IMG/VR virus record: IMGVR_UViG_3300010354_000060
Location: 18,540-82,539 of that record
Length of the DNA: 64,000 nucleotides
From: a virus
Strand: one strand, 5' to 3'
In this document: positions 1 to 64,000 of the stretch, in pieces
How positions within the stretch are numbered: position 1 is the first letter of the stretch
How the letters are laid out: each line of letters begins with the position of its first letter
Program-made: the position numbers and the translations under genes
The notes under the pieces: model-generated
Told to the model about the DNA's origin: nothing
What the model saw: only the letters and a program-made list of their open reading frames with translations
Databases searched by the model: none

Positions 1-777
1 ACTGTTATTAAACAAGTTTACTGACCCAAGATCTCCACCACCAGAACCAGTTTCACTTGCATATTCATAGTTAACAATTTGCCTCGCATTTACAACCGTA
101 AATGTGGCATTATCGGAATAGACTGGGGAATTGCAAGCTGTTGGATGAGTTAGTTTTGCTCTAACATTATATGTTCCAACATCAGATGAAGATATTGCCA
201 GTGATGAGGTTCTTGATCCAGAGACGTTTCCACCATCACTCAAATCTGATCCATTTAGTTGCCATTGATAAATTACATCTGATGGTGTTGCGCCAACTGT
301 AAAGTATGCAGTCCTTGTCTGTGCAGCCGTCGCAGAAGCTGGTTGTCCGACAATAATGATTGATGGATAAACTGTAAGAATTACAGTATCTGTGGTTAGT
401 GGTTCATTGATTGCATTTGCAGTTGCTCCAACATTATATGCTGATGGAACATAATCAATTAACGCATAGAACTGCCTATCATTATCATTAGCATTTGTCA
501 GGTTACTTAGTGTAAGTGTGGAAGTGGAAGATCCAGATACATTTGCACCATCTGTTAATGCACCTTTACCGACCTCATACCAGCGATAACTGATTGTACC
601 ATTATTAATAGCTGGGTTTGCTGGATCTTGTGTTGGAAATGTTGCAGTTGCAGATGTAGTAAAGGTAGCAGTCCCATTATCACAAGCACCGTAATTATTT
701 GGTTGCTGTGTGATTGATAAAATGGGACCGTTAAGTTCTACTTTTGTGGGTATGTTTCTGAAGAAAGAATTTTCCAT
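1..777 (-). CDS. Virion structural / tail fibre protein with Ig-like repeats (partial, runs off the window)
   Basis: Not in the ORF track. Hand translation from ATG at 777: MENSFFRNIPTKVELNGPILSITQQP...ISYRWYE...SSTSTLTLSNL...IVGQPASAT...YQWQLNG...SGSRTSSLAI, two Ig-like 'QP..YxW..LTL' units. Starts 1 nt after the stop of the upstream gene. Confidence 0.75.
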   Translation of the reverse strand, partial: MENSFFRNIPTKVELNGPILSITQQPNNYGACDNGTATFTTSATATFPTQDPANPAINNGTISYRWYEVGKGALTDGANVSGSSTSTLTLSNLTNANDNDRQFYALIDYVPSAYNVGATANAINEPLTTDTVILTVYPSIIIVGQPASATAAQTRTAYFTVGATPSDVIYQWQLNGSDLSDGGNVSGSRTSSLAISSSDVGTYNVRAKLTHPTACNSPVYSDNATFTVVNARQIVNYEYASETGSGGGDLGSVNLFNNS

Positions 778-778
778 A

Positions 779-3700
779 TCATCCGAAGTTTTGACCGCCG
801 ACTACGCCGTATAGTGTTGCACCATTATCAAATGTTTTGAATGAATACATATCAGTTCTATTTGGAATTGTTGTTACCTGAGGAACAACACCACCACCAG
901 GCCAATAAACAGGAATTGTTGATCCTCCAGATGTTCTGAATGTATCAATTCCAACTCCATATCCAGTGCTATTTTGAGTAATCTTAAGAGTAAATGATGT
1001 GGATCCTGAAGGTGGATTAATCAATATAAACTGATTGATAGCACTCGTAACGTCAAGAGTGAATGTTTGTGCCTTTGTGAGGTCAATGGTGACAACATTG
1101 GATGAAATTGTGAGAGGTTCTACATTTTCCGAATATGTTTTCAGTCTTGTATGCCCTTCAATATCAAGTTTTGCTCTTGGTGATAAGGTTCCAATACCGA
1201 CAGAAGTTGAAGTTGTGCGAATAACCGTAGCACCTGCACCAACAGAAAGAAGAGATGATGTAATAATACCAGCAGTTACTCTTCCAGATGCTGATTGTAA
1301 ATCAAAGTTTGATGCTGTGATAATTCCGATTACATTTACAAGATTTGCGTCAACTCTATTTGCAAATTGAGCGATGTTTCTAACATAAAGATCAATATTT
1401 CCAGTGCCTGTTACACCAAGATCAAGATTATATTGTGGTTGTGAATTGCCAATACCAACACTATTCAATGCGGTATTGTAAATTCCACCAGCAACGTTAG
1501 TCCATCCAGTTGAAGAGGCATTCAGATTTGTTAAGTTGCTACCATCTCCATAGAAGTATGATGCAGTAACTGCTCCTGATACATTGGTATTGCCAGATAC
1601 AAATAACTTATATCCATTATTAGTAGTTGTTCCAATGCCAACTCCATTAGAATCTACATTAAGAACATTGCTGATTCTTAAGAAGCTACTATTTGGACTT
1701 GTTGTTCCAATACCAATCTGATCAAACAGATTAATGTTAGCATCCTTAGATAGGCTGACATTTCCTACACGATACCAACCATTTTCTACTGTGTATACCC
1801 AACCAAGATATGCACCTTTCTTTGGATTTTCATAATAAACTACATCACCTGGGTTTCCTGCAAGAGTTGGAGTTCCAACACCAACAGTATATTTTCTTGA
1901 AATTGTTGCATCACCTTGAAGGTAAAGCGAATTTGATTCAAATCCCTTAGATGAAGTTGATGTTACTTTATTGTTGAAAACAACAGGACCATTAAATTCA
2001 GATGCTACCTTACCAGTATCTCCACCATCAACTTTAATTAATCTTGAAACATATGACTCAAGGGACTGTATGACATTAACTGAAGATGAATTGCCAATAT
2101 CTTCTCCAGTAATAGTTTGAACTGGGGTATCAAAAATTTCTTCATTTCCAGTGATTGTACTCAGTCTCTTATTTCCACTATATGAAATGCCCTTATCATT
2201 CATTCCAGTGTAGAAATTAATTCCACCAGATTTTCTTGTAGACTGTGAAAGAAGTTCTTCTTCTGGAGTAATCAGACGATCTTGTTTGTCTGGGAAACCA
2301 GTTGAATAGTTACCTGGTCCAAATCCAAGATATTCAAATGTGTGTGCCGAAGCACGAATAATTGAATGTCTTCTTAATTCAACTGGTCTAACACTTACTT
2401 TCCTTACTACAGAGTTAATATCATGGAAGGATGCCTTTGTTCCTGCAACACCACGGAAAACATAAATTGGATTTGCTGCTGGATTTGTTACTGTTGTTTT
2501 TACTCTAACAATCTCATCATCAATTTGTAGATAATCGCCAATATTAATGTCAAGATTTTGAATGTTTAGAACATTAACTTCATCAGTTGTTGTGTTTGAA
2601 ACAATTGCAGAGAGAGTAGTAGTAATTCCTGCATAGGTGGTTACCATTCTTCCACCAACATTTTCATTGTCGTTGGTGATTGAACCATTTTGTGATGTTA
2701 CACCTTCACGATAAGCATAGAGAGTTCCTGTTGCTGCTGGTGCTGTGGTTCCAACGCCAACATTTAATGTGAAGGTTGTTACGTCTCTATTTTCATCAAC
2801 TATAAAACTATTATTGTAAATGCTTTGATTTGCACCAACAATTCTAATCTTATTGTCAACTCTAAATCCATGACTACCTACAGTTGTAACTGTTGCAATT
2901 CCAGTTACGTTATTGTAGTTGAATGATGCAATTCTAACTGATTTGCCAGTTAGATACGTTACTGCGCCTAAAGTAGCCGTGTATCCAATACCGATTGATT
3001 GTCCAGTAGTGATTGAACTTGCCGAAGAAACAACGAAACTATTGGCAGCACCAACTTGAACATCAGTAATTCTATACAGAGTATTGAACGGTTTTAATGT
3101 TTCCGAAGTAATTCCAGTAATGCTAACTACTTCATCAACACTATTGTATATTTGAGATACTGTAACTACTGCTTGAGAATATCCAGAAGTAGTTGCAACC
3201 CCAACCACTGCAAGATTGTTACCAATCCCATAAGAACTACCACCATCAAGAATTTTAACTGATGTGATGTTTCCAGAAGCATTGACAGTTAATTTTGCTG
3301 TCGCATGTTTACCAGTTACTGATGCTCCAATGGCAACTAAACGTGCATTATAGATATCACCAGCAGCACCACTTCCGTATCCAGCACCACTATTTGCAAT
3401 ACTTACATTAACAATTCTATTAAATCCGTGGTCAATATTTGTATGGATAATATGTGAAGATGAAGATGTAGATTGAATATCAGTAATACCGACTCCAACA
3501 TCAATATCATTCAGCAGTTTTGTAGTGGTTTCTTTTGTAATACTCTTGCGGACATCATTAACAGATACTTGACCAATTAATGATGAAGATGCAAATGATC
3601 TTGCTTCTTCTGGATCAGATTCTGGATTATCTCTATTGAGTTGTGGATACAGTTCCTTAATTGGTTGAGAATATTTTTCTTCAGTGAATGGTGCAACAGT

Positions 3701-6598
3701 TGGAGAGTTTGATGCATTTAATACTGTTAAGTAATAGATACCATCTTGTTGACCTGTTACATATCTCTGAACTTCTTGAGTTCTAAAGACATAATAGATA
3801 TCTTTAAATTTCTTTCTCTTGAAGTATGGTAGATCAATATTTCTTGCACTGGTATCATTTGTAAAAGTTCCTGGATCAGTCCCTATACCAACAGTAAATT
3901 GTTTGGCACTACTAATTCCAACGACTGAGTAACTTCCATTATAACCAGAATTTGGAACTCCACTTGTGTTTGAAGTACTTCTAATATTGATAAGTTCTAC
4001 TTCAGATCCTACAGAAAGATTATGTGGTAGTTCTGTTGAAATTTTTGCAAAATTTGAATTCCACTCAGCACCAGAAATGAACCTAAAGTTTCTCTGTTGA
4101 TTTACGTGATTGAGTGATCCACTTCCAAAATAAGTGAGAATCTCTGAAGAAGTTGATCCAATAGAAGTATTTGATTCCTGGATAATATATCCCTCAGTTG
4201 GTGGTCTTCCATATGAACCACCAGTTGATGCTGGAATTACATATCTAAACCTATAGATCTTATCTGAAGCACTTCTATTGTCAGATCTTCTTGTAATAAA
4301 CGTTCTTGGAGTAGCTTCACCAAGATTTGAAGTTCCAAGAGAAGTAATTGCAGAATAAATTGTATTCTCAGTTGCTGTGGTGGAAACCTTTACATACCAT
4401 TGAGAGTTTGTTTCATCATATTGAATTGGGTGACCAATATCGCCAGAATTTTTATCTGAAACTCTTGAAACAACTTTTAATACTCCACCTTTGCTATTGA
4501 TTGAAATTGCATTTGCAGTAAATGCATCATTTTCAGTCTTTGCAAGTTTAATTTGGGTTGTTGTTGTAAGTCCACTATTTCCATTGTCACTTGTAATGAC
4601 ATAATAAACAGTATTTGTTTCTAAACCATCTGGAATTTGACCACTATCACTATAAACACGAACAGACTCTGCATTAATAAAAGTATGTGACTGAGTTAAT
4701 GTGAGCGTATTGCTTGTGATGCTGTTAATGCCAGCAGATCTCCCAACAGTAAATGATTTTTCTGAGGAAGATTGTGATCCTGGCATCACAATTCTTGATT
4801 TGTATTCAGTTACGGTTCCACCAACAGAAAGAAGAACTTTTAACTCATCATTTTCCTTTGCACCAAAACGATATCCTTCCAAAACGTTTTCTGGTGGAAT
4901 ATCTGAATTTGAAGCATTATAAATGTATAGATTTCCAGTAGAAGCAATTCCAACTGTTTTTGTGACATCAAGAGAAGTGAACTCAATAGATCCATCAAGA
5001 GTTGTGATTTGTTTTGGTGGAATTATATGAGTAATGTATCCAACATCGTCTTGTGGGAAAGCATTAGTTTTAAATCCATCTGCAACAAGTGCTTTGGCGC
5101 CAAAATTGGAGTTGGAGTTATTGATTGATTGATCTCCACCACTTGCGGTAGAGAAGTGTTCTGCATATCCAATCGCAAACACCGATACGTTTTGAACGTA
5201 AGCGTCATTAATTGTCTTAATGTGGAAGCTACGATATGATGGTTTGTATATTGCTCTTGAATTTGTGCTGAGAGTTTCATTCCCAGGAACAGTATTATCC
5301 TGATATGTGCCACTATCGCGATCATAAACTACAAAAGCGTTATCATCTTTTTGCAGTCCAATACCCGTAAATTGGGCAATAACCATTGACTTGAATCCAC
5401 TTGCCTTGGATCCATCTGCTAAAGCACCACACAAACCAAATACTGATCTCAATGAAATATTGAAGATGTATGGAGAAGCAGAACTAACTGTATCAGATCC
5501 AAGAGTTAAGGTTGCACCAGTTACTGAAGGTAGAGCAACTGATGGTGAATTTTGTACTTGATATACAATTTGAGTATCACTGATCTTTTGAGATACTGTA
5601 TATTGCCCATTATATCCCGAAGCAGGAATACCTGAAATTCTGAATGCAGTATCTACATCAAGACCAGGAACAGGAATCGTTGTTGTAACAGTAATTTGAT
5701 TTGTTGATACTACACCATTTCCTGCTTTGATGCTGCTAATTCCTACAACATCACCAGGGGAACCAACAATTCTAAATTCATCAATTTTTGGTTGAATATC
5801 TAAGTTTGGATCTGGGTAATCTGGTTCAATTGGTCTACCAGAAGATTGTCCATATGCAAGACCAACCTTCTCATAATACATTTCAAGGTCAGTTCTATCA
5901 GTAGTATACTGTAAGAAAGGATCAGAAATTTTTACTTCATTAACACCGTCAGCATATTCAAAGCACGTTAATTTGCTGTGAGAGAAATTGGGAACGAACT
6001 GATTGGAAGTATAATCAATATACGATTTGCCGTTTGGATCAGCATCAAATAAAGAAAACTGCCAGAAGTAGCAACCACCAGTTACACGGAAAATCGCAGA
6101 TCTTGGAATATTATCGTTTGTAGGATCTGGAACATAACTTGGACGAATCTTTGTTTTTCTTAGATCAAGTCCAACAATTGAAGTTCCACGAGGAACAATG
6201 ACACCACCGTGAATACTATTAAACTTATGCAAAGCATTATCACTTGTGCTTAAGTCAAAATTAGTTGTAAGGTCAAATGGTGCAAAGTCTGTTGAAGTAG
6301 CACCACTTCTTAATCTGAACGATCCAGATCCATCAGGAATCCAACCTGGACGGTTATCTACTAAGTGATCACCAGGATAAAGTAGAACTGTGGTTTTATT
6401 GAATCTATCGTTGTTTAAACCTTTTTGATATGAAAATCTTGATGCCTCAATCAGTGCCCTTTGAATAGTCTTAAAGGGACGAGTTAGTGAGTTTCCTTGG
6501 TTTTCAATGCTATCTGTAGCATCTAAGTCATTGGGGTTAACGTAGAGGATTGTTCCCCTTGCTGACTTCAAAAAATTATCTAATCTGGAGAGACCCAT
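779..6598 (-). CDS. Large virion structural / tail fibre protein (1939 aa)
   Basis: N-terminal LYVNPND..GNSLTRPFKTIQRAL beta-helix-cap motif; Thr/Ser/Gly-rich beta repeats; repeated VGIGT fibre motifs; C-terminal WPGG..P..D.YSF..DNG..YG..GQNF tail domain; late promoter upstream. Confidence 0.8.
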   Translation of the reverse strand: MGLSRLDNFLKSARGTILYVNPNDLDATDSIENQGNSLTRPFKTIQRALIEASRFSYQKGLNNDRFNKTTVLLYPGDHLVDNRPGWIPDGSGSFRLRSGATSTDFAPFDLTTNFDLSTSDNALHKFNSIHGGVIVPRGTSIVGLDLRKTKIRPSYVPDPTNDNIPRSAIFRVTGGCYFWQFSLFDADPNGKSYIDYTSNQFVPNFSHSKLTCFEYADGVNEVKISDPFLQYTTDRTDLEMYYEKVGLAYGQSSGRPIEPDYPDPNLDIQPKIDEFRIVGSPGDVVGISSIKAGNGVVSTNQITVTTTIPVPGLDVDTAFRISGIPASGYNGQYTVSQKISDTQIVYQVQNSPSVALPSVTGATLTLGSDTVSSASPYIFNISLRSVFGLCGALADGSKASGFKSMVIAQFTGIGLQKDDNAFVVYDRDSGTYQDNTVPGNETLSTNSRAIYKPSYRSFHIKTINDAYVQNVSVFAIGYAEHFSTASGGDQSINNSNSNFGAKALVADGFKTNAFPQDDVGYITHIIPPKQITTLDGSIEFTSLDVTKTVGIASTGNLYIYNASNSDIPPENVLEGYRFGAKENDELKVLLSVGGTVTEYKSRIVMPGSQSSSEKSFTVGRSAGINSITSNTLTLTQSHTFINAESVRVYSDSGQIPDGLETNTVYYVITSDNGNSGLTTTTQIKLAKTENDAFTANAISINSKGGVLKVVSRVSDKNSGDIGHPIQYDETNSQWYVKVSTTATENTIYSAITSLGTSNLGEATPRTFITRRSDNRSASDKIYRFRYVIPASTGGSYGRPPTEGYIIQESNTSIGSTSSEILTYFGSGSLNHVNQQRNFRFISGAEWNSNFAKISTELPHNLSVGSEVELINIRSTSNTSGVPNSGYNGSYSVVGISSAKQFTVGIGTDPGTFTNDTSARNIDLPYFKRKKFKDIYYVFRTQEVQRYVTGQQDGIYYLTVLNASNSPTVAPFTEEKYSQPIKELYPQLNRDNPESDPEEARSFASSSLIGQVSVNDVRKSITKETTTKLLNDIDVGVGITDIQSTSSSSHIIHTNIDHGFNRIVNVSIANSGAGYGSGAAGDIYNARLVAIGASVTGKHATAKLTVNASGNITSVKILDGGSSYGIGNNLAVVGVATTSGYSQAVVTVSQIYNSVDEVVSITGITSETLKPFNTLYRITDVQVGAANSFVVSSASSITTGQSIGIGYTATLGAVTYLTGKSVRIASFNYNNVTGIATVTTVGSHGFRVDNKIRIVGANQSIYNNSFIVDENRDVTTFTLNVGVGTTAPAATGTLYAYREGVTSQNGSITNDNENVGGRMVTTYAGITTTLSAIVSNTTTDEVNVLNIQNLDINIGDYLQIDDEIVRVKTTVTNPAANPIYVFRGVAGTKASFHDINSVVRKVSVRPVELRRHSIIRASAHTFEYLGFGPGNYSTGFPDKQDRLITPEEELLSQSTRKSGGINFYTGMNDKGISYSGNKRLSTITGNEEIFDTPVQTITGEDIGNSSSVNVIQSLESYVSRLIKVDGGDTGKVASEFNGPVVFNNKVTSTSSKGFESNSLYLQGDATISRKYTVGVGTPTLAGNPGDVVYYENPKKGAYLGWVYTVENGWYRVGNVSLSKDANINLFDQIGIGTTSPNSSFLRISNVLNVDSNGVGIGTTTNNGYKLFVSGNTNVSGAVTASYFYGDGSNLTNLNASSTGWTNVAGGIYNTALNSVGIGNSQPQYNLDLGVTGTGNIDLYVRNIAQFANRVDANLVNVIGIITASNFDLQSASGRVTAGIITSSLLSVGAGATVIRTTSTSVGIGTLSPRAKLDIEGHTRLKTYSENVEPLTISSNVVTIDLTKAQTFTLDVTSAINQFILINPPSGSTSFTLKITQNSTGYGVGIDTFRTSGGSTIPVYWPGGGVVPQVTTIPNRTDMYSFKTFDNGATLYGVVGGQNFG

Positions 6599-6629
6599 CT
6601 TATTAGTTCTTATAGTTTCCGTTATGGAT

Positions 6630-6637
6630 TATTTATC
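6630..6637 (-). promoter_or_regulatory. T4-type late promoter (GATAAATA)
   Basis: NATAAATA about 30 nt upstream of the 1939 aa gene, just after a terminator. Confidence 0.65.
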
Positions 6638-6640
6638 ATA

Positions 6641-6700
6641 CAACAAAACCTCCCGAAGGAGGTTCTGAAGCACACGGAAGGGGTCTTGGTTAGTATCGCC
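6641..6700 (-). ncRNA. Candidate ~60 nt small RNA ending in an intrinsic terminator
   Basis: Lies directly after a sigma70 promoter (6707-6735) and contains no ORF. Ends in AACCUCC-UUCG-GGAGGUU followed by a U tract. Confidence 0.5.
6643..6664 (-). terminator. Rho-independent terminator with C(UUCG)G tetraloop
   Basis: AACCTCC TTCG GGAGGTT TTGTTG on the minus strand. Confidence 0.85.
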
Positions 6701-6706
6701 AAATAT

Positions 6707-6735
6707 AGTATACTTTACTTTTTAATTTTTGTCAA
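6707..6735 (-). promoter_or_regulatory. Sigma70-type early promoter
   Basis: TTGACA-17 bp-TATACT on the minus strand. Confidence 0.8.
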
Positions 6736-6886
6736 GTATATATTCAACTGTGGTTGCAACGTCATTCATAGCATCTCTAAGGTTTGGACGTTGACCAGAT
6801 TCCATTTTGACAATTGGGCGATGGTCGTCAACAAGAGTCCAACGCCATTGTTCCATACTATTACAATACCAAAGATTAATTTTCAT
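6722..6886 (-). CDS. Small hypothetical protein (54 aa)
   Basis: Not in the ORF track: MKINLWYCNSMEQWRWTLVDDHRPIVKMESGQRPNLRDAMNDVATTVEYILDKN. Overlaps the end of the upstream gene and resembles small cyanophage ORFs. Confidence 0.65.
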   Translation of the reverse strand: MKINLWYCNSMEQWRWTLVDDHRPIVKMESGQRPNLRDAMNDVATTVEYILDKN

Positions 6887-7031
6887 ATTTAGTATTCTCT
6901 AATTTAATCCAATTAATAAGAGCATTGACTTCCATTCGTTTTTCTTCAGTAAAATCAAATTGTTTATTGAAGAGATAAAAATCTAATGCCTCAATAGCAA
7001 GGTCTCTATCTTTTTGTGATATCAGAGACAT
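6876..7031 (-). CDS. Small hypothetical protein (MSLISQKDRDLA...)
   Basis: The ORF-track start (7121) lies inside tRNA-Leu. ATG at 7031 has a GGAGGT Shine-Dalgarno. Confidence 0.7.
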   Translation of the reverse strand: MSLISQKDRDLAIEALDFYLFNKQFDFTEEKRMEVNALINWIKLENTKYEN

Positions 7032-7045
7032 AATACCTCCTAAAG

Positions 7046-7127
7046 TGCCCAAAAGAGGACTTGAACCTCCACGAATAAATCCACTGGAACCTAAACCCAG
7101 CGCGTCTACCAATTCCGCCATTTGGGC
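7046..7127 (-). tRNA. tRNA-Leu (anticodon TAG)
   Basis: GCCCAAATGGCGGAATTGGTAGACGCGCTGGGTT-TAG-GTTCCAG...GGAGGTTCAAGTCCTCTTTTGGGCA; cloverleaf with long variable arm; no encoded CCA. Confidence 0.95.
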
Positions 7128-7131
7128 GAAG

Positions 7132-7203
7132 AGCCCCCGATCTGATTCGAACAGACGACCAATGGTTTACAAAACCATTGCTCTACCACTGAGCTACAAG
7201 GGC
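7132..7203 (-). tRNA. tRNA-Thr (anticodon TGT)
   Basis: GCCCTTGTAGCTCAGTGGTAGAGCAATGGTT-TGT-AAACCAT...GTTCGAATC...GGGGGCT. Confidence 0.95.
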
Positions 7204-7204
7204 A

Positions 7205-7480
7205 TTAATCGCAAGGTAAGCAATCTGGATTTTCCAGATCAACTTCAAAGAAACAAGGATGACACTCTTCCATTATAAGGTATCCAGATGATTTATACAA
7301 CCTTTGAGGATCGTAACGAAGATTATTATTTGCTTCGTCAATTAAATCTGGATCTTCCTGTGCAATAGAAGGAAGTTCATCAAATGTGAAAGGAACGTCA
7401 TTCATGAAAAACATTTTGACAATTGCCCATTCACCTTCAAAATCATACCAGCAATATCTGTGAGTGATTTTGTGTTTCAT
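7205..7480 (-). CDS. Hypothetical protein (91 aa)
   Basis: ORF between tRNAs with GGGGAG RBS and a late promoter upstream. Confidence 0.7.
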   Translation of the reverse strand: MKHKITHRYCWYDFEGEWAIVKMFFMNDVPFTFDELPSIAQEDPDLIDEANNNLRYDPQRLYKSSGYLIMEECHPCFFEVDLENPDCLPCD

Positions 7481-7489
7481 TTGTTTCTC

Positions 7490-7512
7490 CCCACATACAA
7501 TATTTATGTGGG
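7490..7512 (-). promoter_or_regulatory. Late promoter (CATAAATA) inside a hairpin that sequesters the RBS
   Basis: Minus strand CCCACATA-AATATTG-TATGTGGG-GAGAAACAAATG; 8 bp inverted repeat. Confidence 0.55.
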
Positions 7513-7514
7513 AA

Positions 7515-7587
7515 TAGGGATGGTGGGATTCGAACCCACCCTGGACAGATTTTAAGTCTGCTGCCTCTTCCGCTGGGCTACATCCCC
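7515..7587 (-). tRNA. tRNA-Leu (anticodon TAA), short variable loop
   Basis: GGGGATG TA GCC CAGCGGAAGA GGC A GCAGA CT-TAA-AA TCTGT CCAGG GTGGG TTCGAAT CCCAC CATCCCT A (73 nt). Confidence 0.9.
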
Positions 7588-7593
7588 AAGGAA

Positions 7594-7800
7594 TTAACCT
7601 TTATAGGTTACTGGATGATACTTCAGATATTCAAAGAATGTCAACTTCATTTCTTTTTGTGACATTCCACAGTGTTTTGCTGCGGCAGGCAAATTCATTT
7701 TTGAGTAAAATAATCCCTCGTTTGCTTCCTTCACGTTTTGTGGCGTTGTTTTCACTGGTTCTTCTCTCAGGGTCTTGTGACTAATGTGATAAAGATTCAT
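7594..7800 (-). CDS. Hypothetical protein (68 aa, possible HTH-like motif)
   Basis: ORF track; MNLPAAAKHCGMSQKEM resembles a helix-turn-helix. Confidence 0.65.
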   Translation of the reverse strand: MNLYHISHKTLREEPVKTTPQNVKEANEGLFYSKMNLPAAAKHCGMSQKEMKLTFFEYLKYHPVTYKG

Positions 7801-7873
7801 GAAAAAGTAATAGAAGTAAAATTTTACTGGATTTTTTTTCGGACCAAAATGGAATTTAATTCCGATTTTGGTA

Positions 7874-7944
7874 AGCGGGTGACGAGGATCGAACTCGTGA
7901 TTCCAACTTGGAAGGATGGCGTGTTACCGCTACACTACACCCGC
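7874..7944 (-). tRNA. tRNA-Gly (anticodon TCC)
   Basis: GCGGGTGTAGTGTAGCGGTAACACGCCATCCT-TCC-AAGTTGGAATCACGAGTTCGATCCTCGTCACCCGCT. Confidence 0.95.
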
Positions 7945-7953
7945 AATAAAGAC

Positions 7954-7982
7954 ATAGTAGCACAAAAGCATTACCATGTCAA
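7954..7982 (-). promoter_or_regulatory. Sigma70-type early promoter for the tRNA cluster
   Basis: TTGACA-17 bp-TACTAT ending about 10 nt before tRNA-Gly. Confidence 0.8.
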
Positions 7983-8010
7983 GTACGCAATAACCAAATG
8001 AACTTACAAA

Positions 8011-8214
8011 TCAACTAACTACCAGAGGATCAGAATAACTGAGAACATCATCATCAACAGTGGCACGAACGAAAGAAAGAACATTCATGAATTCGTTAAC
8101 GTTGTCGCAAGTTACAACCTTTTCACCACCAAGATTTGAATACATGTAAACTTTACGAGATGCTGTGTCAATAACGCAACGAGTCAGGAATTCTTCTTCG
8201 TTTTCGTGGGTCAT
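8011..8214 (-). CDS. Hypothetical protein (67 aa)
   Basis: ORF track; has its own sigma70 promoter upstream. Confidence 0.7.
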   Translation of the reverse strand: MTHENEEEFLTRCVIDTASRKVYMYSNLGGEKVVTCDNVNEFMNVLSFVRATVDDDVLSYSDPLVVS

Positions 8215-8240
8215 GTGAGATCCGTTTCAATTACCTATGT

Positions 8241-8269
8241 ATCATAGGGCATCCCCGCCCCTTTGTCAA
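8241..8269 (-). promoter_or_regulatory. Sigma70-type early promoter
   Basis: TTGACA-17 bp-TATGAT, overlapping the stop codon of the upstream gene. Confidence 0.75.
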
Positions 8270-9006
8270 GCGATCCGCCCGTTGATTACGTATTGTGAAT
8301 TGTCACCTGGGTAGTCCGCTGGGGTCTGACCAGCATATTCTGGAATGTTCTTCTCAACATCCTTACGCTCGCCATAAACTATGTATGAGCAATTGATTGC
8401 CCCACCAGCATTGTTTTTGACAATGATCTTTGTTCCCCATTCAATTTTTTCAACAAATAATTCTTGATAAGAACCAATTGGAGTTAATACTACTCCAACA
8501 GATTCTAAATCAACCAATTCTTTCCAATATTCTGGAAGTTCAATCACAGTATTGTTGACAAGTTTTCCTCTATGATATACCTCTGCCTGAGGACCCTCCA
8601 AACAAATATAGCGAAGTCTATGATTTTCTTTTGTTGGGTGTGAAATATCAAAAGACTTTTTGCTGTTTACGTTTGAAATTAAAGCTGACCAAGCAGCCCC
8701 AGCAAATGCGGGTGCTGTAATTGTTCCTGTTGCAATAATATTTCCACTAAAATATGAGTTAGTAGCATTAACTGTAAAAGATGGAATAGGACCATAGCTT
8801 GCTTCAAGGGTCACACTTGCAGTACTCGTCCCTGCAAGGTGCAAATAGACATAATCTGAAGGAGAATCTGTATTAACAAGACACATAGAAACGTCATTCA
8901 GATTAAATCCTCCATCAAAAATATTGGAGAAGTCGTCATTATCTCTGTATGCAAAATTTACACCTGGACCTGTAAATGTTCCATACTTTTGAAAAGTGTA
9001 TGCCAT
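8266..9006 (-). CDS. Baseplate/tail spike-associated protein with C-terminal chaperone-like domain
   Basis: KSFDISHPTKENHRLRYICLEGP..VYHRG..IELPEYW..GERKD; paralogous to the neighbouring gene. Confidence 0.6.
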   Translation of the reverse strand: MAYTFQKYGTFTGPGVNFAYRDNDDFSNIFDGGFNLNDVSMCLVNTDSPSDYVYLHLAGTSTASVTLEASYGPIPSFTVNATNSYFSGNIIATGTITAPAFAGAAWSALISNVNSKKSFDISHPTKENHRLRYICLEGPQAEVYHRGKLVNNTVIELPEYWKELVDLESVGVVLTPIGSYQELFVEKIEWGTKIIVKNNAGGAINCSYIVYGERKDVEKNIPEYAGQTPADYPGDNSQYVINGRIA

Positions 9007-9668
9007 TATGCTCTAACCTCAGGAATCAATGTCGGAATGTCTTTTCTTTCTCCAAAAACATGGAAGTAGCAATTGATTGGAACTCCAGGTTTTGCTTGAA
9101 GATATACTTTATTATCTCCAATTCTCTTTACAATTATATCTTGATGAGCACCTATTGGGGTAATAGAAACTGTAATGCTATCATCGTGAACTAATCCTTC
9201 CCAATAATCGGGAAGTTCAATTTCTGTTCTATTTACCAACCTTCCTCTTACATAAACACCATTCTCTGGACCTTCCAAGCAAGTATGAATTAGTTTCATA
9301 CCTTCTTGCGTTGGATGATTAATTTCAAAATTTTTGACTGAAGCAAGTAATACTCTTGTTCTAACTATATCTGCTTCAATAAATCTTGACTTGAGTAGTT
9401 CATCCACGCGAACAAATTTTTCAAATCTTGAATAAAGTTTGCACCAAAGAGAATAGAGTGGTGATGAACTTACATCACCATTACTAAGTTTTCCTACAAG
9501 GAGAGATGCTTGTGCGGAAGAATAATCACTTGCAGATCCAACTTGAACAGGTCCTTCAATATATGCAGCACCTCTTACCTTACTATCACCAACACCAAGA
9601 ACAGCAGGAGTTCCTGCTCCACACATAAACTGACCACCTACAGCGTGGTCATCTGTCATAAAAGCCAT
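9006..9668 (-). CDS. Baseplate/tail spike-associated protein, paralogue of 8266..9006
   Basis: KNFEINHPTQEGMKLIHTCLEGP..VYVRG..IELPDYW..GERKD; GGAGGT RBS. Confidence 0.6.
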   Translation of the reverse strand: MAFMTDDHAVGGQFMCGAGTPAVLGVGDSKVRGAAYIEGPVQVGSASDYSSAQASLLVGKLSNGDVSSSPLYSLWCKLYSRFEKFVRVDELLKSRFIEADIVRTRVLLASVKNFEINHPTQEGMKLIHTCLEGPENGVYVRGRLVNRTEIELPDYWEGLVHDDSITVSITPIGAHQDIIVKRIGDNKVYLQAKPGVPINCYFHVFGERKDIPTLIPEVRA

Positions 9669-9676
9669 ATTACCTC

Positions 9677-10327
9677 CTAAGTTTTAATTTGTTTGCTCTG
9701 GAATTGTTTTGCTCCACCATTCTTGGAGTCTTTACTGTGAACAGCATCAGTAACACCTTGAATCATTGAACTGTAGATTCTCATGGAACTGTTTGCAGTG
9801 ATAATTGCTTGTCCAGTTGTTGCTAATCTATATGATGCAGAACCATCAATGGTAATATTTTTACCTTTTAACAGGATTGACTCGTTTGCTTTGAGTTGTA
9901 TATTCCCCTGAGTATTGTCTGGACCTTTAGCAATTAAATCAATGTCAAGAGCTTCAATGCGAACTCTTCCATTGTCTGCTTTAATAATTATATCACCATT
10001 TAACGCATGATAAAAGAGTGCGTTCTGGTCTTTCTTGATTTCATCACCACATTCTACTTGAAATGCTCCTGGAGCAGTCATAGTAGTCCATCCCTTTCTC
10101 TGACCATCTTTATCCATGGATATTTGATGGCGACCATCAGATCCTTGAAGAATTACATCTGCAGTTACATCTGCTTGTTTATGGATATGTCCAAAAGTTA
10201 TAGATCCGTGATCATTTCCATAAGTAATTGCAGTATAATTCTTTTTGGTCGTATCCTTGCTGGCATTTGGATCATAACCTGCATAGTTTGCAACTCTATT
10301 ATTTTTTATATTCTGTGGTGTTGCCAT
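9677..10327 (-). CDS. Putative gp5 C-terminal-like beta-helical spike protein
   Basis: Short beta-strand repeats (GDIIIKADNGRVRIEALDIDLIA..NIQLKANESILLKGKNITIDG); located downstream of gp5. Confidence 0.5.
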   Translation of the reverse strand: MATPQNIKNNRVANYAGYDPNASKDTTKKNYTAITYGNDHGSITFGHIHKQADVTADVILQGSDGRHQISMDKDGQRKGWTTMTAPGAFQVECGDEIKKDQNALFYHALNGDIIIKADNGRVRIEALDIDLIAKGPDNTQGNIQLKANESILLKGKNITIDGSASYRLATTGQAIITANSSMRIYSSMIQGVTDAVHSKDSKNGGAKQFQSKQIKT

Positions 10328-10329
10328 TG

Positions 10330-13300
10330 TTATTGTTCAGGGTTGGTGATATTTCTAAGAGTTCCTGGAATATTGAGATTTGGATTGTTATTGTTAGTAT
10401 CAGTACCAGATCTTTCAATTGCACTTGGAGCAGTAGTAATTCTTGCGGTGATGCTTTCTTGTAGAGTGTCGTATACTCTTACAGGATCTCCAATCGTCTT
10501 AAAGTATCCAGCATACTTGAGTCCACTTTCATAATAAACTGCACCATAATAAGATCTTCCATCAATGTATCCTGTTTGTTTTAATCCAACAAGATCTGTT
10601 ACTTGAATTAGTTTTTCTTGTGGTAATCCTGCAATTTCTCTAACTGGTGTTAATATTGGTCTTGCCGAAAAATTAATTCCTGTGTCAGTTTCAACTTGAA
10701 TAATTGGAAGTGAAGTATATCCAGATCCTGGTGTTACTACATTGACTTCAGAAATTCTTCCGAAGGAATCGCATTTATACGAAAGAGTAGCACCGTTATC
10801 TGGAACTATCGTAATCTTATCTATACCACAATTATAATTGATTCCTGGATCATCCACAACTACCTTATCTAATACAAGAATAACTGGATAACCATCAGGA
10901 GATTCTGGAAGATCAATATAATTATTCCCTGGGTCATCTACAAGAACTTCATCAACAACACCTTTACCACCAGTGATCTTTGGACAAGGAGGGGCAATCA
11001 GGACTGCAGAAGCACCCATTGGATTTCCTTCAGCCCAAGATGCTGCTGATGTTGATTGTATAACTATATCCTTGGTAACTTCTAAGGCAACACCTGTTGG
11101 ATTTATATCAAAATCATCATTTCTATTTGGAGGTGGAAGAGGAACGTTGACTAATTGAATTTTGACATCATAATTTCCGTTACTAATATTTGCAAGAACA
11201 GGAATGGGTTCTCCACCAGAAAAGTCGGTGGTTTCATAGATTTTATCGTTACCAATATAAACAGTAGCAATATTATCTCCCTGCATTTTTAATAGATATT
11301 GACCACTTTCTGGGAAAGAAACATTTTTCCAGAGTAAAGTTCTCTCTCCATTAACATCACCTTTTTTAAGAATCTTTGATTTCTTTGGTGCTTCTGTCAG
11401 TCTCTTAAAGGTTCCAATATTTGTTGAGATGACAAAATCATCCCAGTCGTCACCTTTTTCCTCACAAACAAGTTGAGTATTTGGTCTGGATCCAGATCCC
11501 CTAACATCTTTTACTTTTTCATCACCAACATATAATTTTGCGCTATTGGCAGTTGGTTTACATGGTCCGTATATTTTCCCCCCAGCAACAGTATATTTTT
11601 TTGATCTTATGTTCTCATTAATGGTGTCTATTCCTGGGATAGTAATTCCATGAAAAATACTTGAATCGTTAGCAACATTTTTTAGTTCTATTTCAACAGA
11701 ACCTTCATAATTACTCAAATCAAGATAGACTCCACCACCATTAAATCCAGAAACATTCTCATCTGTTTCCGTATCTTCAATAATTGGGGATACATTATAC
11801 TCATTCATAAATGTTGACCAAGCTTTATGGCGATAGTTATATAACTTTGGTCCAACATAAGTAATCCCGTCTTTTACATTGTCAGATAACAATCTTGAAT
11901 CTGAGAGATTTTTAGTAGCAACAATCTTTAGTGATGCATTAATATCAGATCCTCCTGCATCTAAGAAATTAAGAGTTTGCCATCCCCCAGTTTTTCCAAT
12001 AACAATCCAAGCATCATCGGCAAAAATTGGTGCTTTTTGATTTCCAATTAACTGAATGGGTCCATATTCTCTATTAACTTTAAAAACAGATTTTGAACTA
12101 ACGTTACCCTTTTCTCTAAAACTTCTCCCACTCTTCTCTCTTTCTAAAATAATTGGAGATCCATCTGGATTAGGGATGACAATTTTTGAAATGGCGATGC
12201 CATTATCATTTGGATTATCATCATATTTTAAAGATATTGAAACTTCTGTGTCAGTATTTCCACCAACAGTCATATAATATCCATCACCTTTGAGATGGAA
12301 ATGCGCTCCAGCAACTTGAGTTTCTTTTGTTAGTTGATTTTGCCAGTCTTTTGTACTGAATATCTTTTTATTGATTACCGAACTTGTTGTAATTGGTTGA
12401 TTGAAAACCTCAACTGTAATTTTGTGAGATCCTTTTCTCAAAAACTTTTTGGTTGTTGTTGGATTTTCTACCTTAAATCCTTGTAGTTTATAAACCTCTT
12501 CGTTATCAATTAATATTCTTCCCTTATTATCTACGCAACCCTTCACGCCATAGTATCCATCATAAGGAATCTCTACGTCCCAGGTATTTGTAAAATTAAT
12601 TCCAGCTCTGTCACTACCTGGGGTATCAAGTGGTGGAACAGGTGAAATTGCATACCTGTTCATGAACCTGCTCCAAGTGTTTGGAACTCTATACTTTACA
12701 GGATACCATTTCTGAGCAGACTTTGGAAATCTTGTAGACCAAATTGGATTAGTAGGACACCTTCCAAGTTGTTGGGTTGGTGGTTCTTGTGGTATTGGTG
12801 GTTCTGGAGCATCAATGGTTAGAGAAACTCCCAATGGATTTTCATACCAAGATTTAGCAGAAACAACTTTTGTTTCAGTATAAGATGATTCAATATTGAT
12901 AGCAAGAGTCATTGGGTTACCCTTTGATAGGGGTGCTCCAGGAATTTGTTCTAACTCAGCACGAATTCTATAACTTCCCGCTTTAAAATAACGAGTTTCA
13001 TTTAGATCTGGAGTTCCAATTGAAGTTCCAGGAAGAAATCCTCTCTTTCTAATAATAACTTCATCTCCACCTTCATTTACATCACGAAGACCAGTTTCAT
13101 TTCCTACGTTTCCACCAGTTTCACGATTTCCAATGTAGATTGTAACGTTGTCGTCAACAGCAACTTGAACTTTATAATATCCATCAATAGGAAAGTTTAC
13201 ATTTTGCCATCTAATGACATGAACCCCCGCAAAAGAATTTGTTTGTGCTTCTTTAGTATTTGAATTGAAAGGAGTAATTCCATAACGATCAGCTAAAGAA

Positions 13301-14922
13301 GACGTTGCAGATGCTGTTGGATTAGTTCTCCACAAAGGTCTATCTGCTTTTCCAATATAATCAACGGTATTAAAAACATTTACATTTTTAATTGGAGTTG
13401 ATGAGAGTGGATTAATTACTCTTGGTGGTGAAAGTTGTCTTGCATTTGTGGCAACTAAACTAACATTTGTAATAGGATCGTTTGGATCATTATCATATAA
13501 TGCAATTTCTTGATTGAATTGTTCTGGTAATGGTCCACTATTTCTAATTACAGTATCTTTAAATCTTGAAGATACTCCTTCAAAAATAATAGGACCATAT
13601 TTCCTATTTGCTTTAAATGTTCCTGTTGCACTAACCGATCCTATGGATCCTGTTAAAGGTCTGGATAAAACTACAGGTTTATTACTTTCAGTTGGAATAA
13701 TAATTTTGGTTGCAGCATATCCAAAATTTGCATCATCCTGCCAATAAAAAGTAAAATCAACTTCAATAATATCATTACCGCTCGTAAGCATATAATATTG
13801 ACCATTCTCTTTAATAAAAAGAGTTCCTACTTTTTGTTCTTCTGTTCTGGGTTGTAATGCTTTAGATTCATAAATTGGTTGATTTAATAAATCAATTCTA
13901 ATTTTATGATTACCTTCTTTTATTGTTTTAATGAATGGTATTGGATTTTCATTAAAATTTTGAAGATCTGAAACGAATTGATTATCTAGATATAATTTTC
14001 CGTTATTATCTCTACATCCTCTAAAGACATATTCTCCAGTATATGGGAAATTTTCTTCCCATTCCATAGAGAAAAGTGTTCCCGCAAAATCACTTCCAGG
14101 CAAATTTGATTGAGGAACTGGAGAGACTGCATAAGAATTCATGAAGTCACTCCAAGTTTTTGAAGTAGATCCTTTTGCTGGATGGGTGACTTGATAAACT
14201 TTTTGATATGATTTATTTCCGCCAGTTACCAATCTTGGTGCTTTTTTTCTGGTAGTCCACCAAGGTCTTTTTAATTTGGAAAGTTGTTTTTGATACTGGT
14301 AAATTTGTGCAGCAATTGGATCTTCTCCTTCACCAGTGAAATCATCTGGGTTCCAAGATCCAAGATCTTGACCATCTTCACCCCAGTCTATTGGATATGT
14401 AACATCCTCAGACTGAATATTGTAGACTTCATAATCATCTTCTTGATCATAAACTTCAATTGCAGTTGTTGTGATTCCAACGTTGGAAGTAAAAACTGCT
14501 CCTGCTCCAATATTACAATCATCTACAACTGATACGAATGGTGGATACTGATATCCATGTCCACCGCGAACAAGGTCCACTGCAAGAATAGATCCATTTA
14601 CGATTACTGGATTTGCTGCAGCACCAATTCCACCGCCTCCCCAGAATTGTATTTTAGGGGGACCACAAGGTTTTGGATCTGTATTACATCCCTCTACAGA
14701 TACCAAATCTTGTGGAGTTAACTTATTAACTTCATTTATATTTAAGTATCTTAGTTGCTTGTTTCCGTCTAAAAATAAAAAGAGTGTTCCTGGGTTTAAT
14801 TTGGCATACTTATTCGCATCATCAATGGAAACTCCATCAATATACCCCTTTTCTGGGTCAATATATCCTACAGTAACAACTGAAGAAGGTGGTGGTCCAA
14901 ATAGCGTGCTTTTCTTCCCCAT
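10330..14922 (-). CDS. Large baseplate-associated virion protein with PA14-like repeats (1530 aa)
   Basis: About four repeats W(S)xFMNxYA(V/I)SP..W..FP..G.Y...DN....I resembling PA14 carbohydrate-binding beta-sandwiches. Confidence 0.65.
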   Translation of the reverse strand: MGKKSTLFGPPPSSVVTVGYIDPEKGYIDGVSIDDANKYAKLNPGTLFLFLDGNKQLRYLNINEVNKLTPQDLVSVEGCNTDPKPCGPPKIQFWGGGGIGAAANPVIVNGSILAVDLVRGGHGYQYPPFVSVVDDCNIGAGAVFTSNVGITTTAIEVYDQEDDYEVYNIQSEDVTYPIDWGEDGQDLGSWNPDDFTGEGEDPIAAQIYQYQKQLSKLKRPWWTTRKKAPRLVTGGNKSYQKVYQVTHPAKGSTSKTWSDFMNSYAVSPVPQSNLPGSDFAGTLFSMEWEENFPYTGEYVFRGCRDNNGKLYLDNQFVSDLQNFNENPIPFIKTIKEGNHKIRIDLLNQPIYESKALQPRTEEQKVGTLFIKENGQYYMLTSGNDIIEVDFTFYWQDDANFGYAATKIIIPTESNKPVVLSRPLTGSIGSVSATGTFKANRKYGPIIFEGVSSRFKDTVIRNSGPLPEQFNQEIALYDNDPNDPITNVSLVATNARQLSPPRVINPLSSTPIKNVNVFNTVDYIGKADRPLWRTNPTASATSSLADRYGITPFNSNTKEAQTNSFAGVHVIRWQNVNFPIDGYYKVQVAVDDNVTIYIGNRETGGNVGNETGLRDVNEGGDEVIIRKRGFLPGTSIGTPDLNETRYFKAGSYRIRAELEQIPGAPLSKGNPMTLAINIESSYTETKVVSAKSWYENPLGVSLTIDAPEPPIPQEPPTQQLGRCPTNPIWSTRFPKSAQKWYPVKYRVPNTWSRFMNRYAISPVPPLDTPGSDRAGINFTNTWDVEIPYDGYYGVKGCVDNKGRILIDNEEVYKLQGFKVENPTTTKKFLRKGSHKITVEVFNQPITTSSVINKKIFSTKDWQNQLTKETQVAGAHFHLKGDGYYMTVGGNTDTEVSISLKYDDNPNDNGIAISKIVIPNPDGSPIILEREKSGRSFREKGNVSSKSVFKVNREYGPIQLIGNQKAPIFADDAWIVIGKTGGWQTLNFLDAGGSDINASLKIVATKNLSDSRLLSDNVKDGITYVGPKLYNYRHKAWSTFMNEYNVSPIIEDTETDENVSGFNGGGVYLDLSNYEGSVEIELKNVANDSSIFHGITIPGIDTINENIRSKKYTVAGGKIYGPCKPTANSAKLYVGDEKVKDVRGSGSRPNTQLVCEEKGDDWDDFVISTNIGTFKRLTEAPKKSKILKKGDVNGERTLLWKNVSFPESGQYLLKMQGDNIATVYIGNDKIYETTDFSGGEPIPVLANISNGNYDVKIQLVNVPLPPPNRNDDFDINPTGVALEVTKDIVIQSTSAASWAEGNPMGASAVLIAPPCPKITGGKGVVDEVLVDDPGNNYIDLPESPDGYPVILVLDKVVVDDPGINYNCGIDKITIVPDNGATLSYKCDSFGRISEVNVVTPGSGYTSLPIIQVETDTGINFSARPILTPVREIAGLPQEKLIQVTDLVGLKQTGYIDGRSYYGAVYYESGLKYAGYFKTIGDPVRVYDTLQESITARITTAPSAIERSGTDTNNNNPNLNIPGTLRNITNPEQ

Positions 14923-14968
14923 TCCGTATATTAATTACAACTCTAACACGTTTTTATTATTTATGACT

Positions 14969-16801
14969 CTAACCATAATCCCTATAATTCAAATCCTCAA
15001 TACCTTTTAGTGGAGTAGCATATGGTAATTGAGTGGATGGAGTTTCTGGAGTATAGTTTGCTGCTTGATTTTCAACACTCCTTTCGTTTGGTTCCTGTTG
15101 TTGAGTGGTAGAAGCAGCTCCATTATTCAATGTATGTACATCAGCAGATGGGCACTTGGGTTCATCATCGCAAGAGAAGAACTGTAGGATTTGATTTACG
15201 AATCCTAAAGCAGCAGTTACATTGCCAGTCATTCCACCAATCAGAGATGTTGCTTGATCTAAAACTGAAGTTGCAGCAGAGATAGAATTATTAATAGAAC
15301 CTGTAGCAGCGTCTACTTGATTGTTCAGAAGAGAAGTCAAATTGCCAGCAGCACCAGCAGATAAACCAGATAGTTGTGCAGCACCACCCCCAAGAGATTG
15401 GAAATTATTATAGTAAGAAGAAATGTTAGATGAAATTGGAGCAATTGCTTTATCTACGCCATCAGTAATATCATTAATTGTATTCCCCAAAACATTTCCA
15501 ACTAAAGATTCAACGCTACAAATACGAACCTTTGGAGAAGTTCCTGCTGGTGCTACATTTTTTACTGTTCCATCACTATTGTTTAAACTTTTTGAAAGAA
15601 ACTTACTGATAAGATCTTTAAGTTTTCCGATAATTTTATTGAAAAGACACATTAATTTTTGAGTTCCTTTATCCTTTAATTCAAGAACTTTATATCTTGC
15701 ATTGGGAAGAACCTTATCAATAGCAGGTGCTATGGTTTTATTGTATTCTTTGACCACATACGCACGCACCTTTTCAAAAATATTTTTCATAAACTTTGCA
15801 ATCTGTGTTGATGCACTATCAATCAAAGACTGAACATTTACTGATCTCAATTTATTACTAACAGCATCAATGTAACTATTTGCTGCTTGTTGGATTTTAT
15901 TAATGTCGTTGGTTAGATTTTCAATTACAACTTGAATATTCTTTAGATCGGTTTTCTGTTTCTCACATGGACTTGAGAGTGGAGTCTTTCTAATGTATTT
16001 GTCATGACGAGCAACATCAGCCGCTGTTGTTTGATGAACAGAAGCTGAACTTTCTAATGTAGCACCAGGAGAAGGTGGAGTTTGTGGACTTGCTGCAGCA
16101 GATGCTTCCTGACGAGTAGCAGCAACTGTTCTTTCTGCAATCAGTCTTTCTCTTGCTTCTCCTGTCAGTCCAATTTTATCGGCATCTGCTCTTGCAGACT
16201 GTGCTGCAGCAAGTTCTGCTTTTGTTGGAGGTCTTGATGGATCTCTACCATACTTATCAAGAACTACTCCTGGTTTAGAAGAAGATGATGGAGTTCCTGT
16301 TGATGATGGTTTTTCAACTTTCAATCCAAAGTCAGGAGCTTTGATGTTAGGATCTGGAGTTGTTCCTTTTGCATACCCACTGATAGGAACAAATCCCTTT
16401 TCACCAATCTTTGTTCCTAATGCGGTTTGTGCATTGTTACCAAGAACGCCCATGATAACGGGGTTCTGACCATCAGATCCGTCTAAGAAAAATCCAAATA
16501 CAAAATTACCCTGTCTTAGGTTAGGGGTCTGAACACTCTGCCCCTGCCCACCACCAGCGGTGATTGGATACATGACCTGTGCCCAAGGCAGTTGATCATT
16601 TGGAATGCTTTTATTTGCATCCTGATCATGATATCCAATGATCCTAACCTTATAGCGGTATCCCCAACCAGAGATTGCCTTATCAGTTGAATATTTTCCT
16701 GGGACAATATTATCCCTCCAGGTAGAATCGTCAGCAATCTGACCTATCCACCAGTTAAATGTCCCACCAAGAAAACCTGGATTATATAAAGCCCCTTCCA
16801 T
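14969..16801 (-). CDS. gp5: Baseplate hub subunit gp5 (OB-fold N-terminus, no lysozyme domain seen)
   Basis: WWIGQI..RYKVRIIGYH..IPNDQLPWAQVMYP..GNFVFGFFLDG..QNPVIMGVL is the T4 gp5 OB-fold signature. Confidence 0.8.
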   Translation of the reverse strand: MEGALYNPGFLGGTFNWWIGQIADDSTWRDNIVPGKYSTDKAISGWGYRYKVRIIGYHDQDANKSIPNDQLPWAQVMYPITAGGGQGQSVQTPNLRQGNFVFGFFLDGSDGQNPVIMGVLGNNAQTALGTKIGEKGFVPISGYAKGTTPDPNIKAPDFGLKVEKPSSTGTPSSSSKPGVVLDKYGRDPSRPPTKAELAAAQSARADADKIGLTGEARERLIAERTVAATRQEASAAASPQTPPSPGATLESSASVHQTTAADVARHDKYIRKTPLSSPCEKQKTDLKNIQVVIENLTNDINKIQQAANSYIDAVSNKLRSVNVQSLIDSASTQIAKFMKNIFEKVRAYVVKEYNKTIAPAIDKVLPNARYKVLELKDKGTQKLMCLFNKIIGKLKDLISKFLSKSLNNSDGTVKNVAPAGTSPKVRICSVESLVGNVLGNTINDITDGVDKAIAPISSNISSYYNNFQSLGGGAAQLSGLSAGAAGNLTSLLNNQVDAATGSINNSISAATSVLDQATSLIGGMTGNVTAALGFVNQILQFFSCDDEPKCPSADVHTLNNGAASTTQQQEPNERSVENQAANYTPETPSTQLPYATPLKGIEDLNYRDYG

Positions 16802-16807
16802 TAGTTA

Positions 16808-17026
16808 TCAATCTTCATAAATTCTACATTCAACTGCTTCTGGATTTGCGTCACAGTAAAGTTCTAATCCAGTTGGATCATGATCATCTTCTGGATGATT
16901 GCTGCGATAGCTTTCTAAACTTTGTAGTTCGTCTTCTAAATGGCGACGACGTTGAGCACTGAGATTTGAGTCATCTAACTCTGTTTTGTCAGCATCTATG
17001 TGCTGGTGAATTGTGCGGTCGGTCAT
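16808..17026 (-). CDS. cp12: CP12 Calvin cycle inhibitor (auxiliary metabolic gene)
   Basis: C-terminal LELYCDANPEAVECRIYED matches the CP12 C-x8-C motif; acidic 72 aa protein. Confidence 0.92.
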   Translation of the reverse strand: MTDRTIHQHIDADKTELDDSNLSAQRRRHLEDELQSLESYRSNHPEDDHDPTGLELYCDANPEAVECRIYED

Positions 17027-18366
17027 AGTGGTATCCGTGATGGTGCCTTTCTTCCGTATGAATCTCTAACAAGATTCAGTTTTGTAAATGTTCGGCGGGG
17101 TGTAATGTAATGACAAAGATCTGCTATCATATATATACCACCAAACTCCTTACTTGTTTCTTTTTGATCCTTTTCTGCAACTTCTGGGGTATCAATGAAG
17201 ATAGAATCGCCCGCATGTAAACTAAAATCACCAGGAATTGTAATAGTAATTCTTACAGTAAACAATTGATTATATCTCATTGTTGACTGATTCAAAATAT
17301 TTTTAGGATCAAAATTCTGTTCCTTTGCTTTATTGATTTGTTCCTTTGTACTTCCAACTGGAAGAGTCCCCTTATCAATCAGCATGTAGGTTGTTCTTGA
17401 ATAATCTTGATCACCCTGACCTGCTCTATCAAATTCTTTATTCAGCACTGGTAATTCCTTACCAGCAAGTTTAAGATTTTTTTCAGTAGATGCTGATCTT
17501 GGATTTACAATTTCATAGTAACAATTAAAAGGATCAAACAAAATCACTCTTGTAGAATAAGCTCCAGACTCAAGTTTTCTTTTAACATCACTGGTATTGT
17601 CTAAAGAAAGTTCTACAATCTTACCATCATATCCAGCAGGAATACTATCTCCTCTACTATCTGGAGTCTCATTATAAACTAATTTCTTGACTGGAGGAGT
17701 TGATAGTATTTTTTCTATAGATTTGAAATTAAATCCCTTTGATGTCTCCCAGAAAAAATATCCAGCACTGTTTCCTTTTGCACCAGAAATATTTGGAATT
17801 GATTTCTTAGACAACCAAGTGCAGGCATAGAAAGGTTTTCTATTATTTCCTATAAAATTATAGTTGTTTTCTGTATCTTCAATGTTCAGTGTTTTTTGAC
17901 TATCAAGGAATTTTTTATCAGTGAGAATTCTTTGAATATGATTTGAAATCTTTCCATCAAATCTCACATTCAATCTTGTCTTTTCATTTAAAATATATTC
18001 CTTTGATACCAAAGTAACTCCAATTAGATTCTTTCGTGTATCTTGGAAAACTGGATTGACCTTATCAACATATAGATCCAAGTCTAATTTATTGTCAGAG
18101 TTATCCGTAAGAACTACTCTACTTTTTTCTTGACCAACAAGTGGCAATCCTTCAAGGACAGTTTTACCATCCAATTCTGGAACACCCGTGTCAGCGAGCA
18201 TAATCTCAACCTTTATAGTTTCCTGCAAAACACTTTCATAATAATATAGATCTGATATTCCAGCAGAAATGTCTATCGGTTTTTTTGTTTTATTTGAAAT
18301 AACTGATAATTGATTGATGGTTGAAGAACCACCTTTGTAACCAGTTAATAACTCTTGGTCTGCCAT
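17023..18366 (-). CDS. Tail/baseplate hub protein (tentatively gp27-like)
   Basis: 447 aa gene upstream of gp5; YFFWETSKGFNFKS and ITIPGDFSLHAGD..GG.YMIADLCH motifs typical of hub proteins. Confidence 0.55.
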   Translation of the reverse strand: MADQELLTGYKGGSSTINQLSVISNKTKKPIDISAGISDLYYYESVLQETIKVEIMLADTGVPELDGKTVLEGLPLVGQEKSRVVLTDNSDNKLDLDLYVDKVNPVFQDTRKNLIGVTLVSKEYILNEKTRLNVRFDGKISNHIQRILTDKKFLDSQKTLNIEDTENNYNFIGNNRKPFYACTWLSKKSIPNISGAKGNSAGYFFWETSKGFNFKSIEKILSTPPVKKLVYNETPDSRGDSIPAGYDGKIVELSLDNTSDVKRKLESGAYSTRVILFDPFNCYYEIVNPRSASTEKNLKLAGKELPVLNKEFDRAGQGDQDYSRTTYMLIDKGTLPVGSTKEQINKAKEQNFDPKNILNQSTMRYNQLFTVRITITIPGDFSLHAGDSIFIDTPEVAEKDQKETSKEFGGIYMIADLCHYITPRRTFTKLNLVRDSYGRKAPSRIPL

Positions 18367-18394
18367 CTTTTAATTTTCCTATATCTTATTTACA

Positions 18395-21178
18395 CTACTG
18401 ACTCATACTAATGGATTCGTAAGGATCAGAAAATCCTCCAGATCCTCCACCACCAAAAGAATCTCCCATTGGAATTGGAATTGGTTGGACAATTGTATTT
18501 TGGCCAGAATCTTCAACCTCAACTTCTTGAGTTGCTCCAAATTCATACCCAGCATAAGTTGAGAGGATTTGCATTAAACTCTGAGCAGCACTTCTTCTCT
18601 GTGAGATATTCTCAGTATCGTTGAGAATATCCATAAATCTTCTGCCGAAAAGATCAACAGAGTCTTTATCAATTACATATTCTCCTGGGTGAGTAGTAAT
18701 ATTCCCACCTCTACCAACAAAACCACCACCAAAATATGCTACGTGAACATGATCACTGTGTCCAGGATCTCCTGCCTTTAAAAGTTCAACAGGTCTTACT
18801 CCTTTCATTCTATTGAAATCGGAAATTACTTTAAGAATTGGTCCTTGTTCCCAAGAATATGCACCAATATCAATTGCTCTTCCCTCATAATGGAATGATT
18901 TATTTGCGTGGGTTCCTTTTACACCACCAAATTCTGGGTGTTCTTTAACTGCTAAAAACTGCTCAGGAGTCTTTAATCTTTGATATATAAATCTTCCAAG
19001 TTCTCCAGCAATTTTACTTCCTGCAGAACCATATCCCTTTCCAAGTTGAGAAGATCCACCACCTCCAGGAGTGAATGTTCCTTTTTCACCTCTTTGAAGT
19101 GCTGCCAGAATTCTTGCAGATTGTTTCCAACGATCACCTTCTATTCCCCATCCAATATACTTATATGATGCTCTCTTAAGTTGTTCTTCAGTAGACTTTG
19201 GATCCAGGAATTCGTCAAGAAGCCCATACTGCTTCAATTCTTCTTTGATCCATTTAACCTGCTCAGCGTTGCTTGCCTTTTCAAGTGGTTTACCTAAGAA
19301 TTTCTCTGCATTTGTAATTCTTGTACGGTTCCAACTAATAAGTCCTTTGTTAGTTCCTGCGCCATCATTTAAAACCCAAGGAGTTCTTTGACCTTTCCAT
19401 GCAGATTCTGCTTGAACATTTCCAGCAAGAATAGCAGCAGCAAGCATTGGGAATCCTGCTGCCATAAACAATCTTGCACCGCCGACAGCATCAGATGCGT
19501 CACCACCCAAATCTTCTCCAGGAACCATTGGTTGTTGACCAGGGGTTTTTTCTCTTTCTATAGTATATTCCTTCAACCCCAATTGTTTCATCAACTCATT
19601 AATACTTTCATCAATTTTAGCAGAAGAACTTTCTTCAACAGATTTAGAAATTACTTTTGTTAGATCTTCTCCACCCATAAACATAGCAGAGTCAACACTG
19701 CCACCAGAAGCAAAGGCACCACCAGTTCTCATGACATCTGAACTAAATGTTCTCTGCATCCATGCACTTAATGTTGATCCAATGTTGTCATAATCAACAG
19801 TTGATGGTTTTTCTCCAAGCAGAACTTTAGTTGCTATTGCAAAGAATGGTCCAAAGAATGGAATCTCTGATGTTGCATCATGAGATTTTTCCATATATTT
19901 CAATGGACTCATTGTTTGATCGTCTTTTTGTTCTGGGAAAATTTTCTTAATTACTTTTTCTCCACCAACATCAGCACCTGGTTTTACTTTTGTTGGTTTT
20001 GCTGTAACTCTTCTTACTGCTTTGGATTTCTTTACAGTTCTTCTAACTCCACCAGTTAATCTTCCACCTCTAGTTGCTGGACCACCAGTTGCCATTTTAG
20101 CAGATGCTCCAGCAAAGGCATCATACAGTGCTCCACCAGCCCAATCTCCCATCCAACCACCAAGAGCAGATCCAATCACACCACCTAGAAAGGTCCCTGC
20201 AAAGGGAACTACGCTGCCGATAGCACCAGCAACAAGACCACCTAACGCACCTCCAGCGGTGGCACCCGCTGCTCTTGCCGCTGCCCTTCCTGGGTCTTCT
20301 CCAAGCAGTATATTGATTCCAAAGTCAATCAGTCCACCAATAATAGGTATCTTCTGCAATACTTTAGAGAGAGTTCTGGTAACTCCTTGTGCTGCCATTC
20401 CACCTGCTTTACCAGCAATTGATATTCCTAAACGAGTTCCTGCTCTACCAACTCCTCTACCTAAAATTCCAGCAGCACCTTTTTTAGCACCCTCTCCTAT
20501 CAAGGTCTTCCATAATCCTCTGGACTTCAAAATAATCATTGAGAGGATCAAAGCACCATTTACAAAAGTTGCAAATGCACCTGTAAATTTATCAAATAGT
20601 TCTAAAGTCCTATCACCACCAACATTTTTAATAAATCCACGAACAGAATCTACAGCCTTATATCCCCAATCAATAAAAGTCACTAAGGCATTGAATAATG
20701 CTCCACTTATATTCACAATAAAATCAAATGCTGGTGCTATGATTTTTACAAATCCAATAAGTTTTGGAAGTAGAGGTATTAATCTATAGACAACATACCC
20801 AAGAAGAATATTGAATATAAAACTTTTGATCCTATCAAGAAATCCAATCTTAGGTGCTTTTATTAATCCACTTTTCTCTTTCTTCTCATCTGGTTTTTCT
20901 TCTAACTTTTCTTCTCTCTCTTTAAATTTTTTCTTCTCTTTTTGCTTTCTTAAATTTTCAAGTTCTTTTTTCTGAAGTAGAGTTGAATCCTTTAACAGAT
21001 CACTAACATTAATTAATTTTTCTTTAATAGTAAATAGACTACTTGTGGATATGGTAATAGATCCACCATTACCTGTAGATAAAGATTCTGGTTTGATCTT
21101 ATCCGCAGAAGATCCCCCACCAAGAAGTTTAACTGGGTTTATCTTTTTAGATCCTGGAAGTAGTGCTTTAGGTGCCAT
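18395..21178 (-). CDS. Tail-associated lysin: phage tail lysozyme domain + M15/LAS-like Zn peptidase on a tape-measure-like scaffold
   Basis: AAILAGNVQAES..GLISWN..R (phage tail lysozyme-like) and SFHYEGRAID...HSDHVHV (H-x6-D...H-x-H); hydrophobic Gly-rich N-terminal half. Confidence 0.7.
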   Translation of the reverse strand: MAPKALLPGSKKINPVKLLGGGSSADKIKPESLSTGNGGSITISTSSLFTIKEKLINVSDLLKDSTLLQKKELENLRKQKEKKKFKEREEKLEEKPDEKKEKSGLIKAPKIGFLDRIKSFIFNILLGYVVYRLIPLLPKLIGFVKIIAPAFDFIVNISGALFNALVTFIDWGYKAVDSVRGFIKNVGGDRTLELFDKFTGAFATFVNGALILSMIILKSRGLWKTLIGEGAKKGAAGILGRGVGRAGTRLGISIAGKAGGMAAQGVTRTLSKVLQKIPIIGGLIDFGINILLGEDPGRAAARAAGATAGGALGGLVAGAIGSVVPFAGTFLGGVIGSALGGWMGDWAGGALYDAFAGASAKMATGGPATRGGRLTGGVRRTVKKSKAVRRVTAKPTKVKPGADVGGEKVIKKIFPEQKDDQTMSPLKYMEKSHDATSEIPFFGPFFAIATKVLLGEKPSTVDYDNIGSTLSAWMQRTFSSDVMRTGGAFASGGSVDSAMFMGGEDLTKVISKSVEESSSAKIDESINELMKQLGLKEYTIEREKTPGQQPMVPGEDLGGDASDAVGGARLFMAAGFPMLAAAILAGNVQAESAWKGQRTPWVLNDGAGTNKGLISWNRTRITNAEKFLGKPLEKASNAEQVKWIKEELKQYGLLDEFLDPKSTEEQLKRASYKYIGWGIEGDRWKQSARILAALQRGEKGTFTPGGGGSSQLGKGYGSAGSKIAGELGRFIYQRLKTPEQFLAVKEHPEFGGVKGTHANKSFHYEGRAIDIGAYSWEQGPILKVISDFNRMKGVRPVELLKAGDPGHSDHVHVAYFGGGFVGRGGNITTHPGEYVIDKDSVDLFGRRFMDILNDTENISQRRSAAQSLMQILSTYAGYEFGATQEVEVEDSGQNTIVQPIPIPMGDSFGGGGSGGFSDPYESISMSQ

Positions 21179-21184
21179 ATCTTA

Positions 21185-23671
21185 TTAGAAAATCCCCAAA
21201 ATCTTTGCTGTTCTTGGTCTATCCGATGCCTTACAAGTTGCACCAAATCTTGGAACTTTAGTTCCAGATCTCTTATTAATTCCACCAGAACCAGTTCCAA
21301 TTGTATTTGCTTTTGTTCTTACAACTACTTTTGGTTTTGCTGGTGGTGTTGGTGCCTTTAGTTTTGGTTTGGTTTTTGCCAACTGCACTTGAGTTCTTCC
21401 ACTTGTTGGAGTTGGTGATTGCTTACTGAGAACCTGTTTTCCAGTGTTATCAACTTGACCTACAACTCTCCCACCTCTATCTCTAATCAAATTCTTATCT
21501 TTAGTTCTTTTATCCTTATAAGATAGATCATTCTTTGCTTGAGAAAGATTTAGATTTAATTTCTTGAATTGTTTAGAAATTTCATTATCTGACATTCCAC
21601 TTGCTCTATAATATTGAAGAGAATTCATAGCAGCCGTTCTCATCTTCTCTTTATTTGAGGCATCTTCACGACTCTTAGCACCACTTGGATTAAAGAAATC
21701 TCCAATGTTCTCTAAGAAACCTTTACTTCTTTGCTCAGGTCTCTTATAGAATGGTTTGCCCCTATAGAAAGAAAGATGCCCGACAAATGGTTTTCCATCT
21801 GATCCAGTCATAACCTGAGTTTTTGGTAAACCTCTCTTATCAATCTTATTCAGTCCACCACCACCCATCAATCCACCACCAGCTCCCATATAAGATTTGT
21901 TTGTAGCACCAAATCTGTCAGTCTGACTTGCTAATCCTTTAGCATAATTGGATGTGTAGATTACATCTCCACCTCTTACTTGTCCAAAGTATCTCATTCC
22001 ACCAATGGTAATCTCTGGTTCCCATCCAGTTTTTGCTGCACCAGGAACAACTACAGATTGTCTTCCTTTGTAAGTGGCACCAAATCCTTTTCCAATCTTA
22101 GTGCCAAATGAGGAACCTTTAATATTAATACCCTTTCCAGAAGACAGTGCTCTTTGTGCTTGGATCTGTCTTTCAATTCTCTTAAATCTTTCTTCAAAAT
22201 AATCTTTTCTAAAATCACTTGATCCAGACATTGATGAAGGTTTCACGTCTTTAGTTGGATCTGGTCTTCCTAATCCATAAGACTCTTTTTCTTTCTCAAT
22301 AGTTTTTGGTTCTTTACCAATTAAACCACCACCATAAGCATGTGGAATTCCTTTGGCAATTTTGGGGCGATTGGTTCCACCACCAGCAGCATTCATTGCC
22401 TCAAGAGTATCTACGCCATACTTCTGTACAGCACCACGAGACATGACAAATTCACCATCAGAAAGCATGGCAGGAATTTTATCAACTCCTTTCTCACCAC
22501 TTACAAATCCTTGGATTTGACCTGCTAAATCACCGCCTTTACTGCCTGCTACCGCACCTAATATAGATCCAAGTGGTCCAAGAGCAGACCCCGCAGCAGC
22601 ACCTATTGCAGACGCCAATGCTTTATTTTTGAGTAGTCCTTCTTTTAATCCACCAAGAAGTCTTGCAAGTCCACCACCCGCAAACTTCTGAGTTGGTTGT
22701 GGTGGTTCTTTCTTTGCTTCTTCTGGAGCATCTTCTTGTTGTGGTGTTACTTTAGCAGCGTCATCTTTCTTTTTGTCTGCTAATGTTGCGGCACCACCAA
22801 GTAATCCACCACCAATAATTGCTCCAAGTGCTACTGGATTTCTACTTACTAATGCAGCAATTCCTCTTAGTAGAATGCCAGTAATGTTTGCAACAAATCC
22901 ACCAAGTCCTGTTCCAAAAATTAAAAATGCACCAATAAGAGCAGGCCACCAGTCACCTAAGAATCTAATAATACTTCTTACTTTTTGTTGATTATCTTTA
23001 TCACCAAACCACCCTATTAACTTATAGACCATTCTTCCCATCAGAAGAATTACAAAGAAGTCTATAATTTTTTGAAGAAGATTCTTGACTGGAGCAAGCA
23101 TCTTCTCAGCAACCTTCTGAGCAAACCCAAATTTCTTTTCAAGACCTGCTTCTAATCCAGCCCTTGCTTCACCCTCTTTATTTTTTCTATCTTGTTCTGT
23201 CTTCTTTCTTAAGAGATCATTTTGTAACGAGAGACTGTCAAGAATGTTTGAAAGAATTCCAGAGATTTCTTCCAGGGGATTTGATTCTGCTGCTGGTGGA
23301 AGTGCAAGTGGTTTGATTCCACCCAAAAGTTTTTGGGTATTTAATTTTATTCCAGCAGCAGATCCTTTCTTAAAATTCTCTGCAGATATTTTTTTCTTCT
23401 TTACTTTAAATCTTCCCTTCTTTCCTTTGACTCTTTTCCACTCGTCAGTTAGAAGTTCGGTTTCTGCTGTGGGAATTTTAGACTTTGCCATTCTGGCAGC
23501 AGCCATTCTCTCTCTTAAAAGAGAAGCATACGTATCATAATCAATGTCAAAAATATCCTCAAGTCCTAATAACCTGAGGATTCTTTCATCTATTTTTTCG
23601 TTGACGAGATCAGTCCCTATTTTCCCAGTGTAGGGAACCAATGCATTGGTTTTAGAAGAACTGACCGCCAT
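21185..23671 (-). CDS. Tape-measure-like tail protein
   Basis: Coiled-coil region, hydrophobic Gly/Ala segments, GVDKIPAMLSDGEFVM..AV..YG..L.AMN motif typical of tape measure C-terminal regions; very basic C-terminus. Confidence 0.55.
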   Translation of the reverse strand: MAVSSSKTNALVPYTGKIGTDLVNEKIDERILRLLGLEDIFDIDYDTYASLLRERMAAARMAKSKIPTAETELLTDEWKRVKGKKGRFKVKKKKISAENFKKGSAAGIKLNTQKLLGGIKPLALPPAAESNPLEEISGILSNILDSLSLQNDLLRKKTEQDRKNKEGEARAGLEAGLEKKFGFAQKVAEKMLAPVKNLLQKIIDFFVILLMGRMVYKLIGWFGDKDNQQKVRSIIRFLGDWWPALIGAFLIFGTGLGGFVANITGILLRGIAALVSRNPVALGAIIGGGLLGGAATLADKKKDDAAKVTPQQEDAPEEAKKEPPQPTQKFAGGGLARLLGGLKEGLLKNKALASAIGAAAGSALGPLGSILGAVAGSKGGDLAGQIQGFVSGEKGVDKIPAMLSDGEFVMSRGAVQKYGVDTLEAMNAAGGGTNRPKIAKGIPHAYGGGLIGKEPKTIEKEKESYGLGRPDPTKDVKPSSMSGSSDFRKDYFEERFKRIERQIQAQRALSSGKGINIKGSSFGTKIGKGFGATYKGRQSVVVPGAAKTGWEPEITIGGMRYFGQVRGGDVIYTSNYAKGLASQTDRFGATNKSYMGAGGGLMGGGGLNKIDKRGLPKTQVMTGSDGKPFVGHLSFYRGKPFYKRPEQRSKGFLENIGDFFNPSGAKSREDASNKEKMRTAAMNSLQYYRASGMSDNEISKQFKKLNLNLSQAKNDLSYKDKRTKDKNLIRDRGGRVVGQVDNTGKQVLSKQSPTPTSGRTQVQLAKTKPKLKAPTPPAKPKVVVRTKANTIGTGSGGINKRSGTKVPRFGATCKASDRPRTAKILGIF

Positions 23672-23831
23672 TTGCTTGCTGCTGTTTTAATTTTTCTTCT
23701 TCAAGATGCTCTTTCAGCAACTCAACATATACGTCTCTTTCCCACGGAATCATATTTTCAATCTCCGTTAATGAGTATTTATGGTACTGCATTAAGGCAA
23801 AATTCAAACGAAAGTAGTTCTCAAGGTCCAT
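23652..23831 (-). CDS. gp51: Baseplate hub assembly catalyst gp51 (59 aa; possibly also a frameshift extension of gp26)
   Basis: Not in the ORF track: MDLENYFRLNFALMQYHKYSLTEIENMIPWERDVYVELLKEHLEEEKLKQQQANGGQFF; MIPWER motif. Confidence 0.85.
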   Translation of the reverse strand: MDLENYFRLNFALMQYHKYSLTEIENMIPWERDVYVELLKEHLEEEKLKQQQANGGQFF

Positions 23832-23842
23832 GTGGACCAGGG

Positions 23843-24562
23843 CTATGCGAAAAAAGACGCTAACCCTTCCAGAACCACTTCACTTTCTACGTTAGTTTTT
23901 GGATTCTTTACTGTAATTTTGTGCGAAAGTTTTGGCATCGTCTCAAAGAATGTCTCAATTTCTTTGAATTGTGATGAATTCATTTGCTCCAGGAATTCAA
24001 GAAGTTCCTTTTTGCTTACATCAGCTGCTGCCCAAACTTCATCTTCTGTATAAATCTTATCAATACAAGACGCAATCAAATCAAATGATTGGTCCATAGC
24101 ATTGTCACTCTTAAAGTCAAAATTTGCTTTAATGAATTGATCCAATGATGGATACTTCATCTCCATCATGATTGAACTATCTACTTTGATCTTGTTTGTA
24201 TGCTCTTCGTTCCTTTGAACTTTAATATCATCCAAATCAATTTGGACTGATGTTGGAGTTTCTTCATCATCGGGACAAATGATATTAACTTCAATTTCTT
24301 CACCAACAGACTTGCCACGAATATTAAGGAACAAATATTCAATATCAAAAGTCGGCAGTGATTCTACTTTGATATTTTTTGTAAGAATACAGTTCTTAAT
24401 TACTGTCTTAATCGCATTAGAAATTTGCTTTGTATCTTCGCTTTCTAAAGCAATAACCAATACTTTTTCCTCTCTTACAAGGAAGGGTCTATACTTAACA
24501 GTCTCTCCAGTTGAGGGCAACTCAAGTTCATATGACGGTGTAGATATCTTTGGTAATGGCAT
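23843..24562 (-). CDS. gp26: Baseplate hub subunit gp26
   Basis: MPLPKI..YELELPSTG..YRPFLVREEK..FDIEYLFLNIRGKSVGE..LEGLASFF. Confidence 0.9.
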   Translation of the reverse strand: MPLPKISTPSYELELPSTGETVKYRPFLVREEKVLVIALESEDTKQISNAIKTVIKNCILTKNIKVESLPTFDIEYLFLNIRGKSVGEEIEVNIICPDDEETPTSVQIDLDDIKVQRNEEHTNKIKVDSSIMMEMKYPSLDQFIKANFDFKSDNAMDQSFDLIASCIDKIYTEDEVWAAADVSKKELLEFLEQMNSSQFKEIETFFETMPKLSHKITVKNPKTNVESEVVLEGLASFFA

Positions 24563-24606
24563 AATGACCTATAGAAAAATTCAGGTATGATTATTTAGAA
24601 TGAAAA

Positions 24607-25431
24607 TTAGAATAGTTTTAAACCCGAAGAATATGCAGTTTTGATATCTATTGCATTTCCAGATGCACCTGCAGCAGTAAATGGAACTCCACCTGTTGTT
24701 GTATAATTTCCAAAATTTAACCCGAGATCAGTCGTATATGCTTTGTTAATTTGTGCCTGAGTTAAAGGATTTACATTACTGAAATTATTGGTAGTAGTAT
24801 TACTCTTAGCTGCTTCTCCTCCACTACCTTGAGGTTCAACATAATATCTTAAATAAGTAAGAGAAACTGAGCATTTCAATAAAGAAGACGAATCATATGA
24901 TATTGGAATAGATGCTACAGAAATTGGGAATGGATCTACAAATACATATTGTAATTCTGACTTATAATCTCGTTCAAATTTTGTAATTTTTAAAGGAGAC
25001 CCTACATATTCTGAATGATATCGCATTGAATATGTGTAAACTGAACTTTTAACACTATTACCACCATTTTCGGATATTTGCTCATTAGATGCAAATTTCA
25101 TCCAAGTTTCAAAAAATCTAATGGGAAGATAATTATCAGCATCAACATAAAATGTTAGATCAATTCTATCATCAAATACTCTCCTGTGAACATGCCTTTC
25201 AGTTACACCATGAAAATCATTATTAATTTCCATGGTTGCTAAACTTGATCCAGGTAAAGAAGCCTCAGAACAAGATAAATGAAGTCTAATTTGATCAAAA
25301 CTTAGATTATAATCACGAAAATCTCTCCATGCACCACTTAGCGGTTGTCCAATAAAAACATCATAATGAGATGTTAAAGCTGGGCGTAAAAGATTTGCTT
25401 TTATGTTTGATATACCCTGTGGCGTAGGCAT
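24607..25431 (-). CDS. Tail tube-like / baseplate-tube junction protein (gp54-like)
   Basis: CSEASLPGSSL..LTFYVD..FFETW..FP.S...SY..LLKCSVS..Y..Y tail tube fold motifs. Confidence 0.6.
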   Translation of the reverse strand: MPTPQGISNIKANLLRPALTSHYDVFIGQPLSGAWRDFRDYNLSFDQIRLHLSCSEASLPGSSLATMEINNDFHGVTERHVHRRVFDDRIDLTFYVDADNYLPIRFFETWMKFASNEQISENGGNSVKSSVYTYSMRYHSEYVGSPLKITKFERDYKSELQYVFVDPFPISVASIPISYDSSSLLKCSVSLTYLRYYVEPQGSGGEAAKSNTTTNNFSNVNPLTQAQINKAYTTDLGLNFGNYTTTGGVPFTAAGASGNAIDIKTAYSSGLKLF

Positions 25432-25432
25432 C

Positions 25433-25440
25433 TATAAATA
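25433..25440 (+). promoter_or_regulatory. T4 late promoter TATAAATA for gp4
   Basis: Perfect consensus about 30 nt upstream of the gp4 ATG. Confidence 0.75.
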
Positions 25441-25471
25441 TTTTTAACCTTATATATTATGTAGCATAGAT

Positions 25472-25915
25472 ATGGCAGAAAGTATTAAAAGTAGATACAT
25501 CCCATCTTATCCGCAGAAATACAAAGGAAATCCAAATAATATTATCTGTAGAAGTAGTTGGGAAAGAAAGTTTTGTCGTTGGTGTGACTTGAATGAAAAT
25601 ATTTTGGAGTGGGGAAGTGAAGAATTTTTCATACCATATCGTTCTCCAGTTGATAACAGAGTTCATAGATATTTTCCAGACTTTATAATTAAGATCAGAG
25701 AACAGACTGGAAACATCAAATCATATGTGATTGAAGTGAAACCAAAAAAACAAACCGTTCCACCAAAACAAAAATCAAGAGTTACTAAATCATATCTTTA
25801 TGAAGCAAAAACCTATGCTGTAAACCAAGCAAAATGGAAAGCAGCAGATGAATGGTGTAAGGATAGAATGTTAGAATTCAAAGTTATCACAGAAGAAGAA
25901 CTGGGTATTAACTAA
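25472..25915 (+). CDS. gp4: Head completion nuclease gp4
   Basis: KYKGNPNNIICRSSWERKF..WGSEE..YFPDF..IEVKP..NQAKW. Confidence 0.92.
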   Translation: MAESIKSRYIPSYPQKYKGNPNNIICRSSWERKFCRWCDLNENILEWGSEEFFIPYRSPVDNRVHRYFPDFIIKIREQTGNIKSYVIEVKPKKQTVPPKQKSRVTKSYLYEAKTYAVNQAKWKAADEWCKDRMLEFKVITEEELGIN

Positions 25916-26295
25916 TGGCAGAGGGTTTCGGTCAGTATACAAAAACATACAATCGTGTTGAACCTGTAAAGGATAAAATTAGAGAACTTAGAGATCCTGA
26001 AGATATGATGTTGGAAATTATGGATATTCTGAAAGAAAAATCTTGGGTTCCTGAAGTTGGTAAGTTTTATACCTTTGTTTATAATCCAAAGACCCCTGAT
26101 ATTAGATATGACCAGCATCCTCTGATTGCATGTACAGAACTTCAAAGGTGGGGGTTCAAAGGAATCAATTTTCATTTGAGAAAGTCAAGAAATTATACTT
26201 GGGAAGAACTTGCTGGTCAACTTCATTTAGTAAGAGACAATGAACTTGATGATTTGTTGTCTATACCATATGAAAAAATCCGTCTAAATAAATAA
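25915..26295 (+). CDS. gp2-like DNA end protector (short form)
   Basis: GKFYTFVYNPK..YDQHPLI..GFKGINFH resembles the T4 gp2 core; follows gp4 as in T4-like phages. Confidence 0.6.
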   Translation: MAEGFGQYTKTYNRVEPVKDKIRELRDPEDMMLEIMDILKEKSWVPEVGKFYTFVYNPKTPDIRYDQHPLIACTELQRWGFKGINFHLRKSRNYTWEELAGQLHLVRDNELDDLLSIPYEKIRLNK

Positions 26296-26323
26296 AACCC
26301 CCTTATCGGCGGGAGGAATTATA

Positions 26324-27673
26324 GTGCCAGGATCCGAGTATACTTCATATACAGAAAAAGCTGACGGAGCAAGAACTTCTCAAAGCAGACCTTTTATTCT
26401 GAGTGGGAAAAAGTATGATGTTAAGGTTGAGGCAAATTTAAATAATGGAAACGTAACACAATCTTCTATCACACTAAGAAAAGAAGTTTCTGGAAGAAGT
26501 GGAAAGCAATATACAGAATATGCAACAAGTTATGACGGAGGAAAAACTTGGAGCGAACCAGGATCAAAACCACCGAAGACAATTACTCCTGGAGGTCTGA
26601 CTGAAGATGAAATTAAAAGACTTAAACCTGGTGGAAATTTAAATTCTGAAATCAAAAAAAGTGCTATTAGTGCAGTAAAGACTCAAGGTGCTAACGAAAA
26701 ACAGGCATCACAAGCAACAAGTGGAATAAAACCAAATCAAGCATCCCCGACAACAGATCCTGCTAATGCTGGTATTGGAACTACATCTGCAAATGCTGCT
26801 GCAGCAGAGGTTGCAGCACAAAAGGCACTTGCAGAAGTTGAGCAAAGAAAAGAATATGGAAATTTAACATATCCAAAAACTTTAAATGTAGTTGAACAGG
26901 ATTTTATTAGGTTTTCTATGTTGGAATATGTTGCAAGAGGTCTTGGCAATGAAAAATTAGTTGTAACTTCTGAAGCAAGAACCAAAAATAGAAAAACTAA
27001 AGGAACAGTAACACTTCCAATTCCTGCTGGTATATCAGATTCAAATACTGCTCAGTGGGGAGACTCTGAATTGGGCATTCTTGAATCAGCATTAGCGGGA
27101 TTTGGGGAAGCTACCATCACTGGTGGTCCAGGTGCAGGCGCTGATGCTGCACAAAAAACTGCAGATAATCTTGGTCCAGCTGCTGGAGAAGTTCAAACTC
27201 TTGCTGCTGGAAAGTTTGTTCAAATGGCAACGGGTGTTGATCCATTAACAAGAAAATATGGATTGGTTCAAAATAGCAGTTTAGAACTCCTCTTTAAAGG
27301 ACCTGCACTTAGAAACTTTACATTTTCATTTAAATTATCACCAAGATCTAAACTTGAAGCGGATGAAGTGATGAAAATTATTAGGTTCTTTAAGCAGGGA
27401 ATGGCAGCAAAGAAAACAAAAGAAGGAGTATTCTTAAGATCTCCAGATACTTTTAAATTAGAATATTACCACAAGGGAACTGTTCACCCATATCTGAATA
27501 AATTTAAAGAGTGTGCGTTAACATCATGCAATGTAAACTATACTCCCGATGGTAACTACTCAAGATTCTATGATGGTCCAATGACATCATACGAATTGCA
27601 ATTATCATTCACCGAACTTGAACCAGTCTTTGATAGTGATTATACTAACGAAAGCACAGAAATAGGATACTAA
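26324..27673 (+). CDS. gp48: Baseplate tail tube cap gp48
   Basis: LPIPAGISDSN..W..ELLFKGP.LRNFTFSFKLSPRS..II.FFK..CAL....VNYTPDG..L.FTELEP. Confidence 0.85.
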   Translation: MPGSEYTSYTEKADGARTSQSRPFILSGKKYDVKVEANLNNGNVTQSSITLRKEVSGRSGKQYTEYATSYDGGKTWSEPGSKPPKTITPGGLTEDEIKRLKPGGNLNSEIKKSAISAVKTQGANEKQASQATSGIKPNQASPTTDPANAGIGTTSANAAAAEVAAQKALAEVEQRKEYGNLTYPKTLNVVEQDFIRFSMLEYVARGLGNEKLVVTSEARTKNRKTKGTVTLPIPAGISDSNTAQWGDSELGILESALAGFGEATITGGPGAGADAAQKTADNLGPAAGEVQTLAAGKFVQMATGVDPLTRKYGLVQNSSLELLFKGPALRNFTFSFKLSPRSKLEADEVMKIIRFFKQGMAAKKTKEGVFLRSPDTFKLEYYHKGTVHPYLNKFKECALTSCNVNYTPDGNYSRFYDGPMTSYELQLSFTELEPVFDSDYTNESTEIGY

Positions 27674-27675
27674 AA

Positions 27676-28347
27676 ATGGCAAAACCTTATTTCAGACAAG
27701 TACCAGATTTAGATTACGTTAGTAGAGTTCCTAACGCAAAAATATCAGACTACGTTCGTGTAAAAAATCTTTTTAGAAAAGGTAAACTACGTGATGATAT
27801 CTTTCAGGATCTGAACTACTTTACTAAGTATCAGATCAATGGCAATGACAGACCAGATAATGTTGCTTTTAAAGTTTATAATGACTCAACTTTGGATTGG
27901 GTAATCCTTATTGCAAATAATATTCAGAATATCCAATCAGAATGGCCAATGTTACAGGAAGAGTTTGATAGATATCTTCTTGATAAGTATGGTGATTATG
28001 AGACTCTTTACAGTGGAATTCATCACTATGAAACAATCTCAGTGAAGAATAGTGCTGGAGTTGAAATTGTTCGTGCTGGATTGGTTGTTCCTGAAGATTT
28101 TAAAATGATCTTCTATGATGATGACAATCAAAGACAGATTACTGCAAACAATATAACAGTTCCAGTCACTAACTACGAATTTGAAGATAGAAAGGAAACT
28201 GATAAGAGAAATATCTATGTTCTAAAACCAGGGTATATTCATTTGGTCTTTGATGATATGGAAGATATTATGCAATACAAAAAAGGTTCCAGTCAATATG
28301 TGACTGAAACCTTGAAGAAAACTGATAATATTAGACTTTATTCTTGA
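27676..28347 (+). CDS. gp53: Baseplate wedge subunit gp53
   Basis: YFRQVP..VKNLFR..RPDNVA..Y.DSTLDWVILIANNI..WP..HHYET. Confidence 0.9.
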   Translation: MAKPYFRQVPDLDYVSRVPNAKISDYVRVKNLFRKGKLRDDIFQDLNYFTKYQINGNDRPDNVAFKVYNDSTLDWVILIANNIQNIQSEWPMLQEEFDRYLLDKYGDYETLYSGIHHYETISVKNSAGVEIVRAGLVVPEDFKMIFYDDDNQRQITANNITVPVTNYEFEDRKETDKRNIYVLKPGYIHLVFDDMEDIMQYKKGSSQYVTETLKKTDNIRLYS

Positions 28348-29298
28348 TCACTCTTCAGCAAGACGCTGGAAGTATGCGAGAGCATCATCTTCATCTTCAT
28401 CAGATTCTTCCTTAGTCAATTGGGGAAGAGAAGGAGACTTGCTACGAGAATATGACTCTTCAAGTTCTGCAGAAACACGACTCTCAACACTTGGAGATTG
28501 TGCATAAGATTCATACTCATCCTCTTGCTCAACAACAGCACGAGACTGTGTAGGAGCAACTTTCTGACCAAGAACACTCTTGAGACGACGCTCAAGATCC
28601 TCATAGGACTTGAATTGATCGGGAGCGACTACGGCAGCAAGAGAGTATTCTTTCTTCCAGATTGCTTCCATTGCTTCATCATCTTCAAGAAGAGGAGCAA
28701 CACGATCAAACTCAGACTTATCGTAGTTCCAGTAACCATCCTTCTTCACAATCTTCAGTTTGAAGTTTGCACCTTGCCAGAAGTCAAAAGGATTGATAGG
28801 AGTCTCATCTTCAAACTCAGGTTGCATTGCTTCCATGATTTTGTCAAAGATCTTCTTGCCATACTTAAACAGGAAGACTTTACCTTCGTTTGCAGGATTT
28901 ACGGGATCCTTCACCACATAGATGTTGGAGTAGTAAGACAGTTTACGCTTCTGCTTACGAACAGTTTCTTTATTTGCTTCAGAACCAGTGTTCCACAGTT
29001 CACGGTTGTATTCGCCCAGAGGATCTTTACCACCAATAGTGGTCAGAGAGTTCTCAATATACCAACCACCAGGACCTTGGAAGGCGTGAGAATACATTTT
29101 TGCCCAGGGAAGTTCTTCACCTTCAGGGGCAGGAAGGAAACGGATGACTGCAAAACCGTTGCCTGTTTTATCCATCTCTGGTTTCCAGAGACGCTCATCA
29201 GCACCACCAGAAGTAGTGCTCATTTTTTCAACTTCTTTTACCAGTTTGCTGGTAAGAGAACCAAGTTTGGATTGCTTTTTAAGATCAGCAAAAGACAT
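28348..29298 (-). CDS. gp32: Single-stranded DNA-binding protein gp32
   Basis: DERLWKP..GNG.AVIRFLP..WYIENSLTT..KYGKKIFDKI..GANFKLK..NYDKSEF; acidic tail. Confidence 0.96.
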   Translation of the reverse strand: MSFADLKKQSKLGSLTSKLVKEVEKMSTTSGGADERLWKPEMDKTGNGFAVIRFLPAPEGEELPWAKMYSHAFQGPGGWYIENSLTTIGGKDPLGEYNRELWNTGSEANKETVRKQKRKLSYYSNIYVVKDPVNPANEGKVFLFKYGKKIFDKIMEAMQPEFEDETPINPFDFWQGANFKLKIVKKDGYWNYDKSEFDRVAPLLEDDEAMEAIWKKEYSLAAVVAPDQFKSYEDLERRLKSVLGQKVAPTQSRAVVEQEDEYESYAQSPSVESRVSAELEESYSRSKSPSLPQLTKEESDEDEDDALAYFQRLAEE

Positions 29299-29349
29299 GT
29301 GTATACCTCGGATTAATTGGATTTGGCTTTTGTGTATTCCTTTTGTAGT

Positions 29350-29694
29350 CTACCTGTCGGAACCAGTTTTGTCAATCTGTTCGCGCATAACCACAATCAG
29401 CTTGCTCATGTTTCGGAATATGACTGATATATCAGTTCCAGGAGGAAGTCCCATTGTCACGGCAGAATCTGCGATTCTTTTTTTCATTTTCTTTGCTTCT
29501 GGATCATCAGATAAACTTAAACGAGTATAAAGAACTTGTTGTTTCTCTAACAATCTTTGAAGCAGATCTACGTGAGCAATTTTATCTTCCTTGCTCATGC
29601 TGGGAAAAGTAAATACGTTTTTGTAAATCTCTTCCTGCAATTCTGTAATTTCAGTCATCTCAGCACGGACGACTTCGGAACTAAAAAAACTCAT
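29350..29694 (-). CDS. Conserved cyanophage/cyanobacterial hypothetical protein (DUF1825-like)
   Basis: MSFF.SEVV..LLEKQ..LYTRLSLSDDPEA. Confidence 0.7.
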   Translation of the reverse strand: MSFFSSEVVRAEMTEITELQEEIYKNVFTFPSMSKEDKIAHVDLLQRLLEKQQVLYTRLSLSDDPEAKKMKKRIADSAVTMGLPPGTDISVIFRNMSKLIVVMREQIDKTGSDR

Positions 29695-30293
29695 GTATCT
29701 CCTATAACTATTTCTTTCAGGATTTTTTTATATCGGAATACATCAATATTTAGAAAGGGTGCATACTTTTTAATACGCATGGAAGTTAGATCCCACACAG
29801 GGTCCTGTAGTTTCTTATCAAAGTTATTCCCGTACAGGAATATTCTATCATAAATGACCATTGTTTCCAGGCTAATCTTCCCGCTCAGGAATTTTTTGAG
29901 AATGATTGGATGAGATCCTTTTTTGCAATCAAAGATCTCATCAAATTTATTCTCGGAAAACAATTCATTTGATTCTTCTTTAAAGATATACGAAAGAGAT
30001 TGAATTCTCTTTTGCCAATTTGTATATCGTTTTTCCCCTTCTTTAATCATTTCACCAATCCACAAAGACTGTGGATCATCACATGATACAAAGTTTGCAA
30101 CAAAAAACTCTTCTACTTCTTTATCAGTCTTTTGTCTTGAAATTTTTTCAAACCAATACCGATCTCTCCTTTTATAAAAGGAATTAAGAGATGCTCTACT
30201 CTTACCACAATACTTATGATAGTCGTAAGTATTCTTAGTAAAGTGGTTTTTTAAAGAGAGATAGCATTTATAGGCATCAAAAGGCATCATCAA
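29691..30293 (-). CDS. gp59: Helicase loader gp59
   Basis: YLSLKNHFT..YDYHKY..FYKRRDRYWFEK..ISLET. Confidence 0.9.
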   Translation of the reverse strand: MMMPFDAYKCYLSLKNHFTKNTYDYHKYCGKSRASLNSFYKRRDRYWFEKISRQKTDKEVEEFFVANFVSCDDPQSLWIGEMIKEGEKRYTNWQKRIQSLSYIFKEESNELFSENKFDEIFDCKKGSHPIILKKFLSGKISLETMVIYDRIFLYGNNFDKKLQDPVWDLTSMRIKKYAPFLNIDVFRYKKILKEIVIGDT

Positions 30294-30345
30294 AAAAGTA
30301 ATATAGGGATTTTTTTCTGGGAAAATTTTTGCCCCCTAAAAGGAA

Positions 30346-30603
30346 TTAAAGGGGCAATTTTGCTCTGGAGCTTCTTTTTAGAAAGTTAAGTTCTGTTGCC
30401 TCGTAACGAATCTTTTCTTTAAGTGGTTTTGAAATTAGTTTCGGAACAGACTCAACATCAATATTGTTCTGTTCGCAGAAATAGACAATCGCATCAATAT
30501 AATTCATATCAATGTTAGTCTGAACTAATTTTTCAATTTCTTGAGCGAAACGTGTTGGACAGAAGAATTTACTTTCTAAAACTTTTTCTAATTCATTCTC
30601 CAT
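30346..30603 (-). CDS. gp33: Late transcription coactivator gp33
   Basis: FAQEIEKLV..YIDAIV.FCE..KLISKPLKEKI..EA..LNFL; start moved to MENELEK. Confidence 0.9.
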   Translation of the reverse strand: MENELEKVLESKFFCPTRFAQEIEKLVQTNIDMNYIDAIVYFCEQNNIDVESVPKLISKPLKEKIRYEATELNFLKRSSRAKLPL

Positions 30604-31273
30604 CTGACCTAGTATTGTGAGATACAAATTCTTTGATATAGCGAACTAATAATTTAATATAGTCGTTTTTGTTCCGTTTGTCAAATACTTTAACTTCACC
30701 ACTGGGAGTAACCATTAAAGTGATTAATTTGACAGGAGGAATATTAGTGAGTTCATAATACGCAGCAGCATAAAACATTTCTTGGACGAAATAGTTTTCA
30801 ATCCACGCTTCTGGTTTTATTTTTTCTGAAGTCTTAAAGTCAATGACTGCAAGTTCTCCTTCGTATTCTGCAATACAATCAACTCTTCCCGCCAATCCAA
30901 GATACTCTGAGTAGAGTGTTCGTTCAATTGCATGAATATTATTTATCTTATCCAGATAAGGTTTAGCATGAATGAACATAATCTTTGTCATTGGTTGGTA
31001 ATTATTCCAATCCAATTCTTTATTTTCCAAGTAGTCCTGACAGACTTGGTGAAAATCAGTTCCTCTTGCAGTTGCCTTGCGAGTAATATTATTGGCTTTT
31101 TCTTCACCAACACGCTTTCTCCATTCAACAAAGATCTGCCGATTATAAAAAGAAGTTACTGAAGTAATGGAAGGCACCCATTGACCATCAGGTAGATGGT
31201 ATAGACGCATTCCATTTGTCTCTTTCTTTTCTAATTCAAGTTCACCCAAGTAATTATGATGAATAAAACTCAT
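30593..31273 (-). CDS. PD-(D/E)XK exonuclease
   Basis: PSITSV..RGT.FH..LAGRVDCIAEY..IDFKTS..YFVQ..Y. Confidence 0.85.
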   Translation of the reverse strand: MSFIHHNYLGELELEKKETNGMRLYHLPDGQWVPSITSVTSFYNRQIFVEWRKRVGEEKANNITRKATARGTDFHQVCQDYLENKELDWNNYQPMTKIMFIHAKPYLDKINNIHAIERTLYSEYLGLAGRVDCIAEYEGELAVIDFKTSEKIKPEAWIENYFVQEMFYAAAYYELTNIPPVKLITLMVTPSGEVKVFDKRNKNDYIKLLVRYIKEFVSHNTRSDGE

Positions 31274-32022
31274 ATGTTCAGTTCCAGTTTTGCGAGAATA
31301 TATTCTTTAACCAGTCCAGAACGAACAATATCTTCTGCACCAAACTCAATGACATTAAACGACGGCATGATCCGAAGAATTCTCATGAAGTCAATAATAC
31401 CATTCTTTTCATTCGTCTTTACTAAGTCCGACTGAGTAGCATCACCACAGAAAAGAATCTTAGAGTTTTCACCAACACGAGTGATAATAGAATCAAGTTC
31501 GTGGAAATTCAGGTTCTGGAATTCATCTACAATAATGATTGCATTGTCCAGAGTAGTTCCCCTAATAAAAGAAGTACTCCAAAAACTAATAGTTCCTTGA
31601 GTTTTGAGGTTTCCATATAGCATTTCAAATGCAGAATCATCAGGCATTTCAAACATATACTTCACCATATTCTTATAAGGAATCTGATAAAGTGAAGACT
31701 TGTCTTCATGGTCTCCAGGAAGAAATCCAATTTCCCTTGTTGCTACCAGAGAACGGACAATATAAATCTTCTCATAGGGAGACCTTTCATCAAGAACATC
31801 TTTCAATGCATTATAAAGTGCGATGAAAGTTTTACCTGTTCCTGCACAACCATAAGCAACGATGTTTTGATCTTGCTTATAGTCTTTGAAGAACTGTTCT
31901 TGATTATCAGTCAGCGGTTCAATCGTCCGCATGATATCAAGATTGATTGGCTTTTTGCGTTTCATTTGACGGTTACTCATACCAAATGGAACAGGATTTT
32001 TGGGAGTATTTTTTCTTGGCAT
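31270..32022 (-). CDS. phoH: PhoH-like protein
   Basis: GCAGTGKT Walker A, REIGFLPG, FIRGTT, IIVDEFQN, GDATQSDL. Confidence 0.95.
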   Translation of the reverse strand: MPRKNTPKNPVPFGMSNRQMKRKKPINLDIMRTIEPLTDNQEQFFKDYKQDQNIVAYGCAGTGKTFIALYNALKDVLDERSPYEKIYIVRSLVATREIGFLPGDHEDKSSLYQIPYKNMVKYMFEMPDDSAFEMLYGNLKTQGTISFWSTSFIRGTTLDNAIIIVDEFQNLNFHELDSIITRVGENSKILFCGDATQSDLVKTNEKNGIIDFMRILRIMPSFNVIEFGAEDIVRSGLVKEYILAKLELNI

Positions 32023-32031
32023 TATAATTAA

Positions 32032-32280
32032 TCAGATTGGTTTTACTTTTGAACCTGGTGCTTTTGATGCTTGGCGGAGAACATCATTCCATCCTGGGTG
32101 AGACTTCTTAAGTCTATCATAAACTTCACCAACTTCTCCAGAATTAGGACAAGTTGATGGGTCAGACCAGTCTCTATCCCAGTCAGGATTATCTTTTTTC
32201 CATTGATCCCAATCGTGAACACTCATAGTAACTTCTTTTTGATCACCAGTTACTTTATTAATGACGGGGTAAGTTGCCAT
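32032..32280 (-). CDS. Conserved hypothetical protein (FmdB-like)
   Basis: MATYPVINKVTG..NPDW..PGWNDVL; late promoter upstream. Confidence 0.65.
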   Translation of the reverse strand: MATYPVINKVTGDQKEVTMSVHDWDQWKKDNPDWDRDWSDPSTCPNSGEVGEVYDRLKKSHPGWNDVLRQASKAPGSKVKPI

Positions 32281-32305
32281 AGATTACATTAAAATATAGG
32301 GATAT

Positions 32306-33022
32306 TTATTCAATGGTGATGGAAGGAGCATCTACACACTCTGGGCATTCTTCACGAGACCATTCAAGTGCTTTGGATACAGCAGGAAACTGGCAAGTGA
32401 AAATGCAACGAATTGCTTCTGCAATTTCCATGTGTTCCTTCTGAGTACCGTGCGAAGAACGTAGATCAATGTAATGGATCCATGACCTTACAGAGCCTGT
32501 CATATAGAGGCGTGTGGGCGTTGCTAAGGGCAATACGAACCTTGCACACTCCTTTGCCACTCCCTTCTCTAGGAGGCGATCGTAGAGTCTCTGAGCGTGT
32601 TCAAAATGAACTCTGATGTCCTCCAGTAAAGTCAGTTTCAAGTAATCGCCAATATCATCAATTGAGTTCTGGCGATTCTTTGTATCCTGACGACGAAGTT
32701 CGGGAAGAGGAATAGTCTTACTCAGCAGATTTGTATCTGCATATCGTTGTGAAAATTCCTGATATGTGAAGCTCCTATGTCGGAGTATCTGTGCCGCGAT
32801 GCCTCTTGTCGTATTGATCTCTACTGTCATTGTTGCCTGCTCAAAGATGCTCCAATGTTGATGTTGAATACAATACTTCAACAGTCCAGCAAAGTTTTGA
32901 TTGTCTTGATTGTTTGGATTACTCACACGAGCACAATACGCCATATGCTTTTCTGCATCTGGAGTAACGCTAATGAGTTTTACTTCTGGTTTCATAAATT
33001 CAAACTCAGTCAGGATATCCAT
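32306..33022 (-). CDS. thyX: Flavin-dependent thymidylate synthase ThyX
   Basis: HWSIFEQ, QILRHRSF..QEFSQRY, ECARFVLP, TQKEH. Start placed at the ATG with an AAGGAG RBS. Confidence 0.95.
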   Translation of the reverse strand: MDILTEFEFMKPEVKLISVTPDAEKHMAYCARVSNPNNQDNQNFAGLLKYCIQHQHWSIFEQATMTVEINTTRGIAAQILRHRSFTYQEFSQRYADTNLLSKTIPLPELRRQDTKNRQNSIDDIGDYLKLTLLEDIRVHFEHAQRLYDRLLEKGVAKECARFVLPLATPTRLYMTGSVRSWIHYIDLRSSHGTQKEHMEIAEAIRCIFTCQFPAVSKALEWSREECPECVDAPSITIE

Positions 33023-33206
33023 CGTCATCTCCTTCATAAAATACTTCATCATAATCAGTCAGATATTGATCCCCAACATTCCGAGGATCTTGTTTATACA
33101 AATCAACATCTGAATAAACTTCTGACTTAAGACAATCAACAAGAGACTCTAAATTCCTAATAATTAGTTTTAGTTTTTCTTTGTCCATATCTCTTTTATA
33201 CACCAA
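33006..33206 (-). CDS. Hypothetical protein
   Basis: MDKEKLKLIIRNLESLVDCLKSEVYSD; early promoter upstream. Confidence 0.7.
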   Translation of the reverse strand: MVYKRDMDKEKLKLIIRNLESLVDCLKSEVYSDVDLYKQDPRNVGDQYLTDYDEVFYEGDDDGYPD

Positions 33207-33209
33207 ATA

Positions 33210-33238
33210 ATTCTATACAAAAAAAGAGAGGATGTCAA
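33210..33238 (-). promoter_or_regulatory. Sigma70 early promoter overlapping a terminator hairpin
   Basis: TTGACA-17 bp-TAGAAT; the -35 box spans the loop of the hairpin. Confidence 0.7.
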
Positions 33239-33247
33239 TCCTCTCTT
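33219..33247 (-). terminator. Rho-independent terminator
   Basis: AAGAGAGGAT-TGAC-ATCCTCTCTT followed by a T run. Confidence 0.8.
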
Positions 33248-33252
33248 AAATA

Positions 33253-33354
33253 TCAAGCAACTTGGGGTTGCTTTGCCATATTCAGTTGTGCGATACGAAG
33301 AAGATGTTCTTTCTTTGCTTTTTTCTTAAGGTAACGAACGAAATAAGTATTCAT
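33253..33354 (-). CDS. Small basic peptide (33 aa)
   Basis: Not in the ORF track: MNTYFVRYLKKKAKKEHLLRIAQLNMAKQPQVA; AGGAGGT RBS; ATGA overlap with the upstream ORF. Confidence 0.6.
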   Translation of the reverse strand: MNTYFVRYLKKKAKKEHLLRIAQLNMAKQPQVA

Positions 33355-33509
33355 TTTGCTACCTCCTGATTGTTGCAAGGACGGTATGCTACACCACGAT
33401 ATACGTTTTGTGGATGAGCGGGAGCATGTGTTTTGTTATACCAAGATACATACTCTTTTTTTGCATCTTCAGTGTTGTACTTACAACCTCTATAAGTAAC
33501 TTGTGACAT
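33351..33509 (-). CDS. DUF4278-like YRG-repeat small protein (52 aa)
   Basis: Not in the ORF track: MSQVTYRGCKYNTEDAKKEYVSWYNKTHAPAHPQNVYRGVAYRPCNNQEVAK; two YRG motifs; AAGGAG RBS. Confidence 0.8.
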   Translation of the reverse strand: MSQVTYRGCKYNTEDAKKEYVSWYNKTHAPAHPQNVYRGVAYRPCNNQEVAK

Positions 33510-33541
33510 TAGGTTTTCTCCTTAGTTTTTTAGGTTAAAGA

Positions 33542-33640
33542 GCGTTCCTTCAGTCGGCGTTTGCGTTCGCTATTTGCGAATAGCGAATGAACGATCCGTT
33601 CCGCGTCGGCTTACTTCCGTCGCATTAATGCGATGAACGT
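33542..33640 (-). ncRNA. Tandem glutamine riboswitch (glnA / Downstream-peptide class)
   Basis: Unit 1 CGTTCATCGC..GCGACGGAAGTAAGCCGACGCGGAACG; unit 2 CGTTCATTCGCTAT..ATAGCGAACGCAAACGCCGACTGAAGGAACG. Each has a CGTTC/GAACG P1 stem, and the pair lies upstream of a YRG-repeat ORF. Confidence 0.8.
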
Positions 33641-33645
33641 GTTGG

Positions 33646-33653
33646 TATTTAGT
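33646..33653 (-). promoter_or_regulatory. Late promoter variant (ACTAAATA) driving the riboswitch transcript
   Basis: CTAAATA about 6 nt before the first riboswitch nucleotide. Confidence 0.55.
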
Positions 33654-33674
33654 ATAAAACTTTTGTAACATTTG

Positions 33675-34001
33675 TTACCGTTCTATGTAACTTAATGTAT
33701 GATCAGTTGCATAGAGTTGTTGGATGATTATATCACATCCAATTTTAGGATTACAATCACCACATGTGTAGACATCAACTGCTGCCTTGCCTTCCTCAGG
33801 CCATGTATGAATACTAATATGACTCTCAGAAAGCAAGCAAATAACAGTGACTCCCTGTGGTTCAAACTTCTTAGAGATAGTCTGAATCACAGTCGCTCCA
33901 CTTGCTGCTGCTGCGTTTTCCAGTAAGTCTATAAGACAACGCTCGTCGTCCAAAAGAACGAACGAGCATCCATAAAGGTTTAGTAGATAATGCTTGCCCA
34001 T
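33675..34001 (-). CDS. speD: S-adenosylmethionine decarboxylase proenzyme (pyruvoyl-dependent)
   Basis: MGKH..FEPQGVT..LLSESHISIHTWPE..AAVDVYTCG; ES self-cleavage site. Confidence 0.9.
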   Translation of the reverse strand: MGKHYLLNLYGCSFVLLDDERCLIDLLENAAAASGATVIQTISKKFEPQGVTVICLLSESHISIHTWPEEGKAAVDVYTCGDCNPKIGCDIIIQQLYATDHTLSYIER

Positions 34002-34192
34002 TAGTCTATAGGGTTCTCCTCTGCTTCTTTTACAAGTGAACTAATAACAGTTTCAGTGCCATCAATAGTCTTCACTGTAAACAGAGTAGACCTTTTATAC
34101 TTATTCAATTTTTTATATTTTTTTAGAATTTTAGCAAGTTCATCAACATTTACATTGACCTTTGCTTTCCCATCATTAAAACCTTCACTCAT
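34001..34192 (-). CDS. Hypothetical protein
   Basis: ORF track; tightly packed with its neighbours. Confidence 0.6.
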   Translation of the reverse strand: MSEGFNDGKAKVNVNVDELAKILKKYKKLNKYKRSTLFTVKTIDGTETVISSLVKEAEENPID

Positions 34193-34464
34193 TTCTTTTT
34201 CTTAGATTCCTTTGCTTTGTATCCCCACAGTTTAGGATTTACTCTCCCCTCTGTCCACTCAATTTTTTTTAGGTTTTCACGATGCTTATCCCAATACATA
34301 TCAAAAACATCTGCTCTTTTATGGCAGATTACAATATCATGTTGAACAATATTGTCTTTTAGATAGGTAACAAGGTAAGAATTTGATGGCAGAGATTTAT
34401 CTTCTGCTACAGATCTATCACAGTTTTCTGCATGAATCATGCACATTAAGAACGACCTCCCCAA
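34189..34464 (-). CDS. Hypothetical protein
   Basis: ORF track; DxFDxYWD..GRVNPKLWG motif. Confidence 0.65.
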   Translation of the reverse strand: MGRSFLMCMIHAENCDRSVAEDKSLPSNSYLVTYLKDNIVQHDIVICHKRADVFDMYWDKHRENLKKIEWTEGRVNPKLWGYKAKESKKKK

Positions 34465-35027
34465 GTAATCTCAGGATAAGCCTCCTTTACATTTTCATGT
34501 GAGATTTTATATTTAGTCTGAAGTTTTTTATCCTTTACAAGACACAACAGTTCTGCTTCTTTGGGATGAAGACCTTGAAGGAGATTGATAAACATCATCT
34601 CCCTACGAATCGTATTGATGGTATTGTTTCCACCCTGAACATAATGATAAAGATTTTGATATTCCCTACGAAGAGATGTGCGTCCCCTACCTTGTAGATC
34701 TTGTGTTGTTGCAGATTCCCCGCCACCAGCTTCTCTGGAAAGATTTTCAGAAAGAGTTCCAGAGTAAACGTTTTGATCCTTCAAATCACCATAAGGAACT
34801 TCTCCCTCAGGAAGAAGAGAAATTACAGTATCATCAAAATTCCAAATAAAAATAGTCTTTAACGAGTCGTGTTCATAAGTTTTAAGAACTTCAACTTTTT
34901 TTGCATTAGAACGTTGCTTAGATACCAGTTCTAAAATTTCAAAAACAAAAGGGTTTGTTGGAAGAGTTGCTACTGGTGCTTCCTCAGTCTTCTTCCTCGT
35001 CTTCGTAGTCGTCATAATCGTTTTCAA
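34446..35027 (-). CDS. Conserved T4-like phage hypothetical protein
   Basis: LLPEGEVPY..IRREMMFINLLQGLHPKEAELL..VKDK. Confidence 0.7.
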   Translation of the reverse strand: MKTIMTTTKTRKKTEEAPVATLPTNPFVFEILELVSKQRSNAKKVEVLKTYEHDSLKTIFIWNFDDTVISLLPEGEVPYGDLKDQNVYSGTLSENLSREAGGGESATTQDLQGRGRTSLRREYQNLYHYVQGGNNTINTIRREMMFINLLQGLHPKEAELLCLVKDKKLQTKYKISHENVKEAYPEITWGGRS

Positions 35028-35208
35028 ATCGTACTGCTATAATTTCATCTGGGATTACATTCCCATTATTATCAAACATTTCTGGGTGCATTGAAGTGAT
35101 ATAACTTCTCTCATAGAAATGCTGCTTTGCCATCCATCCTAACATACCTCCAACAAAAAAGAACAACACTGAGATTAATGTTGTGATGGTGAGAGTTACT
35201 GCTAACAT
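34984..35208 (-). CDS. Small membrane protein
   Basis: N-terminal transmembrane helix, HPEMFD.NGN motif, acidic tail; GGGAG RBS. Confidence 0.7.
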   Translation of the reverse strand: MLAVTLTITTLISVLFFFVGGMLGWMAKQHFYERSYITSMHPEMFDNNGNVIPDEIIAVRFENDYDDYEDEEED

Positions 35209-35355
35209 CTTCTTTCTCCCGAGAGTTACTTTTTACAATATCTCTCAGAACATGAGAGATACAAAAAAACCGTTTAGTTTGCTTGTCTCCCTCCTTTAGT
35301 GGCAAATCAAGGTTTCTTTTGAACCTGATCTATTTAGATGCATCCTACAACAAAA

Positions 35356-35363
35356 AATAAATA
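35356..35363 (+). promoter_or_regulatory. Late promoter AATAAATA for the bilin reductase
   Basis: NATAAATA immediately before the ORF. Confidence 0.5.
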
Positions 35364-36044
35364 GTGTCAATGATGACCTGGATTATGAAATTAAAGGATA
35401 AAATTCTTGAATTGTTTCCAGATGCCGAACCATTAGAACTTCCAAGTTGGTTAAATCAAGAAGTCAGTAAAGATAATTCTACCATCAAATCGTATATTTG
35501 GAAGAGTGATAAAATAAGAAAGATTAGATTGTGTGAGTTAGATATACAAAATAAATTTTCTGCCGAAACCTTAGTCATATATCCAGATTTTTGTTACGAC
35601 GTTCCTATTCTTGGGACAGAATACCTAAGAATAAACGATAAAAAGTTTTTTGGTGCAGTTGATCTACATCCATTACGAATGGATATTGATTATATTGAAA
35701 AGTATATACAAAAATATCTTGGAGATTTCCCCAACAGAGATAGGGATACCTCCAAGATATATGACTTAGAAAAATTTTTCTCAAAAAAATTTTGGATCAA
35801 AAAGCAATCCAAAGATTTTTATGATGATTACTCTTTAGTTGTTGAGAAATATTTAAAGAAGTTTCAGTCCTGCTTAGAAGAAGCAGAACCAGTTCAATCT
35901 TCATATGAATACCATAAAGGATACGATACTCATTTGTCAACTACCGATCCAGCATATGGGATTCTAAAGTCTTATTATGATAAAAACTTTGCAGAGAAAT
36001 ATATAAGCACTTTTTTGTTTGATTTAAATCCTCTTGAAGTCTAA
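35364..36044 (+). CDS. Ferredoxin-dependent bilin reductase (PebA/PebS-like)
   Basis: RKIR..LVIYP..YDVPILG.E..KFFGAVDLHPL..FFSK..YD.HL..TDPA.G.L..Y....AE.YI..FLF matches the FDBR family pattern. Confidence 0.8.
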   Translation: MSMMTWIMKLKDKILELFPDAEPLELPSWLNQEVSKDNSTIKSYIWKSDKIRKIRLCELDIQNKFSAETLVIYPDFCYDVPILGTEYLRINDKKFFGAVDLHPLRMDIDYIEKYIQKYLGDFPNRDRDTSKIYDLEKFFSKKFWIKKQSKDFYDDYSLVVEKYLKKFQSCLEEAEPVQSSYEYHKGYDTHLSTTDPAYGILKSYYDKNFAEKYISTFLFDLNPLEV

Positions 36045-36245
36045 GGAAATATCAAACTCAAAAGAAATTTCTCTTCCAAAGAAAGCAAATAATTTACCGA
36101 ATCTAATTCTAAATTTCTTGGGGCAATCTTCTGCCTTCTTTTTCCGAGAAGAATTTCTTAGCATCAACTCAAAACCTCTATTGATTTCAAGTTGTTGTTT
36201 TTTTTCTTCTGCCTGGTCTTCTGTCATGACTATACTTCCAAGCAT
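36024..36245 (-). CDS. Hypothetical protein
   Basis: INRGFELMLR..FGKL..FGREISFEF; overlaps its neighbours. Confidence 0.55.
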   Translation of the reverse strand: MLGSIVMTEDQAEEKKQQLEINRGFELMLRNSSRKKKAEDCPKKFRIRFGKLFAFFGREISFEFDISLDFKRI

Positions 36246-36552
36246 CTTCTAATATTTTATGCAAATAATTTCTTATTTTCCTTGCATTTGGTTTTGGAAT
36301 ATGTCCATAAGCTTCTCTAAGTTGCTTATGCTCGTTGTCTGCACCACCTTCAAGGTAGCTATCTAAGTCCATCACGACTTCACTGATGTTAGAAGCAGTT
36401 TTACTATTAATAAATTCTTCTACTTCAAATTTTCTTGCACCCTTTACCTTTAAATACTCATAAAAATTAAGAACAAAGTGACCATCAAAGGCAAGGTCAA
36501 TTGCCCTTTCTACATCAAAATAAACTTCATTGAAAGTGCTGATTGAAGCCAT
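36187..36552 (-). CDS. Conserved hypothetical protein
   Basis: DVERAID.AF..YLEGG..QLREAYGHIPKP.ARKIR.YL. Confidence 0.7.
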   Translation of the reverse strand: MASISTFNEVYFDVERAIDLAFDGHFVLNFYEYLKVKGARKFEVEEFINSKTASNISEVVMDLDSYLEGGADNEHKQLREAYGHIPKPNARKIRNYLHKILEDAWKYSHDRRPGRRKKTTT

Positions 36553-36791
36553 TAGACTATACTATTCTCCTGTAGATATTTAATAGTATCTGTGCATCCA
36601 CCAATTTTTTCTTGGTCATTTAACATTACTTGAGGAAATGTGGACCCATCCCCGAAAGCGTTATAAAACTCATAACGGGTGTAGTCCTCATCAAGATAAT
36701 AAACTTGGTGTTGCAGATTTGCTAACTCTAACACCTGTTTGATTTTTTCGCAATAGGGGCAACCGTGTTTAGAATAAACTGTAAATCTCAT
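36552..36791 (-). CDS. nrdC: Glutaredoxin
   Basis: CPYC active site, TFPQV, IGGC. Confidence 0.92.
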   Translation of the reverse strand: MRFTVYSKHGCPYCEKIKQVLELANLQHQVYYLDEDYTRYEFYNAFGDGSTFPQVMLNDQEKIGGCTDTIKYLQENSIV

Positions 36792-36800
36792 TTCAAGTAG

Positions 36801-36839
36801 TGACGTACTGTGAGATATTTATTCTAACACAGTACGTCA
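36801..36839. repeat. 12 bp perfect inverted repeat enclosing a late promoter
   Basis: TGACGTACTGTG (36801-36812) / CACAGTACGTCA (36828-36839); AATAAATA on the minus strand at 36816-36823. Confidence 0.8.
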
Positions 36840-36843
36840 AGAA

Positions 36844-39800
36844 TCAAGCTTGTGCTTCCGCCCAACGAAGAACAAAGTTACCTGTAATATTTGAACCTGT
36901 TGTAAGGTAAGCATTAATTGCAAGAACATCAGGTCCATTCGGGAATGTGCCTCTACCACCAATTGGGGTATTATTCAATTCCTTCAATTCATTGAGTTCA
37001 ATGTTTGCCTTATCTACAGCAGTACCAACGAAGGAGAAAACAGTTTCTCCAGGTGCAGCAGACAGAGTGTTTGCAGTAAAGGTATAACTAATTGAACCAG
37101 CGGTTCCTGAGTTAACAGAGTTTGAGAACTGAATGTAGTTGTTATTTACATCATATTGGAAGATATTAATAACTCGTGTGCCTCCAGGGACTCCAGTACC
37201 AGAAACAAAGTAACCAATACGGGCATTTGCCGTCGCAGTTTTATCAAAAATTTGATACTGAGTGAAGTAGTTTTGAGTTACTGTAGTTGATGCGCTAAAG
37301 GATGCTGCACCACCAGCCCAAGTAATGTTAGATGCGTTAGCAATTTGTGCGAATGATGGTTGTCCACCTGCACCCTGAGAACTCAAACCAAACCAATTAA
37401 CCGATGATGGGTTTGTTGGATAGTTGGATGGATTCAATACACCTTCAATAACAACTGCCTGAGAAGAAGCACCACCTGTTGGAGTGAATTCCAGAGATTT
37501 AAGAAGTAACTGTGCTCGGTTAATCAATTCTCTTTGTCCAAGATCTCCAACAATAGCATTAGAAACACTTGGAGAAAGACGAATCATAAACAGTGTTGAT
37601 TTTGTGGTTGTAATCGTGTTACCAACCTGCTGATAGTTAAAAATGTATCCACGGTCAGTATCAAATAAACCATCGGTGAGGAATGCAGAACCCCAGTGAC
37701 TGATAACAGGAGTAGCAGTGTTACTTACAAAAACTGCTCCTGTTGTTCTTTGATGCCCTGCTGCACTACCAGCAGAATATGTTCTCTGTGATCCACCAGC
37801 AAAGTTGCTAAAAGTTGATGCTCTTGTTGCACCCGTCAAAGTGTTTCCACTCTTATTTGTATAGGTAATCAATTCATTGTCAAGATAAATTGTACCCGAT
37901 GTTGGATATAGACTTGCATCTACAAGTGGAATTGTATTCTGAGAAGAACTAATCTCTTCAGAAATTTTAGATTTTGGACCCTCATTAATAACTTCATATC
38001 GCACTGGCAGGTTACCAGATCTCATATATGCTTCAGTATTTTTATTATTATTCTTGAGTCTATGAACGAACAGATAATTTCCATCAGGACCACGAAGCAT
38101 CCAGTCAATAAATCCAGCACCATACCAAGTATACTGGAATCCAATCATTTGCATCTTATTAATTTGGATATCATATCCACTTGCACCAGTTCCATCTGCA
38201 CGGTCAAGGTTCCATTGACTTTGTGGAATAATAATATCCTGCACCAAAGATGCTCTTGCACCAGTGATAGACGATACTCCTCTATAATCAGGTGTTACTG
38301 TCATTGAAGTATTATTTGCAACCGCAGTTACAATATGAGTCATACCACGAATAACAATTCGGTCCCCAGCAGTTAACTGATCTAAGAATCTTGTATTGGT
38401 ACCAGTAATTGAGTTGGAATCTGGATCTGCATTAATTGTTCCTGCCAATTGGAAGGTTGCAGATCTTAATCCAACAGCAAGATTGATTCCATCATATTGC
38501 CAGAAGATGCCATTTTGATCGTCAAATGCACCTGCTCTTACAGTAGCACCTTTCCATTTGTATAAAGATACTTGAGGAGGTCTCCCCAATGTTGGTGTAG
38601 TAGATCCAAGAACGCCTCTTGATAATACTGTAAACGTATTTTCATCAGCAATACTATTAACAGTATATGTTCCAGTGTATCCCGAAGTTTCAAGACCACT
38701 CAATTGAACTTCTGCACCTACTTGCAATCCATGTTCAGTATCATCCGTGACACAAGTAATGACGCTACCAGTTGAAATTCCAGAAGAAGTTACATTTCTC
38801 AAATCATAACTTGGAGCAAAAAGACATCCAGTGGTATACATGATACCTTTACCAGATTGATAACGAATATATTTCTTTGATTGGCGAACTGCATGTGCTC
38901 CATGAGCTGGACCACCAGTTCCTAATTGAACTCCACCATCAAATGGTCTATGAACGTAGAAACAATCAGGTCTTGGATAGATTGTTCCAGCAAGTCCAGC
39001 TGATGTAATTGTTCCTGTTGACTTCGCACTGTAAACAATCTGATTTGAATTTGGTACGTTATCAACAATAAATGGACCTGATGCTAAACTATGACCTGAA
39101 CCAACACTGGTGATGGCAGAAAGAACTGTATCGCCAGGAACAAGTCCATGATTACTGGAGAACTGTACCAAAATTCTTGCCAAAGAACTAAATGATATTG
39201 TTGCAGCATCCGCAATCTGACCTGTTGTTGTTTCTGAAATACTGACTGTTGGATAGAATACTGCTGCAGTTCCTGCAACAGGTGTTCCTGATGAAGACAC
39301 AGAAGAAATTGCACCAGGAGTTCCTGACAAATCAATTCCAGTCACAGTCATTGTCAGGTTATTCGTTGGTATCACTCCACCAAGTACAGTTCCTGCAGCA
39401 AATAATTGATATCCAGGGTAATATCCAGATCCACCATTAACTGGTGTGGCAGTGTATACTCCACCCTCTTTAGAGATGGAGAATGTTGCTCCAGATCCAG
39501 AATTTGTTACACGACGATTTGCATAGAATATATTTCCGCTTACAGCAGTTCCTGTATGAGTAAACCCTGTAATTCCACCAACAACGTCAACAGAAGTTAC
39601 TGTAATAGTAATATCATTAGTGACAGAAGATCCGTTGAGTACAGATCCATCAATTGTAATTACGTCAGAAATACTATATGAACTTCCAGTTGATGCTTGC
39701 CCCGCTACAAAGTTTACAGTATATGTTGTTGTAGCACCACCAACTCTAACAATATCAAAAACTGCACCAAAACCAACACTTGTTGAAATACCACTTGTAT

Positions 39801-41865
39801 TATAATATGTTGAAGAACTTGATATAGCAGTTCCATAAGCATTATCTGGAAAATCTACATCCCCAGTATTTCCATTAAATGGCACCAAAGCTTTGGTGTA
39901 AATATCCGTTACATGTGCTGCAGGTACGGCATATGTAGAAGATGTATATCTGGATAATCCTACAGTGAATCTAAAGTCATCAATATAAGCATAGGTTCCA
40001 TTACTACTATCGTATGCAGAACCAATTCTAATTGCCCTTTGGGGATAATTATTTGAGTCTGCATAATTAGTGCTCTCCTGAGTACCATTAAGATAAAGTC
40101 TTGTTACATTAGATGTTCTTGATAGTGCAACATGGTTCCAAGAACCTGCAGTAATAGTATTTGAACTTTCCTTAACATCAACACCATTTAAATGAAGAAC
40201 AAGCGTATTGTTAGTACTAATCTTTAGACAAGGAGAAAATTCTGTCAGCACATTTCTCATGTCAAAAATGGTTTCGGCAGTACCATTTCTGTTTCTATAA
40301 ATCCAAAATTCAATTGTAAAGTCCTGTGTTCCAATTTCAAAATCTAAATTAGAAGCACAGGAGACATAATCAACTCCACCAGAAGTAGGATTCAGAAGAA
40401 GGGATGCATTTCCATACTTATACTGCGTTTGAGATAATGCAGCTTCATTTGCTGGAGCAAAATACTTTGATGTTGTAAAAGTTGTAATGCCACCACCAGC
40501 ATCAATTCCCCTAACGTAAATGATAAGATTATTTGTTGGAGATGTGCCACCCAATGAAGAACCAAGGGCAACGACTCTATCACCAACTACATATCCATAA
40601 CCTGTATTCACAACTGTTGGAGTATATCTTCCATTATATCTGTCAATATTAAAGATAGCGGCTGCACCGTTTCCAAAATTAACATTGGAGGCTGTTATAA
40701 TGCCAACATTTGTAGAGTTACCAATGGCAACAGCATTATAAGGCGATGATAATGTGAGAGTATTTCCATCAATGTTAGTAACAAATGTTGATTTTCCAGT
40801 GCCATCATCAATAGCATTACCAATACTAATGCCTGAATTACTGGCAACTTGGATTAGGTTAGTTGGTGGAACAACATTTTGTGCGAAAACTGTTGTGGCA
40901 GATGATGACGTAATACCAGTTACCTGAGTTCCAGTAAGGAGTCCTGCTGCAGTTAAAGGAGAACCTACAATTGAATTATTAACTCCAGTATATGCAATTC
41001 TTGTTGATCCAGTTTGAGTAATTAATTTAGATGTAAATGTTCCAGTATTACCATTAGACTGAATACTATATGTTGGAGATCCAATTGAAGCTCCAGTATA
41101 GAAACCACCCTTTCTTAATTGAGTGTATGTAGCGAATAAAGAATCGCCTGGGTTTACTCCCACTTTACCCTTAGCAAAATAGGTAAATGTGGTTGAAGAA
41201 ATAACAGTCTCTACAATAAAAGATCCTTCTGCTCTTGAAGATCCTCTTATACTTTCTGCAAGACCAACGATTCTAAATGGACTTCCAGGAGAAAGACCGT
41301 GAGTTTCTGTAGTGGTAACACTAATTAAAGATGCACCAACCCCACCAGCAGGGAAACTTGCGTCCGTAACAACTGCTGAAACTGTAACATCGGATCCAGC
41401 AATCTCATAGATACTTGGATATCCACGGATTAAATCAATAGTTTGCCATTTAGTTGGTTGAATTCCATACTCAAAGTCAGCGTCAATCATAGATTGCGGA
41501 GTTGCAACCCTCATTCTTTCAATAGCATCAGTACCAAAATCATAAGGTCTGAATTTAGTTTCTTCTACTTCAATAAAAATTGAGATAGAATCTGAAGCAC
41601 TTTGATCCGAAGTATCAAACTGAAAATGTATAGTTGTTACACCATTTGATGCTGATGTTGCATATGGGAACGAAGAATCAAAACTATCACTAAATTCAAC
41701 TACGATTTTATTCGTTGGATCAGCAAAATTGTAAAGAACTCTATTATCTGTAGTGTTGGTAATAAGAAGAATCTGATTCAGTTGGATTTTATCCAACACC
41801 TTAATACTACCAGCTCCAGCAATACCAGGAGTAAAAACATAATCTCTAATCTGTCTCTTAGCCAT
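36844..41865 (-). CDS. Large virion structural protein with internal LamG/ConA-like lectin domain (1673 aa)
   Basis: DFTIEFWIY..WNHVALSR..LYLNG..YIDDFRF LamG-like insert at about 39850-40470; GTGY..GD..T..G..LGG..P.N repeats; AGGAG RBS. Confidence 0.75.
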   Translation of the reverse strand: MAKRQIRDYVFTPGIAGAGSIKVLDKIQLNQILLITNTTDNRVLYNFADPTNKIVVEFSDSFDSSFPYATSASNGVTTIHFQFDTSDQSASDSISIFIEVEETKFRPYDFGTDAIERMRVATPQSMIDADFEYGIQPTKWQTIDLIRGYPSIYEIAGSDVTVSAVVTDASFPAGGVGASLISVTTTETHGLSPGSPFRIVGLAESIRGSSRAEGSFIVETVISSTTFTYFAKGKVGVNPGDSLFATYTQLRKGGFYTGASIGSPTYSIQSNGNTGTFTSKLITQTGSTRIAYTGVNNSIVGSPLTAAGLLTGTQVTGITSSSATTVFAQNVVPPTNLIQVASNSGISIGNAIDDGTGKSTFVTNIDGNTLTLSSPYNAVAIGNSTNVGIITASNVNFGNGAAAIFNIDRYNGRYTPTVVNTGYGYVVGDRVVALGSSLGGTSPTNNLIIYVRGIDAGGGITTFTTSKYFAPANEAALSQTQYKYGNASLLLNPTSGGVDYVSCASNLDFEIGTQDFTIEFWIYRNRNGTAETIFDMRNVLTEFSPCLKISTNNTLVLHLNGVDVKESSNTITAGSWNHVALSRTSNVTRLYLNGTQESTNYADSNNYPQRAIRIGSAYDSSNGTYAYIDDFRFTVGLSRYTSSTYAVPAAHVTDIYTKALVPFNGNTGDVDFPDNAYGTAISSSSTYYNTSGISTSVGFGAVFDIVRVGGATTTYTVNFVAGQASTGSSYSISDVITIDGSVLNGSSVTNDITITVTSVDVVGGITGFTHTGTAVSGNIFYANRRVTNSGSGATFSISKEGGVYTATPVNGGSGYYPGYQLFAAGTVLGGVIPTNNLTMTVTGIDLSGTPGAISSVSSSGTPVAGTAAVFYPTVSISETTTGQIADAATISFSSLARILVQFSSNHGLVPGDTVLSAITSVGSGHSLASGPFIVDNVPNSNQIVYSAKSTGTITSAGLAGTIYPRPDCFYVHRPFDGGVQLGTGGPAHGAHAVRQSKKYIRYQSGKGIMYTTGCLFAPSYDLRNVTSSGISTGSVITCVTDDTEHGLQVGAEVQLSGLETSGYTGTYTVNSIADENTFTVLSRGVLGSTTPTLGRPPQVSLYKWKGATVRAGAFDDQNGIFWQYDGINLAVGLRSATFQLAGTINADPDSNSITGTNTRFLDQLTAGDRIVIRGMTHIVTAVANNTSMTVTPDYRGVSSITGARASLVQDIIIPQSQWNLDRADGTGASGYDIQINKMQMIGFQYTWYGAGFIDWMLRGPDGNYLFVHRLKNNNKNTEAYMRSGNLPVRYEVINEGPKSKISEEISSSQNTIPLVDASLYPTSGTIYLDNELITYTNKSGNTLTGATRASTFSNFAGGSQRTYSAGSAAGHQRTTGAVFVSNTATPVISHWGSAFLTDGLFDTDRGYIFNYQQVGNTITTTKSTLFMIRLSPSVSNAIVGDLGQRELINRAQLLLKSLEFTPTGGASSQAVVIEGVLNPSNYPTNPSSVNWFGLSSQGAGGQPSFAQIANASNITWAGGAASFSASTTVTQNYFTQYQIFDKTATANARIGYFVSGTGVPGGTRVINIFQYDVNNNYIQFSNSVNSGTAGSISYTFTANTLSAAPGETVFSFVGTAVDKANIELNELKELNNTPIGGRGTFPNGPDVLAINAYLTTGSNITGNFVLRWAEAQA

Positions 41866-41890
41866 TGATAATTATCTCCTAATAGTGCGA

Positions 41891-42973
41891 TTAAGAAAGT
41901 GCGATTGAAAATACAGCAGCTCTAGCATCAACATAATTTTTGTTGGCAGCATCGGTGCCTGTTATTGCTGTTCCTACATTTGTAACCCTATTATTTAGAG
42001 CGTTGATTGTTCCCCCAACACTCAAATTCCCCGATAAAGTTGCTGAGGTAATATTGATATTATTATCTAAGTTTACCGTTGCAACTCTATTATTATTAAC
42101 GACATTCAGGTTACTATTGAAGTTAATCGTAGTTGCAGCTCCGACTGCAACCCCCTTAGATTCAACTGCAACATTTAAACCAGTTACTGATGTAGAAATA
42201 GTGCCAACCAAATTCGCAGCATTCACAGATCCACTAAATGCTGTTGCTGTTAAAACCCCAGTAACAACACCACCATTCTGAACGATTAACTTATTTGCAG
42301 TTAAATCATCAAAAGTTGCATCAAGAATTGGCGTAGATACTGTAGTTTTGACTCCATAAACAACAAAGTTAACATAAGAATAGTCACTTGAAGAACAAAC
42401 TAATGTCTGACCTGGAGATAACTTCAGATCTTTTCTAACATATGTTTGACCTGGTTCAATTGCTGCATCATATTCAAGGAATTGTGATGTAGTAAACCCA
42501 GCAAGAACACCTGTAGTAATTCCAAGTCTTGCTACAGCAGGGACAGAATTAAGATTACAAACAACAACAGTAGCAGTAGCGTTATATCCTTCTGGAGATG
42601 TGTATAAAGTTAACTCAGTTTTTCCTGCAGTCTGAACAGAGGATAAGAATCCAGAGTTTGTAGAGTCGGATGCTGTCTCACCATACAAAACAAAGTTTGT
42701 ATTAGGATCACTTGATCTAACAAGAATACTTTGACCATTTCCAAAATAAATAGTGTCAGTCTCAAAGGTTTCCCCATAATTGATAATCCTGTTATAATGT
42801 AAGTATTCCTGATCAACACCGTTTGTGGAGATCGCAACACGGACCTTAACAGGATTATAATTTTTATGAGATATGGAAATCTTTCCTTCAACTAAATTCC
42901 CAGCAGACGAAGTATACAATGCTGTATCTTTGTTTATAACTGGTATATTTGAAGCGAGTAGGCCAAATGCCAT
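41891..42973 (-). CDS. Tail fibre/adaptor protein with two N-terminal beta-sandwich repeats
   Basis: Two T.LYT...N...VR...EY..Y...NFV.YG units followed by a fibre-like region ending DAANKNYVD. Confidence 0.6.
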   Translation of the reverse strand: MAFGLLASNIPVINKDTALYTSSAGNLVEGKISISHKNYNPVKVRVAISTNGVDQEYLHYNRIINYGETFETDTIYFGNGQSILVRSSDPNTNFVLYGETASDSTNSGFLSSVQTAGKTELTLYTSPEGYNATATVVVCNLNSVPAVARLGITTGVLAGFTTSQFLEYDAAIEPGQTYVRKDLKLSPGQTLVCSSSDYSYVNFVVYGVKTTVSTPILDATFDDLTANKLIVQNGGVVTGVLTATAFSGSVNAANLVGTISTSVTGLNVAVESKGVAVGAATTINFNSNLNVVNNNRVATVNLDNNINITSATLSGNLSVGGTINALNNRVTNVGTAITGTDAANKNYVDARAAVFSIALS

Positions 42974-43012
42974 GAACCTATAATTATAAATTTTAACTAT
43001 TTATCATTCCCT

Positions 43013-43807
43013 ATGATTGTATTAACAGGTCACGCTGGATTTATTGGACAGAATTTTCTAAAAAAATTAGAAGATAAAGATGTAATTTTGATTGAAAAAG
43101 ATGATGCCTTTAGATTTATTAGAGAGTTTGATGCATGGGATAAGGTAGAACTGATTTTACATCAAGGTGCTATCTCATCAACAACAGAAAAAAATATTCG
43201 CACAATCTATCATAACAATGTTGCATTTACTCTATTCCTTTTAGAACATGCAATGGGATATGAGATTCCAATGAAGTATGCATCGTCTGCTTCAGTTTAT
43301 GGAAATACTCAGGGAGAAATCAATCCACTAAACCAATACGCAATCTCAAAACTTCAGATTGATTACTGCGTGTTAGATAACCTTGATAAGTTTCCTTTGA
43401 TTCAAGGATTCAGATACTTTAATGTCTATGGTAACGGGGAAGATCATAAGGGTGATCAAGCTAGTCCAGTAAGTAAGTTTACAAAACAGATCAAAGAAAC
43501 TGGAGAACTCAATCTCTTTGAGGGATCTGATAAGTTTCTTCGCGACTTTGTTTGTGTTGATGATGTAGTAGATATCGTTCTAAACAACAATGCCCCAAGT
43601 GGAATCTACGATATTGGTACAGGCGAACCTATCTCATTCCAAAAGGTAGCAGAACTGGTTACAAAAAAAGAGAATGGTAAAATTAATACCATTCCCTTTC
43701 CAGATCATTTAGTTGGTAAATATCAGACTTATACTTGTGCAGACATGAGTTGGTTAGGAGAGTATAATTTCAAAACTGTCGAAGACTATCTCCTGGAACA
43801 ACCCTAA
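43013..43807 (+). CDS. hldD: ADP-L-glycero-D-manno-heptose 6-epimerase (HldD/RfaD-like)
   Basis: TGHAGFIG, HQGAISSTTE, YASSASVYG, YAISK, FRYFNVYG..E.HKG.QAS, RDFVCVDDV, GKYQ.YT.AD. Confidence 0.88.
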   Translation: MIVLTGHAGFIGQNFLKKLEDKDVILIEKDDAFRFIREFDAWDKVELILHQGAISSTTEKNIRTIYHNNVAFTLFLLEHAMGYEIPMKYASSASVYGNTQGEINPLNQYAISKLQIDYCVLDNLDKFPLIQGFRYFNVYGNGEDHKGDQASPVSKFTKQIKETGELNLFEGSDKFLRDFVCVDDVVDIVLNNNAPSGIYDIGTGEPISFQKVAELVTKKENGKINTIPFPDHLVGKYQTYTCADMSWLGEYNFKTVEDYLLEQP

Positions 43808-44144
43808 TACTATCAGTTTCAAAGTGCTGAGTTGAGAATTCAAACAACTCAGTATCTTCCAAAGCAATCATCTGATGTCTCAATCCTCTCCTAACGTGAA
43901 ATTTGTCACCTTGGGAGAGGATTATTTCGTTGGCATCATCTAAATCATCAATGTCATTATACTTAAGGATAATCTTTCCACTTTGAACATAGAAAGTTTC
44001 ATCTTTAAGGACATGATAATGGAAGGAACACTTACCACCCTTTACAAAATAAAGTAGTTTGCCACAATACTCTGAGTTGTTGACGATCCATTTCTCAAAT
44101 CCCCAACCCTTAGATACAATTTTAATTGAAGAATCCTTTGACAT
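43770..44144 (-). CDS. Cupin-fold sugar isomerase-like protein
   Basis: KGWG.E.WI.N..YCGK..CSFHYH..KDETFY..H..EFST.H. Confidence 0.7.
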   Translation of the reverse strand: MSKDSSIKIVSKGWGFEKWIVNNSEYCGKLLYFVKGGKCSFHYHVLKDETFYVQSGKIILKYNDIDDLDDANEIILSQGDKFHVRRGLRHQMIALEDTELFEFSTQHFETDSIRVVPGDSLRQF

Positions 44145-44880
44145 CTTCCTCCGTTAACACATAAGTTCCTTGATTTTGAACTGCGATAGCTGCTGCTTTA
44201 TTCGCCAACAGTATTGCTCTTTCAATACTTTCATAACAAAGATATCCATATACTAAAGCAGCAAGGAAGGTATCGCCAGCACCTGCCACATCATATACCT
44301 TTACTTTTTCTGCAGGATATAAAGTATTATTATATAGACACCCCTCTCCACCTTTGGTAACAATCAAATTATCTATGCGGCAATCTTCATTCAATTTAGA
44401 ATATTCTAAGTCATTGATTTTAATATAACAATTTTCTTTGTTTGGTAAGAGTGTTTTCTTACTATCAATAAAGATGGGAACCTCACAATTACTAACAATT
44501 TCAAATAGTTTTTGAGATGTAATATACCCTTTATTGTAATCTGAAATTACAACAGCATCAAAACTATCCGTTGATACTGGTAGAAGAAGAGGTTTTACAA
44601 TGTCCTCAACATCTACACGAAGAAGTTGTTGATTAGATTTCTCATCAATCATCCTCGTTTTGATAATCTTTTCGGGGTTAGTAAGGAATGTAATGTGCAT
44701 ATCAAATGACTGAAGATTGAGACACACATTACCCGCCATACCAGATTTCACTTCAGTTCTTGAGAACTTCATCACAGGAACAGGAGCCTCTGGACTTAGA
44801 CGCTCACACTTCCCATAGATGTACTCATCCTCACAACTATCCCCGATCAATAATACTTTGTATTGTTTTTGTTGAGGCAT
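44122..44880 (-). CDS. Heptose-7-phosphate kinase (stand-alone HldE/RfaE kinase domain, PfkB family)
   Basis: RLSPEAPVPV, GMAGNV..NL, QQLLRVD, SDYNKG, DVAGAGDTF. Confidence 0.88.
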   Translation of the reverse strand: MPQQKQYKVLLIGDSCEDEYIYGKCERLSPEAPVPVMKFSRTEVKSGMAGNVCLNLQSFDMHITFLTNPEKIIKTRMIDEKSNQQLLRVDVEDIVKPLLLPVSTDSFDAVVISDYNKGYITSQKLFEIVSNCEVPIFIDSKKTLLPNKENCYIKINDLEYSKLNEDCRIDNLIVTKGGEGCLYNNTLYPAEKVKVYDVAGAGDTFLAALVYGYLCYESIERAILLANKAAAIAVQNQGTYVLTEEDVKGFFN

Positions 44881-45238
44881 ATTCTTCTATACGATCAAAA
44901 AATACTAATTCAGTTGCGTAATGAGATCCGATTACTGTTTTACCTTTCCAGTCAGACCCAACAATCATTATATCAGGTTTTACAATTTTGACAAGACTTT
45001 CTAATTGTTCATCACTTGCAAAAGAAAGAACTACATCTACAGGTTTGAGATTCTGTAGATGAAATATTCTCTCTTGTAGATTATAAACAGGTCTTGATGG
45101 TCCTTTCTTTTCTTTGACTCTTTCATCAGTATCAATTGCCACATACAAAAAGTCTCCTAAACTTTTTGCATAGCTTAGGAGATGTATATGACCCGAATGA
45201 AGTAAATCAAAAGTGCCATTTACAAAAACTTTTTTCAT
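44837..45238 (-). CDS. Heptose-1-phosphate nucleotidyltransferase (stand-alone HldE/RfaE domain II)
   Basis: NGTFDLLHSGH (HxGH), D.DERV..KG..RP, KPDI..VGSDW. Confidence 0.85.
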   Translation of the reverse strand: MKKVFVNGTFDLLHSGHIHLLSYAKSLGDFLYVAIDTDERVKEKKGPSRPVYNLQERIFHLQNLKPVDVVLSFASDEQLESLVKIVKPDIMIVGSDWKGKTVIGSHYATELVFFDRIEEYASTKTIQSIIDRG

Positions 45239-46920
45239 TCGTTAGGAATATAAGCAAGTTTCTGAATTTCAGGAAGATACATATACTCAATGTCACACCT
45301 CTTCAAGGTATTAACACCATCCTCAACAGTCTCAACCAGTGGATCGCCACCAAGATTAAAACTTGTATTGAAGAGAATAGGAACTTCACTCAATTTTTCA
45401 AAGGCATCAATCAGATTATAGTAGTGTTCATTCTGTTCTGTAGTTACAGTTTGAATACGGCAAGTTCCATCAACGTGAATGACAGAAGGAATTTTTTCTT
45501 CAACTCCAGGATGACACTTAACAGCATACATCATGTGAGGAGTTTCATCACGCCCAGCAAGATCAAACCAATCATGAACCTTATCTTGCTTAATAGAACA
45601 AGCAAAAGGACGGAACCATTCACGATGCTTCACAGCATTCACAATATCCTTACCATCTTTAATGGTGGGATCAAACAGAATAGAACGGTTACCAAGAGCA
45701 CGAGGACCACCTTCAGAACGACCCTGATACACAGTAACAATATTACCATCACGAATCAGTTTAGCAACTTCATCATAAGAAGTATCAGTTACTTCAAGAC
45801 CTTCCAGAGCATCTTCATAGGTAGAAGAATCATACTGAGGACCATAATAAACTGATGCCTGCTTCTTCACTTCCTTCTTAGCAGAAACATCATGCCAAAT
45901 ATAGTTAGCACCACCGATTGAAGTGCCGCCATCATGAGAGATTGGTTCGCAATAGATATTCAGATCAGGGAATGCTTGAAGATACTTGTAGTTAGCGACA
46001 CAGTTCAGACCATATCCACCACAAACAACAATGTTTGTCTCACCAGTTTCTTCATGAGCCTTACGGATCAGTTCAATCATACGATTCTCAGTTGCCTCCT
46101 GAATCGCATATGCCATATCCTTTTGAATATCAGTGTATTGATTTTCCTGATGATTCTTAACATCCTCAAGGAGAAGAGGATAACGACCTACGTTAATCTT
46201 TGCAGCATTAGGATACGTAGGAATAATCAATTCACGATTACTCCAACCATTACTGAAGAACTTAGGAAGATCTTCATTTGGTTTACCATAAGGAGCAAGA
46301 CCCATCAGTTTGCCTGCTTCAATAGCAGGGAAACCACAATACTCAGTTACTGCTTCATACATCTTGGTATGACCAGGATATTCTGTAACAAATACTCCAG
46401 TATCAACTTGATTGCAACCAATTGCTGCTTTTGTGCCAAGGTGTTTATAAACTACTTCAAAGTTCTTAGGATAAGAAGCTCTAAAGATAGTTTCAAATTC
46501 AAACAGAATATCATCAATGCCTTCATATTGAAGGAAACTTCCAGCACCATCAGCAATCACACATGCAGCGGTTTCAAACCCAGAGTTATAAAAACCACAA
46601 GCAGCGTGCATTTCATGGTGAATTAGATCAATGAAATGAACTTTAAAATCAAACTTTTTCTTGGCAAGTTTCCTCACCCAACCATGATATAGATCTTCGC
46701 CAGTCCAATCCAGTTTAGGACCATGGCGGTGAGTATGACAAACTACAAGATGATCAATGTGGTCCACATACTCAAATACTTTTGCCAGACCAAGAAGAGG
46801 TGATCCATCATACTTCATCTTGGAAAGACGTTCTTCCTCAAGATAAAAGATGATCTCACCATCCTTCATTAAAGTCGTACTCCCGTTGTGTCCACGGGCA
46901 ATTGATGCAATAATTGTCAT
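45235..46920 (-). CDS. Carbamoyltransferase (CmcH/NodU/TobZ family)
   Basis: EEERLSK.K, HHEMHA, DGAG, GKLMGLAPYG, GG.GLNC, GPRALGNRSIL, KHREWFRPFA, HVDGTCRIQTV, NTSFN. Confidence 0.93.
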   Translation of the reverse strand: MTIIASIARGHNGSTTLMKDGEIIFYLEEERLSKMKYDGSPLLGLAKVFEYVDHIDHLVVCHTHRHGPKLDWTGEDLYHGWVRKLAKKKFDFKVHFIDLIHHEMHAACGFYNSGFETAACVIADGAGSFLQYEGIDDILFEFETIFRASYPKNFEVVYKHLGTKAAIGCNQVDTGVFVTEYPGHTKMYEAVTEYCGFPAIEAGKLMGLAPYGKPNEDLPKFFSNGWSNRELIIPTYPNAAKINVGRYPLLLEDVKNHQENQYTDIQKDMAYAIQEATENRMIELIRKAHEETGETNIVVCGGYGLNCVANYKYLQAFPDLNIYCEPISHDGGTSIGGANYIWHDVSAKKEVKKQASVYYGPQYDSSTYEDALEGLEVTDTSYDEVAKLIRDGNIVTVYQGRSEGGPRALGNRSILFDPTIKDGKDIVNAVKHREWFRPFACSIKQDKVHDWFDLAGRDETPHMMYAVKCHPGVEEKIPSVIHVDGTCRIQTVTTEQNEHYYNLIDAFEKLSEVPILFNTSFNLGGDPLVETVEDGVNTLKRCDIEYMYLPEIQKLAYIPNE

Positions 46921-46936
46921 ATAAAATTACCTTTAA

Positions 46937-48100
46937 TTATTTTTGAACCGAATCAAGAAATCCTGATACCTTTTTAGTTCCATTATTTGATTTTAATGCC
47001 TCACCCATCAATTCGTCAACTGCACTTTTCTTTTTTGGTGCTGCTGTTGATACATCAGTTGCCCCAGTAAACTGAGGAGATTGTGTCATCTGAGCTGGGG
47101 GCATACCACAACCCTGATTTTGCTGTTCCATTGAAGGAAGAACAATGTTCTCATTCTTCTTTACAAAATACTTATTCATCAATTTATCAACAGACTGAAC
47201 GATAACATCTTCAATCTTATCATTCATTGCCATGATGCCATCATTCACTCTTTGAGTAACCTCATCCATAGTAATACGAATGGGATCATAAATCCTCATC
47301 CCTTCGCCCATGTCAAGAACTTCAAACTTATCATAGTTAGGATAACTAATATTTTCTTTACATGTAGCACCAACCACAACTACAGCAGGAACTTCAAAAG
47401 AGTATGCCATATGCTGACCGACAGAATCGCATCCTAAGAATAGATCCGATTCACTAATGATACCAGCCCATTGGCGAAGATCAATACCACGAGGAGCAGC
47501 AACAGGATCTTTACATCCTTCTTTTTGGAAATCAAGATCAATTTCGCCCATGTAGATTACAGCATACTTACGCTGAAGTTTCTTGATGATATTAATTACA
47601 TTCATCAATTCAAAACTTCTGCCACTGGAATCAGTAACAAAGTTACCAACTACCTGTGTCCCACGACCAAATGGTTGGAATACAACTACTTTATCTTTCT
47701 TTGTTTTTTGTCTTACGTCTTCAAGGACAAACTTACCATGGATCATTTCCTGTCTGGAAAGTTTAATAGTTGGTTTTGAAAGGTCTCTAATACCCTTACC
47801 ATTGATCTGAATATCAAAAGCCTGAGATAGGTTACACTTTTGATTATAATATTCCCAAATACGATATGGTTCTGTCGTAACAATATCCATATCCTTCAGT
47901 TTATCTCTGAAGAGATTCTTATGCCAGTGGTCGTAAACTCTGGGATAAAGTGATGGATGACCTTTGAAGAAGTCTGTTCCGCCCTCGCAGACAATCAGGA
48001 AATCTTCATCAGGATTTTCTTCTTGATATTTTTCAAATGCTGGAATAGAGCAAACTACACGCCCTGCGCCACCATTCACAAAAAATGCTTTTGGTCTCAT
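46937..48100 (-). CDS. GT-B glycosyltransferase, GT9/heptosyltransferase-like
   Basis: GGAGRV..SIP at the N-terminus; LRQWAGII..SDLFLGCDSVGQHMA..F.VP.VVV.G resembles the GT9 'D(S/T)G..H.A' motif. Confidence 0.7.
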   Translation of the reverse strand: MRPKAFFVNGGAGRVVCSIPAFEKYQEENPDEDFLIVCEGGTDFFKGHPSLYPRVYDHWHKNLFRDKLKDMDIVTTEPYRIWEYYNQKCNLSQAFDIQINGKGIRDLSKPTIKLSRQEMIHGKFVLEDVRQKTKKDKVVVFQPFGRGTQVVGNFVTDSSGRSFELMNVINIIKKLQRKYAVIYMGEIDLDFQKEGCKDPVAAPRGIDLRQWAGIISESDLFLGCDSVGQHMAYSFEVPAVVVVGATCKENISYPNYDKFEVLDMGEGMRIYDPIRITMDEVTQRVNDGIMAMNDKIEDVIVQSVDKLMNKYFVKKNENIVLPSMEQQNQGCGMPPAQMTQSPQFTGATDVSTAAPKKKSAVDELMGEALKSNNGTKKVSGFLDSVQK

Positions 48101-48139
48101 ACTCGCCTCAAAGGGGATAATGTTTTAATTATACGTTGC

Positions 48140-48147
48140 TATTTAGC
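48140..48147 (-). promoter_or_regulatory. Late promoter variant (GCTAAATA) for the glycosylation operon
   Basis: Directly downstream of the terminator, about 40 nt before the glycosyltransferase ATG. Confidence 0.5.
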
Positions 48148-48177
48148 AAAAGTAAAGGGGGTCATTTCTGACCCCCT
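48148..48177 (-). terminator. Rho-independent terminator
   Basis: AGGGGGTCA-GAAA-TGACCCCCT then TTACTTTT. Confidence 0.85.
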
Positions 48178-48199
48178 CGGTAGTATTATCTACACTCTA

Positions 48200-49072
48200 T
48201 CAGGTAGTGGCAACACCAACCTTGAATTTTTCTGGTGGCTCTGGAGCAATTTTTTCCTCGTCGGTCAATTCTGCTTCAGCAAGTGCTTCCCAATCATAAC
48301 CAGTCTTAACTGGAGCTGGTTCCTCAGCAGTTACAGCAGATTCAAAGGGGACTGTTGGAGGAAGAATTTCAGTTTCGGGAACCAATCCACCTCTTTCTGC
48401 AGTCCATGCATCATCATATCTTGGGTCAGTTGGAAATGGAACCATCCAAGGAGTATCCATATAGTCTGCAAACTTTGTAGGAACATTTTCAAATTCATTA
48501 ACAAAATCAGACCACTTTTTCTTTTGAGTGGAAGTAAATACTGAAGTATCCACTTCACCCATCAAGTTCGAGAGATTGGTAAATGCAGACTCAAATACCT
48601 CTCTAGTAATATGAGGAGTTTTCCAAGGAAATGGTCTCTTCCAATCATTCGCTTCAAAATCCCACTCACAATCTGCAACTTCAATTGTATGATTTGGTAG
48701 GGTAGGATCTGGTCTACTATAAAAAACTTCTCCGCCAGGAGTTAATCTATACTCTTTTTGTGGCTCATCAGATGCTACTCTGGTCTGAACAATTGCCGAA
48801 AGTAAAATCGGATCCTTAGAGAATTCAATTGGGGCATGATATGCATCAAGACCACTCACAATATCCATATTTGCATCATTTTCTTCCTGAGTTAAGGAAT
48901 CATCATGATCTCTATAACTCCAGGAAGGAATTATCTTACCATCTTTATCAACAAATACATAGACTTTTTCGGGACCTTCATATTCCCATTCACCAATTAA
49001 ACCCAAATCAGTTGTCTGTGCCAGATACTCATCTGGCAAAGGATATGTAAATTTCTGTTTGATGTTAGCCAT
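48200..49072 (-). CDS. Putative tail fibre assembly chaperone-like protein
   Basis: Acidic; C-terminal KKW..F...P......PW.VPFP.DP resembles phage tail assembly chaperones; follows the adhesin trio. Confidence 0.45.
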   Translation of the reverse strand: MANIKQKFTYPLPDEYLAQTTDLGLIGEWEYEGPEKVYVFVDKDGKIIPSWSYRDHDDSLTQEENDANMDIVSGLDAYHAPIEFSKDPILLSAIVQTRVASDEPQKEYRLTPGGEVFYSRPDPTLPNHTIEVADCEWDFEANDWKRPFPWKTPHITREVFESAFTNLSNLMGEVDTSVFTSTQKKKWSDFVNEFENVPTKFADYMDTPWMVPFPTDPRYDDAWTAERGGLVPETEILPPTVPFESAVTAEEPAPVKTGYDWEALAEAELTDEEKIAPEPPEKFKVGVATT

Positions 49073-49115
49073 TTTAAAAAGTAACTCCTAACTTGGAATA
49101 TTTATTAATATGATT

Positions 49116-50072
49116 TTATACGTATCTAACGGTTACACGTACTGCACCCGCCCATCCTTGAGTTCCACAGCAGCAGCTGCCACCACAAACGTGTGCGGAT
49201 ACACCAGCCAACCCAGGAACATAAGAGTTCTGATCGGACTGAGCAGAAAATCCTAATTCTCCAGCAGCAGAGCACTGGGCAAAGTATCCACAACTTGAGT
49301 TTTCACATACGTCTTGAACCAAGTATCCACCTTGCTGATTAACAAGTCCACCAGAATAAGGAATATAATACTTATTCCAGCATCTTCTTTCGTGGCAAGC
49401 AAGTTGATATGCTCCAGGAAGTCCATATGCACCACCATCAGCACCATAATAAAGGGAGCAGCATCCAACACAAGAAGTATTAAATCCTACAATATCTCTG
49501 TTTCCACCAAAACCTTCGGTTGCGCCAATAGCAGTCTTAAAGTGGCAACGCTGCCAGAATTGGCATTGGCAGAAAGAACATCCCTTAACACCACCTTCAG
49601 CACAGAAGTTGGTAAGTCCAATTCCTGTTACATAAGTCTTACAACCATCAATTCCAGTCGGTCCAGGATTTCTACATGTCATAGAACCAATACAGAAGTT
49701 GTAGACAGTTCCTGAAGTAACTCCAATAACAGTCTTATAGGCATAAGCACCAGCGCCAGCAGGAATACCATAAGCACAGCAGCAAGCGCCAGCTCCACCA
49801 CCACCAGAACCCCAAATCTCAAAAGTAACAACAGTTGTCCCTGTTCCAGGATATGAAGGTACTTTCCAGCAACAGTAACTATAGTTATTGTAACCTGAAG
49901 TATAATCTCCAGCAGGAGCCTGGCAGCAAGTTAGTTCTGTGCTATCACAGGTTCCACACATATGTGCGGAAAACCAAGTTACCTGACCGTCCCTAAGTCT
50001 ACCAATACCACCAGAGTGAATACCTGTAAAATTAGTGTCTGAAGATCCCAATAGAGTTCTTAGGTTTGCCAT
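49116..50072 (-). CDS. Cys/Gly-rich gp38-like adhesin paralogue 3
   Basis: FEIWGSGGGGAGACCC, GAGAYAYK, GLTNFCAEGG; 29 Cys in 318 aa by hand count. Confidence 0.65.
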   Translation of the reverse strand: MANLRTLLGSSDTNFTGIHSGGIGRLRDGQVTWFSAHMCGTCDSTELTCCQAPAGDYTSGYNNYSYCCWKVPSYPGTGTTVVTFEIWGSGGGGAGACCCAYGIPAGAGAYAYKTVIGVTSGTVYNFCIGSMTCRNPGPTGIDGCKTYVTGIGLTNFCAEGGVKGCSFCQCQFWQRCHFKTAIGATEGFGGNRDIVGFNTSCVGCCSLYYGADGGAYGLPGAYQLACHERRCWNKYYIPYSGGLVNQQGGYLVQDVCENSSCGYFAQCSAAGELGFSAQSDQNSYVPGLAGVSAHVCGGSCCCGTQGWAGAVRVTVRYV

Positions 50073-50099
50073 TTCTTAAATATCCCTGTTAATGATTAT

Positions 50100-51059
50100 T
50101 TATCTGTAAGTGATTCTAATAAGACCAGCATTACCACGCGACCCATTGCAACACCCACCAGCACAAGAAGTTGAAGAAGGAACACCAGCACCTCTCATTC
50201 CACCACTACAATCTGGGTTACCAGGCCATTCTCCCTGCACACATTGTGCTCTTTGGTTGAGACAGGCATTACCAGTGTTTCTAGTAATTACATATCTTGT
50301 TTGAGTGTCTCTGAAACCACCTGGTTGAGGAATACCCAATCTTACGAAACACCAGTTATTGCAGATACAATCTACACGGAACCAACCAGGTTTTCCAGGA
50401 ACACCATAATCAGCACCATAATAGCAAGCACAATCACAACGATAGCAACTACCAGAAATTGGATCAAGCGTATAGCAACCACCAGAATTTTGTGCGCTTT
50501 GTCCGCCACCACCAGGTCCCCAAGTACCAGTTAGGTTTGCACCAAACTGATCAGTATAGATATAGCAACAAGTTCTACCAGGCATTCCACCTTCAGCACA
50601 GAAGTTGGTAAGTCCACATCCAGTAATCCATGTCTTACAACCCTGAAGTCCTACGCAACAAGCAGAGCAGCAAGTAGGAGGAGCAATACAAAGAAGGTAG
50701 CACATGCCACCAAGAGTATCAAGACCTAAATCACATGCACAAAGTGTCTTCATTGCATAAGCACCAGCACCACTAGGAGAACCTTGTTGGCAGCAGCAAG
50801 AACCAGCTCCACCACCACCGCCTCCCCAGATTTCAAACTGGACAGTAGTTACTCCAGGATATACACAATATCCCATGCACCATTGACGATAAGTTGTATC
50901 ACAATTATCCATCCAGCAGTGACCTGAATAGAAGTTTGTGTAACCATCTACAAGGGTGTTACCCCATCCACTGCCCCATTGGGTGGATTGATATCCACAA
51001 GTACGTTTCTGGAGTTCAGTTTGAGTTTCAGTATTTAGAAGTTTTCTTAAATCTGACAT
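50100..51059 (-). CDS. Cys/Gly-rich gp38-like adhesin paralogue 2
   Basis: FEIWGGGGGGAGSCCC, GAGAYAMK, GLTNFCAEGG; 35 Cys in 319 aa by hand count. Confidence 0.65.
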   Translation of the reverse strand: MSDLRKLLNTETQTELQKRTCGYQSTQWGSGWGNTLVDGYTNFYSGHCWMDNCDTTYRQWCMGYCVYPGVTTVQFEIWGGGGGGAGSCCCQQGSPSGAGAYAMKTLCACDLGLDTLGGMCYLLCIAPPTCCSACCVGLQGCKTWITGCGLTNFCAEGGMPGRTCCYIYTDQFGANLTGTWGPGGGGQSAQNSGGCYTLDPISGSCYRCDCACYYGADYGVPGKPGWFRVDCICNNWCFVRLGIPQPGGFRDTQTRYVITRNTGNACLNQRAQCVQGEWPGNPDCSGGMRGAGVPSSTSCAGGCCNGSRGNAGLIRITYR

Positions 51060-51070
51060 TATTCTTCTCC

Positions 51071-52258
51071 TTAACCGTAAGTAATGATAACTTGACCTGG
51101 GTGACCATACCCACCACAGTAGCAGTTTCCACCAGTTGAAGCGGATGTCAACCCTCCCATTCCAGGAATTCCATGATCCCTATTAGAACCATTATACCCA
51201 AAGAAATTATTAGTTCTATTTGGTTGACCAGTAGGGCCACTTTGGTTCATAGATGTAAGTCTATAAGGAATCCAACCACCATTAGTATTAATCAGTCCAC
51301 CAGGGTATGGTGAATACTGAAGAATCATACAGAAGTCACCCATATCCATGTTACATGGAGTACCAACCCATCCAGGAAGTCCAATAGCGCCACCATCTGC
51401 ACCAAAGTAAGGAGCACACATTGGAACACAGCTCTGGCAGAGTCCGCCATAGCAAGGATTAACCGCATGTCCGTATGAAACTCTCTTTCCACATGATCCA
51501 AATGTGTTTCCAATACCAATCAGGTCATAATAACCAGTAATAACACCATCACATGCATAGATGTTACCTGATCCACAATTATTATTCTTTAATTTCTTAA
51601 ATAGATCAAAGCAATCTCTAACTCCCTGACCCCATGGACCAGGAGCAATATCTGAACAACCCCAATAGCAATACCAACACCAAGCAGCTGTCGTATACTG
51701 ACATGATCCATTGAATCTATATCCTTCGGCACATGAAGGTTCATAGCAACACATGCAAGACTGTGGGAAGCTACAATGGCAGGATGTATATCCAGGTGCT
51801 CCACCCTCTGCACAGAAGTTATCTAAACCATGCCCATTAATAAAAGTCTTACATCCACGATATCCATAACTATCTGGACTGACGCAGGATCCACCACCAA
51901 CACAAAATTCATATTGGCATCCACCTAAGTCATATCCAGTACAAATACACTTATATGCATAAGCACCTGCGCCACCAGGTTGACCAAACATACAGCAGCA
52001 TGTTCCTGCACCACTTCCACCACCACCCCAAATTTCAAACTTAATAAAAGTCGTTCCAGTGGGTGGTTTCCATACGTAACATTCAAAATGCCCCTGTGAA
52101 GTGGATTGATAACAACGGTTACGATACTTAATCTGCTTATAGGCAGATCCTGGAAATCCTGGTGGATTTGCAGTCGCAATGCCTACCGCAGCAAGTGTTT
52201 GGGAAGTTTGAATCCCAGATCGATTAGTACTATCAATTAAATCTCTTAGGTTAGCCAT
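51071..52258 (-). CDS. Cys/Gly-rich gp38-like adhesin paralogue 1
   Basis: FEIWGGGGSGAGTCCC, GAGAYAYK, GLDNFCAEGG; 34 Cys in 395 aa by hand count. Confidence 0.65.
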   Translation of the reverse strand: MANLRDLIDSTNRSGIQTSQTLAAVGIATANPPGFPGSAYKQIKYRNRCYQSTSQGHFECYVWKPPTGTTFIKFEIWGGGGSGAGTCCCMFGQPGGAGAYAYKCICTGYDLGGCQYEFCVGGGSCVSPDSYGYRGCKTFINGHGLDNFCAEGGAPGYTSCHCSFPQSCMCCYEPSCAEGYRFNGSCQYTTAAWCWYCYWGCSDIAPGPWGQGVRDCFDLFKKLKNNNCGSGNIYACDGVITGYYDLIGIGNTFGSCGKRVSYGHAVNPCYGGLCQSCVPMCAPYFGADGGAIGLPGWVGTPCNMDMGDFCMILQYSPYPGGLINTNGGWIPYRLTSMNQSGPTGQPNRTNNFFGYNGSNRDHGIPGMGGLTSASTGGNCYCGGYGHPGQVIITYG

Positions 52259-52292
52259 AGGTTACTCCTGCGTATATCATTCTTTCCTCTAA

Positions 52293-52631
52293 TTATGAGT
52301 TGAGGAGAACCCATCCAAAAGTAGATCCGCTGTAAAGAAGTTCTACTGAGTTGTTAGGTACGTTAAGAACAAGATTTTCGTTCAAGTTAGCAATCTTTGT
52401 CGTGGCAGTAGTGACTCCAACGGTTACAGGGTTAGTTCCCCAGGTACCAGCAGGATCAACAATTGAAATTCTGTCTCCAACATTTACATCGCCAACTGAA
52501 GGAATGTTCAGTGTGACTGCACCCGATGTAGTGTTTACAAGATAGGTTTTACCAGCGGAAGCGGTGTAAGGCGTAGAAGATACGTTTACAACTTCTGAGG
52601 TAAAAGTAGAAGCGGAAATAAAGCGTCCCAT
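52293..52631 (-). CDS. Small tail fibre protein (single gp34-like repeat)
   Basis: YLVNTTSGAVTLNIP..VGDRISIVD..GTW.TNPVTV..ELLY..GW. Confidence 0.6.
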   Translation of the reverse strand: MGRFISASTFTSEVVNVSSTPYTASAGKTYLVNTTSGAVTLNIPSVGDVNVGDRISIVDPAGTWGTNPVTVGVTTATTKIANLNENLVLNVPNNSVELLYSGSTFGWVLLNS

Positions 52632-52647
52632 TTTCGTTAATTACTCC

Positions 52648-52965
52648 TTATACTGATTGTTCTACACCGTAAACGTTAACGCTTACGTTTGTTGAGTTTG
52701 AATATGCGATGACTCTTCTACCAGCTTCAATAACCAAACCTGTTCTTTCCAATACGCCGTTTGGTGCGATGAAAGAATCATATTCAATATACTCAGCGGT
52801 TGTAGGCGCTGAAGTAGCAGCAAGTGCTACTCGCACTGCAACATCAGATGCGTTTCTATTTGAAACGTTAACATTAACGTATGCAAGAGTGCTGGAAGGC
52901 ACCGTATATACTGTTGTGTTTGTTGTAGATGCAAGAGATACTTGCCCTAATACTCCAGAAGCCAT
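52648..52965 (-). CDS. Small beta-sandwich fibre adaptor protein
   Basis: TTVYTVP..VNVSNR..VRVA..EYIEYD..VLERTGLV..NVYGVE. Confidence 0.6.
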   Translation of the reverse strand: MASGVLGQVSLASTTNTTVYTVPSSTLAYVNVNVSNRNASDVAVRVALAATSAPTTAEYIEYDSFIAPNGVLERTGLVIEAGRRVIAYSNSTNVSVNVYGVEQSV

Positions 52966-53003
52966 TTAACTCCCCCAATTTAAATTGAAATCATTTATAT
53001 GTT

Positions 53004-53011
53004 TATTTATA
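53004..53011 (-). promoter_or_regulatory. T4 late promoter TATAAATA
   Basis: Perfect consensus upstream of the adaptor/adhesin operon. Confidence 0.7.
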
Positions 53012-53028
53012 ATCTACTCAAAGTTAGC

Positions 53029-56000
53029 TCAAGAGGATGCTAACCAGTATGCGAATGGTCTTGACTTAAGAATTGAAGTATCAACATAAGTCTTGACTGC
53101 TGCCTGTGTGGCAACCTTTTCATTACTATTCTGAGACAGAGTTCCGTCAACAGAGAATTCATTAATTTGAGCACCTAACTGAGCACCAATGGAACCCAGT
53201 CTCAAGGATGTCAGACCTGACAAGTCAAACGCAGAAGCGTTCAGAGTTGCGCTACCAGTTGCCTGGTTAACACGGAAATACTTACCAACACGGAAGTTAC
53301 CATTCTGGTCTGTGGATACGTAATAAACACGACCAGGATAGGTCTCATTAACTTCCCTTGAAGGAATAGGAGCAGAAAGCGGCGTAGAAGGCCAGTTAGT
53401 ATTTGCCTTATTACCAGTACCAAGTTGTAGGAAGTCGTGACCTGTTAAACGAACCTGAGAATATAGGTATCTAACTTTCAAGGTCTGTTCATCAAATGCA
53501 TAATTTGGTTTTTCATCGGCAAGAACAACAATCAAAATACCAGTAGTATCAGGACGAATTGCAGTTATTCTTACAATTTCATTATCAATTCTTACAAAAT
53601 TAGTAGTCGTGAATCCTGAAGTTGAGGTAACTCTCATTTGTGTGGAGATACCTGTAAAGTCCTTCAGTGTTTCAGGAGCCAATGTATTTGGGAATCCAAT
53701 AGCAGTGATTGCAGCACCAGCAGACACACCAGAAGCAGTTGTTCCTTCGGATGCTCTGGTAACATTAATCTGAGTTCCACCAGTGAAGCTATTGATAAGC
53801 ATCAATTCTCCACTTGGAGAAAGAACATAACCACCTTGTTGGAATCCACCAGTAGAAGATACTGGAATTGCAGTATCACCAGCACCAACTGCACCCGAAA
53901 GTGTTGTCGTGTTTGCAGTAAATGGCAGGTTCTTCATAACCTTAATGCCACCAGTATGACCTGCAGCAACTGTAGTTAATTGACCTCTTTGAATGTCAAT
54001 TGAACCTCTTCCATCTGGACCAGTATAAGAAGTTGACTGAATAACATATGAGAAAGGATCTGCACCAGTAATTGTAGTTCCAATACCAGATAAAGTACCA
54101 CCATATCCATTACCTGTAACGAATTCAACACTACCACCTTCATATACCTGAGATGTAGTAAGTCCCGATGTAATCAGAGTAAATCCTTTCTGACCTCTGT
54201 TTGCATCAGTATTATTCGTTAAGTTAGCAGTTGTTCCACTGGTTAAACCACGAATTTCTTCATTTTGAAGGAATCCAGAGCTGATACCAACGTTTGGACC
54301 CTTAGTAACAAGAGTATAATAGATTACAGCAGATGAAGTTTGAACCGAATTAATAATACCAATAGCCCCTGATGTGGCACCACGAACTCTCTCATACTGA
54401 ACGAATCCAGGTGAAGTTAAAGTCTCAACATTATACTTTAAGACAAGTCCTTCAACTTTACCCGTTGCAGGTACTTCTGCCTGGTTATATCCAGAAGAAA
54501 CGATACCATAGTTACCCCAAGAACTGTTACCAGCAAGAGATCTAATTCTACCACCACGAGTTGAAGTATAAGAAATATGGTTATAATAAGTAAAGCAAGA
54601 AACCATTTCTGCCGCACCATTATTCGTTACCCAGAAGGCAACACCATCATCATTGATATTCGTCCAAGAGTCAAAAACAATAGATTTATTAGATTTTACA
54701 GGACCAGCATCATACTGATCATGAGTTTTACCATCAACAATTGCTCCAACTCCACCAGTGGAGATTATGGAACAGTTTGAAACGTATGGCGATTTCGTGA
54801 TTGGAGAAGAAGGATTCAGTCTTACCGCTACACCTTTAACAGTGGCATTATTCATGTCACTGGAAGGTGCCGTAAAGGTAAGAGGAGTTGATCCAACTGT
54901 CTGAGAAATATCAACTTCTACTTGAGTCGTACTAATAAAGTTAACAACCTTACTTCCAGGAGAAACTCCAGACCCAGAAACAGTTGTTCCAACAAGATCA
55001 GGATATAATCCAGTAGAAGTAAGAATTGTTCCTGAAATAGCACCAGTCTGCGTTAGAACTGCACCTGCAGGAACAAACCCAGTCAGTCCCCCCAGTAGAA
55101 CGTCCTTAAGCATCGTAGAACTGCTTAAGTAGAACATTGTGGTCTGAGCGTTAGTGCGAGTTTCAACTGCACTAATTGTTGAACCATTAGGAGCATAAGT
55201 ATCAGCAGTGGTCCATGCACCACCACTAACCTGCATAATTTCAATCTTATTCTGGAAGTAGTTTGCTTCCATGACACGAGCAACCTTAGTTCCTGCACCA
55301 TTAGCAATAGTACTTCCATATGAAATACTGCCACTAAAAGCAGTATCAATTGTCAGAATTTGGGTTTTTGAATTACCTGCTGCTGGTAGGATTTGCGAAG
55401 TTCTGAGGTTATCGCCAACAAGAGTTACATTTTCAGGAAGGATGATTGGTAATTGCTCTTCATAGGTTCCTGCTTTTACATAAATTGTAGCAGGACCAGT
55501 TGTAGCAACACCAACTGCACGGGCAATAGTAGCAAATGAATTGCTAATATTCTTACCATTATTTAAATCACTACCCTCTTCAGAAACATAGAAGACTGGG
55601 TAAGTAGTATTGTTATTCACCCATTGAGGAATACCAGTGGTTGAAACACCAAGAACCTGACCACTTGTTCCAATTGGGAGAGCAGCAGCGCCAGCACCGC
55701 TCTTATAGATCATATCGCCAGTGGCAGAAAGAACGTTCGTTGCCGAACCTTCTGTCAGTGGGTTCCAATATGTTCCAAGGGAATCTAATTCAGGTGCATG
55801 ATTAAAGTTTGTTGAAGCAACGCTAACATAACTATTACTATTTCTTGAAACAGTATCGCCAAGTTCATAGGTTGTGAGTGAACTCCAAGCACTCTTCCAC
55901 TCAAAACCTTTAACAATCAGATCCCAAGCAGTTCCATATCCTACTGCAACAGGACTGGTTGTTTGTGCAGCACCTGCAACAGGAATATTTTGCTTGGCAA

Positions 56001-56571
56001 CGTATGAATATCCACCAAATCTTACAACGTCACCAGGAATATATGAACGAGTTGTGCTCCATGCACCAACAAACGTAAATCCTGTTGTTAAAGTATCCCA
56101 ATCAGATGCATTTGAACTGGGAGCACTGTTAGTATTGGTAGTTTTTGAGATGTAGTTGTATCCACCATATGAAACAACGTCACCAACTTGATAGCTGGTT
56201 CCAGAATTCCACGCTGATTCAAAGTTAAAACCACCAAAGTAAGGAGTCATATTGGTGGCACTGAAGCTTCCACCAGATGTGAATCCTGTAGTTACTCTAT
56301 ATTGAGTATTACCATACTTAAGAATATCATTAATTTTATAGAAAGTAGCAGAAGTCCAATCTCCTACGTTTCTAATACCTTCTACGTGCAGAGACCATTT
56401 GGAAAGATCTGTTCCATACCAACTTGACTCTGATGATACTGAGGTATGATTTGTGGTACAAACATAAGTATTCGCACCAAATTTAACTATATCATCAATA
56501 ACATAAGCAGTGGTACCTGCCCAGTTACCTCTCCAGTTAAATTTTAATCTGCCTAGTCTAAAATCAGCCAT
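53029..56571 (-). CDS. Tail fibre/spike with N-terminal carbohydrate-binding repeats and pectin-lyase-like region
   Basis: Five W...T.Y..(G/D)D.V.(Y/F)G...Y repeats (CBM5/12-like), then FYVSEEGSD.N.G..FATI..IYVKAGTY.E.LP; ends VATQAAVKTYVD. Confidence 0.7.
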   Translation of the reverse strand: MADFRLGRLKFNWRGNWAGTTAYVIDDIVKFGANTYVCTTNHTSVSSESSWYGTDLSKWSLHVEGIRNVGDWTSATFYKINDILKYGNTQYRVTTGFTSGGSFSATNMTPYFGGFNFESAWNSGTSYQVGDVVSYGGYNYISKTTNTNSAPSSNASDWDTLTTGFTFVGAWSTTRSYIPGDVVRFGGYSYVAKQNIPVAGAAQTTSPVAVGYGTAWDLIVKGFEWKSAWSSLTTYELGDTVSRNSNSYVSVASTNFNHAPELDSLGTYWNPLTEGSATNVLSATGDMIYKSGAGAAALPIGTSGQVLGVSTTGIPQWVNNNTTYPVFYVSEEGSDLNNGKNISNSFATIARAVGVATTGPATIYVKAGTYEEQLPIILPENVTLVGDNLRTSQILPAAGNSKTQILTIDTAFSGSISYGSTIANGAGTKVARVMEANYFQNKIEIMQVSGGAWTTADTYAPNGSTISAVETRTNAQTTMFYLSSSTMLKDVLLGGLTGFVPAGAVLTQTGAISGTILTSTGLYPDLVGTTVSGSGVSPGSKVVNFISTTQVEVDISQTVGSTPLTFTAPSSDMNNATVKGVAVRLNPSSPITKSPYVSNCSIISTGGVGAIVDGKTHDQYDAGPVKSNKSIVFDSWTNINDDGVAFWVTNNGAAEMVSCFTYYNHISYTSTRGGRIRSLAGNSSWGNYGIVSSGYNQAEVPATGKVEGLVLKYNVETLTSPGFVQYERVRGATSGAIGIINSVQTSSAVIYYTLVTKGPNVGISSGFLQNEEIRGLTSGTTANLTNNTDANRGQKGFTLITSGLTTSQVYEGGSVEFVTGNGYGGTLSGIGTTITGADPFSYVIQSTSYTGPDGRGSIDIQRGQLTTVAAGHTGGIKVMKNLPFTANTTTLSGAVGAGDTAIPVSSTGGFQQGGYVLSPSGELMLINSFTGGTQINVTRASEGTTASGVSAGAAITAIGFPNTLAPETLKDFTGISTQMRVTSTSGFTTTNFVRIDNEIVRITAIRPDTTGILIVVLADEKPNYAFDEQTLKVRYLYSQVRLTGHDFLQLGTGNKANTNWPSTPLSAPIPSREVNETYPGRVYYVSTDQNGNFRVGKYFRVNQATGSATLNASAFDLSGLTSLRLGSIGAQLGAQINEFSVDGTLSQNSNEKVATQAAVKTYVDTSILKSRPFAYWLASS

Positions 56572-56585
56572 TTTGTTTTAATTCC

Positions 56586-56990
56586 TTACTTAGGTCCTGC
56601 GGTATTATGATCATAGCTGCTACCAAGGCGAGCAACCAAATATCCATCATCATCAATGAAGTAAGTCAAGTTTCTAAAATCAAATCTATACTGTTGATAT
56701 TTATCTGCTGGGTGATTCTTATAAGTTTTATCTTCCGTCGTCTCATCAACATAGTCAACACCATCAAGAAAACCAGGATATTGGGTTCCGTCAGTTCTAT
56801 GAAAATCAGCAGTTTCAGAGGAATCAGTAGATCTTACCTTAGTATACCAAAGCATTCCATCATCAGAATCAGTGGCAGAGCCACCACCTCTACGTAATGC
56901 ATGAACGAAAAAATCGGTAAGTTGAGATACCATTTTTCCGCTTCCTCCCCCAGAGGAAGAAGCCGCTATACCACTTAAGAACATTGTCAT
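56586..56990 (-). CDS. Hypothetical virion protein
   Basis: FFVHALRR..DGMLWYTKV..YQQYRFD..YFIDDDGYLVAR; start set at the ATGA overlap. Confidence 0.6.
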   Translation of the reverse strand: MTMFLSGIAASSSGGGSGKMVSQLTDFFVHALRRGGGSATDSDDGMLWYTKVRSTDSSETADFHRTDGTQYPGFLDGVDYVDETTEDKTYKNHPADKYQQYRFDFRNLTYFIDDDGYLVARLGSSYDHNTAGPK

Positions 56991-57436
56991 GCAAATACCC
57001 TCCAGTAAGAACCTTCCCAAACTAGCTCAACCGAAGCACCAGACACATCACATACTAAAGGGGAATCAACAAGTCCTTCAAAATCCTTAAATTGTTGGCC
57101 AGATTGGGCGTTTACTATAAGATTATTTATACTCCAGTAAGATTCGGAATCAATTAGTTTTATGTAGTCACCAACTGTTACCAATGAAGGTAAAGTAACT
57201 TCAAATGCACCACCACTGGTATCTGCAAGGTATTTTACATTTGAATTTAAGTTTGAAGTTACAGCAATTCCAGTGTATCTTGCTTTAGAAACTTCATATC
57301 CACCAACGGTAGTTCCATCATGAACTCTAATTACTTTTTTAGTAGTATCAACAGTTACCTCAGCTAACGCACCAGTAAAACTGGCATGTTCTACTTCAGT
57401 ACCCTTTCGTAGTTGTACTCTTTTTGTATTTGACAT
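56987..57436 (-). CDS. Tail fibre protein with Mtd-like N-terminal domain and gp34-like repeat
   Basis: VQLRKGT..H..FTGA.AEVTVDT......HDG.T.GG plus YLADTSGGAF.VTLP..GD.I..ID. Confidence 0.65.
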   Translation of the reverse strand: MSNTKRVQLRKGTEVEHASFTGALAEVTVDTTKKVIRVHDGTTVGGYEVSKARYTGIAVTSNLNSNVKYLADTSGGAFEVTLPSLVTVGDYIKLIDSESYWSINNLIVNAQSGQQFKDFEGLVDSPLVCDVSGASVELVWEGSYWRVFA

Positions 57437-57464
57437 CGCAGGGGTTTTATTATAATTTTATTTA

Positions 57465-60400
57465 TTATATGACGTAAATCCTTGTTGGGCGTGGTGGAAC
57501 ATAAACGACATACTTATCGTTAACAACTGCACCGTTAATGTCAATAAGAGTGGATCCGTTGTAAGTTGTTGGTGTGAACGATTCCGTTGCAGCACTGCTG
57601 ATCTGGAATAGAACCTTGGTAAGTTCGTATCTGTAGAGGAATGATAGTGAGGAACCAGAGAGAGTGGAAATTTTTCCTGTTCCCTGGTATGCTTCGGTAT
57701 TCTTCTCGGTTGCAGAACCAGAGAATGTGAAGATTGTTGCTGCCTTTGGTGCTGCAGCAAATGCTTCCGTCTTGCTGACGAACGTGAAGAGAGATCCAGA
57801 TCCAACATAAGTTGGGAATCCACGAGATACATCTGCAGATCCAGAAACTCTGAAGAGTGCCGTCTGTTCTGGTGGGTTGACAACAGATGCTTCTGTTTTG
57901 CTGACAAACGTGAAGAGAGATCCAGTTCCCTGATATGCCTCGGTGTTCTTCTCCGTTGCAGAACCAGCAATCTGGAATAGACCAGATACTGGTGGATTTG
58001 CTCCAGTTGCTTCGGAGGATCCAGTGAAGGAGAAGATGCGACCAGAACCTTCGTATGGTGGGAAAGTGCGGTAAACTCTGACAGCACCAGTAATTCTGAA
58101 GAGACCCTTCGCAGACTCGGCATTGCTGACTGCCTCTGTCTTGCTGACGAATGTGAAGAGAGATCCAGTTCCAGTATAAGATTCGGTATTCTTCTCTGCC
58201 GCAGCACCAGAAATTCTGAAGAGACCCTTTGCAGATTCTGCATTGGTTTCGGATTGAGTTGCACTGACGAATGTAAAGAGTGAACCAGTTCCATTGTAGG
58301 ATTCTGTGTTCTTCTCTGTAGCAGAACCAGTGATCTTGATTCTTCCAAATACTGCAGGATTTGCCCCAGCAGATTCCGTCTTGCTGACGAATGTAAACAG
58401 TGAACCAGAACCAATATGAATATCGGTCTGACTTTCGGCAGCAGAACCAGAGATCTTGAAGAGTCCAGAAGTATCTGCAGATACCTTGAAGATCTGAGAA
58501 GATCCACCGATACCAAATAGAGAACCAGAACCAACGTAAGATTCTGTATTCTTCTCGGTTGCAGAACCAAAGAGTTTTGCCTCCACTGTTGTGGCAGGAA
58601 CTCTTGCTGTTTCTGAAGAAGTGGAAGCACCTTCAATTCTAAAGAGCGCAATTCTTTCTGGTGGATTGGATCCAGTTGCCTCTGCAGATCCAGTAATTGC
58701 AGAGAATTGTCCAGAACCAAAGTGCTTAAGTCTGAATATTGGAACAGCAGCACCAGAGATAGTAGGTCCACCAGAACCAATCTGATAGCGACTGAATTCA
58801 ACTTTGGTCGCTGCGCCAGTAATATTAATAGAACCAAAGGAAGATTCAGTAACGTTATAATTAAAGTTCCTCTGATAAGTAACATTACCAATAATTCTGA
58901 AGAGTTCAATTCCTCTGGTTGGTTTCTTGACAGTTGCTTCACCGCCAACACCATTCTTGAATAGGGATCCAGAACCAAAGTGCTTGAGTCTGAAGATCGT
59001 AACACCGCGAGATCCATCTCCAGTGAGACCTGGGGAACTCTGCCCAAGATTAATACTACCAGATCCAAAGTGAGCAAGAGTTGCCTGAATATTTGTAGCT
59101 TCACCAGTAATCTTGAAGAGTGCCGTAGACTCTGGTGGGTTGGATCCAGTGACTTCGGCACCTGCACCGAAACCAAACATTCTTCCAGATCCAGAAGTGC
59201 GGATCTGGAACTTAGGAACAACAGAACCAGAAACAAGTAGACTACCACTACCAATATGAATTGGTGTGACGTATACTCCAGCCTCACCAGCGACAGTAAG
59301 TTTACCACCAGCAACAACAGATAGAGAAGCTGGGGTTAGTGCCTGACCTTCAATCTGAAGTTGACCGAATGGTAAGCGAGTCTCAAAGTCAGTAATTAAT
59401 CCATAATCTTTCTTCTGCCATGGCAGACGAATATCAAGATCAGTAATTAGACCATAATCTTCTTCTGGATCTGGAACATAATCAGGTGCTGCAGAAACAA
59501 ATCCATAGTCCAGACAATCTGGAGCAACGACAGAGGATTCGTTGTAGGCATAAGATACTCTCTCAACATGTCCACTGATGGTGAAGAGAGATCCAGTACC
59601 ATTATATCCGTATGCTCTCTGCTCATTAGTGGCAGCACCAGTAATCTTAAAGAGTGCTGTAGACTCTGGTGGGTTGGATCCTGTTGCGTATGTTGTTCCA
59701 ACAATACCAAATAGAGTTCCTGTTCCAACATGAGTTGCTGGAACAGTTGCTTCTGCTGCACGACCAGTGACTTTGAAGAGTGCTGTTTCTGTAGCAATCT
59801 GAGGAGCAGTTGCTTCTGCTGCACCAGCGAATCCAAATAGGGATCCTGCACCAATAATTTTTGGAGAGAACGCTGGGACAGTTGCAGTATAAAGTCTGAA
59901 TGCACCAGAACCAATATGAATTGGTAATACATATACCTTCGCTTCCCCAAGAACCCTAATGGTTCCAGAACATAGGGGAGCAGGTGAATTAACAATTCCA
60001 CTTTCAGACTTGATCTGGAATCTTCCAAATGGAAGTCTGGTTTCATTGTCAGTTATGTATCCATAATTAGCAAACTGCCATGGATAATTTAGAGCAGTAT
60101 CACCAATTGTTAAGTAGTCATCTTCAGAAACTGGAGATTCTGTGATGAATCCATAGTCATCACAATCAACAATTACAACGGAAGATTCGTTATAACTGTA
60201 TGCTACAGACTCTGTATGACTAATAAAGGAGAATAGAGATCCTCTACCAACATAAGAGTTGACAGAAGTTTCTTTTGAATTACCACCAGAGAATCTAAAG
60301 AGGGATGTATCCCCCGTTTTCTCTACATTAGATTCTGAATAAGTGGTGCTTGAAAGTCCGAATAGAGAACCAGATCCAACATGTGAAGCTGGTGAGAAGG

Positions 60401-61016
60401 AATGAGAGGTGGTGCTGGTAAGTTTGAAGAGACCACCACCTCCCTGTTCAGGAGCATTAACAATTGTAGTGCTGACAAAAGTAAACAGCGATCCTGTTCC
60501 CACAACTTGTGGGGAGAAGGCAATTGCTGCATCACCTCTAGCCAGGAACGAACCTCTACCAATATGAATTGGTAATACGAAGATTTTGGCAGCGCCAAAC
60601 ATTGCAAAAGTAACACCACCAACGCTGTTTCTTAAGAGAGTTACATCAGCAAACTCTGTGATATTACCAATACTACCAAATGGTTTAATAGTTGTATCTG
60701 GAGTTAAGAAACCATAGTCAATACGTTGATATGCATAATTTGTGGTATCTGTAACTAATCCAAAGTCATCATCAAGTGTATGTAATTCGGAAATGAATCC
60801 ATAATCAGTAGATTCTAATCCAACTACAGCAGAATCATCATATGAATATGCTCTTTGTTCTTCAAGTTCTTCAGAATATGATGAGATTTTAAACTCAGGA
60901 TCTCCTATAAAAGTAAAATCAGACAGCAAAACGGAGGAATAGTCGCTAATCGTTTCATTAGCGTAAAGACTAATCCTACGGCTATCTAACCCAGTTGTAT
61001 AGGAGAATACTGTCAT
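57465..61016 (-). CDS. Repetitive virion structural protein (1183 aa)
   Basis: About 40 aa repeats (ATEKNTE.Y.G.GSLFTFVSKTE..NPP..LF.I.G) and N-terminal acidic DYG repeats. Confidence 0.7.
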   Translation of the reverse strand: MTVFSYTTGLDSRRISLYANETISDYSSVLLSDFTFIGDPEFKISSYSEELEEQRAYSYDDSAVVGLESTDYGFISELHTLDDDFGLVTDTTNYAYQRIDYGFLTPDTTIKPFGSIGNITEFADVTLLRNSVGGVTFAMFGAAKIFVLPIHIGRGSFLARGDAAIAFSPQVVGTGSLFTFVSTTIVNAPEQGGGGLFKLTSTTSHSFSPASHVGSGSLFGLSSTTYSESNVEKTGDTSLFRFSGGNSKETSVNSYVGRGSLFSFISHTESVAYSYNESSVVIVDCDDYGFITESPVSEDDYLTIGDTALNYPWQFANYGYITDNETRLPFGRFQIKSESGIVNSPAPLCSGTIRVLGEAKVYVLPIHIGSGAFRLYTATVPAFSPKIIGAGSLFGFAGAAEATAPQIATETALFKVTGRAAEATVPATHVGTGTLFGIVGTTYATGSNPPESTALFKITGAATNEQRAYGYNGTGSLFTISGHVERVSYAYNESSVVAPDCLDYGFVSAAPDYVPDPEEDYGLITDLDIRLPWQKKDYGLITDFETRLPFGQLQIEGQALTPASLSVVAGGKLTVAGEAGVYVTPIHIGSGSLLVSGSVVPKFQIRTSGSGRMFGFGAGAEVTGSNPPESTALFKITGEATNIQATLAHFGSGSINLGQSSPGLTGDGSRGVTIFRLKHFGSGSLFKNGVGGEATVKKPTRGIELFRIIGNVTYQRNFNYNVTESSFGSINITGAATKVEFSRYQIGSGGPTISGAAVPIFRLKHFGSGQFSAITGSAEATGSNPPERIALFRIEGASTSSETARVPATTVEAKLFGSATEKNTESYVGSGSLFGIGGSSQIFKVSADTSGLFKISGSAAESQTDIHIGSGSLFTFVSKTESAGANPAVFGRIKITGSATEKNTESYNGTGSLFTFVSATQSETNAESAKGLFRISGAAAEKNTESYTGTGSLFTFVSKTEAVSNAESAKGLFRITGAVRVYRTFPPYEGSGRIFSFTGSSEATGANPPVSGLFQIAGSATEKNTEAYQGTGSLFTFVSKTEASVVNPPEQTALFRVSGSADVSRGFPTYVGSGSLFTFVSKTEAFAAAPKAATIFTFSGSATEKNTEAYQGTGKISTLSGSSLSFLYRYELTKVLFQISSAATESFTPTTYNGSTLIDINGAVVNDKYVVYVPPRPTRIYVI

Positions 61017-61031
61017 AGTTTCTCTCTATGG

Positions 61032-61970
61032 TTATTGTAGATATCTGACAATGACTATTCCCGAACCACCAGTAGACCCGCTGGCATTGGGGGACCTTGA
61101 TCCGCCGCCACCGCCTCCAGTGTTTACAGTTCCAGCAACAGGTCCTGGCGATCCTTTTCCACCACCACCAGCACCACCAGCGCCAGGAGCTGAAGGGTTT
61201 GCTCCACCGCCTCCGCCGCCAGCAAAATATCTTCCTGGTGCTGGTCCAGGAGTTCCATAAGATACGGGAATTCCAGTATCTCCTTGAAATGCTGGCAAAC
61301 CAACACCACCTGCACCACCAGATCCACTAATATTTCCAACTCCCCCAGCTCCGCCAGCACCACCACCGCCGCCGCCAGATGCTTGCGCTGTAGTTGGTGC
61401 AGGACTACCTGCACCACCAGAATTTCCTTGTCCTGAAGTTCCAGCACCAGCACCCCCGAGAGGAGATCCTCCTCCACCACCAGATCCACCAGAAACTCCA
61501 GAACCATTAGGCACACCGCCATATCCACCACCTGTTGCAGTTAAGGTGGTGAATGTGGGGGGTCCAGAGATAGTTGTCGGAGTTCCATTAGAAATTCCAG
61601 TATTGCCTGATCCAGAACCACCAGCTCCCCCACCACCAACAGTAATCGTGTAAGTTCCTGCATTAAAACGCACATTGGTGTTAGATAAGTATCCTCCTGC
61701 TCCTCCACCTCCTGCAGCACCAGTACCAGATCCACCACCACCGCCGCCCCCAGCGACAACAATATAATCAAGAGTTCCACCATTCCCTACACGTAAAGTT
61801 CCTGGTGCGGTAAAAATATGATAACGATATCCATTACCTGGTGTAAAAATAGTTCCTCCATCTGCAGAAACTCTTGTGATATTCTGGGAGTGTTGTGTCT
61901 TACCCTTTCCACTCAAAAGATAATCACTAAGAGCAGTTCTTAATCCAAACTTAGCAGATCTAAAAGGCAT
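61032..61970 (-). CDS. Glycine-rich gp38-like adhesin
   Basis: YHIFT.PG..YIVVAGGGGGG..GGGGAGG..ITVGGGG..NTGGGGGG..GGSGIVIVRY. Confidence 0.75.
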   Translation of the reverse strand: MPFRSAKFGLRTALSDYLLSGKGKTQHSQNITRVSADGGTIFTPGNGYRYHIFTAPGTLRVGNGGTLDYIVVAGGGGGGGSGTGAAGGGGAGGYLSNTNVRFNAGTYTITVGGGGAGGSGSGNTGISNGTPTTISGPPTFTTLTATGGGYGGVPNGSGVSGGSGGGGGSPLGGAGAGTSGQGNSGGAGSPAPTTAQASGGGGGGAGGAGGVGNISGSGGAGGVGLPAFQGDTGIPVSYGTPGPAPGRYFAGGGGGGANPSAPGAGGAGGGGKGSPGPVAGTVNTGGGGGGSRSPNASGSTGGSGIVIVRYLQ

Positions 61971-61972
61971 TT

Positions 61973-62380
61973 TTATACCTCCTTATCGCCTAATACTACA
62001 ACATTAATTGGATTGGTTGCTGTTGCAATTCCAGAAAGTGTATAAGCATTTGTTCCTTCATTATAAACTTGAATACTATCTCCTGTATTTTGTAGCGTAA
62101 TGGGATATTGCAAATCGTAAAAAAATGTATCATCAGCACTTAAAGAAACTCTACCAATTCTATTTCCTGCTGTTGCTACACCTATAGATCCACCGCTATT
62201 TGGGACCATATAAATTTGAACTGTTTGTGCGATAGTAGAACTAATAGATCCACTAAAAGTATTACAAATCACAATGCTTCTAATATATGCAGTCTTTGCA
62301 GAACCAACACTATAAGCTGTTACTGTGGTTCCTGCACCAACTACAATTGGAAATCCTAAATTTGCCTTTGCAAGTGCCAT
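61973..62380 (-). CDS. Small beta-sandwich fibre adaptor protein
   Basis: YSV...TAYIRSIVICN..V.IY.VP..L...DT....PITL..GDSIQ..NVVVLG. Confidence 0.6.
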   Translation of the reverse strand: MALAKANLGFPIVVGAGTTVTAYSVGSAKTAYIRSIVICNTFSGSISSTIAQTVQIYMVPNSGGSIGVATAGNRIGRVSLSADDTFFYDLQYPITLQNTGDSIQVYNEGTNAYTLSGIATATNPINVVVLGDKEV

Positions 62381-62400
62381 TATATTTCCTTTTTAAATAT

Positions 62401-63894
62401 TTATGAGAATAACATTACTTCTAATAAATCAATTGATGCTGCTTCACCACCAGATGCATTAATTGTAACTTGTCCCGTTGAACCAGAAATTGTTACATTT
62501 GTTCCCGCAACAATAGAAGTTACAATGCCAGTTAAGTTAGTTCCAGAACCACTAAATGATGTTGCCGTTACAACACCAGCAGCATTAAAATTTCCTCCAT
62601 AATATAAAGGACCTGTTCCAGTTCTTCCTAATGCAACAGCATCAGAACTACCAAAAATAACAAACGCTCTGGTGCTATCTTGAGCACCAGAAAAACGTGT
62701 AGTATCTGCTGCATTAACATCGCCCAACCAAAAATCATCACCTATTCTTACATTTTGTCCGTTACCATTGTTTGATGTATAAACTTGATTTGCTGTAAGT
62801 ACGCCACTGATTGAAGGATTATTAGAAAGAGATATAGTTGCGGTTCCAGAAGAAAATGATGCTGTTAGATTTGTACTGAAATTTATAGTGCTAGCAGTTC
62901 CAACATTAGAACCTTGATTTTGTATTACAACACCACTACCTGATGCTATAATACCTGTAAGTAAAGAACCATCACCAGAAAATCTTGTAGCAGATACAGT
63001 ACCAGTGGTGCTGATTCCTAAATATACAACACCATTTGCCGCAGTTGCATCATCTTCTCTGAATATTCTAAAATTATTTGTTGAATCATTATCAATATTC
63101 CAACGATAAGCATTACCTGGTTTTGCTCTAAAAACAAGTCTACTGGTTGAACTAGAATCTTGTTGAATTTGTACTTTACCAAGAACTGTTAAAGCATCTG
63201 ATGGATTTGTGGTTCCAATACCAACATTAGAAAGTGTATTGATACCAACAGATGTTGTAACCCACTGACTTCCGCCACCGCCCCCACCAGTTGCAGTAAT
63301 CGTCACATTACCTGTGCTCTGGCTGATTGAAATCCCAGATCCAGCATCAATAGAAGTTACAATGCCAGTTAGTCTAACGCCAGAACCAGAGAATGAGTTT
63401 GCGGTTACAATACCAGAATAATTTGCATTACCCGTTTCTGTTAATGTAACTCCAGTTCCAACTATAACTTGATTATTCTTACCATCAAGAGTTAATGATC
63501 CAGTACCAATAGTCAAAATACCAGTAATTCTTGCGTCACCATTAACTACCAAATCTTCAGTAAAAGTTGAAGACGTACCTATTCTTGATAAAGTCGCCGT
63601 GATAACGCCAACGGTAATATTTGGAGATCCCGTAAGACCTTGTGCTATTGTTGCAATACCTGCTGTTGTTGCATACCCTGCGGTTATTGCTGTTGTGGAT
63701 ACCCCTGCTGTTGTAGCATAAGTAGAAATACCAGCAGATGTTGAGTAAGTTGATACTCCTGCTGTTGTAGCATAACCAGCAGTGGTAGAATATGAAGGAG
63801 TTACAGCCAATCCAACAACGTCCGTTGCGAGATTGTTAATCTCAACACGTTGTTGTTCAAATGTATAATCTGGACCTACGTAACGCAATACCAT
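62401..63894 (-). CDS. Tail fibre protein
   Basis: TFEQQR..IN N-terminus, YATTAG repeats, NVGIGTT, FSGSG..LTGIVTSI.AG repeats; AGGAG RBS. Confidence 0.75.
   Translation of the reverse strand: MVLRYVGPDYTFEQQRVEINNLATDVVGLAVTPSYSTTAGYATTAGVSTYSTSAGISTYATTAGVSTTAITAGYATTAGIATIAQGLTGSPNITVGVITATLSRIGTSSTFTEDLVVNGDARITGILTIGTGSLTLDGKNNQVIVGTGVTLTETGNANYSGIVTANSFSGSGVRLTGIVTSIDAGSGISISQSTGNVTITATGGGGGGSQWVTTSVGINTLSNVGIGTTNPSDALTVLGKVQIQQDSSSTSRLVFRAKPGNAYRWNIDNDSTNNFRIFREDDATAANGVVYLGISTTGTVSATRFSGDGSLLTGIIASGSGVVIQNQGSNVGTASTINFSTNLTASFSSGTATISLSNNPSISGVLTANQVYTSNNGNGQNVRIGDDFWLGDVNAADTTRFSGAQDSTRAFVIFGSSDAVALGRTGTGPLYYGGNFNAAGVVTATSFSGSGTNLTGIVTSIVAGTNVTISGSTGQVTINASGGEAASIDLLEVMLFS
63645..63795 (-). 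repeat. Tandem coding repeat (Y(A/S)TTAG / STY(A/S)T.AG(V/I))
   Basis: YSTTAGYATTAGVSTYSTSAGISTYATTAGVSTTAITAGYATTAGIAT; CCTGCTGTTGTAGCATA recurs in the DNA. Confidence 0.75.
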
Positions 63895-63909
63895 ACAAGT
63901 CTCCTACAA

Positions 63910-63946
63910 TAAAAAAATAGGAGGGATCGCTTTGGCAACCCCTCCA
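63910..63946 (-). terminator. Rho-independent terminator
   Basis: GGAGGGG TTGC CAAA GCGAT CCCTCC then TATTTTTTT. Confidence 0.7.
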
Positions 63947-63971
63947 TAATAAAGATATCGTTTTCAAAAAA

Positions 63972-64000
63972 TCAGTCGAGGCTGATATTCAGAGTAACCT
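63972..64000 (-). CDS. 3' end of an upstream gene (..VTLNISLD*)
   Basis: Open frame ending in TGA just before the terminator; only 29 nt visible. Confidence 0.4.

Follow-up and report, generated by a model that had tools for sequence, protein, structure and literature searches.

A putative -1 ribosomal frameshift producing short and long tail assembly chaperones from the single gp26 gene of T4-like phages

In a viral window of 64,000 nucleotides (IMG/VR record IMGVR_UViG_3300010354_000060, positions 18,540 to 82,539), the gene gp26 of an uncultured T4-like cyanophage probably gives rise to two tail assembly chaperones, a short form of 239 aa and a long form of 303 aa, the latter through a -1 ribosomal frameshift, a reading based on comparative sequence analysis to which a probability of about 70% is assigned. 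An initial annotation of this stretch had proposed a shift of the lambda G/GT type fusing gp26 to gp51, and the proposal is supported by the conservation of a slippery heptamer and of the reading phase, as well as by the architecture of T4 gp51, the loss of the heptamer in lineages with two genes, and the predicted fold. The fusion would account for the source of a T4 gp51 equivalent in those T4-like phages that have one gene 26 only.

All features of the locus lie on the minus strand. The gp26 gene (239 codons, 23843..24562), whose zero-frame product would be the short chaperone form (TAC-N), has the 3' end CTG GAA GGG TTA GCG TCT TTT TTC GCA TAG CCC TGG TCC ACA TGG ACC, in which the coding region closes with TCT TTT TTC GCA TAG and the TAG stop occupies 23845-23843. 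The slippery heptamer T TTT TTC (23849..23855) is located in the gp26 frame, in X XXY YYZ phase, one codon ahead of the stop. From the heptamer, the -1 frame reads FFRIALVHMDLENYF and contains no stop until that of gp51 at 23652. This segment of 65 codons (23652..23849), the predicted C-terminal domain of the long form (TAC-NC), includes the ORF referred to as 'gp51' (59 codons, 23652-23831), whose ATG at 23831-23829 lies 11 nt past the gp26 stop. A hairpin, GGTCC-ACAT-GGACC (23825..23838), 10 nt downstream of the heptamer, encloses this ATG, no purine-rich Shine-Dalgarno (SD) sequence was seen upstream of the ATG in the window, and an SD-like GGAAGGG (23864..23870) is positioned 8 nt upstream of the heptamer. 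The coordinates of the initial annotation were all correct, and its description of an in-frame T TTT TTC at 23855-23849 one codon before the gp26 stop, of a -1 frame open into gp51, and of a gp51 AUG without SD inside the hairpin agrees with the sequence. The predicted fusion, estimated initially at about 303 aa, comprises 238 + 65 = 303 aa, with the junction ..LEGLASFF-RIALVHMDLENYF.. and the junction peptide ..LEGLASFFR / IALVHMDLENYFR (..SFFRIALVH..).

From this anatomy, which was observed directly, as were the conservation and homologies described below, we infer a ribosomal mechanism. The majority of ribosomes would stop at TAG and release the 239-aa short form. In a minority, at an efficiency that is likewise presumed, the two tRNA-Phe on UUU UUC of U UUU UUC would slip back one base, and the slipped ribosomes would read CGC AUA GCC onward to yield the 303-aa long form. 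In bacteria, U_UU.U_UU.C is an established motif for -1 shifting (PMC4066793), and the small hairpin 10 nt downstream probably assists through ribosome pausing. The 65 additional residues of the long form would correspond to the domain found at the C-terminus of T4 gp51, and a chaperone role is presumed for both forms.

The gp26 protein matches PF12322, T4_baseplate (gp26/gp51), with E=2.9e-76 and 256 bits against a gathering cut-off of 24.5, and also phrog_150 with E=1e-80; no second PF12322 gene is present in the 82.5-kb IMG/VR record. The -1 ORF matches phrog_634, 'baseplate hub assembly catalyst' (E about 1e-30 to 1.2e-29), as well as the last 40 positions of phrog_150, the gp26 family profile, and its close homologues carry a precomputed match to PF28602, a newer Pfam entry for the T4 gp51 C-terminal domain. 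Directly upstream of gp26 lies a tail-tube-like gene (24607..25431, minus strand; PF23849, E=1.9e-13; phrog_45, E=2e-31). Directly downstream, on the same strand, is a tape-measure-like gene of 828 aa (21185..23671), recognized by several weak PHROG tape-measure matches together with phrog_35029; its first 20 nt are shared with the end of the -1 ORF. The resulting gene order, consisting of the tube-like gene, gp26, the -1 ORF and the tape-measure-like gene, is the placement that defines the lambda G/GT type.

Comparison with T4 indicates what the fusion would represent. T4 possesses two PF12322 genes, and P-SSM2, Syn19, KVP40 and phiN3 possess one each. T4 gene 26 (208 aa) consists of PF12322 alone, whereas T4 gene 51 (249 aa) carries PF12322 (E=4e-52) and, behind it, the phrog_634 domain within a single ORF; both products have been described as hub assembly chaperones (PMC3004832). 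When the predicted fusions of 16 lineages are aligned with this uninterrupted gp51, the match continues across the junction, and the window -1 segment falls on T4 gp51 residues about 200-249. The slippery heptamer is absent from the two-gene lineages (0/8), in which the homologous gp26 site reads TTC TTT, TTT GTT, TTC CTT or TTT ATT, or is missing; therefore, the T run persists only where no separate gene encodes the long form. The one-gene and two-gene lineages constitute a ready natural control for experiments.

The alignment of gp26 3' ends, proposed in the initial annotation as a check, showed that T TTT TTY, the -1 phase and the open linker are conserved. The close-relative set consisted of 80 IMG/VR loci in which gp26 is 80-88% identical and the arrangement is the same throughout, and 81/81 close relatives retain T TTT TTC together with a gp51 domain in the -1 frame. 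At the codon level, the Phe pair is encoded by TTT (80/80) and then TTC (80/80), and the preceding codon ends in T at all 80 loci, being TCT (47), AGT (32) or AAT (1); the T ending persists through changes of Ser codon family and one change to Asn. Conserved residues around the slip site each use 2-6 synonymous codons at the same loci. As a chance estimate, in-frame T TTT TTY occurs three times in the 18,833 codons of 39 window ORFs, corresponding to 3 of their 25 Phe-Phe pairs, for which all four codon pairs are used about equally. The slip-site signal, as judged from these codon comparisons, is not a product of chance, with neighbouring synonymous sites varying freely.

Distant relatives exhibit the same arrangement. 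The pattern NNT TTT TTY, located 0-2 codons before the stop and accompanied by a gp51-like ORF in -1 (gp26 stop to annotated gp51 start: overlap up to 50 nt), was found in 12/12 distant one-gene isolate lineages, namely S-PRM1, P-SSM2, P-HM1, Melnitz, Syn19, S-RIM2, S-CRM01, Sinorhizobium phiN3, Vibrio KVP40, Aeromonas PX29, Cronobacter LPCS28 and Stenotrophomonas Mendera. These lineages span cyanophages and phages of Methylophilales, Sinorhizobium, Vibrio, Aeromonas, Cronobacter and Stenotrophomonas. A further IMG/VR survey identified 127 loci with both domains, all of which (127/127) have an in-frame T TTT TTY and the gp51 domain in -1; the IMG/VR search with the KVP40 query returned 2 loci only. 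At six of the 127 loci, the zero-frame stop is displaced 8-9 codons further on, and the junction therefore tracks the heptamer and not the stop. Stop-start overlaps of the form TAATG or TGATG are present in KVP40, S-CRM01, phiN3, Mendera and the Vibrio phages, and in the lineages with TAATG overlaps the -1 phase alone was rejected as evidence because the overlap itself sets the phase.

The fold was examined with P0006, a database ORF of 301 aa that is already fused and whose C-terminal part is 80% identical to the window -1 ORF. Its AlphaFold model (mean pLDDT 88.6) was compared with 48,161 chains, and the top three matches were 2ob9 (HK97 tail assembly chaperone, Z 7.8), 3fgx (7.7) and 3klu (7.2), values of Z 7-8 being moderate and of a kind that the tool warns can be generic; the fourth-ranked match had Z 5.1. 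These three entries are the solved tail assembly chaperones (PMC9603447), and the match to 2ob9 aligns 85 residues, coverage being limited to residues 1-95. A Foldseek search of the P0006 model against the PDB and a profile search of PDB sequences returned no match, and the NCBIfam search returned nothing relevant. The predicted model supports a tail-assembly-chaperone-like fold for the N-terminal domain of gp26. As a separate observation on fused database entries, P0042 (292 aa, 5 contigs) is fused in frame, and the fused singletons P0005, P0006 and P0011 (299-302 aa, junction SFF-R..) are candidate homopolymer errors.

Regarding possible stimulators, the hairpin 10 nt downstream described in the initial annotation is present, although it is small, weak in energy and modest in covariation. 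In the window clade (65 distinct sequences), 93.8% of cells are paired, 13 cells are changed on both sides, a count matched by 0/500 shuffles, and covariation is seen at 3/5 pairs; the stem has 5 bp, begins at +11 and has a weak consensus energy of -2 kcal/mol. Stable stems unrelated to that of the window occur 5-8 nt past the heptamer in P-SSM2, S-PRM1, P-HM1 and S-CRM01, with that of P-SSM2 reaching -15.6 kcal/mol (z -5.5), and the window hairpin, at 10 nt, is farther from the heptamer than these. Significant downstream structure was not found in several other lineages examined. The SD-like GGAAGGG is likewise located where the initial annotation had placed it, 8 nt upstream, but was rejected as independent evidence, since it is inseparable from coding constraint: it forms the codons of the conserved Glu-Gly in the LEGL motif (Glu/Arg-Gly across lineages), and similar G-rich codons are present in T4-type two-gene gp26 without a slip site.

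Among the alternatives, transcriptional slippage, in which RNA polymerase would add one U in the T6 run and thereby generate an identical 303-aa fusion, is unlikely, even though its protein product would be indistinguishable from that of a ribosomal frameshift. Runs of about 8-9 are needed for efficient slippage by bacterial RNA polymerase. The site is a homopolymer, with T6 in the window and T7-T8 in Melnitz, phiN3 and 13 IMG/VR loci, and U7 is avoided in genes, possibly owing to slippage (PMC4066793). However, T6 followed by C is preferred in about 90% of loci, though the synonymous TTT would extend the run, and in three Vibrio phages resembling Ackermannviridae, where the runs comprise only 4-5 T, the -1 arrangement is retained on T TTT or T TTC, the tetramers ranking next in tendency to shift in E. 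coli (PMC4066793). The stable hairpins 5-8 nt downstream in other lineages also suit a ribosomal signal. No indel in the T run was found in any public sequencing run, a search of assembled contigs that is blind to minority slipped transcripts, and one metatranscriptome contig of a relative spans 23722-23883 without an indel.

Reinitiation at the conserved gp51 ATG may take place besides frameshifting. A reading with three products, in which a free 59-aa C-domain accompanies gp26 and the fusion and modulates chaperone-tube contacts, is quite improbable; ribosomes stopping at TAG would melt the hairpin over the conserved AUG and then reinitiate. Most doubtful is the possibility that no recoding occurs and that a free 59-aa gp51 arises by termination-reinitiation at the ATG 11 nt past the gp26 stop, with the terminating ribosome opening the hairpin and the T run only encoding a conserved Phe-Phe: it accommodates the ATG retained in 81/81 clade members within the hairpin and without SD, the TAATG and TGATG overlaps of the lineages listed above, and the T4 gp26 C-terminus ..EFFELL, according to which Phe-Phe is partly a protein feature, but it leaves unexplained the invariant TTT TTC with its T-ending prior codon, for which codon usage in the window predicts 12%, and why the heptamer has disappeared in precisely those lineages that possess a separate gene for the long form. 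Nor does it account for the gp51 domain beginning, in its conserved part, ahead of any ATG in Syn19, S-RIM2 and Melnitz, or for the unbroken homology to T4 gp51 across the junction.

The -1 ribosomal frameshift, as the preferred reading, appears to be already known for this gene. The initial annotation was not aware of a description for this group, but according to citing papers a poly-T shift in T4-like phages was apparently reported in 2022: PMC12846349 credits Vladimirov, Gautam and Davidson (Virology 2022;566:9-15) with the poly-T slippery sequences for -1 shifting in T4-like TAC-N genes, and PMC10885494 cites the same work for some T4-like phages that carry a short gene and a long fused gene. 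The title of that article contains the wording 'mechanism other than translational frameshifting', and the citing papers summarize its result as two distinct genes in T4, with poly-T signals for -1 frameshifting in other cases, which, as far as these citations convey, also argues against transcriptional slippage. Baseplate or cyanophage cases are not mentioned in the reviews and tools on frameshifting of PMC5009743, PMC10885494 and PMC3711429. In 15 one-gene isolate records, a joined CDS is given in none (0/15), and the -1 ORF is either given its own entry, as 'baseplate hub assembly catalyst' or hypothetical protein, or begun at an internal ATG so that part of the domain is lost, or left out. 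The practical value of the finding lies in annotation, as public records still show gp51 as its own gene.

Among known systems, genes of the lambda G/GT type produce two proteins in a fixed ratio, with the short one binding the tape measure and the long one recruiting the tube protein, and the -1 frameshift of lambda G/GT, conserved among tail assembly chaperone genes, is said to have been described by Levin in 1993 and by Xu, Hendrix and Duda in 2004. The window resembles this type in the position of the gene between the tube and tape-measure genes and in an N-terminal fold similar to the solved chaperones. It differs in that sequence similarity is undetectable, in the size of gp26, which is about twice that of typical TAC-N proteins, and in the heptamer, which is U UUU UUC in the window and G GGA AAG in lambda. 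The E. coli dnaX signal consists of an SD, A AAA AAG and a hairpin, and the tripartite layout proposed in the initial annotation is comparable, whereas the SD-like element of the window is inseparable from coding constraint and its hairpin is much smaller. T4 shares PF12322 in gp26 and gp51, with a gp51 C-terminal domain homologous to the window -1 ORF; however, it has two divergently transcribed paralogous genes and TTC TTT at the site, in contrast to the one gene and -1 ORF of the window. The T4-like TAC genes of Vladimirov et al. (2022) are, judging from the papers citing them, alike in gene family and in the underlying idea. The GTTTTT frameshift of Vandenendeviridae and Andersonviridae (PMC12846349) is similar in having a poly-T at the TAC-N 3' end, and annotations there usually treat the -1 ORF as a hypothetical gene in its own right, as in the relatives of the window, although a different phage family is concerned. 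With the predicted fusion, the T4-like group would conform to the pattern general among long-tailed phages, which produce one short and one long tail assembly chaperone.

The chaperone gene (gp26, matching PF12322) is followed by a -1 ORF carrying a gp51-type domain, and some database proteins have the two domains already fused. Four of them (P0005, P0006, P0011 and P0007), single-copy fused ORFs of 299-357 aa in public assemblies, contain the junction ..SFF-R.., which is the exact predicted product of -1 slippage. They could stem from assembly errors in the homopolymer, or they could be genuine T7 alleles. A further protein, P0042 (292 aa, found on 5 contigs), joins the PF12322 and gp51-type domains in frame through a junction devoid of the T run (..FSFIDFFFNHL..), and may be an independent natural fusion of the two domains. 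The gp51-type domain in homologues is covered by a precomputed match to PF28602; this model is absent from the Pfam copy used for the profile searches, so the family appears to be a recent addition to Pfam.

Downstream of the chaperone, window positions 18395-23671 on the minus strand contain two large genes. One encodes a tape-measure-like protein of 828 aa; the product of the other is 927 aa long and has a weak tail-lysozyme domain. Each protein has a match to phrog_35029 close to its N-terminus, suggesting that their N-terminal modules are related. The first 20 nt of the tape-measure-like gene are shared with the 3' end of the -1 ORF (window 23652-23671, minus strand), suggesting that the tape measure is translationally coupled to the chaperone reading frames.

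Beyond the window, the zero frame of six IMG/VR loci (L164, L190, L209, L210, L212 and L224) continues for 8-9 codons past the slippery heptamer, ending in ..FFVSASPTNP*, and their predicted short form therefore has a small additional tail. The Vibrio phages VAP7, D495 and 1.255.O (L094-L096) likewise have a PF12322 gene, and a -1 ORF after it encodes a gp51-type domain; the slip motif is shorter (T TTT or T TTC) and the two frames meet in a TAATG overlap. Since these phages are Ackermannviridae-like, the arrangement extends beyond the T4-like phages.

Follow-up and report, generated by a model that had tools for sequence, protein, structure and literature searches.

The best explanation for a ten-gene block in an uncultured T4-like cyanophage is a fibre-tip module that carries its own tailoring enzymes. 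Because the tip, GT9-like glycosyltransferase and carbamoyltransferase genes are linked in every scorable related contig, the best reading, which we hold tentatively, is that the phage glycosylates its own fibre or host-recognition proteins, giving them a sugar coat. The block lies in a 64,000-nucleotide stretch of DNA (the window) from the IMG/VR record IMGVR_UViG_3300010354_000060, and the ten genes called in an earlier note on the window were all recovered as ORFs with exactly the same boundaries. It is flanked by large fibre and structural genes with CBM5/12, Laminin_G_3, Mtd_N and gp9/10_N domains. The block and its surroundings contain the following features.

53029..56571, minus strand: long fibre protein, 1180 aa, with a CBM_5_12 domain
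53004..53011, minus strand: late-promoter consensus, exact match (TATAAATA), 38 nt upstream of the start codon of the 105-aa gene
52648..52965, minus strand: conserved 105-aa protein, gene 1 of the tip operon (homologues)
52293..52631, minus strand: 112-aa protein with a T4 gp9/gp10 N-terminal-like domain (Pfam T4_gp9_10_N, E = 1.6e-8)
51071..52258, minus strand: Cys-rich glycine-rich tip protein 3, 395 aa, 34 Cys (Gly_rich_2, phrog_4205, composition)
50100..51059, minus strand: Cys-rich glycine-rich tip protein 2, 319 aa, 35 Cys (phrog_4205, E = 3e-58; composition)
49116..50072, minus strand: Cys-rich glycine-rich tip protein 1, 318 aa, 29 Cys (AF2 model match)
48200..49072, minus strand: acidic 290-aa protein "SPC," candidate fibre assembly chaperone (phrog_9740)
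48155..48178, minus strand: terminator-like hairpin closing the tip operon (10 pairs, six of them G-C; T-rich tail)
48140..48147, minus strand: late-type promoter motif (GCTAAATA), 39 nt upstream of the GT9-like start codon
46937..48100, minus strand: GT9-like GT-B glycosyltransferase, 387 aa (AlphaFold2 fold match)
45235..46920, minus strand: O-carbamoyltransferase, TobZ/NodU type, with Kae1-like and YrdC-like domains (Pfam, solved structures)
44837..45238, minus strand: heptose-1-phosphate nucleotidyltransferase, HldE domain II/HldC type (TIGR02199, E = 4e-32)
44122..44880, minus strand: heptose-7-phosphate kinase, HldE domain I/HldA type, shortened (TIGR02198, E = 2e-45)
43770..44144, minus strand: metal-binding cupin (Cupin_2, E = 2e-8)
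43013..43807, plus strand: HldD-like ADP-heptose 6-epimerase (Pfam Epimerase, E = 4e-23; TIGR02197, E = 5e-65)

The tip operon runs from the two small structural proteins through the three Cys-rich tips to the chaperone-like protein and then reaches the terminator. A second operon of five genes encodes the GT9-like enzyme, the O-carbamoyltransferase, the heptose-7-phosphate kinase, the heptose-1-phosphate nucleotidyltransferase and the cupin, and the HldD-like epimerase gene, convergent with it, closes the block. The conserved unit consists of the Cys-rich tip gene or genes, the chaperone-like gene, the GT9-like gene and the carbamoyltransferase gene. The heptose genes do not belong to this unit but form a supply cassette that can be separated from it.

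With the GT9-like gene as anchor, all 45 scorable loci had Cys-rich genes; with the Cys-rich genes as anchor, all 48 had the GT9-like gene. These counts come from related T4-like phages with shared ancestry, and the contigs are not independent samples. Across these 93 scorable loci and five complete genomes, there was no case of the GT9-like and carbamoyltransferase genes without a Cys-rich fibre protein, or of the reverse; S-CAM1 and P-SSM2 have both the tips and the GT9-like gene, and S-SM2, P-TIM68 and S-T4 have neither. The adjacency was kept through an inversion of the tip block (L040 to L047) and at 35 to 40% identity (L176 to L178), where the upstream protein differs, being 593 to 1257 aa long with 9 to 10% Cys. 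The expected co-occurrence of the operon with the Cys-rich genes thus held for the GT9-like and carbamoyltransferase genes but not for the heptose pathway, which adjoins the conserved unit in 15 of 50 scorable loci.

Related loci keep the C-terminal ~140 residues of the 1180-aa fibre protein at the module's head, with 46 to 53% identity in L033, L046, L060 and L077, and the S-CAM1 counterpart of this protein is annotated as a tail fiber protein. L033, L046 and L060 have a homologue of the 105-aa protein (43 to 46% identity) at the corresponding place, and the position of the 112-aa protein is likewise conserved. Tip proteins 1, 2 and 3 contain 9.1, 11.0 and 8.6% Cys, with 18% Gly. Tip protein 3 matched Pfam Gly_rich_2 at 32.1 bits (cut-off, 24.3), and the AF2 model of tip protein 1 (pLDDT 78), which has a WGGGGGGAG motif and then CCC, matched a Bxb1 tail-tip chain and the Pam3 fibre protein gp24. 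The modelling supports the idea that the Cys-rich proteins fold like these glycine-rich fibre tips, and both the fold match and the Cys counts agree with their earlier description as three adhesin-like paralogues with 29 to 35 Cys each. SPC matched no known family in profile searches, and its chaperone link comes from protein-atlas and language-model leads only (Phage_tail_APC, Caudo_TAP). In related loci, its gene is always interleaved with, or 3' of, the Cys-rich genes.

The window tips would thus have a glycine-rich receptor-binding fold in common with Pam3 gp24, which has the chaperone gp25, and with the S16 gp38 adhesin (PMC9608196; PDB 7YPX). The GGGGxG motif that PMC9608196 gives for gp24 is also found in the window tips, and a partner gene lies directly 3' in both systems. 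Unlike Pam3 and S16, the window system has tips with 9 to 11% Cys, 2 to 5 paralogues and two coupled tailoring enzymes; the portion of PMC9608196 available to us makes no mention of sugar enzymes with the Pam3 fibre.

The GT9-like protein had no Pfam match and only weak NCBIfam matches, to heptosyltransferase III/RfaQ. Its AlphaFold2 model (pLDDT 88) has a GT-B core at residues 1 to 320 and a disordered tail, and its best PDB matches are all GT9 (3tov, WaaC, WaaF and TibC; E = 5e-12 to 3e-8), as its original assignment had implied. The sequence D225-S-x-G-Q-H230 aligns with the conserved DSGxxH of WaaF and WaaC. However, Arg14, nearly invariant in the family, occupies the position of the WaaC catalytic Asp13, and the activity and chemistry of the enzyme are therefore uncertain. 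A scan of 185,579 species genomes placed the family on phage-like DNA only, and the GT9-like genes of the scored loci formed 37 clusters at 80% identity. A distant homologue in the N4-like Vibrio phage SBP1, whose gene has a tailspike gene on one side and a tail-tip fibre gene on the other, meets the Pfam GT9 threshold.

TibC-TibA and Aah-AIDA-I (PDB 4RAP/4RB4) resemble the window in that a GT9-related GT-B enzyme is encoded beside a candidate adhesin acceptor, and an ADP-heptose donor is the proposed common trait of the autotransporter heptosyltransferases and the window enzyme. The relation to Aah and TibC suggested in the earlier note extends to the GT9 fold, but the enzyme is no closer to TibC (E = 1e-8) than to WaaC or WaaF, which rank higher among its structural matches, as does a Veillonella GT9 protein. 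An NCBIfam scan gave no match between it and the autotransporter heptosyltransferase family model. The window enzyme also has Arg in place of the N-terminal catalytic Asp, the acceptors proposed for it are tips rich in glycine and cysteine instead of serine-rich beta-helices, and a carbamoyltransferase, unlike in the autotransporter systems, is always present in window-type loci.

Both Pfam domains of the carbamoyltransferase scored above the cut-off, and the best matches to it among solved structures were TobZ, GdmN and NovN (E = 1e-45 to 3e-52). In some related loci, extra genes of no known family lie between the GT9-like and carbamoyltransferase genes. The Pseudomonas carbamoyltransferase WapO (PA5005) acts on heptose to give 7-O-carbamoyl-heptose in the LPS inner core (PMC8005017). 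By description, Pseudomonas LPS synthesis pairs a GT9 enzyme with a NodU/CmcH-family carbamoyltransferase on heptose, as proposed for the window; in that cellular LPS pathway the enzymes work on the lipid A-Kdo core, whereas the candidate acceptor here is a fibre-tip protein.

Profile searches agreed with the names first given to the HldD-like epimerase, the cupin, the split HldE kinase/nucleotidyltransferase and the NodU-type carbamoyltransferase. The nucleotidyltransferase retains the HxGH motif and has an Arg five residues before the (A/S)ST motif, and the kinase retains SPEAPVPV and GAGD, with ~26 and 17 residues deleted relative to E. coli HldE. The epimerase, at 219.8 bits against TIGR02197 (cut-off, 274.6), retains GxxGxxG, the catalytic Ser and YxxxK but has lost a nucleotide-binding loop of ~21 residues. 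That the phage makes its own heptose donor fits the kinase, nucleotidyltransferase and epimerase genes, but neither an SIS-type isomerase nor the small HAD phosphatase of relatives was recognisable in the window or the whole 82.5-kb record, which is an estimated 38% of the genome. In L033, a GmhB-like phosphatase gene lies directly 3' of the carbamoyltransferase gene.

The cupin is present in every heptose cassette, and the heptose kinase in 7 of 7 isolate species with the GT9-like gene. Two long contigs that lack a neighbouring cassette encode a fused kinase-nucleotidyltransferase, an epimerase and a cupin at another site in the record; for one of these contigs the distance to the GT9-like gene was measured, and the match is ~16 kb away. 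In S-SM2, P-TIM68 and S-T4, the cassette lies in other glycosyltransferase clusters, near hli genes, without Cys-rich or GT9-like genes. Cyanophages therefore also use heptose for other purposes.

The late promoter NATAAATA of T4 and cyanomyoviruses is described in PMC2984593. The terminator and late-type promoter reported earlier before the GT9-like gene correspond to the hairpin and GCTAAATA; a hairpin plus xTAAATA recurs in most related loci, including divergent relatives, and an equivalent terminator hairpin is found in most close relatives. At the GT9-like start in most related loci, the xTAAATA variants are TATAAATA, CATAAATA, AATAAATA and CCTAAATA, in spacers that are otherwise divergent. 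CTAAATA alone was not enriched within the window. The motif and its recurrence support a putative late-type promoter at this position.

We propose that the tip operon would start late, from its exact TATAAATA, and that the second late-type promoter would drive the GT9-like-to-cupin operon after the terminator. The phage would make NDP-heptose, heptose being reportedly missing from cyanobacterial LPS, which a review describes as having neither heptose nor Kdo (PMC4515613). The GT9-like enzyme may move heptose onto the fibre-tip proteins, or onto another protein of the fibre module, in the cytoplasm prior to assembly, and the carbamoyltransferase would then O-carbamoylate the transferred sugar. 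The interpretation in the earlier note, that a self-made heptose donor serves to decorate the fibres late in infection, is on the whole partly supported.

The cyanomyovirus "LPS gene" string T4-GC 296-308 (Sullivan et al. 2010, PMC3037559) has the same genes as the window in the same order: fibre, small proteins, Cys-rich, chaperone-like, GT9-like, carbamoyltransferase, nucleotidyltransferase, kinase, cupin and epimerase. Its members are P-SSM2 PSSM2_301-313, S-SSM7 SSSM7_113-133 and S-CAM1 SXBG_00216-00229; unlike them, the window has no counterpart of the small gene T4-GC 306. In those records the Cys-rich, chaperone-like and GT9-like genes carry a hypothetical annotation. The papers interpret the sugar genes as LPS genes, a class to which Sullivan et al. 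assigned T4-GC 304, 305, 307 and 308. The enzymes would then build or modify a heptose glycan on the infected cell surface, for example, to block superinfection (an idea repeated in the review PMC2984593) or to keep progeny off debris, and the proximity of the fibre genes would be incidental. Characterised GT9 enzymes do act mostly on the LPS core, and the clusters holding the heptose cassette in S-SM2, P-TIM68 and S-T4 are of polysaccharide type. We nevertheless consider envelope remodelling unlikely: the Kdo/heptose core that GT9 enzymes extend is the very part reportedly missing from cyanobacterial LPS, the GT9-like enzyme has lost the Asp that serves catalysis in the LPS enzymes, and its gene, on phage-like DNA only in the species-genome scan, is never without Cys-rich fibre proteins in the 93 scorable loci and five complete genomes and recurrently follows a late-type promoter motif.

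The enzymes might instead serve the fibre module without glycosylating protein, by making a soluble or lipid-linked carbamoyl-heptoside (e.g., a ligand, folding aid or cofactor bound by the Cys-rich tips), or through a carbamoyltransferase acting on protein side chains. The solved carbamoyltransferase relatives all act on small molecules, an Arg in place of the catalytic Asp would suit an acceptor that is unusual and perhaps anionic, and some loci have the intervening genes of no known family mentioned above. This seems improbable to us, since the module has no carrier, membrane or export gene and what the enzymes are most tightly linked to is a protein family rather than a further metabolic gene.

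It is somewhat more doubtful still that there is no functional link at all and that accessory genes accumulate in the fibre region, as a variable hot spot, with an adjacency that is the inherited order of one phage lineage. Structural gene order is largely conserved among these phages, and since the loci share ancestry and a broadly syntenic fibre region, part of the adjacency may indeed be inherited. However, it outlasts inversion and swaps of Cys-rich protein architecture, down to 35% identity, tip and GT9-like presence and absence agree in complete genomes, and the unrelated N4-like lineage also has its GT9 homologue among fibre genes. Transfer of heptose to a modified base of the phage DNA is very improbable: glycosylation of DNA by phage glycosyltransferases is known (cited in PMC12619734), but the neighbouring genes are structural, the promoter is of late type, and the neighbourhood, in a record that is a fragment, holds no base-hydroxymethylase or other DNA-modification gene beside the module.

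Glycosylation of the phage's own fibre proteins would have a parallel in mycobacteriophages, whose glycosyltransferases modify their own virion proteins (Freeman et al. 2023, as cited in PMC12619734). The targets described there are capsid and tail-tube C-termini, whereas the candidate targets in the window are fibre tips. The window system, as predicted from its genes, would add its own donor pathway and a carbamoyl step.

The open reading frames that we called in the window agreed exactly with the positions in the earlier note. The nearest isolate is the T4-like cyanomyovirus Synechococcus phage S-CAM1 (Kyanoviridae), in which gene order across the region is identical. The genes for three Cys-rich tip proteins, a chaperone-like protein, a GT9-like protein and a carbamoyltransferase, here called the module, are not new: P-SSM2, S-SSM7 and S-CAM1 have them, in part with annotation. 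In the literature the sugar genes of the module appear among the cyanophage "LPS genes", with no known purpose (PMC3037559, PMC2984593), and our literature searches found no paper tying the module to virion glycosylation. Of the products encoded upstream of the tip genes, one of 112 aa has a gp9/gp10 N-terminal-like domain, another of 105 aa is conserved, and a fibre of 1180 aa carries a CBM5/12 domain. Two further genes were as follows.

56987-57436, minus strand: 149-aa protein with the N-terminal domain of the major tropism determinant (Mtd_N, E 4e-14)
36844-41865, minus strand: 1673-aa structural protein with Laminin_G_3 and endosialidase beta-barrel-like domains

The GT9-like protein had no Pfam match, PF01075 included, and NCBIfam returned only weak matches to heptosyltransferase III/RfaQ (22.9 bits for heptosyltransferase III, against a cut-off of 170) and no family-level match to the BAHT enzymes (TibC/Aah). 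PF01075 was carried by one close homologue and by a distant one in a Vibrio phage. Sequence-only searches of the PDB with the single protein gave nothing useful, a family profile gave marginal matches to WaaF and WaaC, and hhalign recovered the C-terminal domain alone. We found 433 relatives among 1.8 billion cluster representatives, sharing a core of about 310 residues, and modelled the protein with AlphaFold2 from an alignment of 71 of them. The model had a pLDDT of 88 over residues 1 to 320, followed by a disordered tail. The first 15 Foldseek matches were all GT9 proteins (including 3tov, 2gt1, 1psw, 2h1h and 4rap; E 5e-12 to 3e-8), in the order Veillonella GT9 protein, WaaC, WaaF and then TibC. 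The predicted structure is thus a GT-B fold of two Rossmann domains, closest to the solved GT9 enzymes.

D225 and H230 are invariant in this family and S226 is nearly so. The stretch to which they belong, D-S-x-G-Q-H, aligns with DSGLMH in WaaF and DTGLSH in WaaC, so that the D-[ST]-G-x-x-H stretch conserved at the C-terminal end of heptosyltransferases is present. The N-terminal end is different: G13-R14-V...IPA takes the place of G-D13-V...LPA in WaaC, with matching register and at the same point of the fold, where helix 1 begins behind strand 1. Because both register and topology match, R14, which is at least 90% conserved, appears to replace the catalytic Asp of the LPS enzymes. A complex prediction for the GT9-like core with the first tip protein, run without controls, scored 0.00, a value that counts neither for nor against an interaction.

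We also scanned 185,579 species genomes with a narrow GT9-like alignment. The 12 loci recovered all came from metagenome bins of unrelated phyla, the match was surrounded by phage-like gene content in the 11 that were distinct, and none of the 12 suggested a cellular copy of the family. The bins that contain these loci (L167-L178) carry labels such as archaea, Bacteroidota, Neomarinimicrobiota and Polynucleobacter, and their module-bearing phage contigs are most likely mis-binned viral sequence.

The earlier note had described the Cys-rich genes as adhesin paralogues, and at the level of fold this was supported. The three proteins contain 29, 35 and 34 Cys residues and about 18% Gly, and the longest (395 aa) exceeds the Pfam cut-off for Gly_rich_2. 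A model of the 318-aa paralogue (pLDDT 78) matched tail-tip chains of mycobacteriophage Bxb1 (E 7e-6) and gp24, the fibre protein of cyanophage Pam3 (E 9e-5, TM 0.52 by target). The tips of the window carry WGGGGGGAG followed by CCC. According to the Pam3 report, gp24 combines a TNF-like domain with a glycine-rich receptor-binding tip bearing GGGGxGG motifs, resembles S16 gp38, and is assembled by the chaperone gp25, which was shown bound to it (PMC9608196). The window tips share the glycine-rich fold and GGGGxG motifs with this system. Because of the structural matches and the GGGG motifs, we regard them as candidate virion proteins, predicted to be of the glycine-rich receptor-binding fibre-tip type (Pam3 gp24/S16 gp38). 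The adjacent 290-aa protein belongs to no known family; its protein-atlas features point weakly at tail-assembly chaperone families, a lead that makes it a chaperone candidate.

The earlier note had also called a NodU/CmcH carbamoyltransferase, and this call stood. Both domains of the 561-aa protein exceeded their Pfam cut-offs (Carbam_trans_N, 79.6 bits against 24; Carbam_trans_C, 193.8 bits against 27), giving the NodU/CmcH/TobZ architecture of a Kae1-like N-terminal and a YrdC-like C-terminal domain. Its solved relatives in the PDB are TobZ, GdmN and NovN (E down to 2.8e-52).

To see how tightly these genes travel together, we collected viral loci by two routes, 80 with the GT9-like family and 78 with the Cys-rich family, and scored all of them against profiles that we made from the window and from S-CAM1, S-SSM7 and P-SSM2. 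At 80% identity the GT9-like genes form 37 clusters. Wherever there was enough flanking sequence, GT9-like genes had Cys-rich genes within 8 kb (45 of 45 loci) and Cys-rich genes had a GT9-like gene (48 of 48). In 66 of 73 loci a carbamoyltransferase gene lay no more than 3.5 kb downstream of the GT9-like gene. The co-occurrence with the Cys-rich genes proposed in the earlier note for the whole operon therefore held for these two genes but not for the heptose genes, which adjoined the module in 15 of the 50 loci with more than 9 kb of downstream sequence. The usual order is tips, chaperone-like gene, GT9-like gene and carbamoyltransferase gene; in L040-L047 the tip block is inverted but still adjacent. 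Among complete genomes, S-CAM1 and P-SSM2 have both tips and GT9-like gene, and S-SM2, P-TIM68 and S-T4 have neither. A tblastn search of isolate phages with a tip protein matched S-CAM1 and S-CAM3 only, a shortfall that reflects its limited sensitivity, since profile searches show tips in S-SSM7 and P-SSM2 too. In some loci the GT9-like and carbamoyltransferase genes are separated by one or two additional genes that match nothing in Pfam (L046:10999-12822, L060:10987-11817).

In the three most distant loci (L176-L178, 35 to 40% identity) the tip profile had no match and the carbamoyltransferase gene was still downstream. Upstream of each GT9-like gene is a protein of 593 to 1257 aa with 9 to 10% Cys, so Cys content stays high where the sequence diverges.

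L176:4159-6171: Cys-rich protein upstream of the GT9-like gene
L177:4112-7885: Cys-rich protein upstream of the GT9-like gene
L178:6034-7815: Cys-rich protein upstream of the GT9-like gene

A distant GT9-like homologue of 244 aa, which passes PF01075, occurs in the N4-like Vibrio phage SBP1 (Schitoviridae; L004:7001-7735). Its neighbours are a beta-helix tailspike gene on one side and, on the other, a gene for a 925-aa tail-tip fibre (4.4% Cys), and we found no heptose pathway in this region.

The earlier note had placed HldE-type kinase and nucleotidyltransferase genes and an HldD epimerase gene beside the module. All three were confirmed, with their catalytic motifs retained relative to E. 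coli HldE and HldD: SPEAPVPV and GAGD in the kinase, HxGH in the nucleotidyltransferase, and GxxGxxG, Ser and YxxxK in the epimerase. The kinase, of 252 aa, corresponds to HldE domain I, and the nucleotidyltransferase, of 133 aa, to HldE domain II; the epimerase matches Pfam Epimerase. The best NCBIfam models were TIGR02198 (kinase), TIGR02199 (nucleotidyltransferase) and TIGR02197 (epimerase, E 5e-65), all below their equivalog cut-offs, and the phage enzymes have deletions of about 20 residues relative to the E. coli enzymes. In the 82.5-kb IMG/VR record that contains the window, we found no SIS_2 match indicative of a sedoheptulose-7-phosphate isomerase and nothing like the small HAD protein known from relatives that would supply a 1,7-bisphosphate phosphatase; both genes could lie elsewhere in the genome, because the record is about 38% complete. 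The 124-aa cupin may fill a gap in the pathway. It matched, weakly, only the Cap5F cupin domain and WbuC-type cupins, and its PHROG label of cysteine dioxygenase found no support in our searches.

These heptose genes are a cassette separate from the module. Two long contigs without adjacent heptose genes carry a fused kinase-nucleotidyltransferase, an epimerase and a cupin elsewhere on the record, and in the L060 record the match lies about 16 kb from the GT9-like gene. Three other long contigs of this kind had no nucleotidyltransferase match, an absence that carries no weight at their completeness of 35 to 60%. In L033 a GmhB-like phosphatase gene directly follows the carbamoyltransferase gene. 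Among isolates, all seven species with a GT9-like gene also had a heptose kinase, and the GT9-like enzyme therefore appears dependent on a supply of heptose.

Five isolate species have the kinase and lack the GT9-like gene. In the three of them that we inspected, S-SM2, P-TIM68 and S-T4, kinase, nucleotidyltransferase, HAD, cupin and epimerase genes sit in large clusters near hli genes, with other glycosyltransferase, transketolase-like, dehydrogenase and methyltransferase genes; Cys-rich and GT9-like genes are absent from these genomes. Heptose therefore has other uses in cyanophages, and the cassette of these three phages represents a second, unexplained one.

The tip operon has an exact TATAAATA 38 nt before its first ATG and ends in a strong hairpin; beyond the hairpin, GCTAAATA stands 39 nt ahead of the GT9-like ATG. 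The terminator and late-type promoter that the earlier note saw at this point were thus recovered, and a hairpin with xTAAATA precedes the GT9-like gene in 56 of 79 related loci overall and in nearly all of the closer relatives, with differing spacer sequences. The reported cyanomyovirus late promoter is NATAAATA (PMC2984593). Neither CTAAATA nor TATAAATA is enriched across the window as a whole, and their weight therefore comes only from position and recurrence in relatives. A site beside the epimerase gene matches the reported promoter exactly.

42995-43002, minus strand: GATAAATA, exact match to NATAAATA, 22 nt before the start codon of a fibre-like gene for 360 aa (41891-42973)

It lies in the 39-nt gap between this gene and the divergent epimerase gene, the epimerase side of which carries TATAAT and TATAAATT. 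We infer from the promoter-like sequences that the GT9-like operon is probably expressed late. One metatranscriptome library gave weak transcript support, in the form of exact contigs (contigs only, with DNA carry-over possible) on the carbamoyltransferase gene, tip genes 1 and 2 and the two small genes upstream of the tips.

Precedents are virion glycosylation in mycobacteriophages and protein heptosylation in bacterial adhesins. BAHT enzymes transfer heptose to an adjacent adhesin, and the phage enzyme, whose gene is linked to the tip genes, is a candidate for such a transfer. Glycosylation of the fibre tips is the best-supported, if still tentative, reading of the module: the phage would supply NDP-heptose, the GT9-like enzyme would transfer heptose to the tip proteins late in infection, and the carbamoyltransferase would then modify the transferred sugar. 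Carbamoylated heptose has a precedent in the LPS core of Pseudomonas (PMC8005017). The donor need not be ADP-heptose, because the nucleotidyltransferase (44837-45238, minus strand) and its cyanophage orthologues have an Arg placed five residues ahead of their (A/S)ST motif, like the "STTR5" arrangement linked to additional synthesis of CDP- and UDP-heptose (PMC11461863).

Remodelling of the host surface, the published alternative, seems unlikely to us. It leaves unexplained both the strict linkage to fibre proteins and the loss of the catalytic Asp, and its usual acceptor is reportedly lacking from cyanobacterial LPS, heptose and Kdo being given as absent (PMC4515613). Less likely explanations are that the enzymes make a nonprotein product, that the synteny is inherited without function, or that DNA is modified.

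A far more specific version of tip glycosylation, which we consider improbable, is that the GT9-like family are protein heptosyltransferases acting on tip Cys thiols, with carbamoyl-heptose forming part of the receptor-binding surface or masking it; this would be virus-encoded S-linked glycosylation, widespread in aquatic phages. Thiol acceptors would account for a Cys content that stays near 10% in the neighboring protein despite a complete change of architecture.

The strict coupling to the tips yields a hypothesis testable in cultured isolates, that the receptor-binding proteins of abundant marine phages are glycosylated by the phages themselves. If this is true, host range and adsorption of major ocean phage groups would depend on a posttranslational sugar code, and the GT9-like enzymes would be a new protein-glycosyltransferase family.

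According to a commentary on a 2024 study, viral enzymes are able to produce ADP-heptose, and what NDP-heptose does for viruses is an open question (PMC11461863). A small gene of the T4-GC 306 cluster, encoding 107 to 114 aa and publicly labelled phosphoheptose isomerase, bears on the pathway.

L001:10631-10954: T4-GC 306 gene of S-CAM1
L003:13024-13368: T4-GC 306 gene of P-SSM2
L002:17711-18046: T4-GC 306 gene of S-SSM7

Neither the window nor its closest relatives (L005, L006 and L163) have this gene. The gene product has an N-terminal DxDGT motif and is most similar to HAD phosphatases (TIGR01689, E 1e-8; HAD-IIIA), so the public annotation is probably wrong. Judged from sequence, it is probably a GmhB-type phosphatase rather than GmhA, a reading that bears on the commentary on Tang et al. 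2024, according to which the phosphatase is missing from viruses (PMC11461863).
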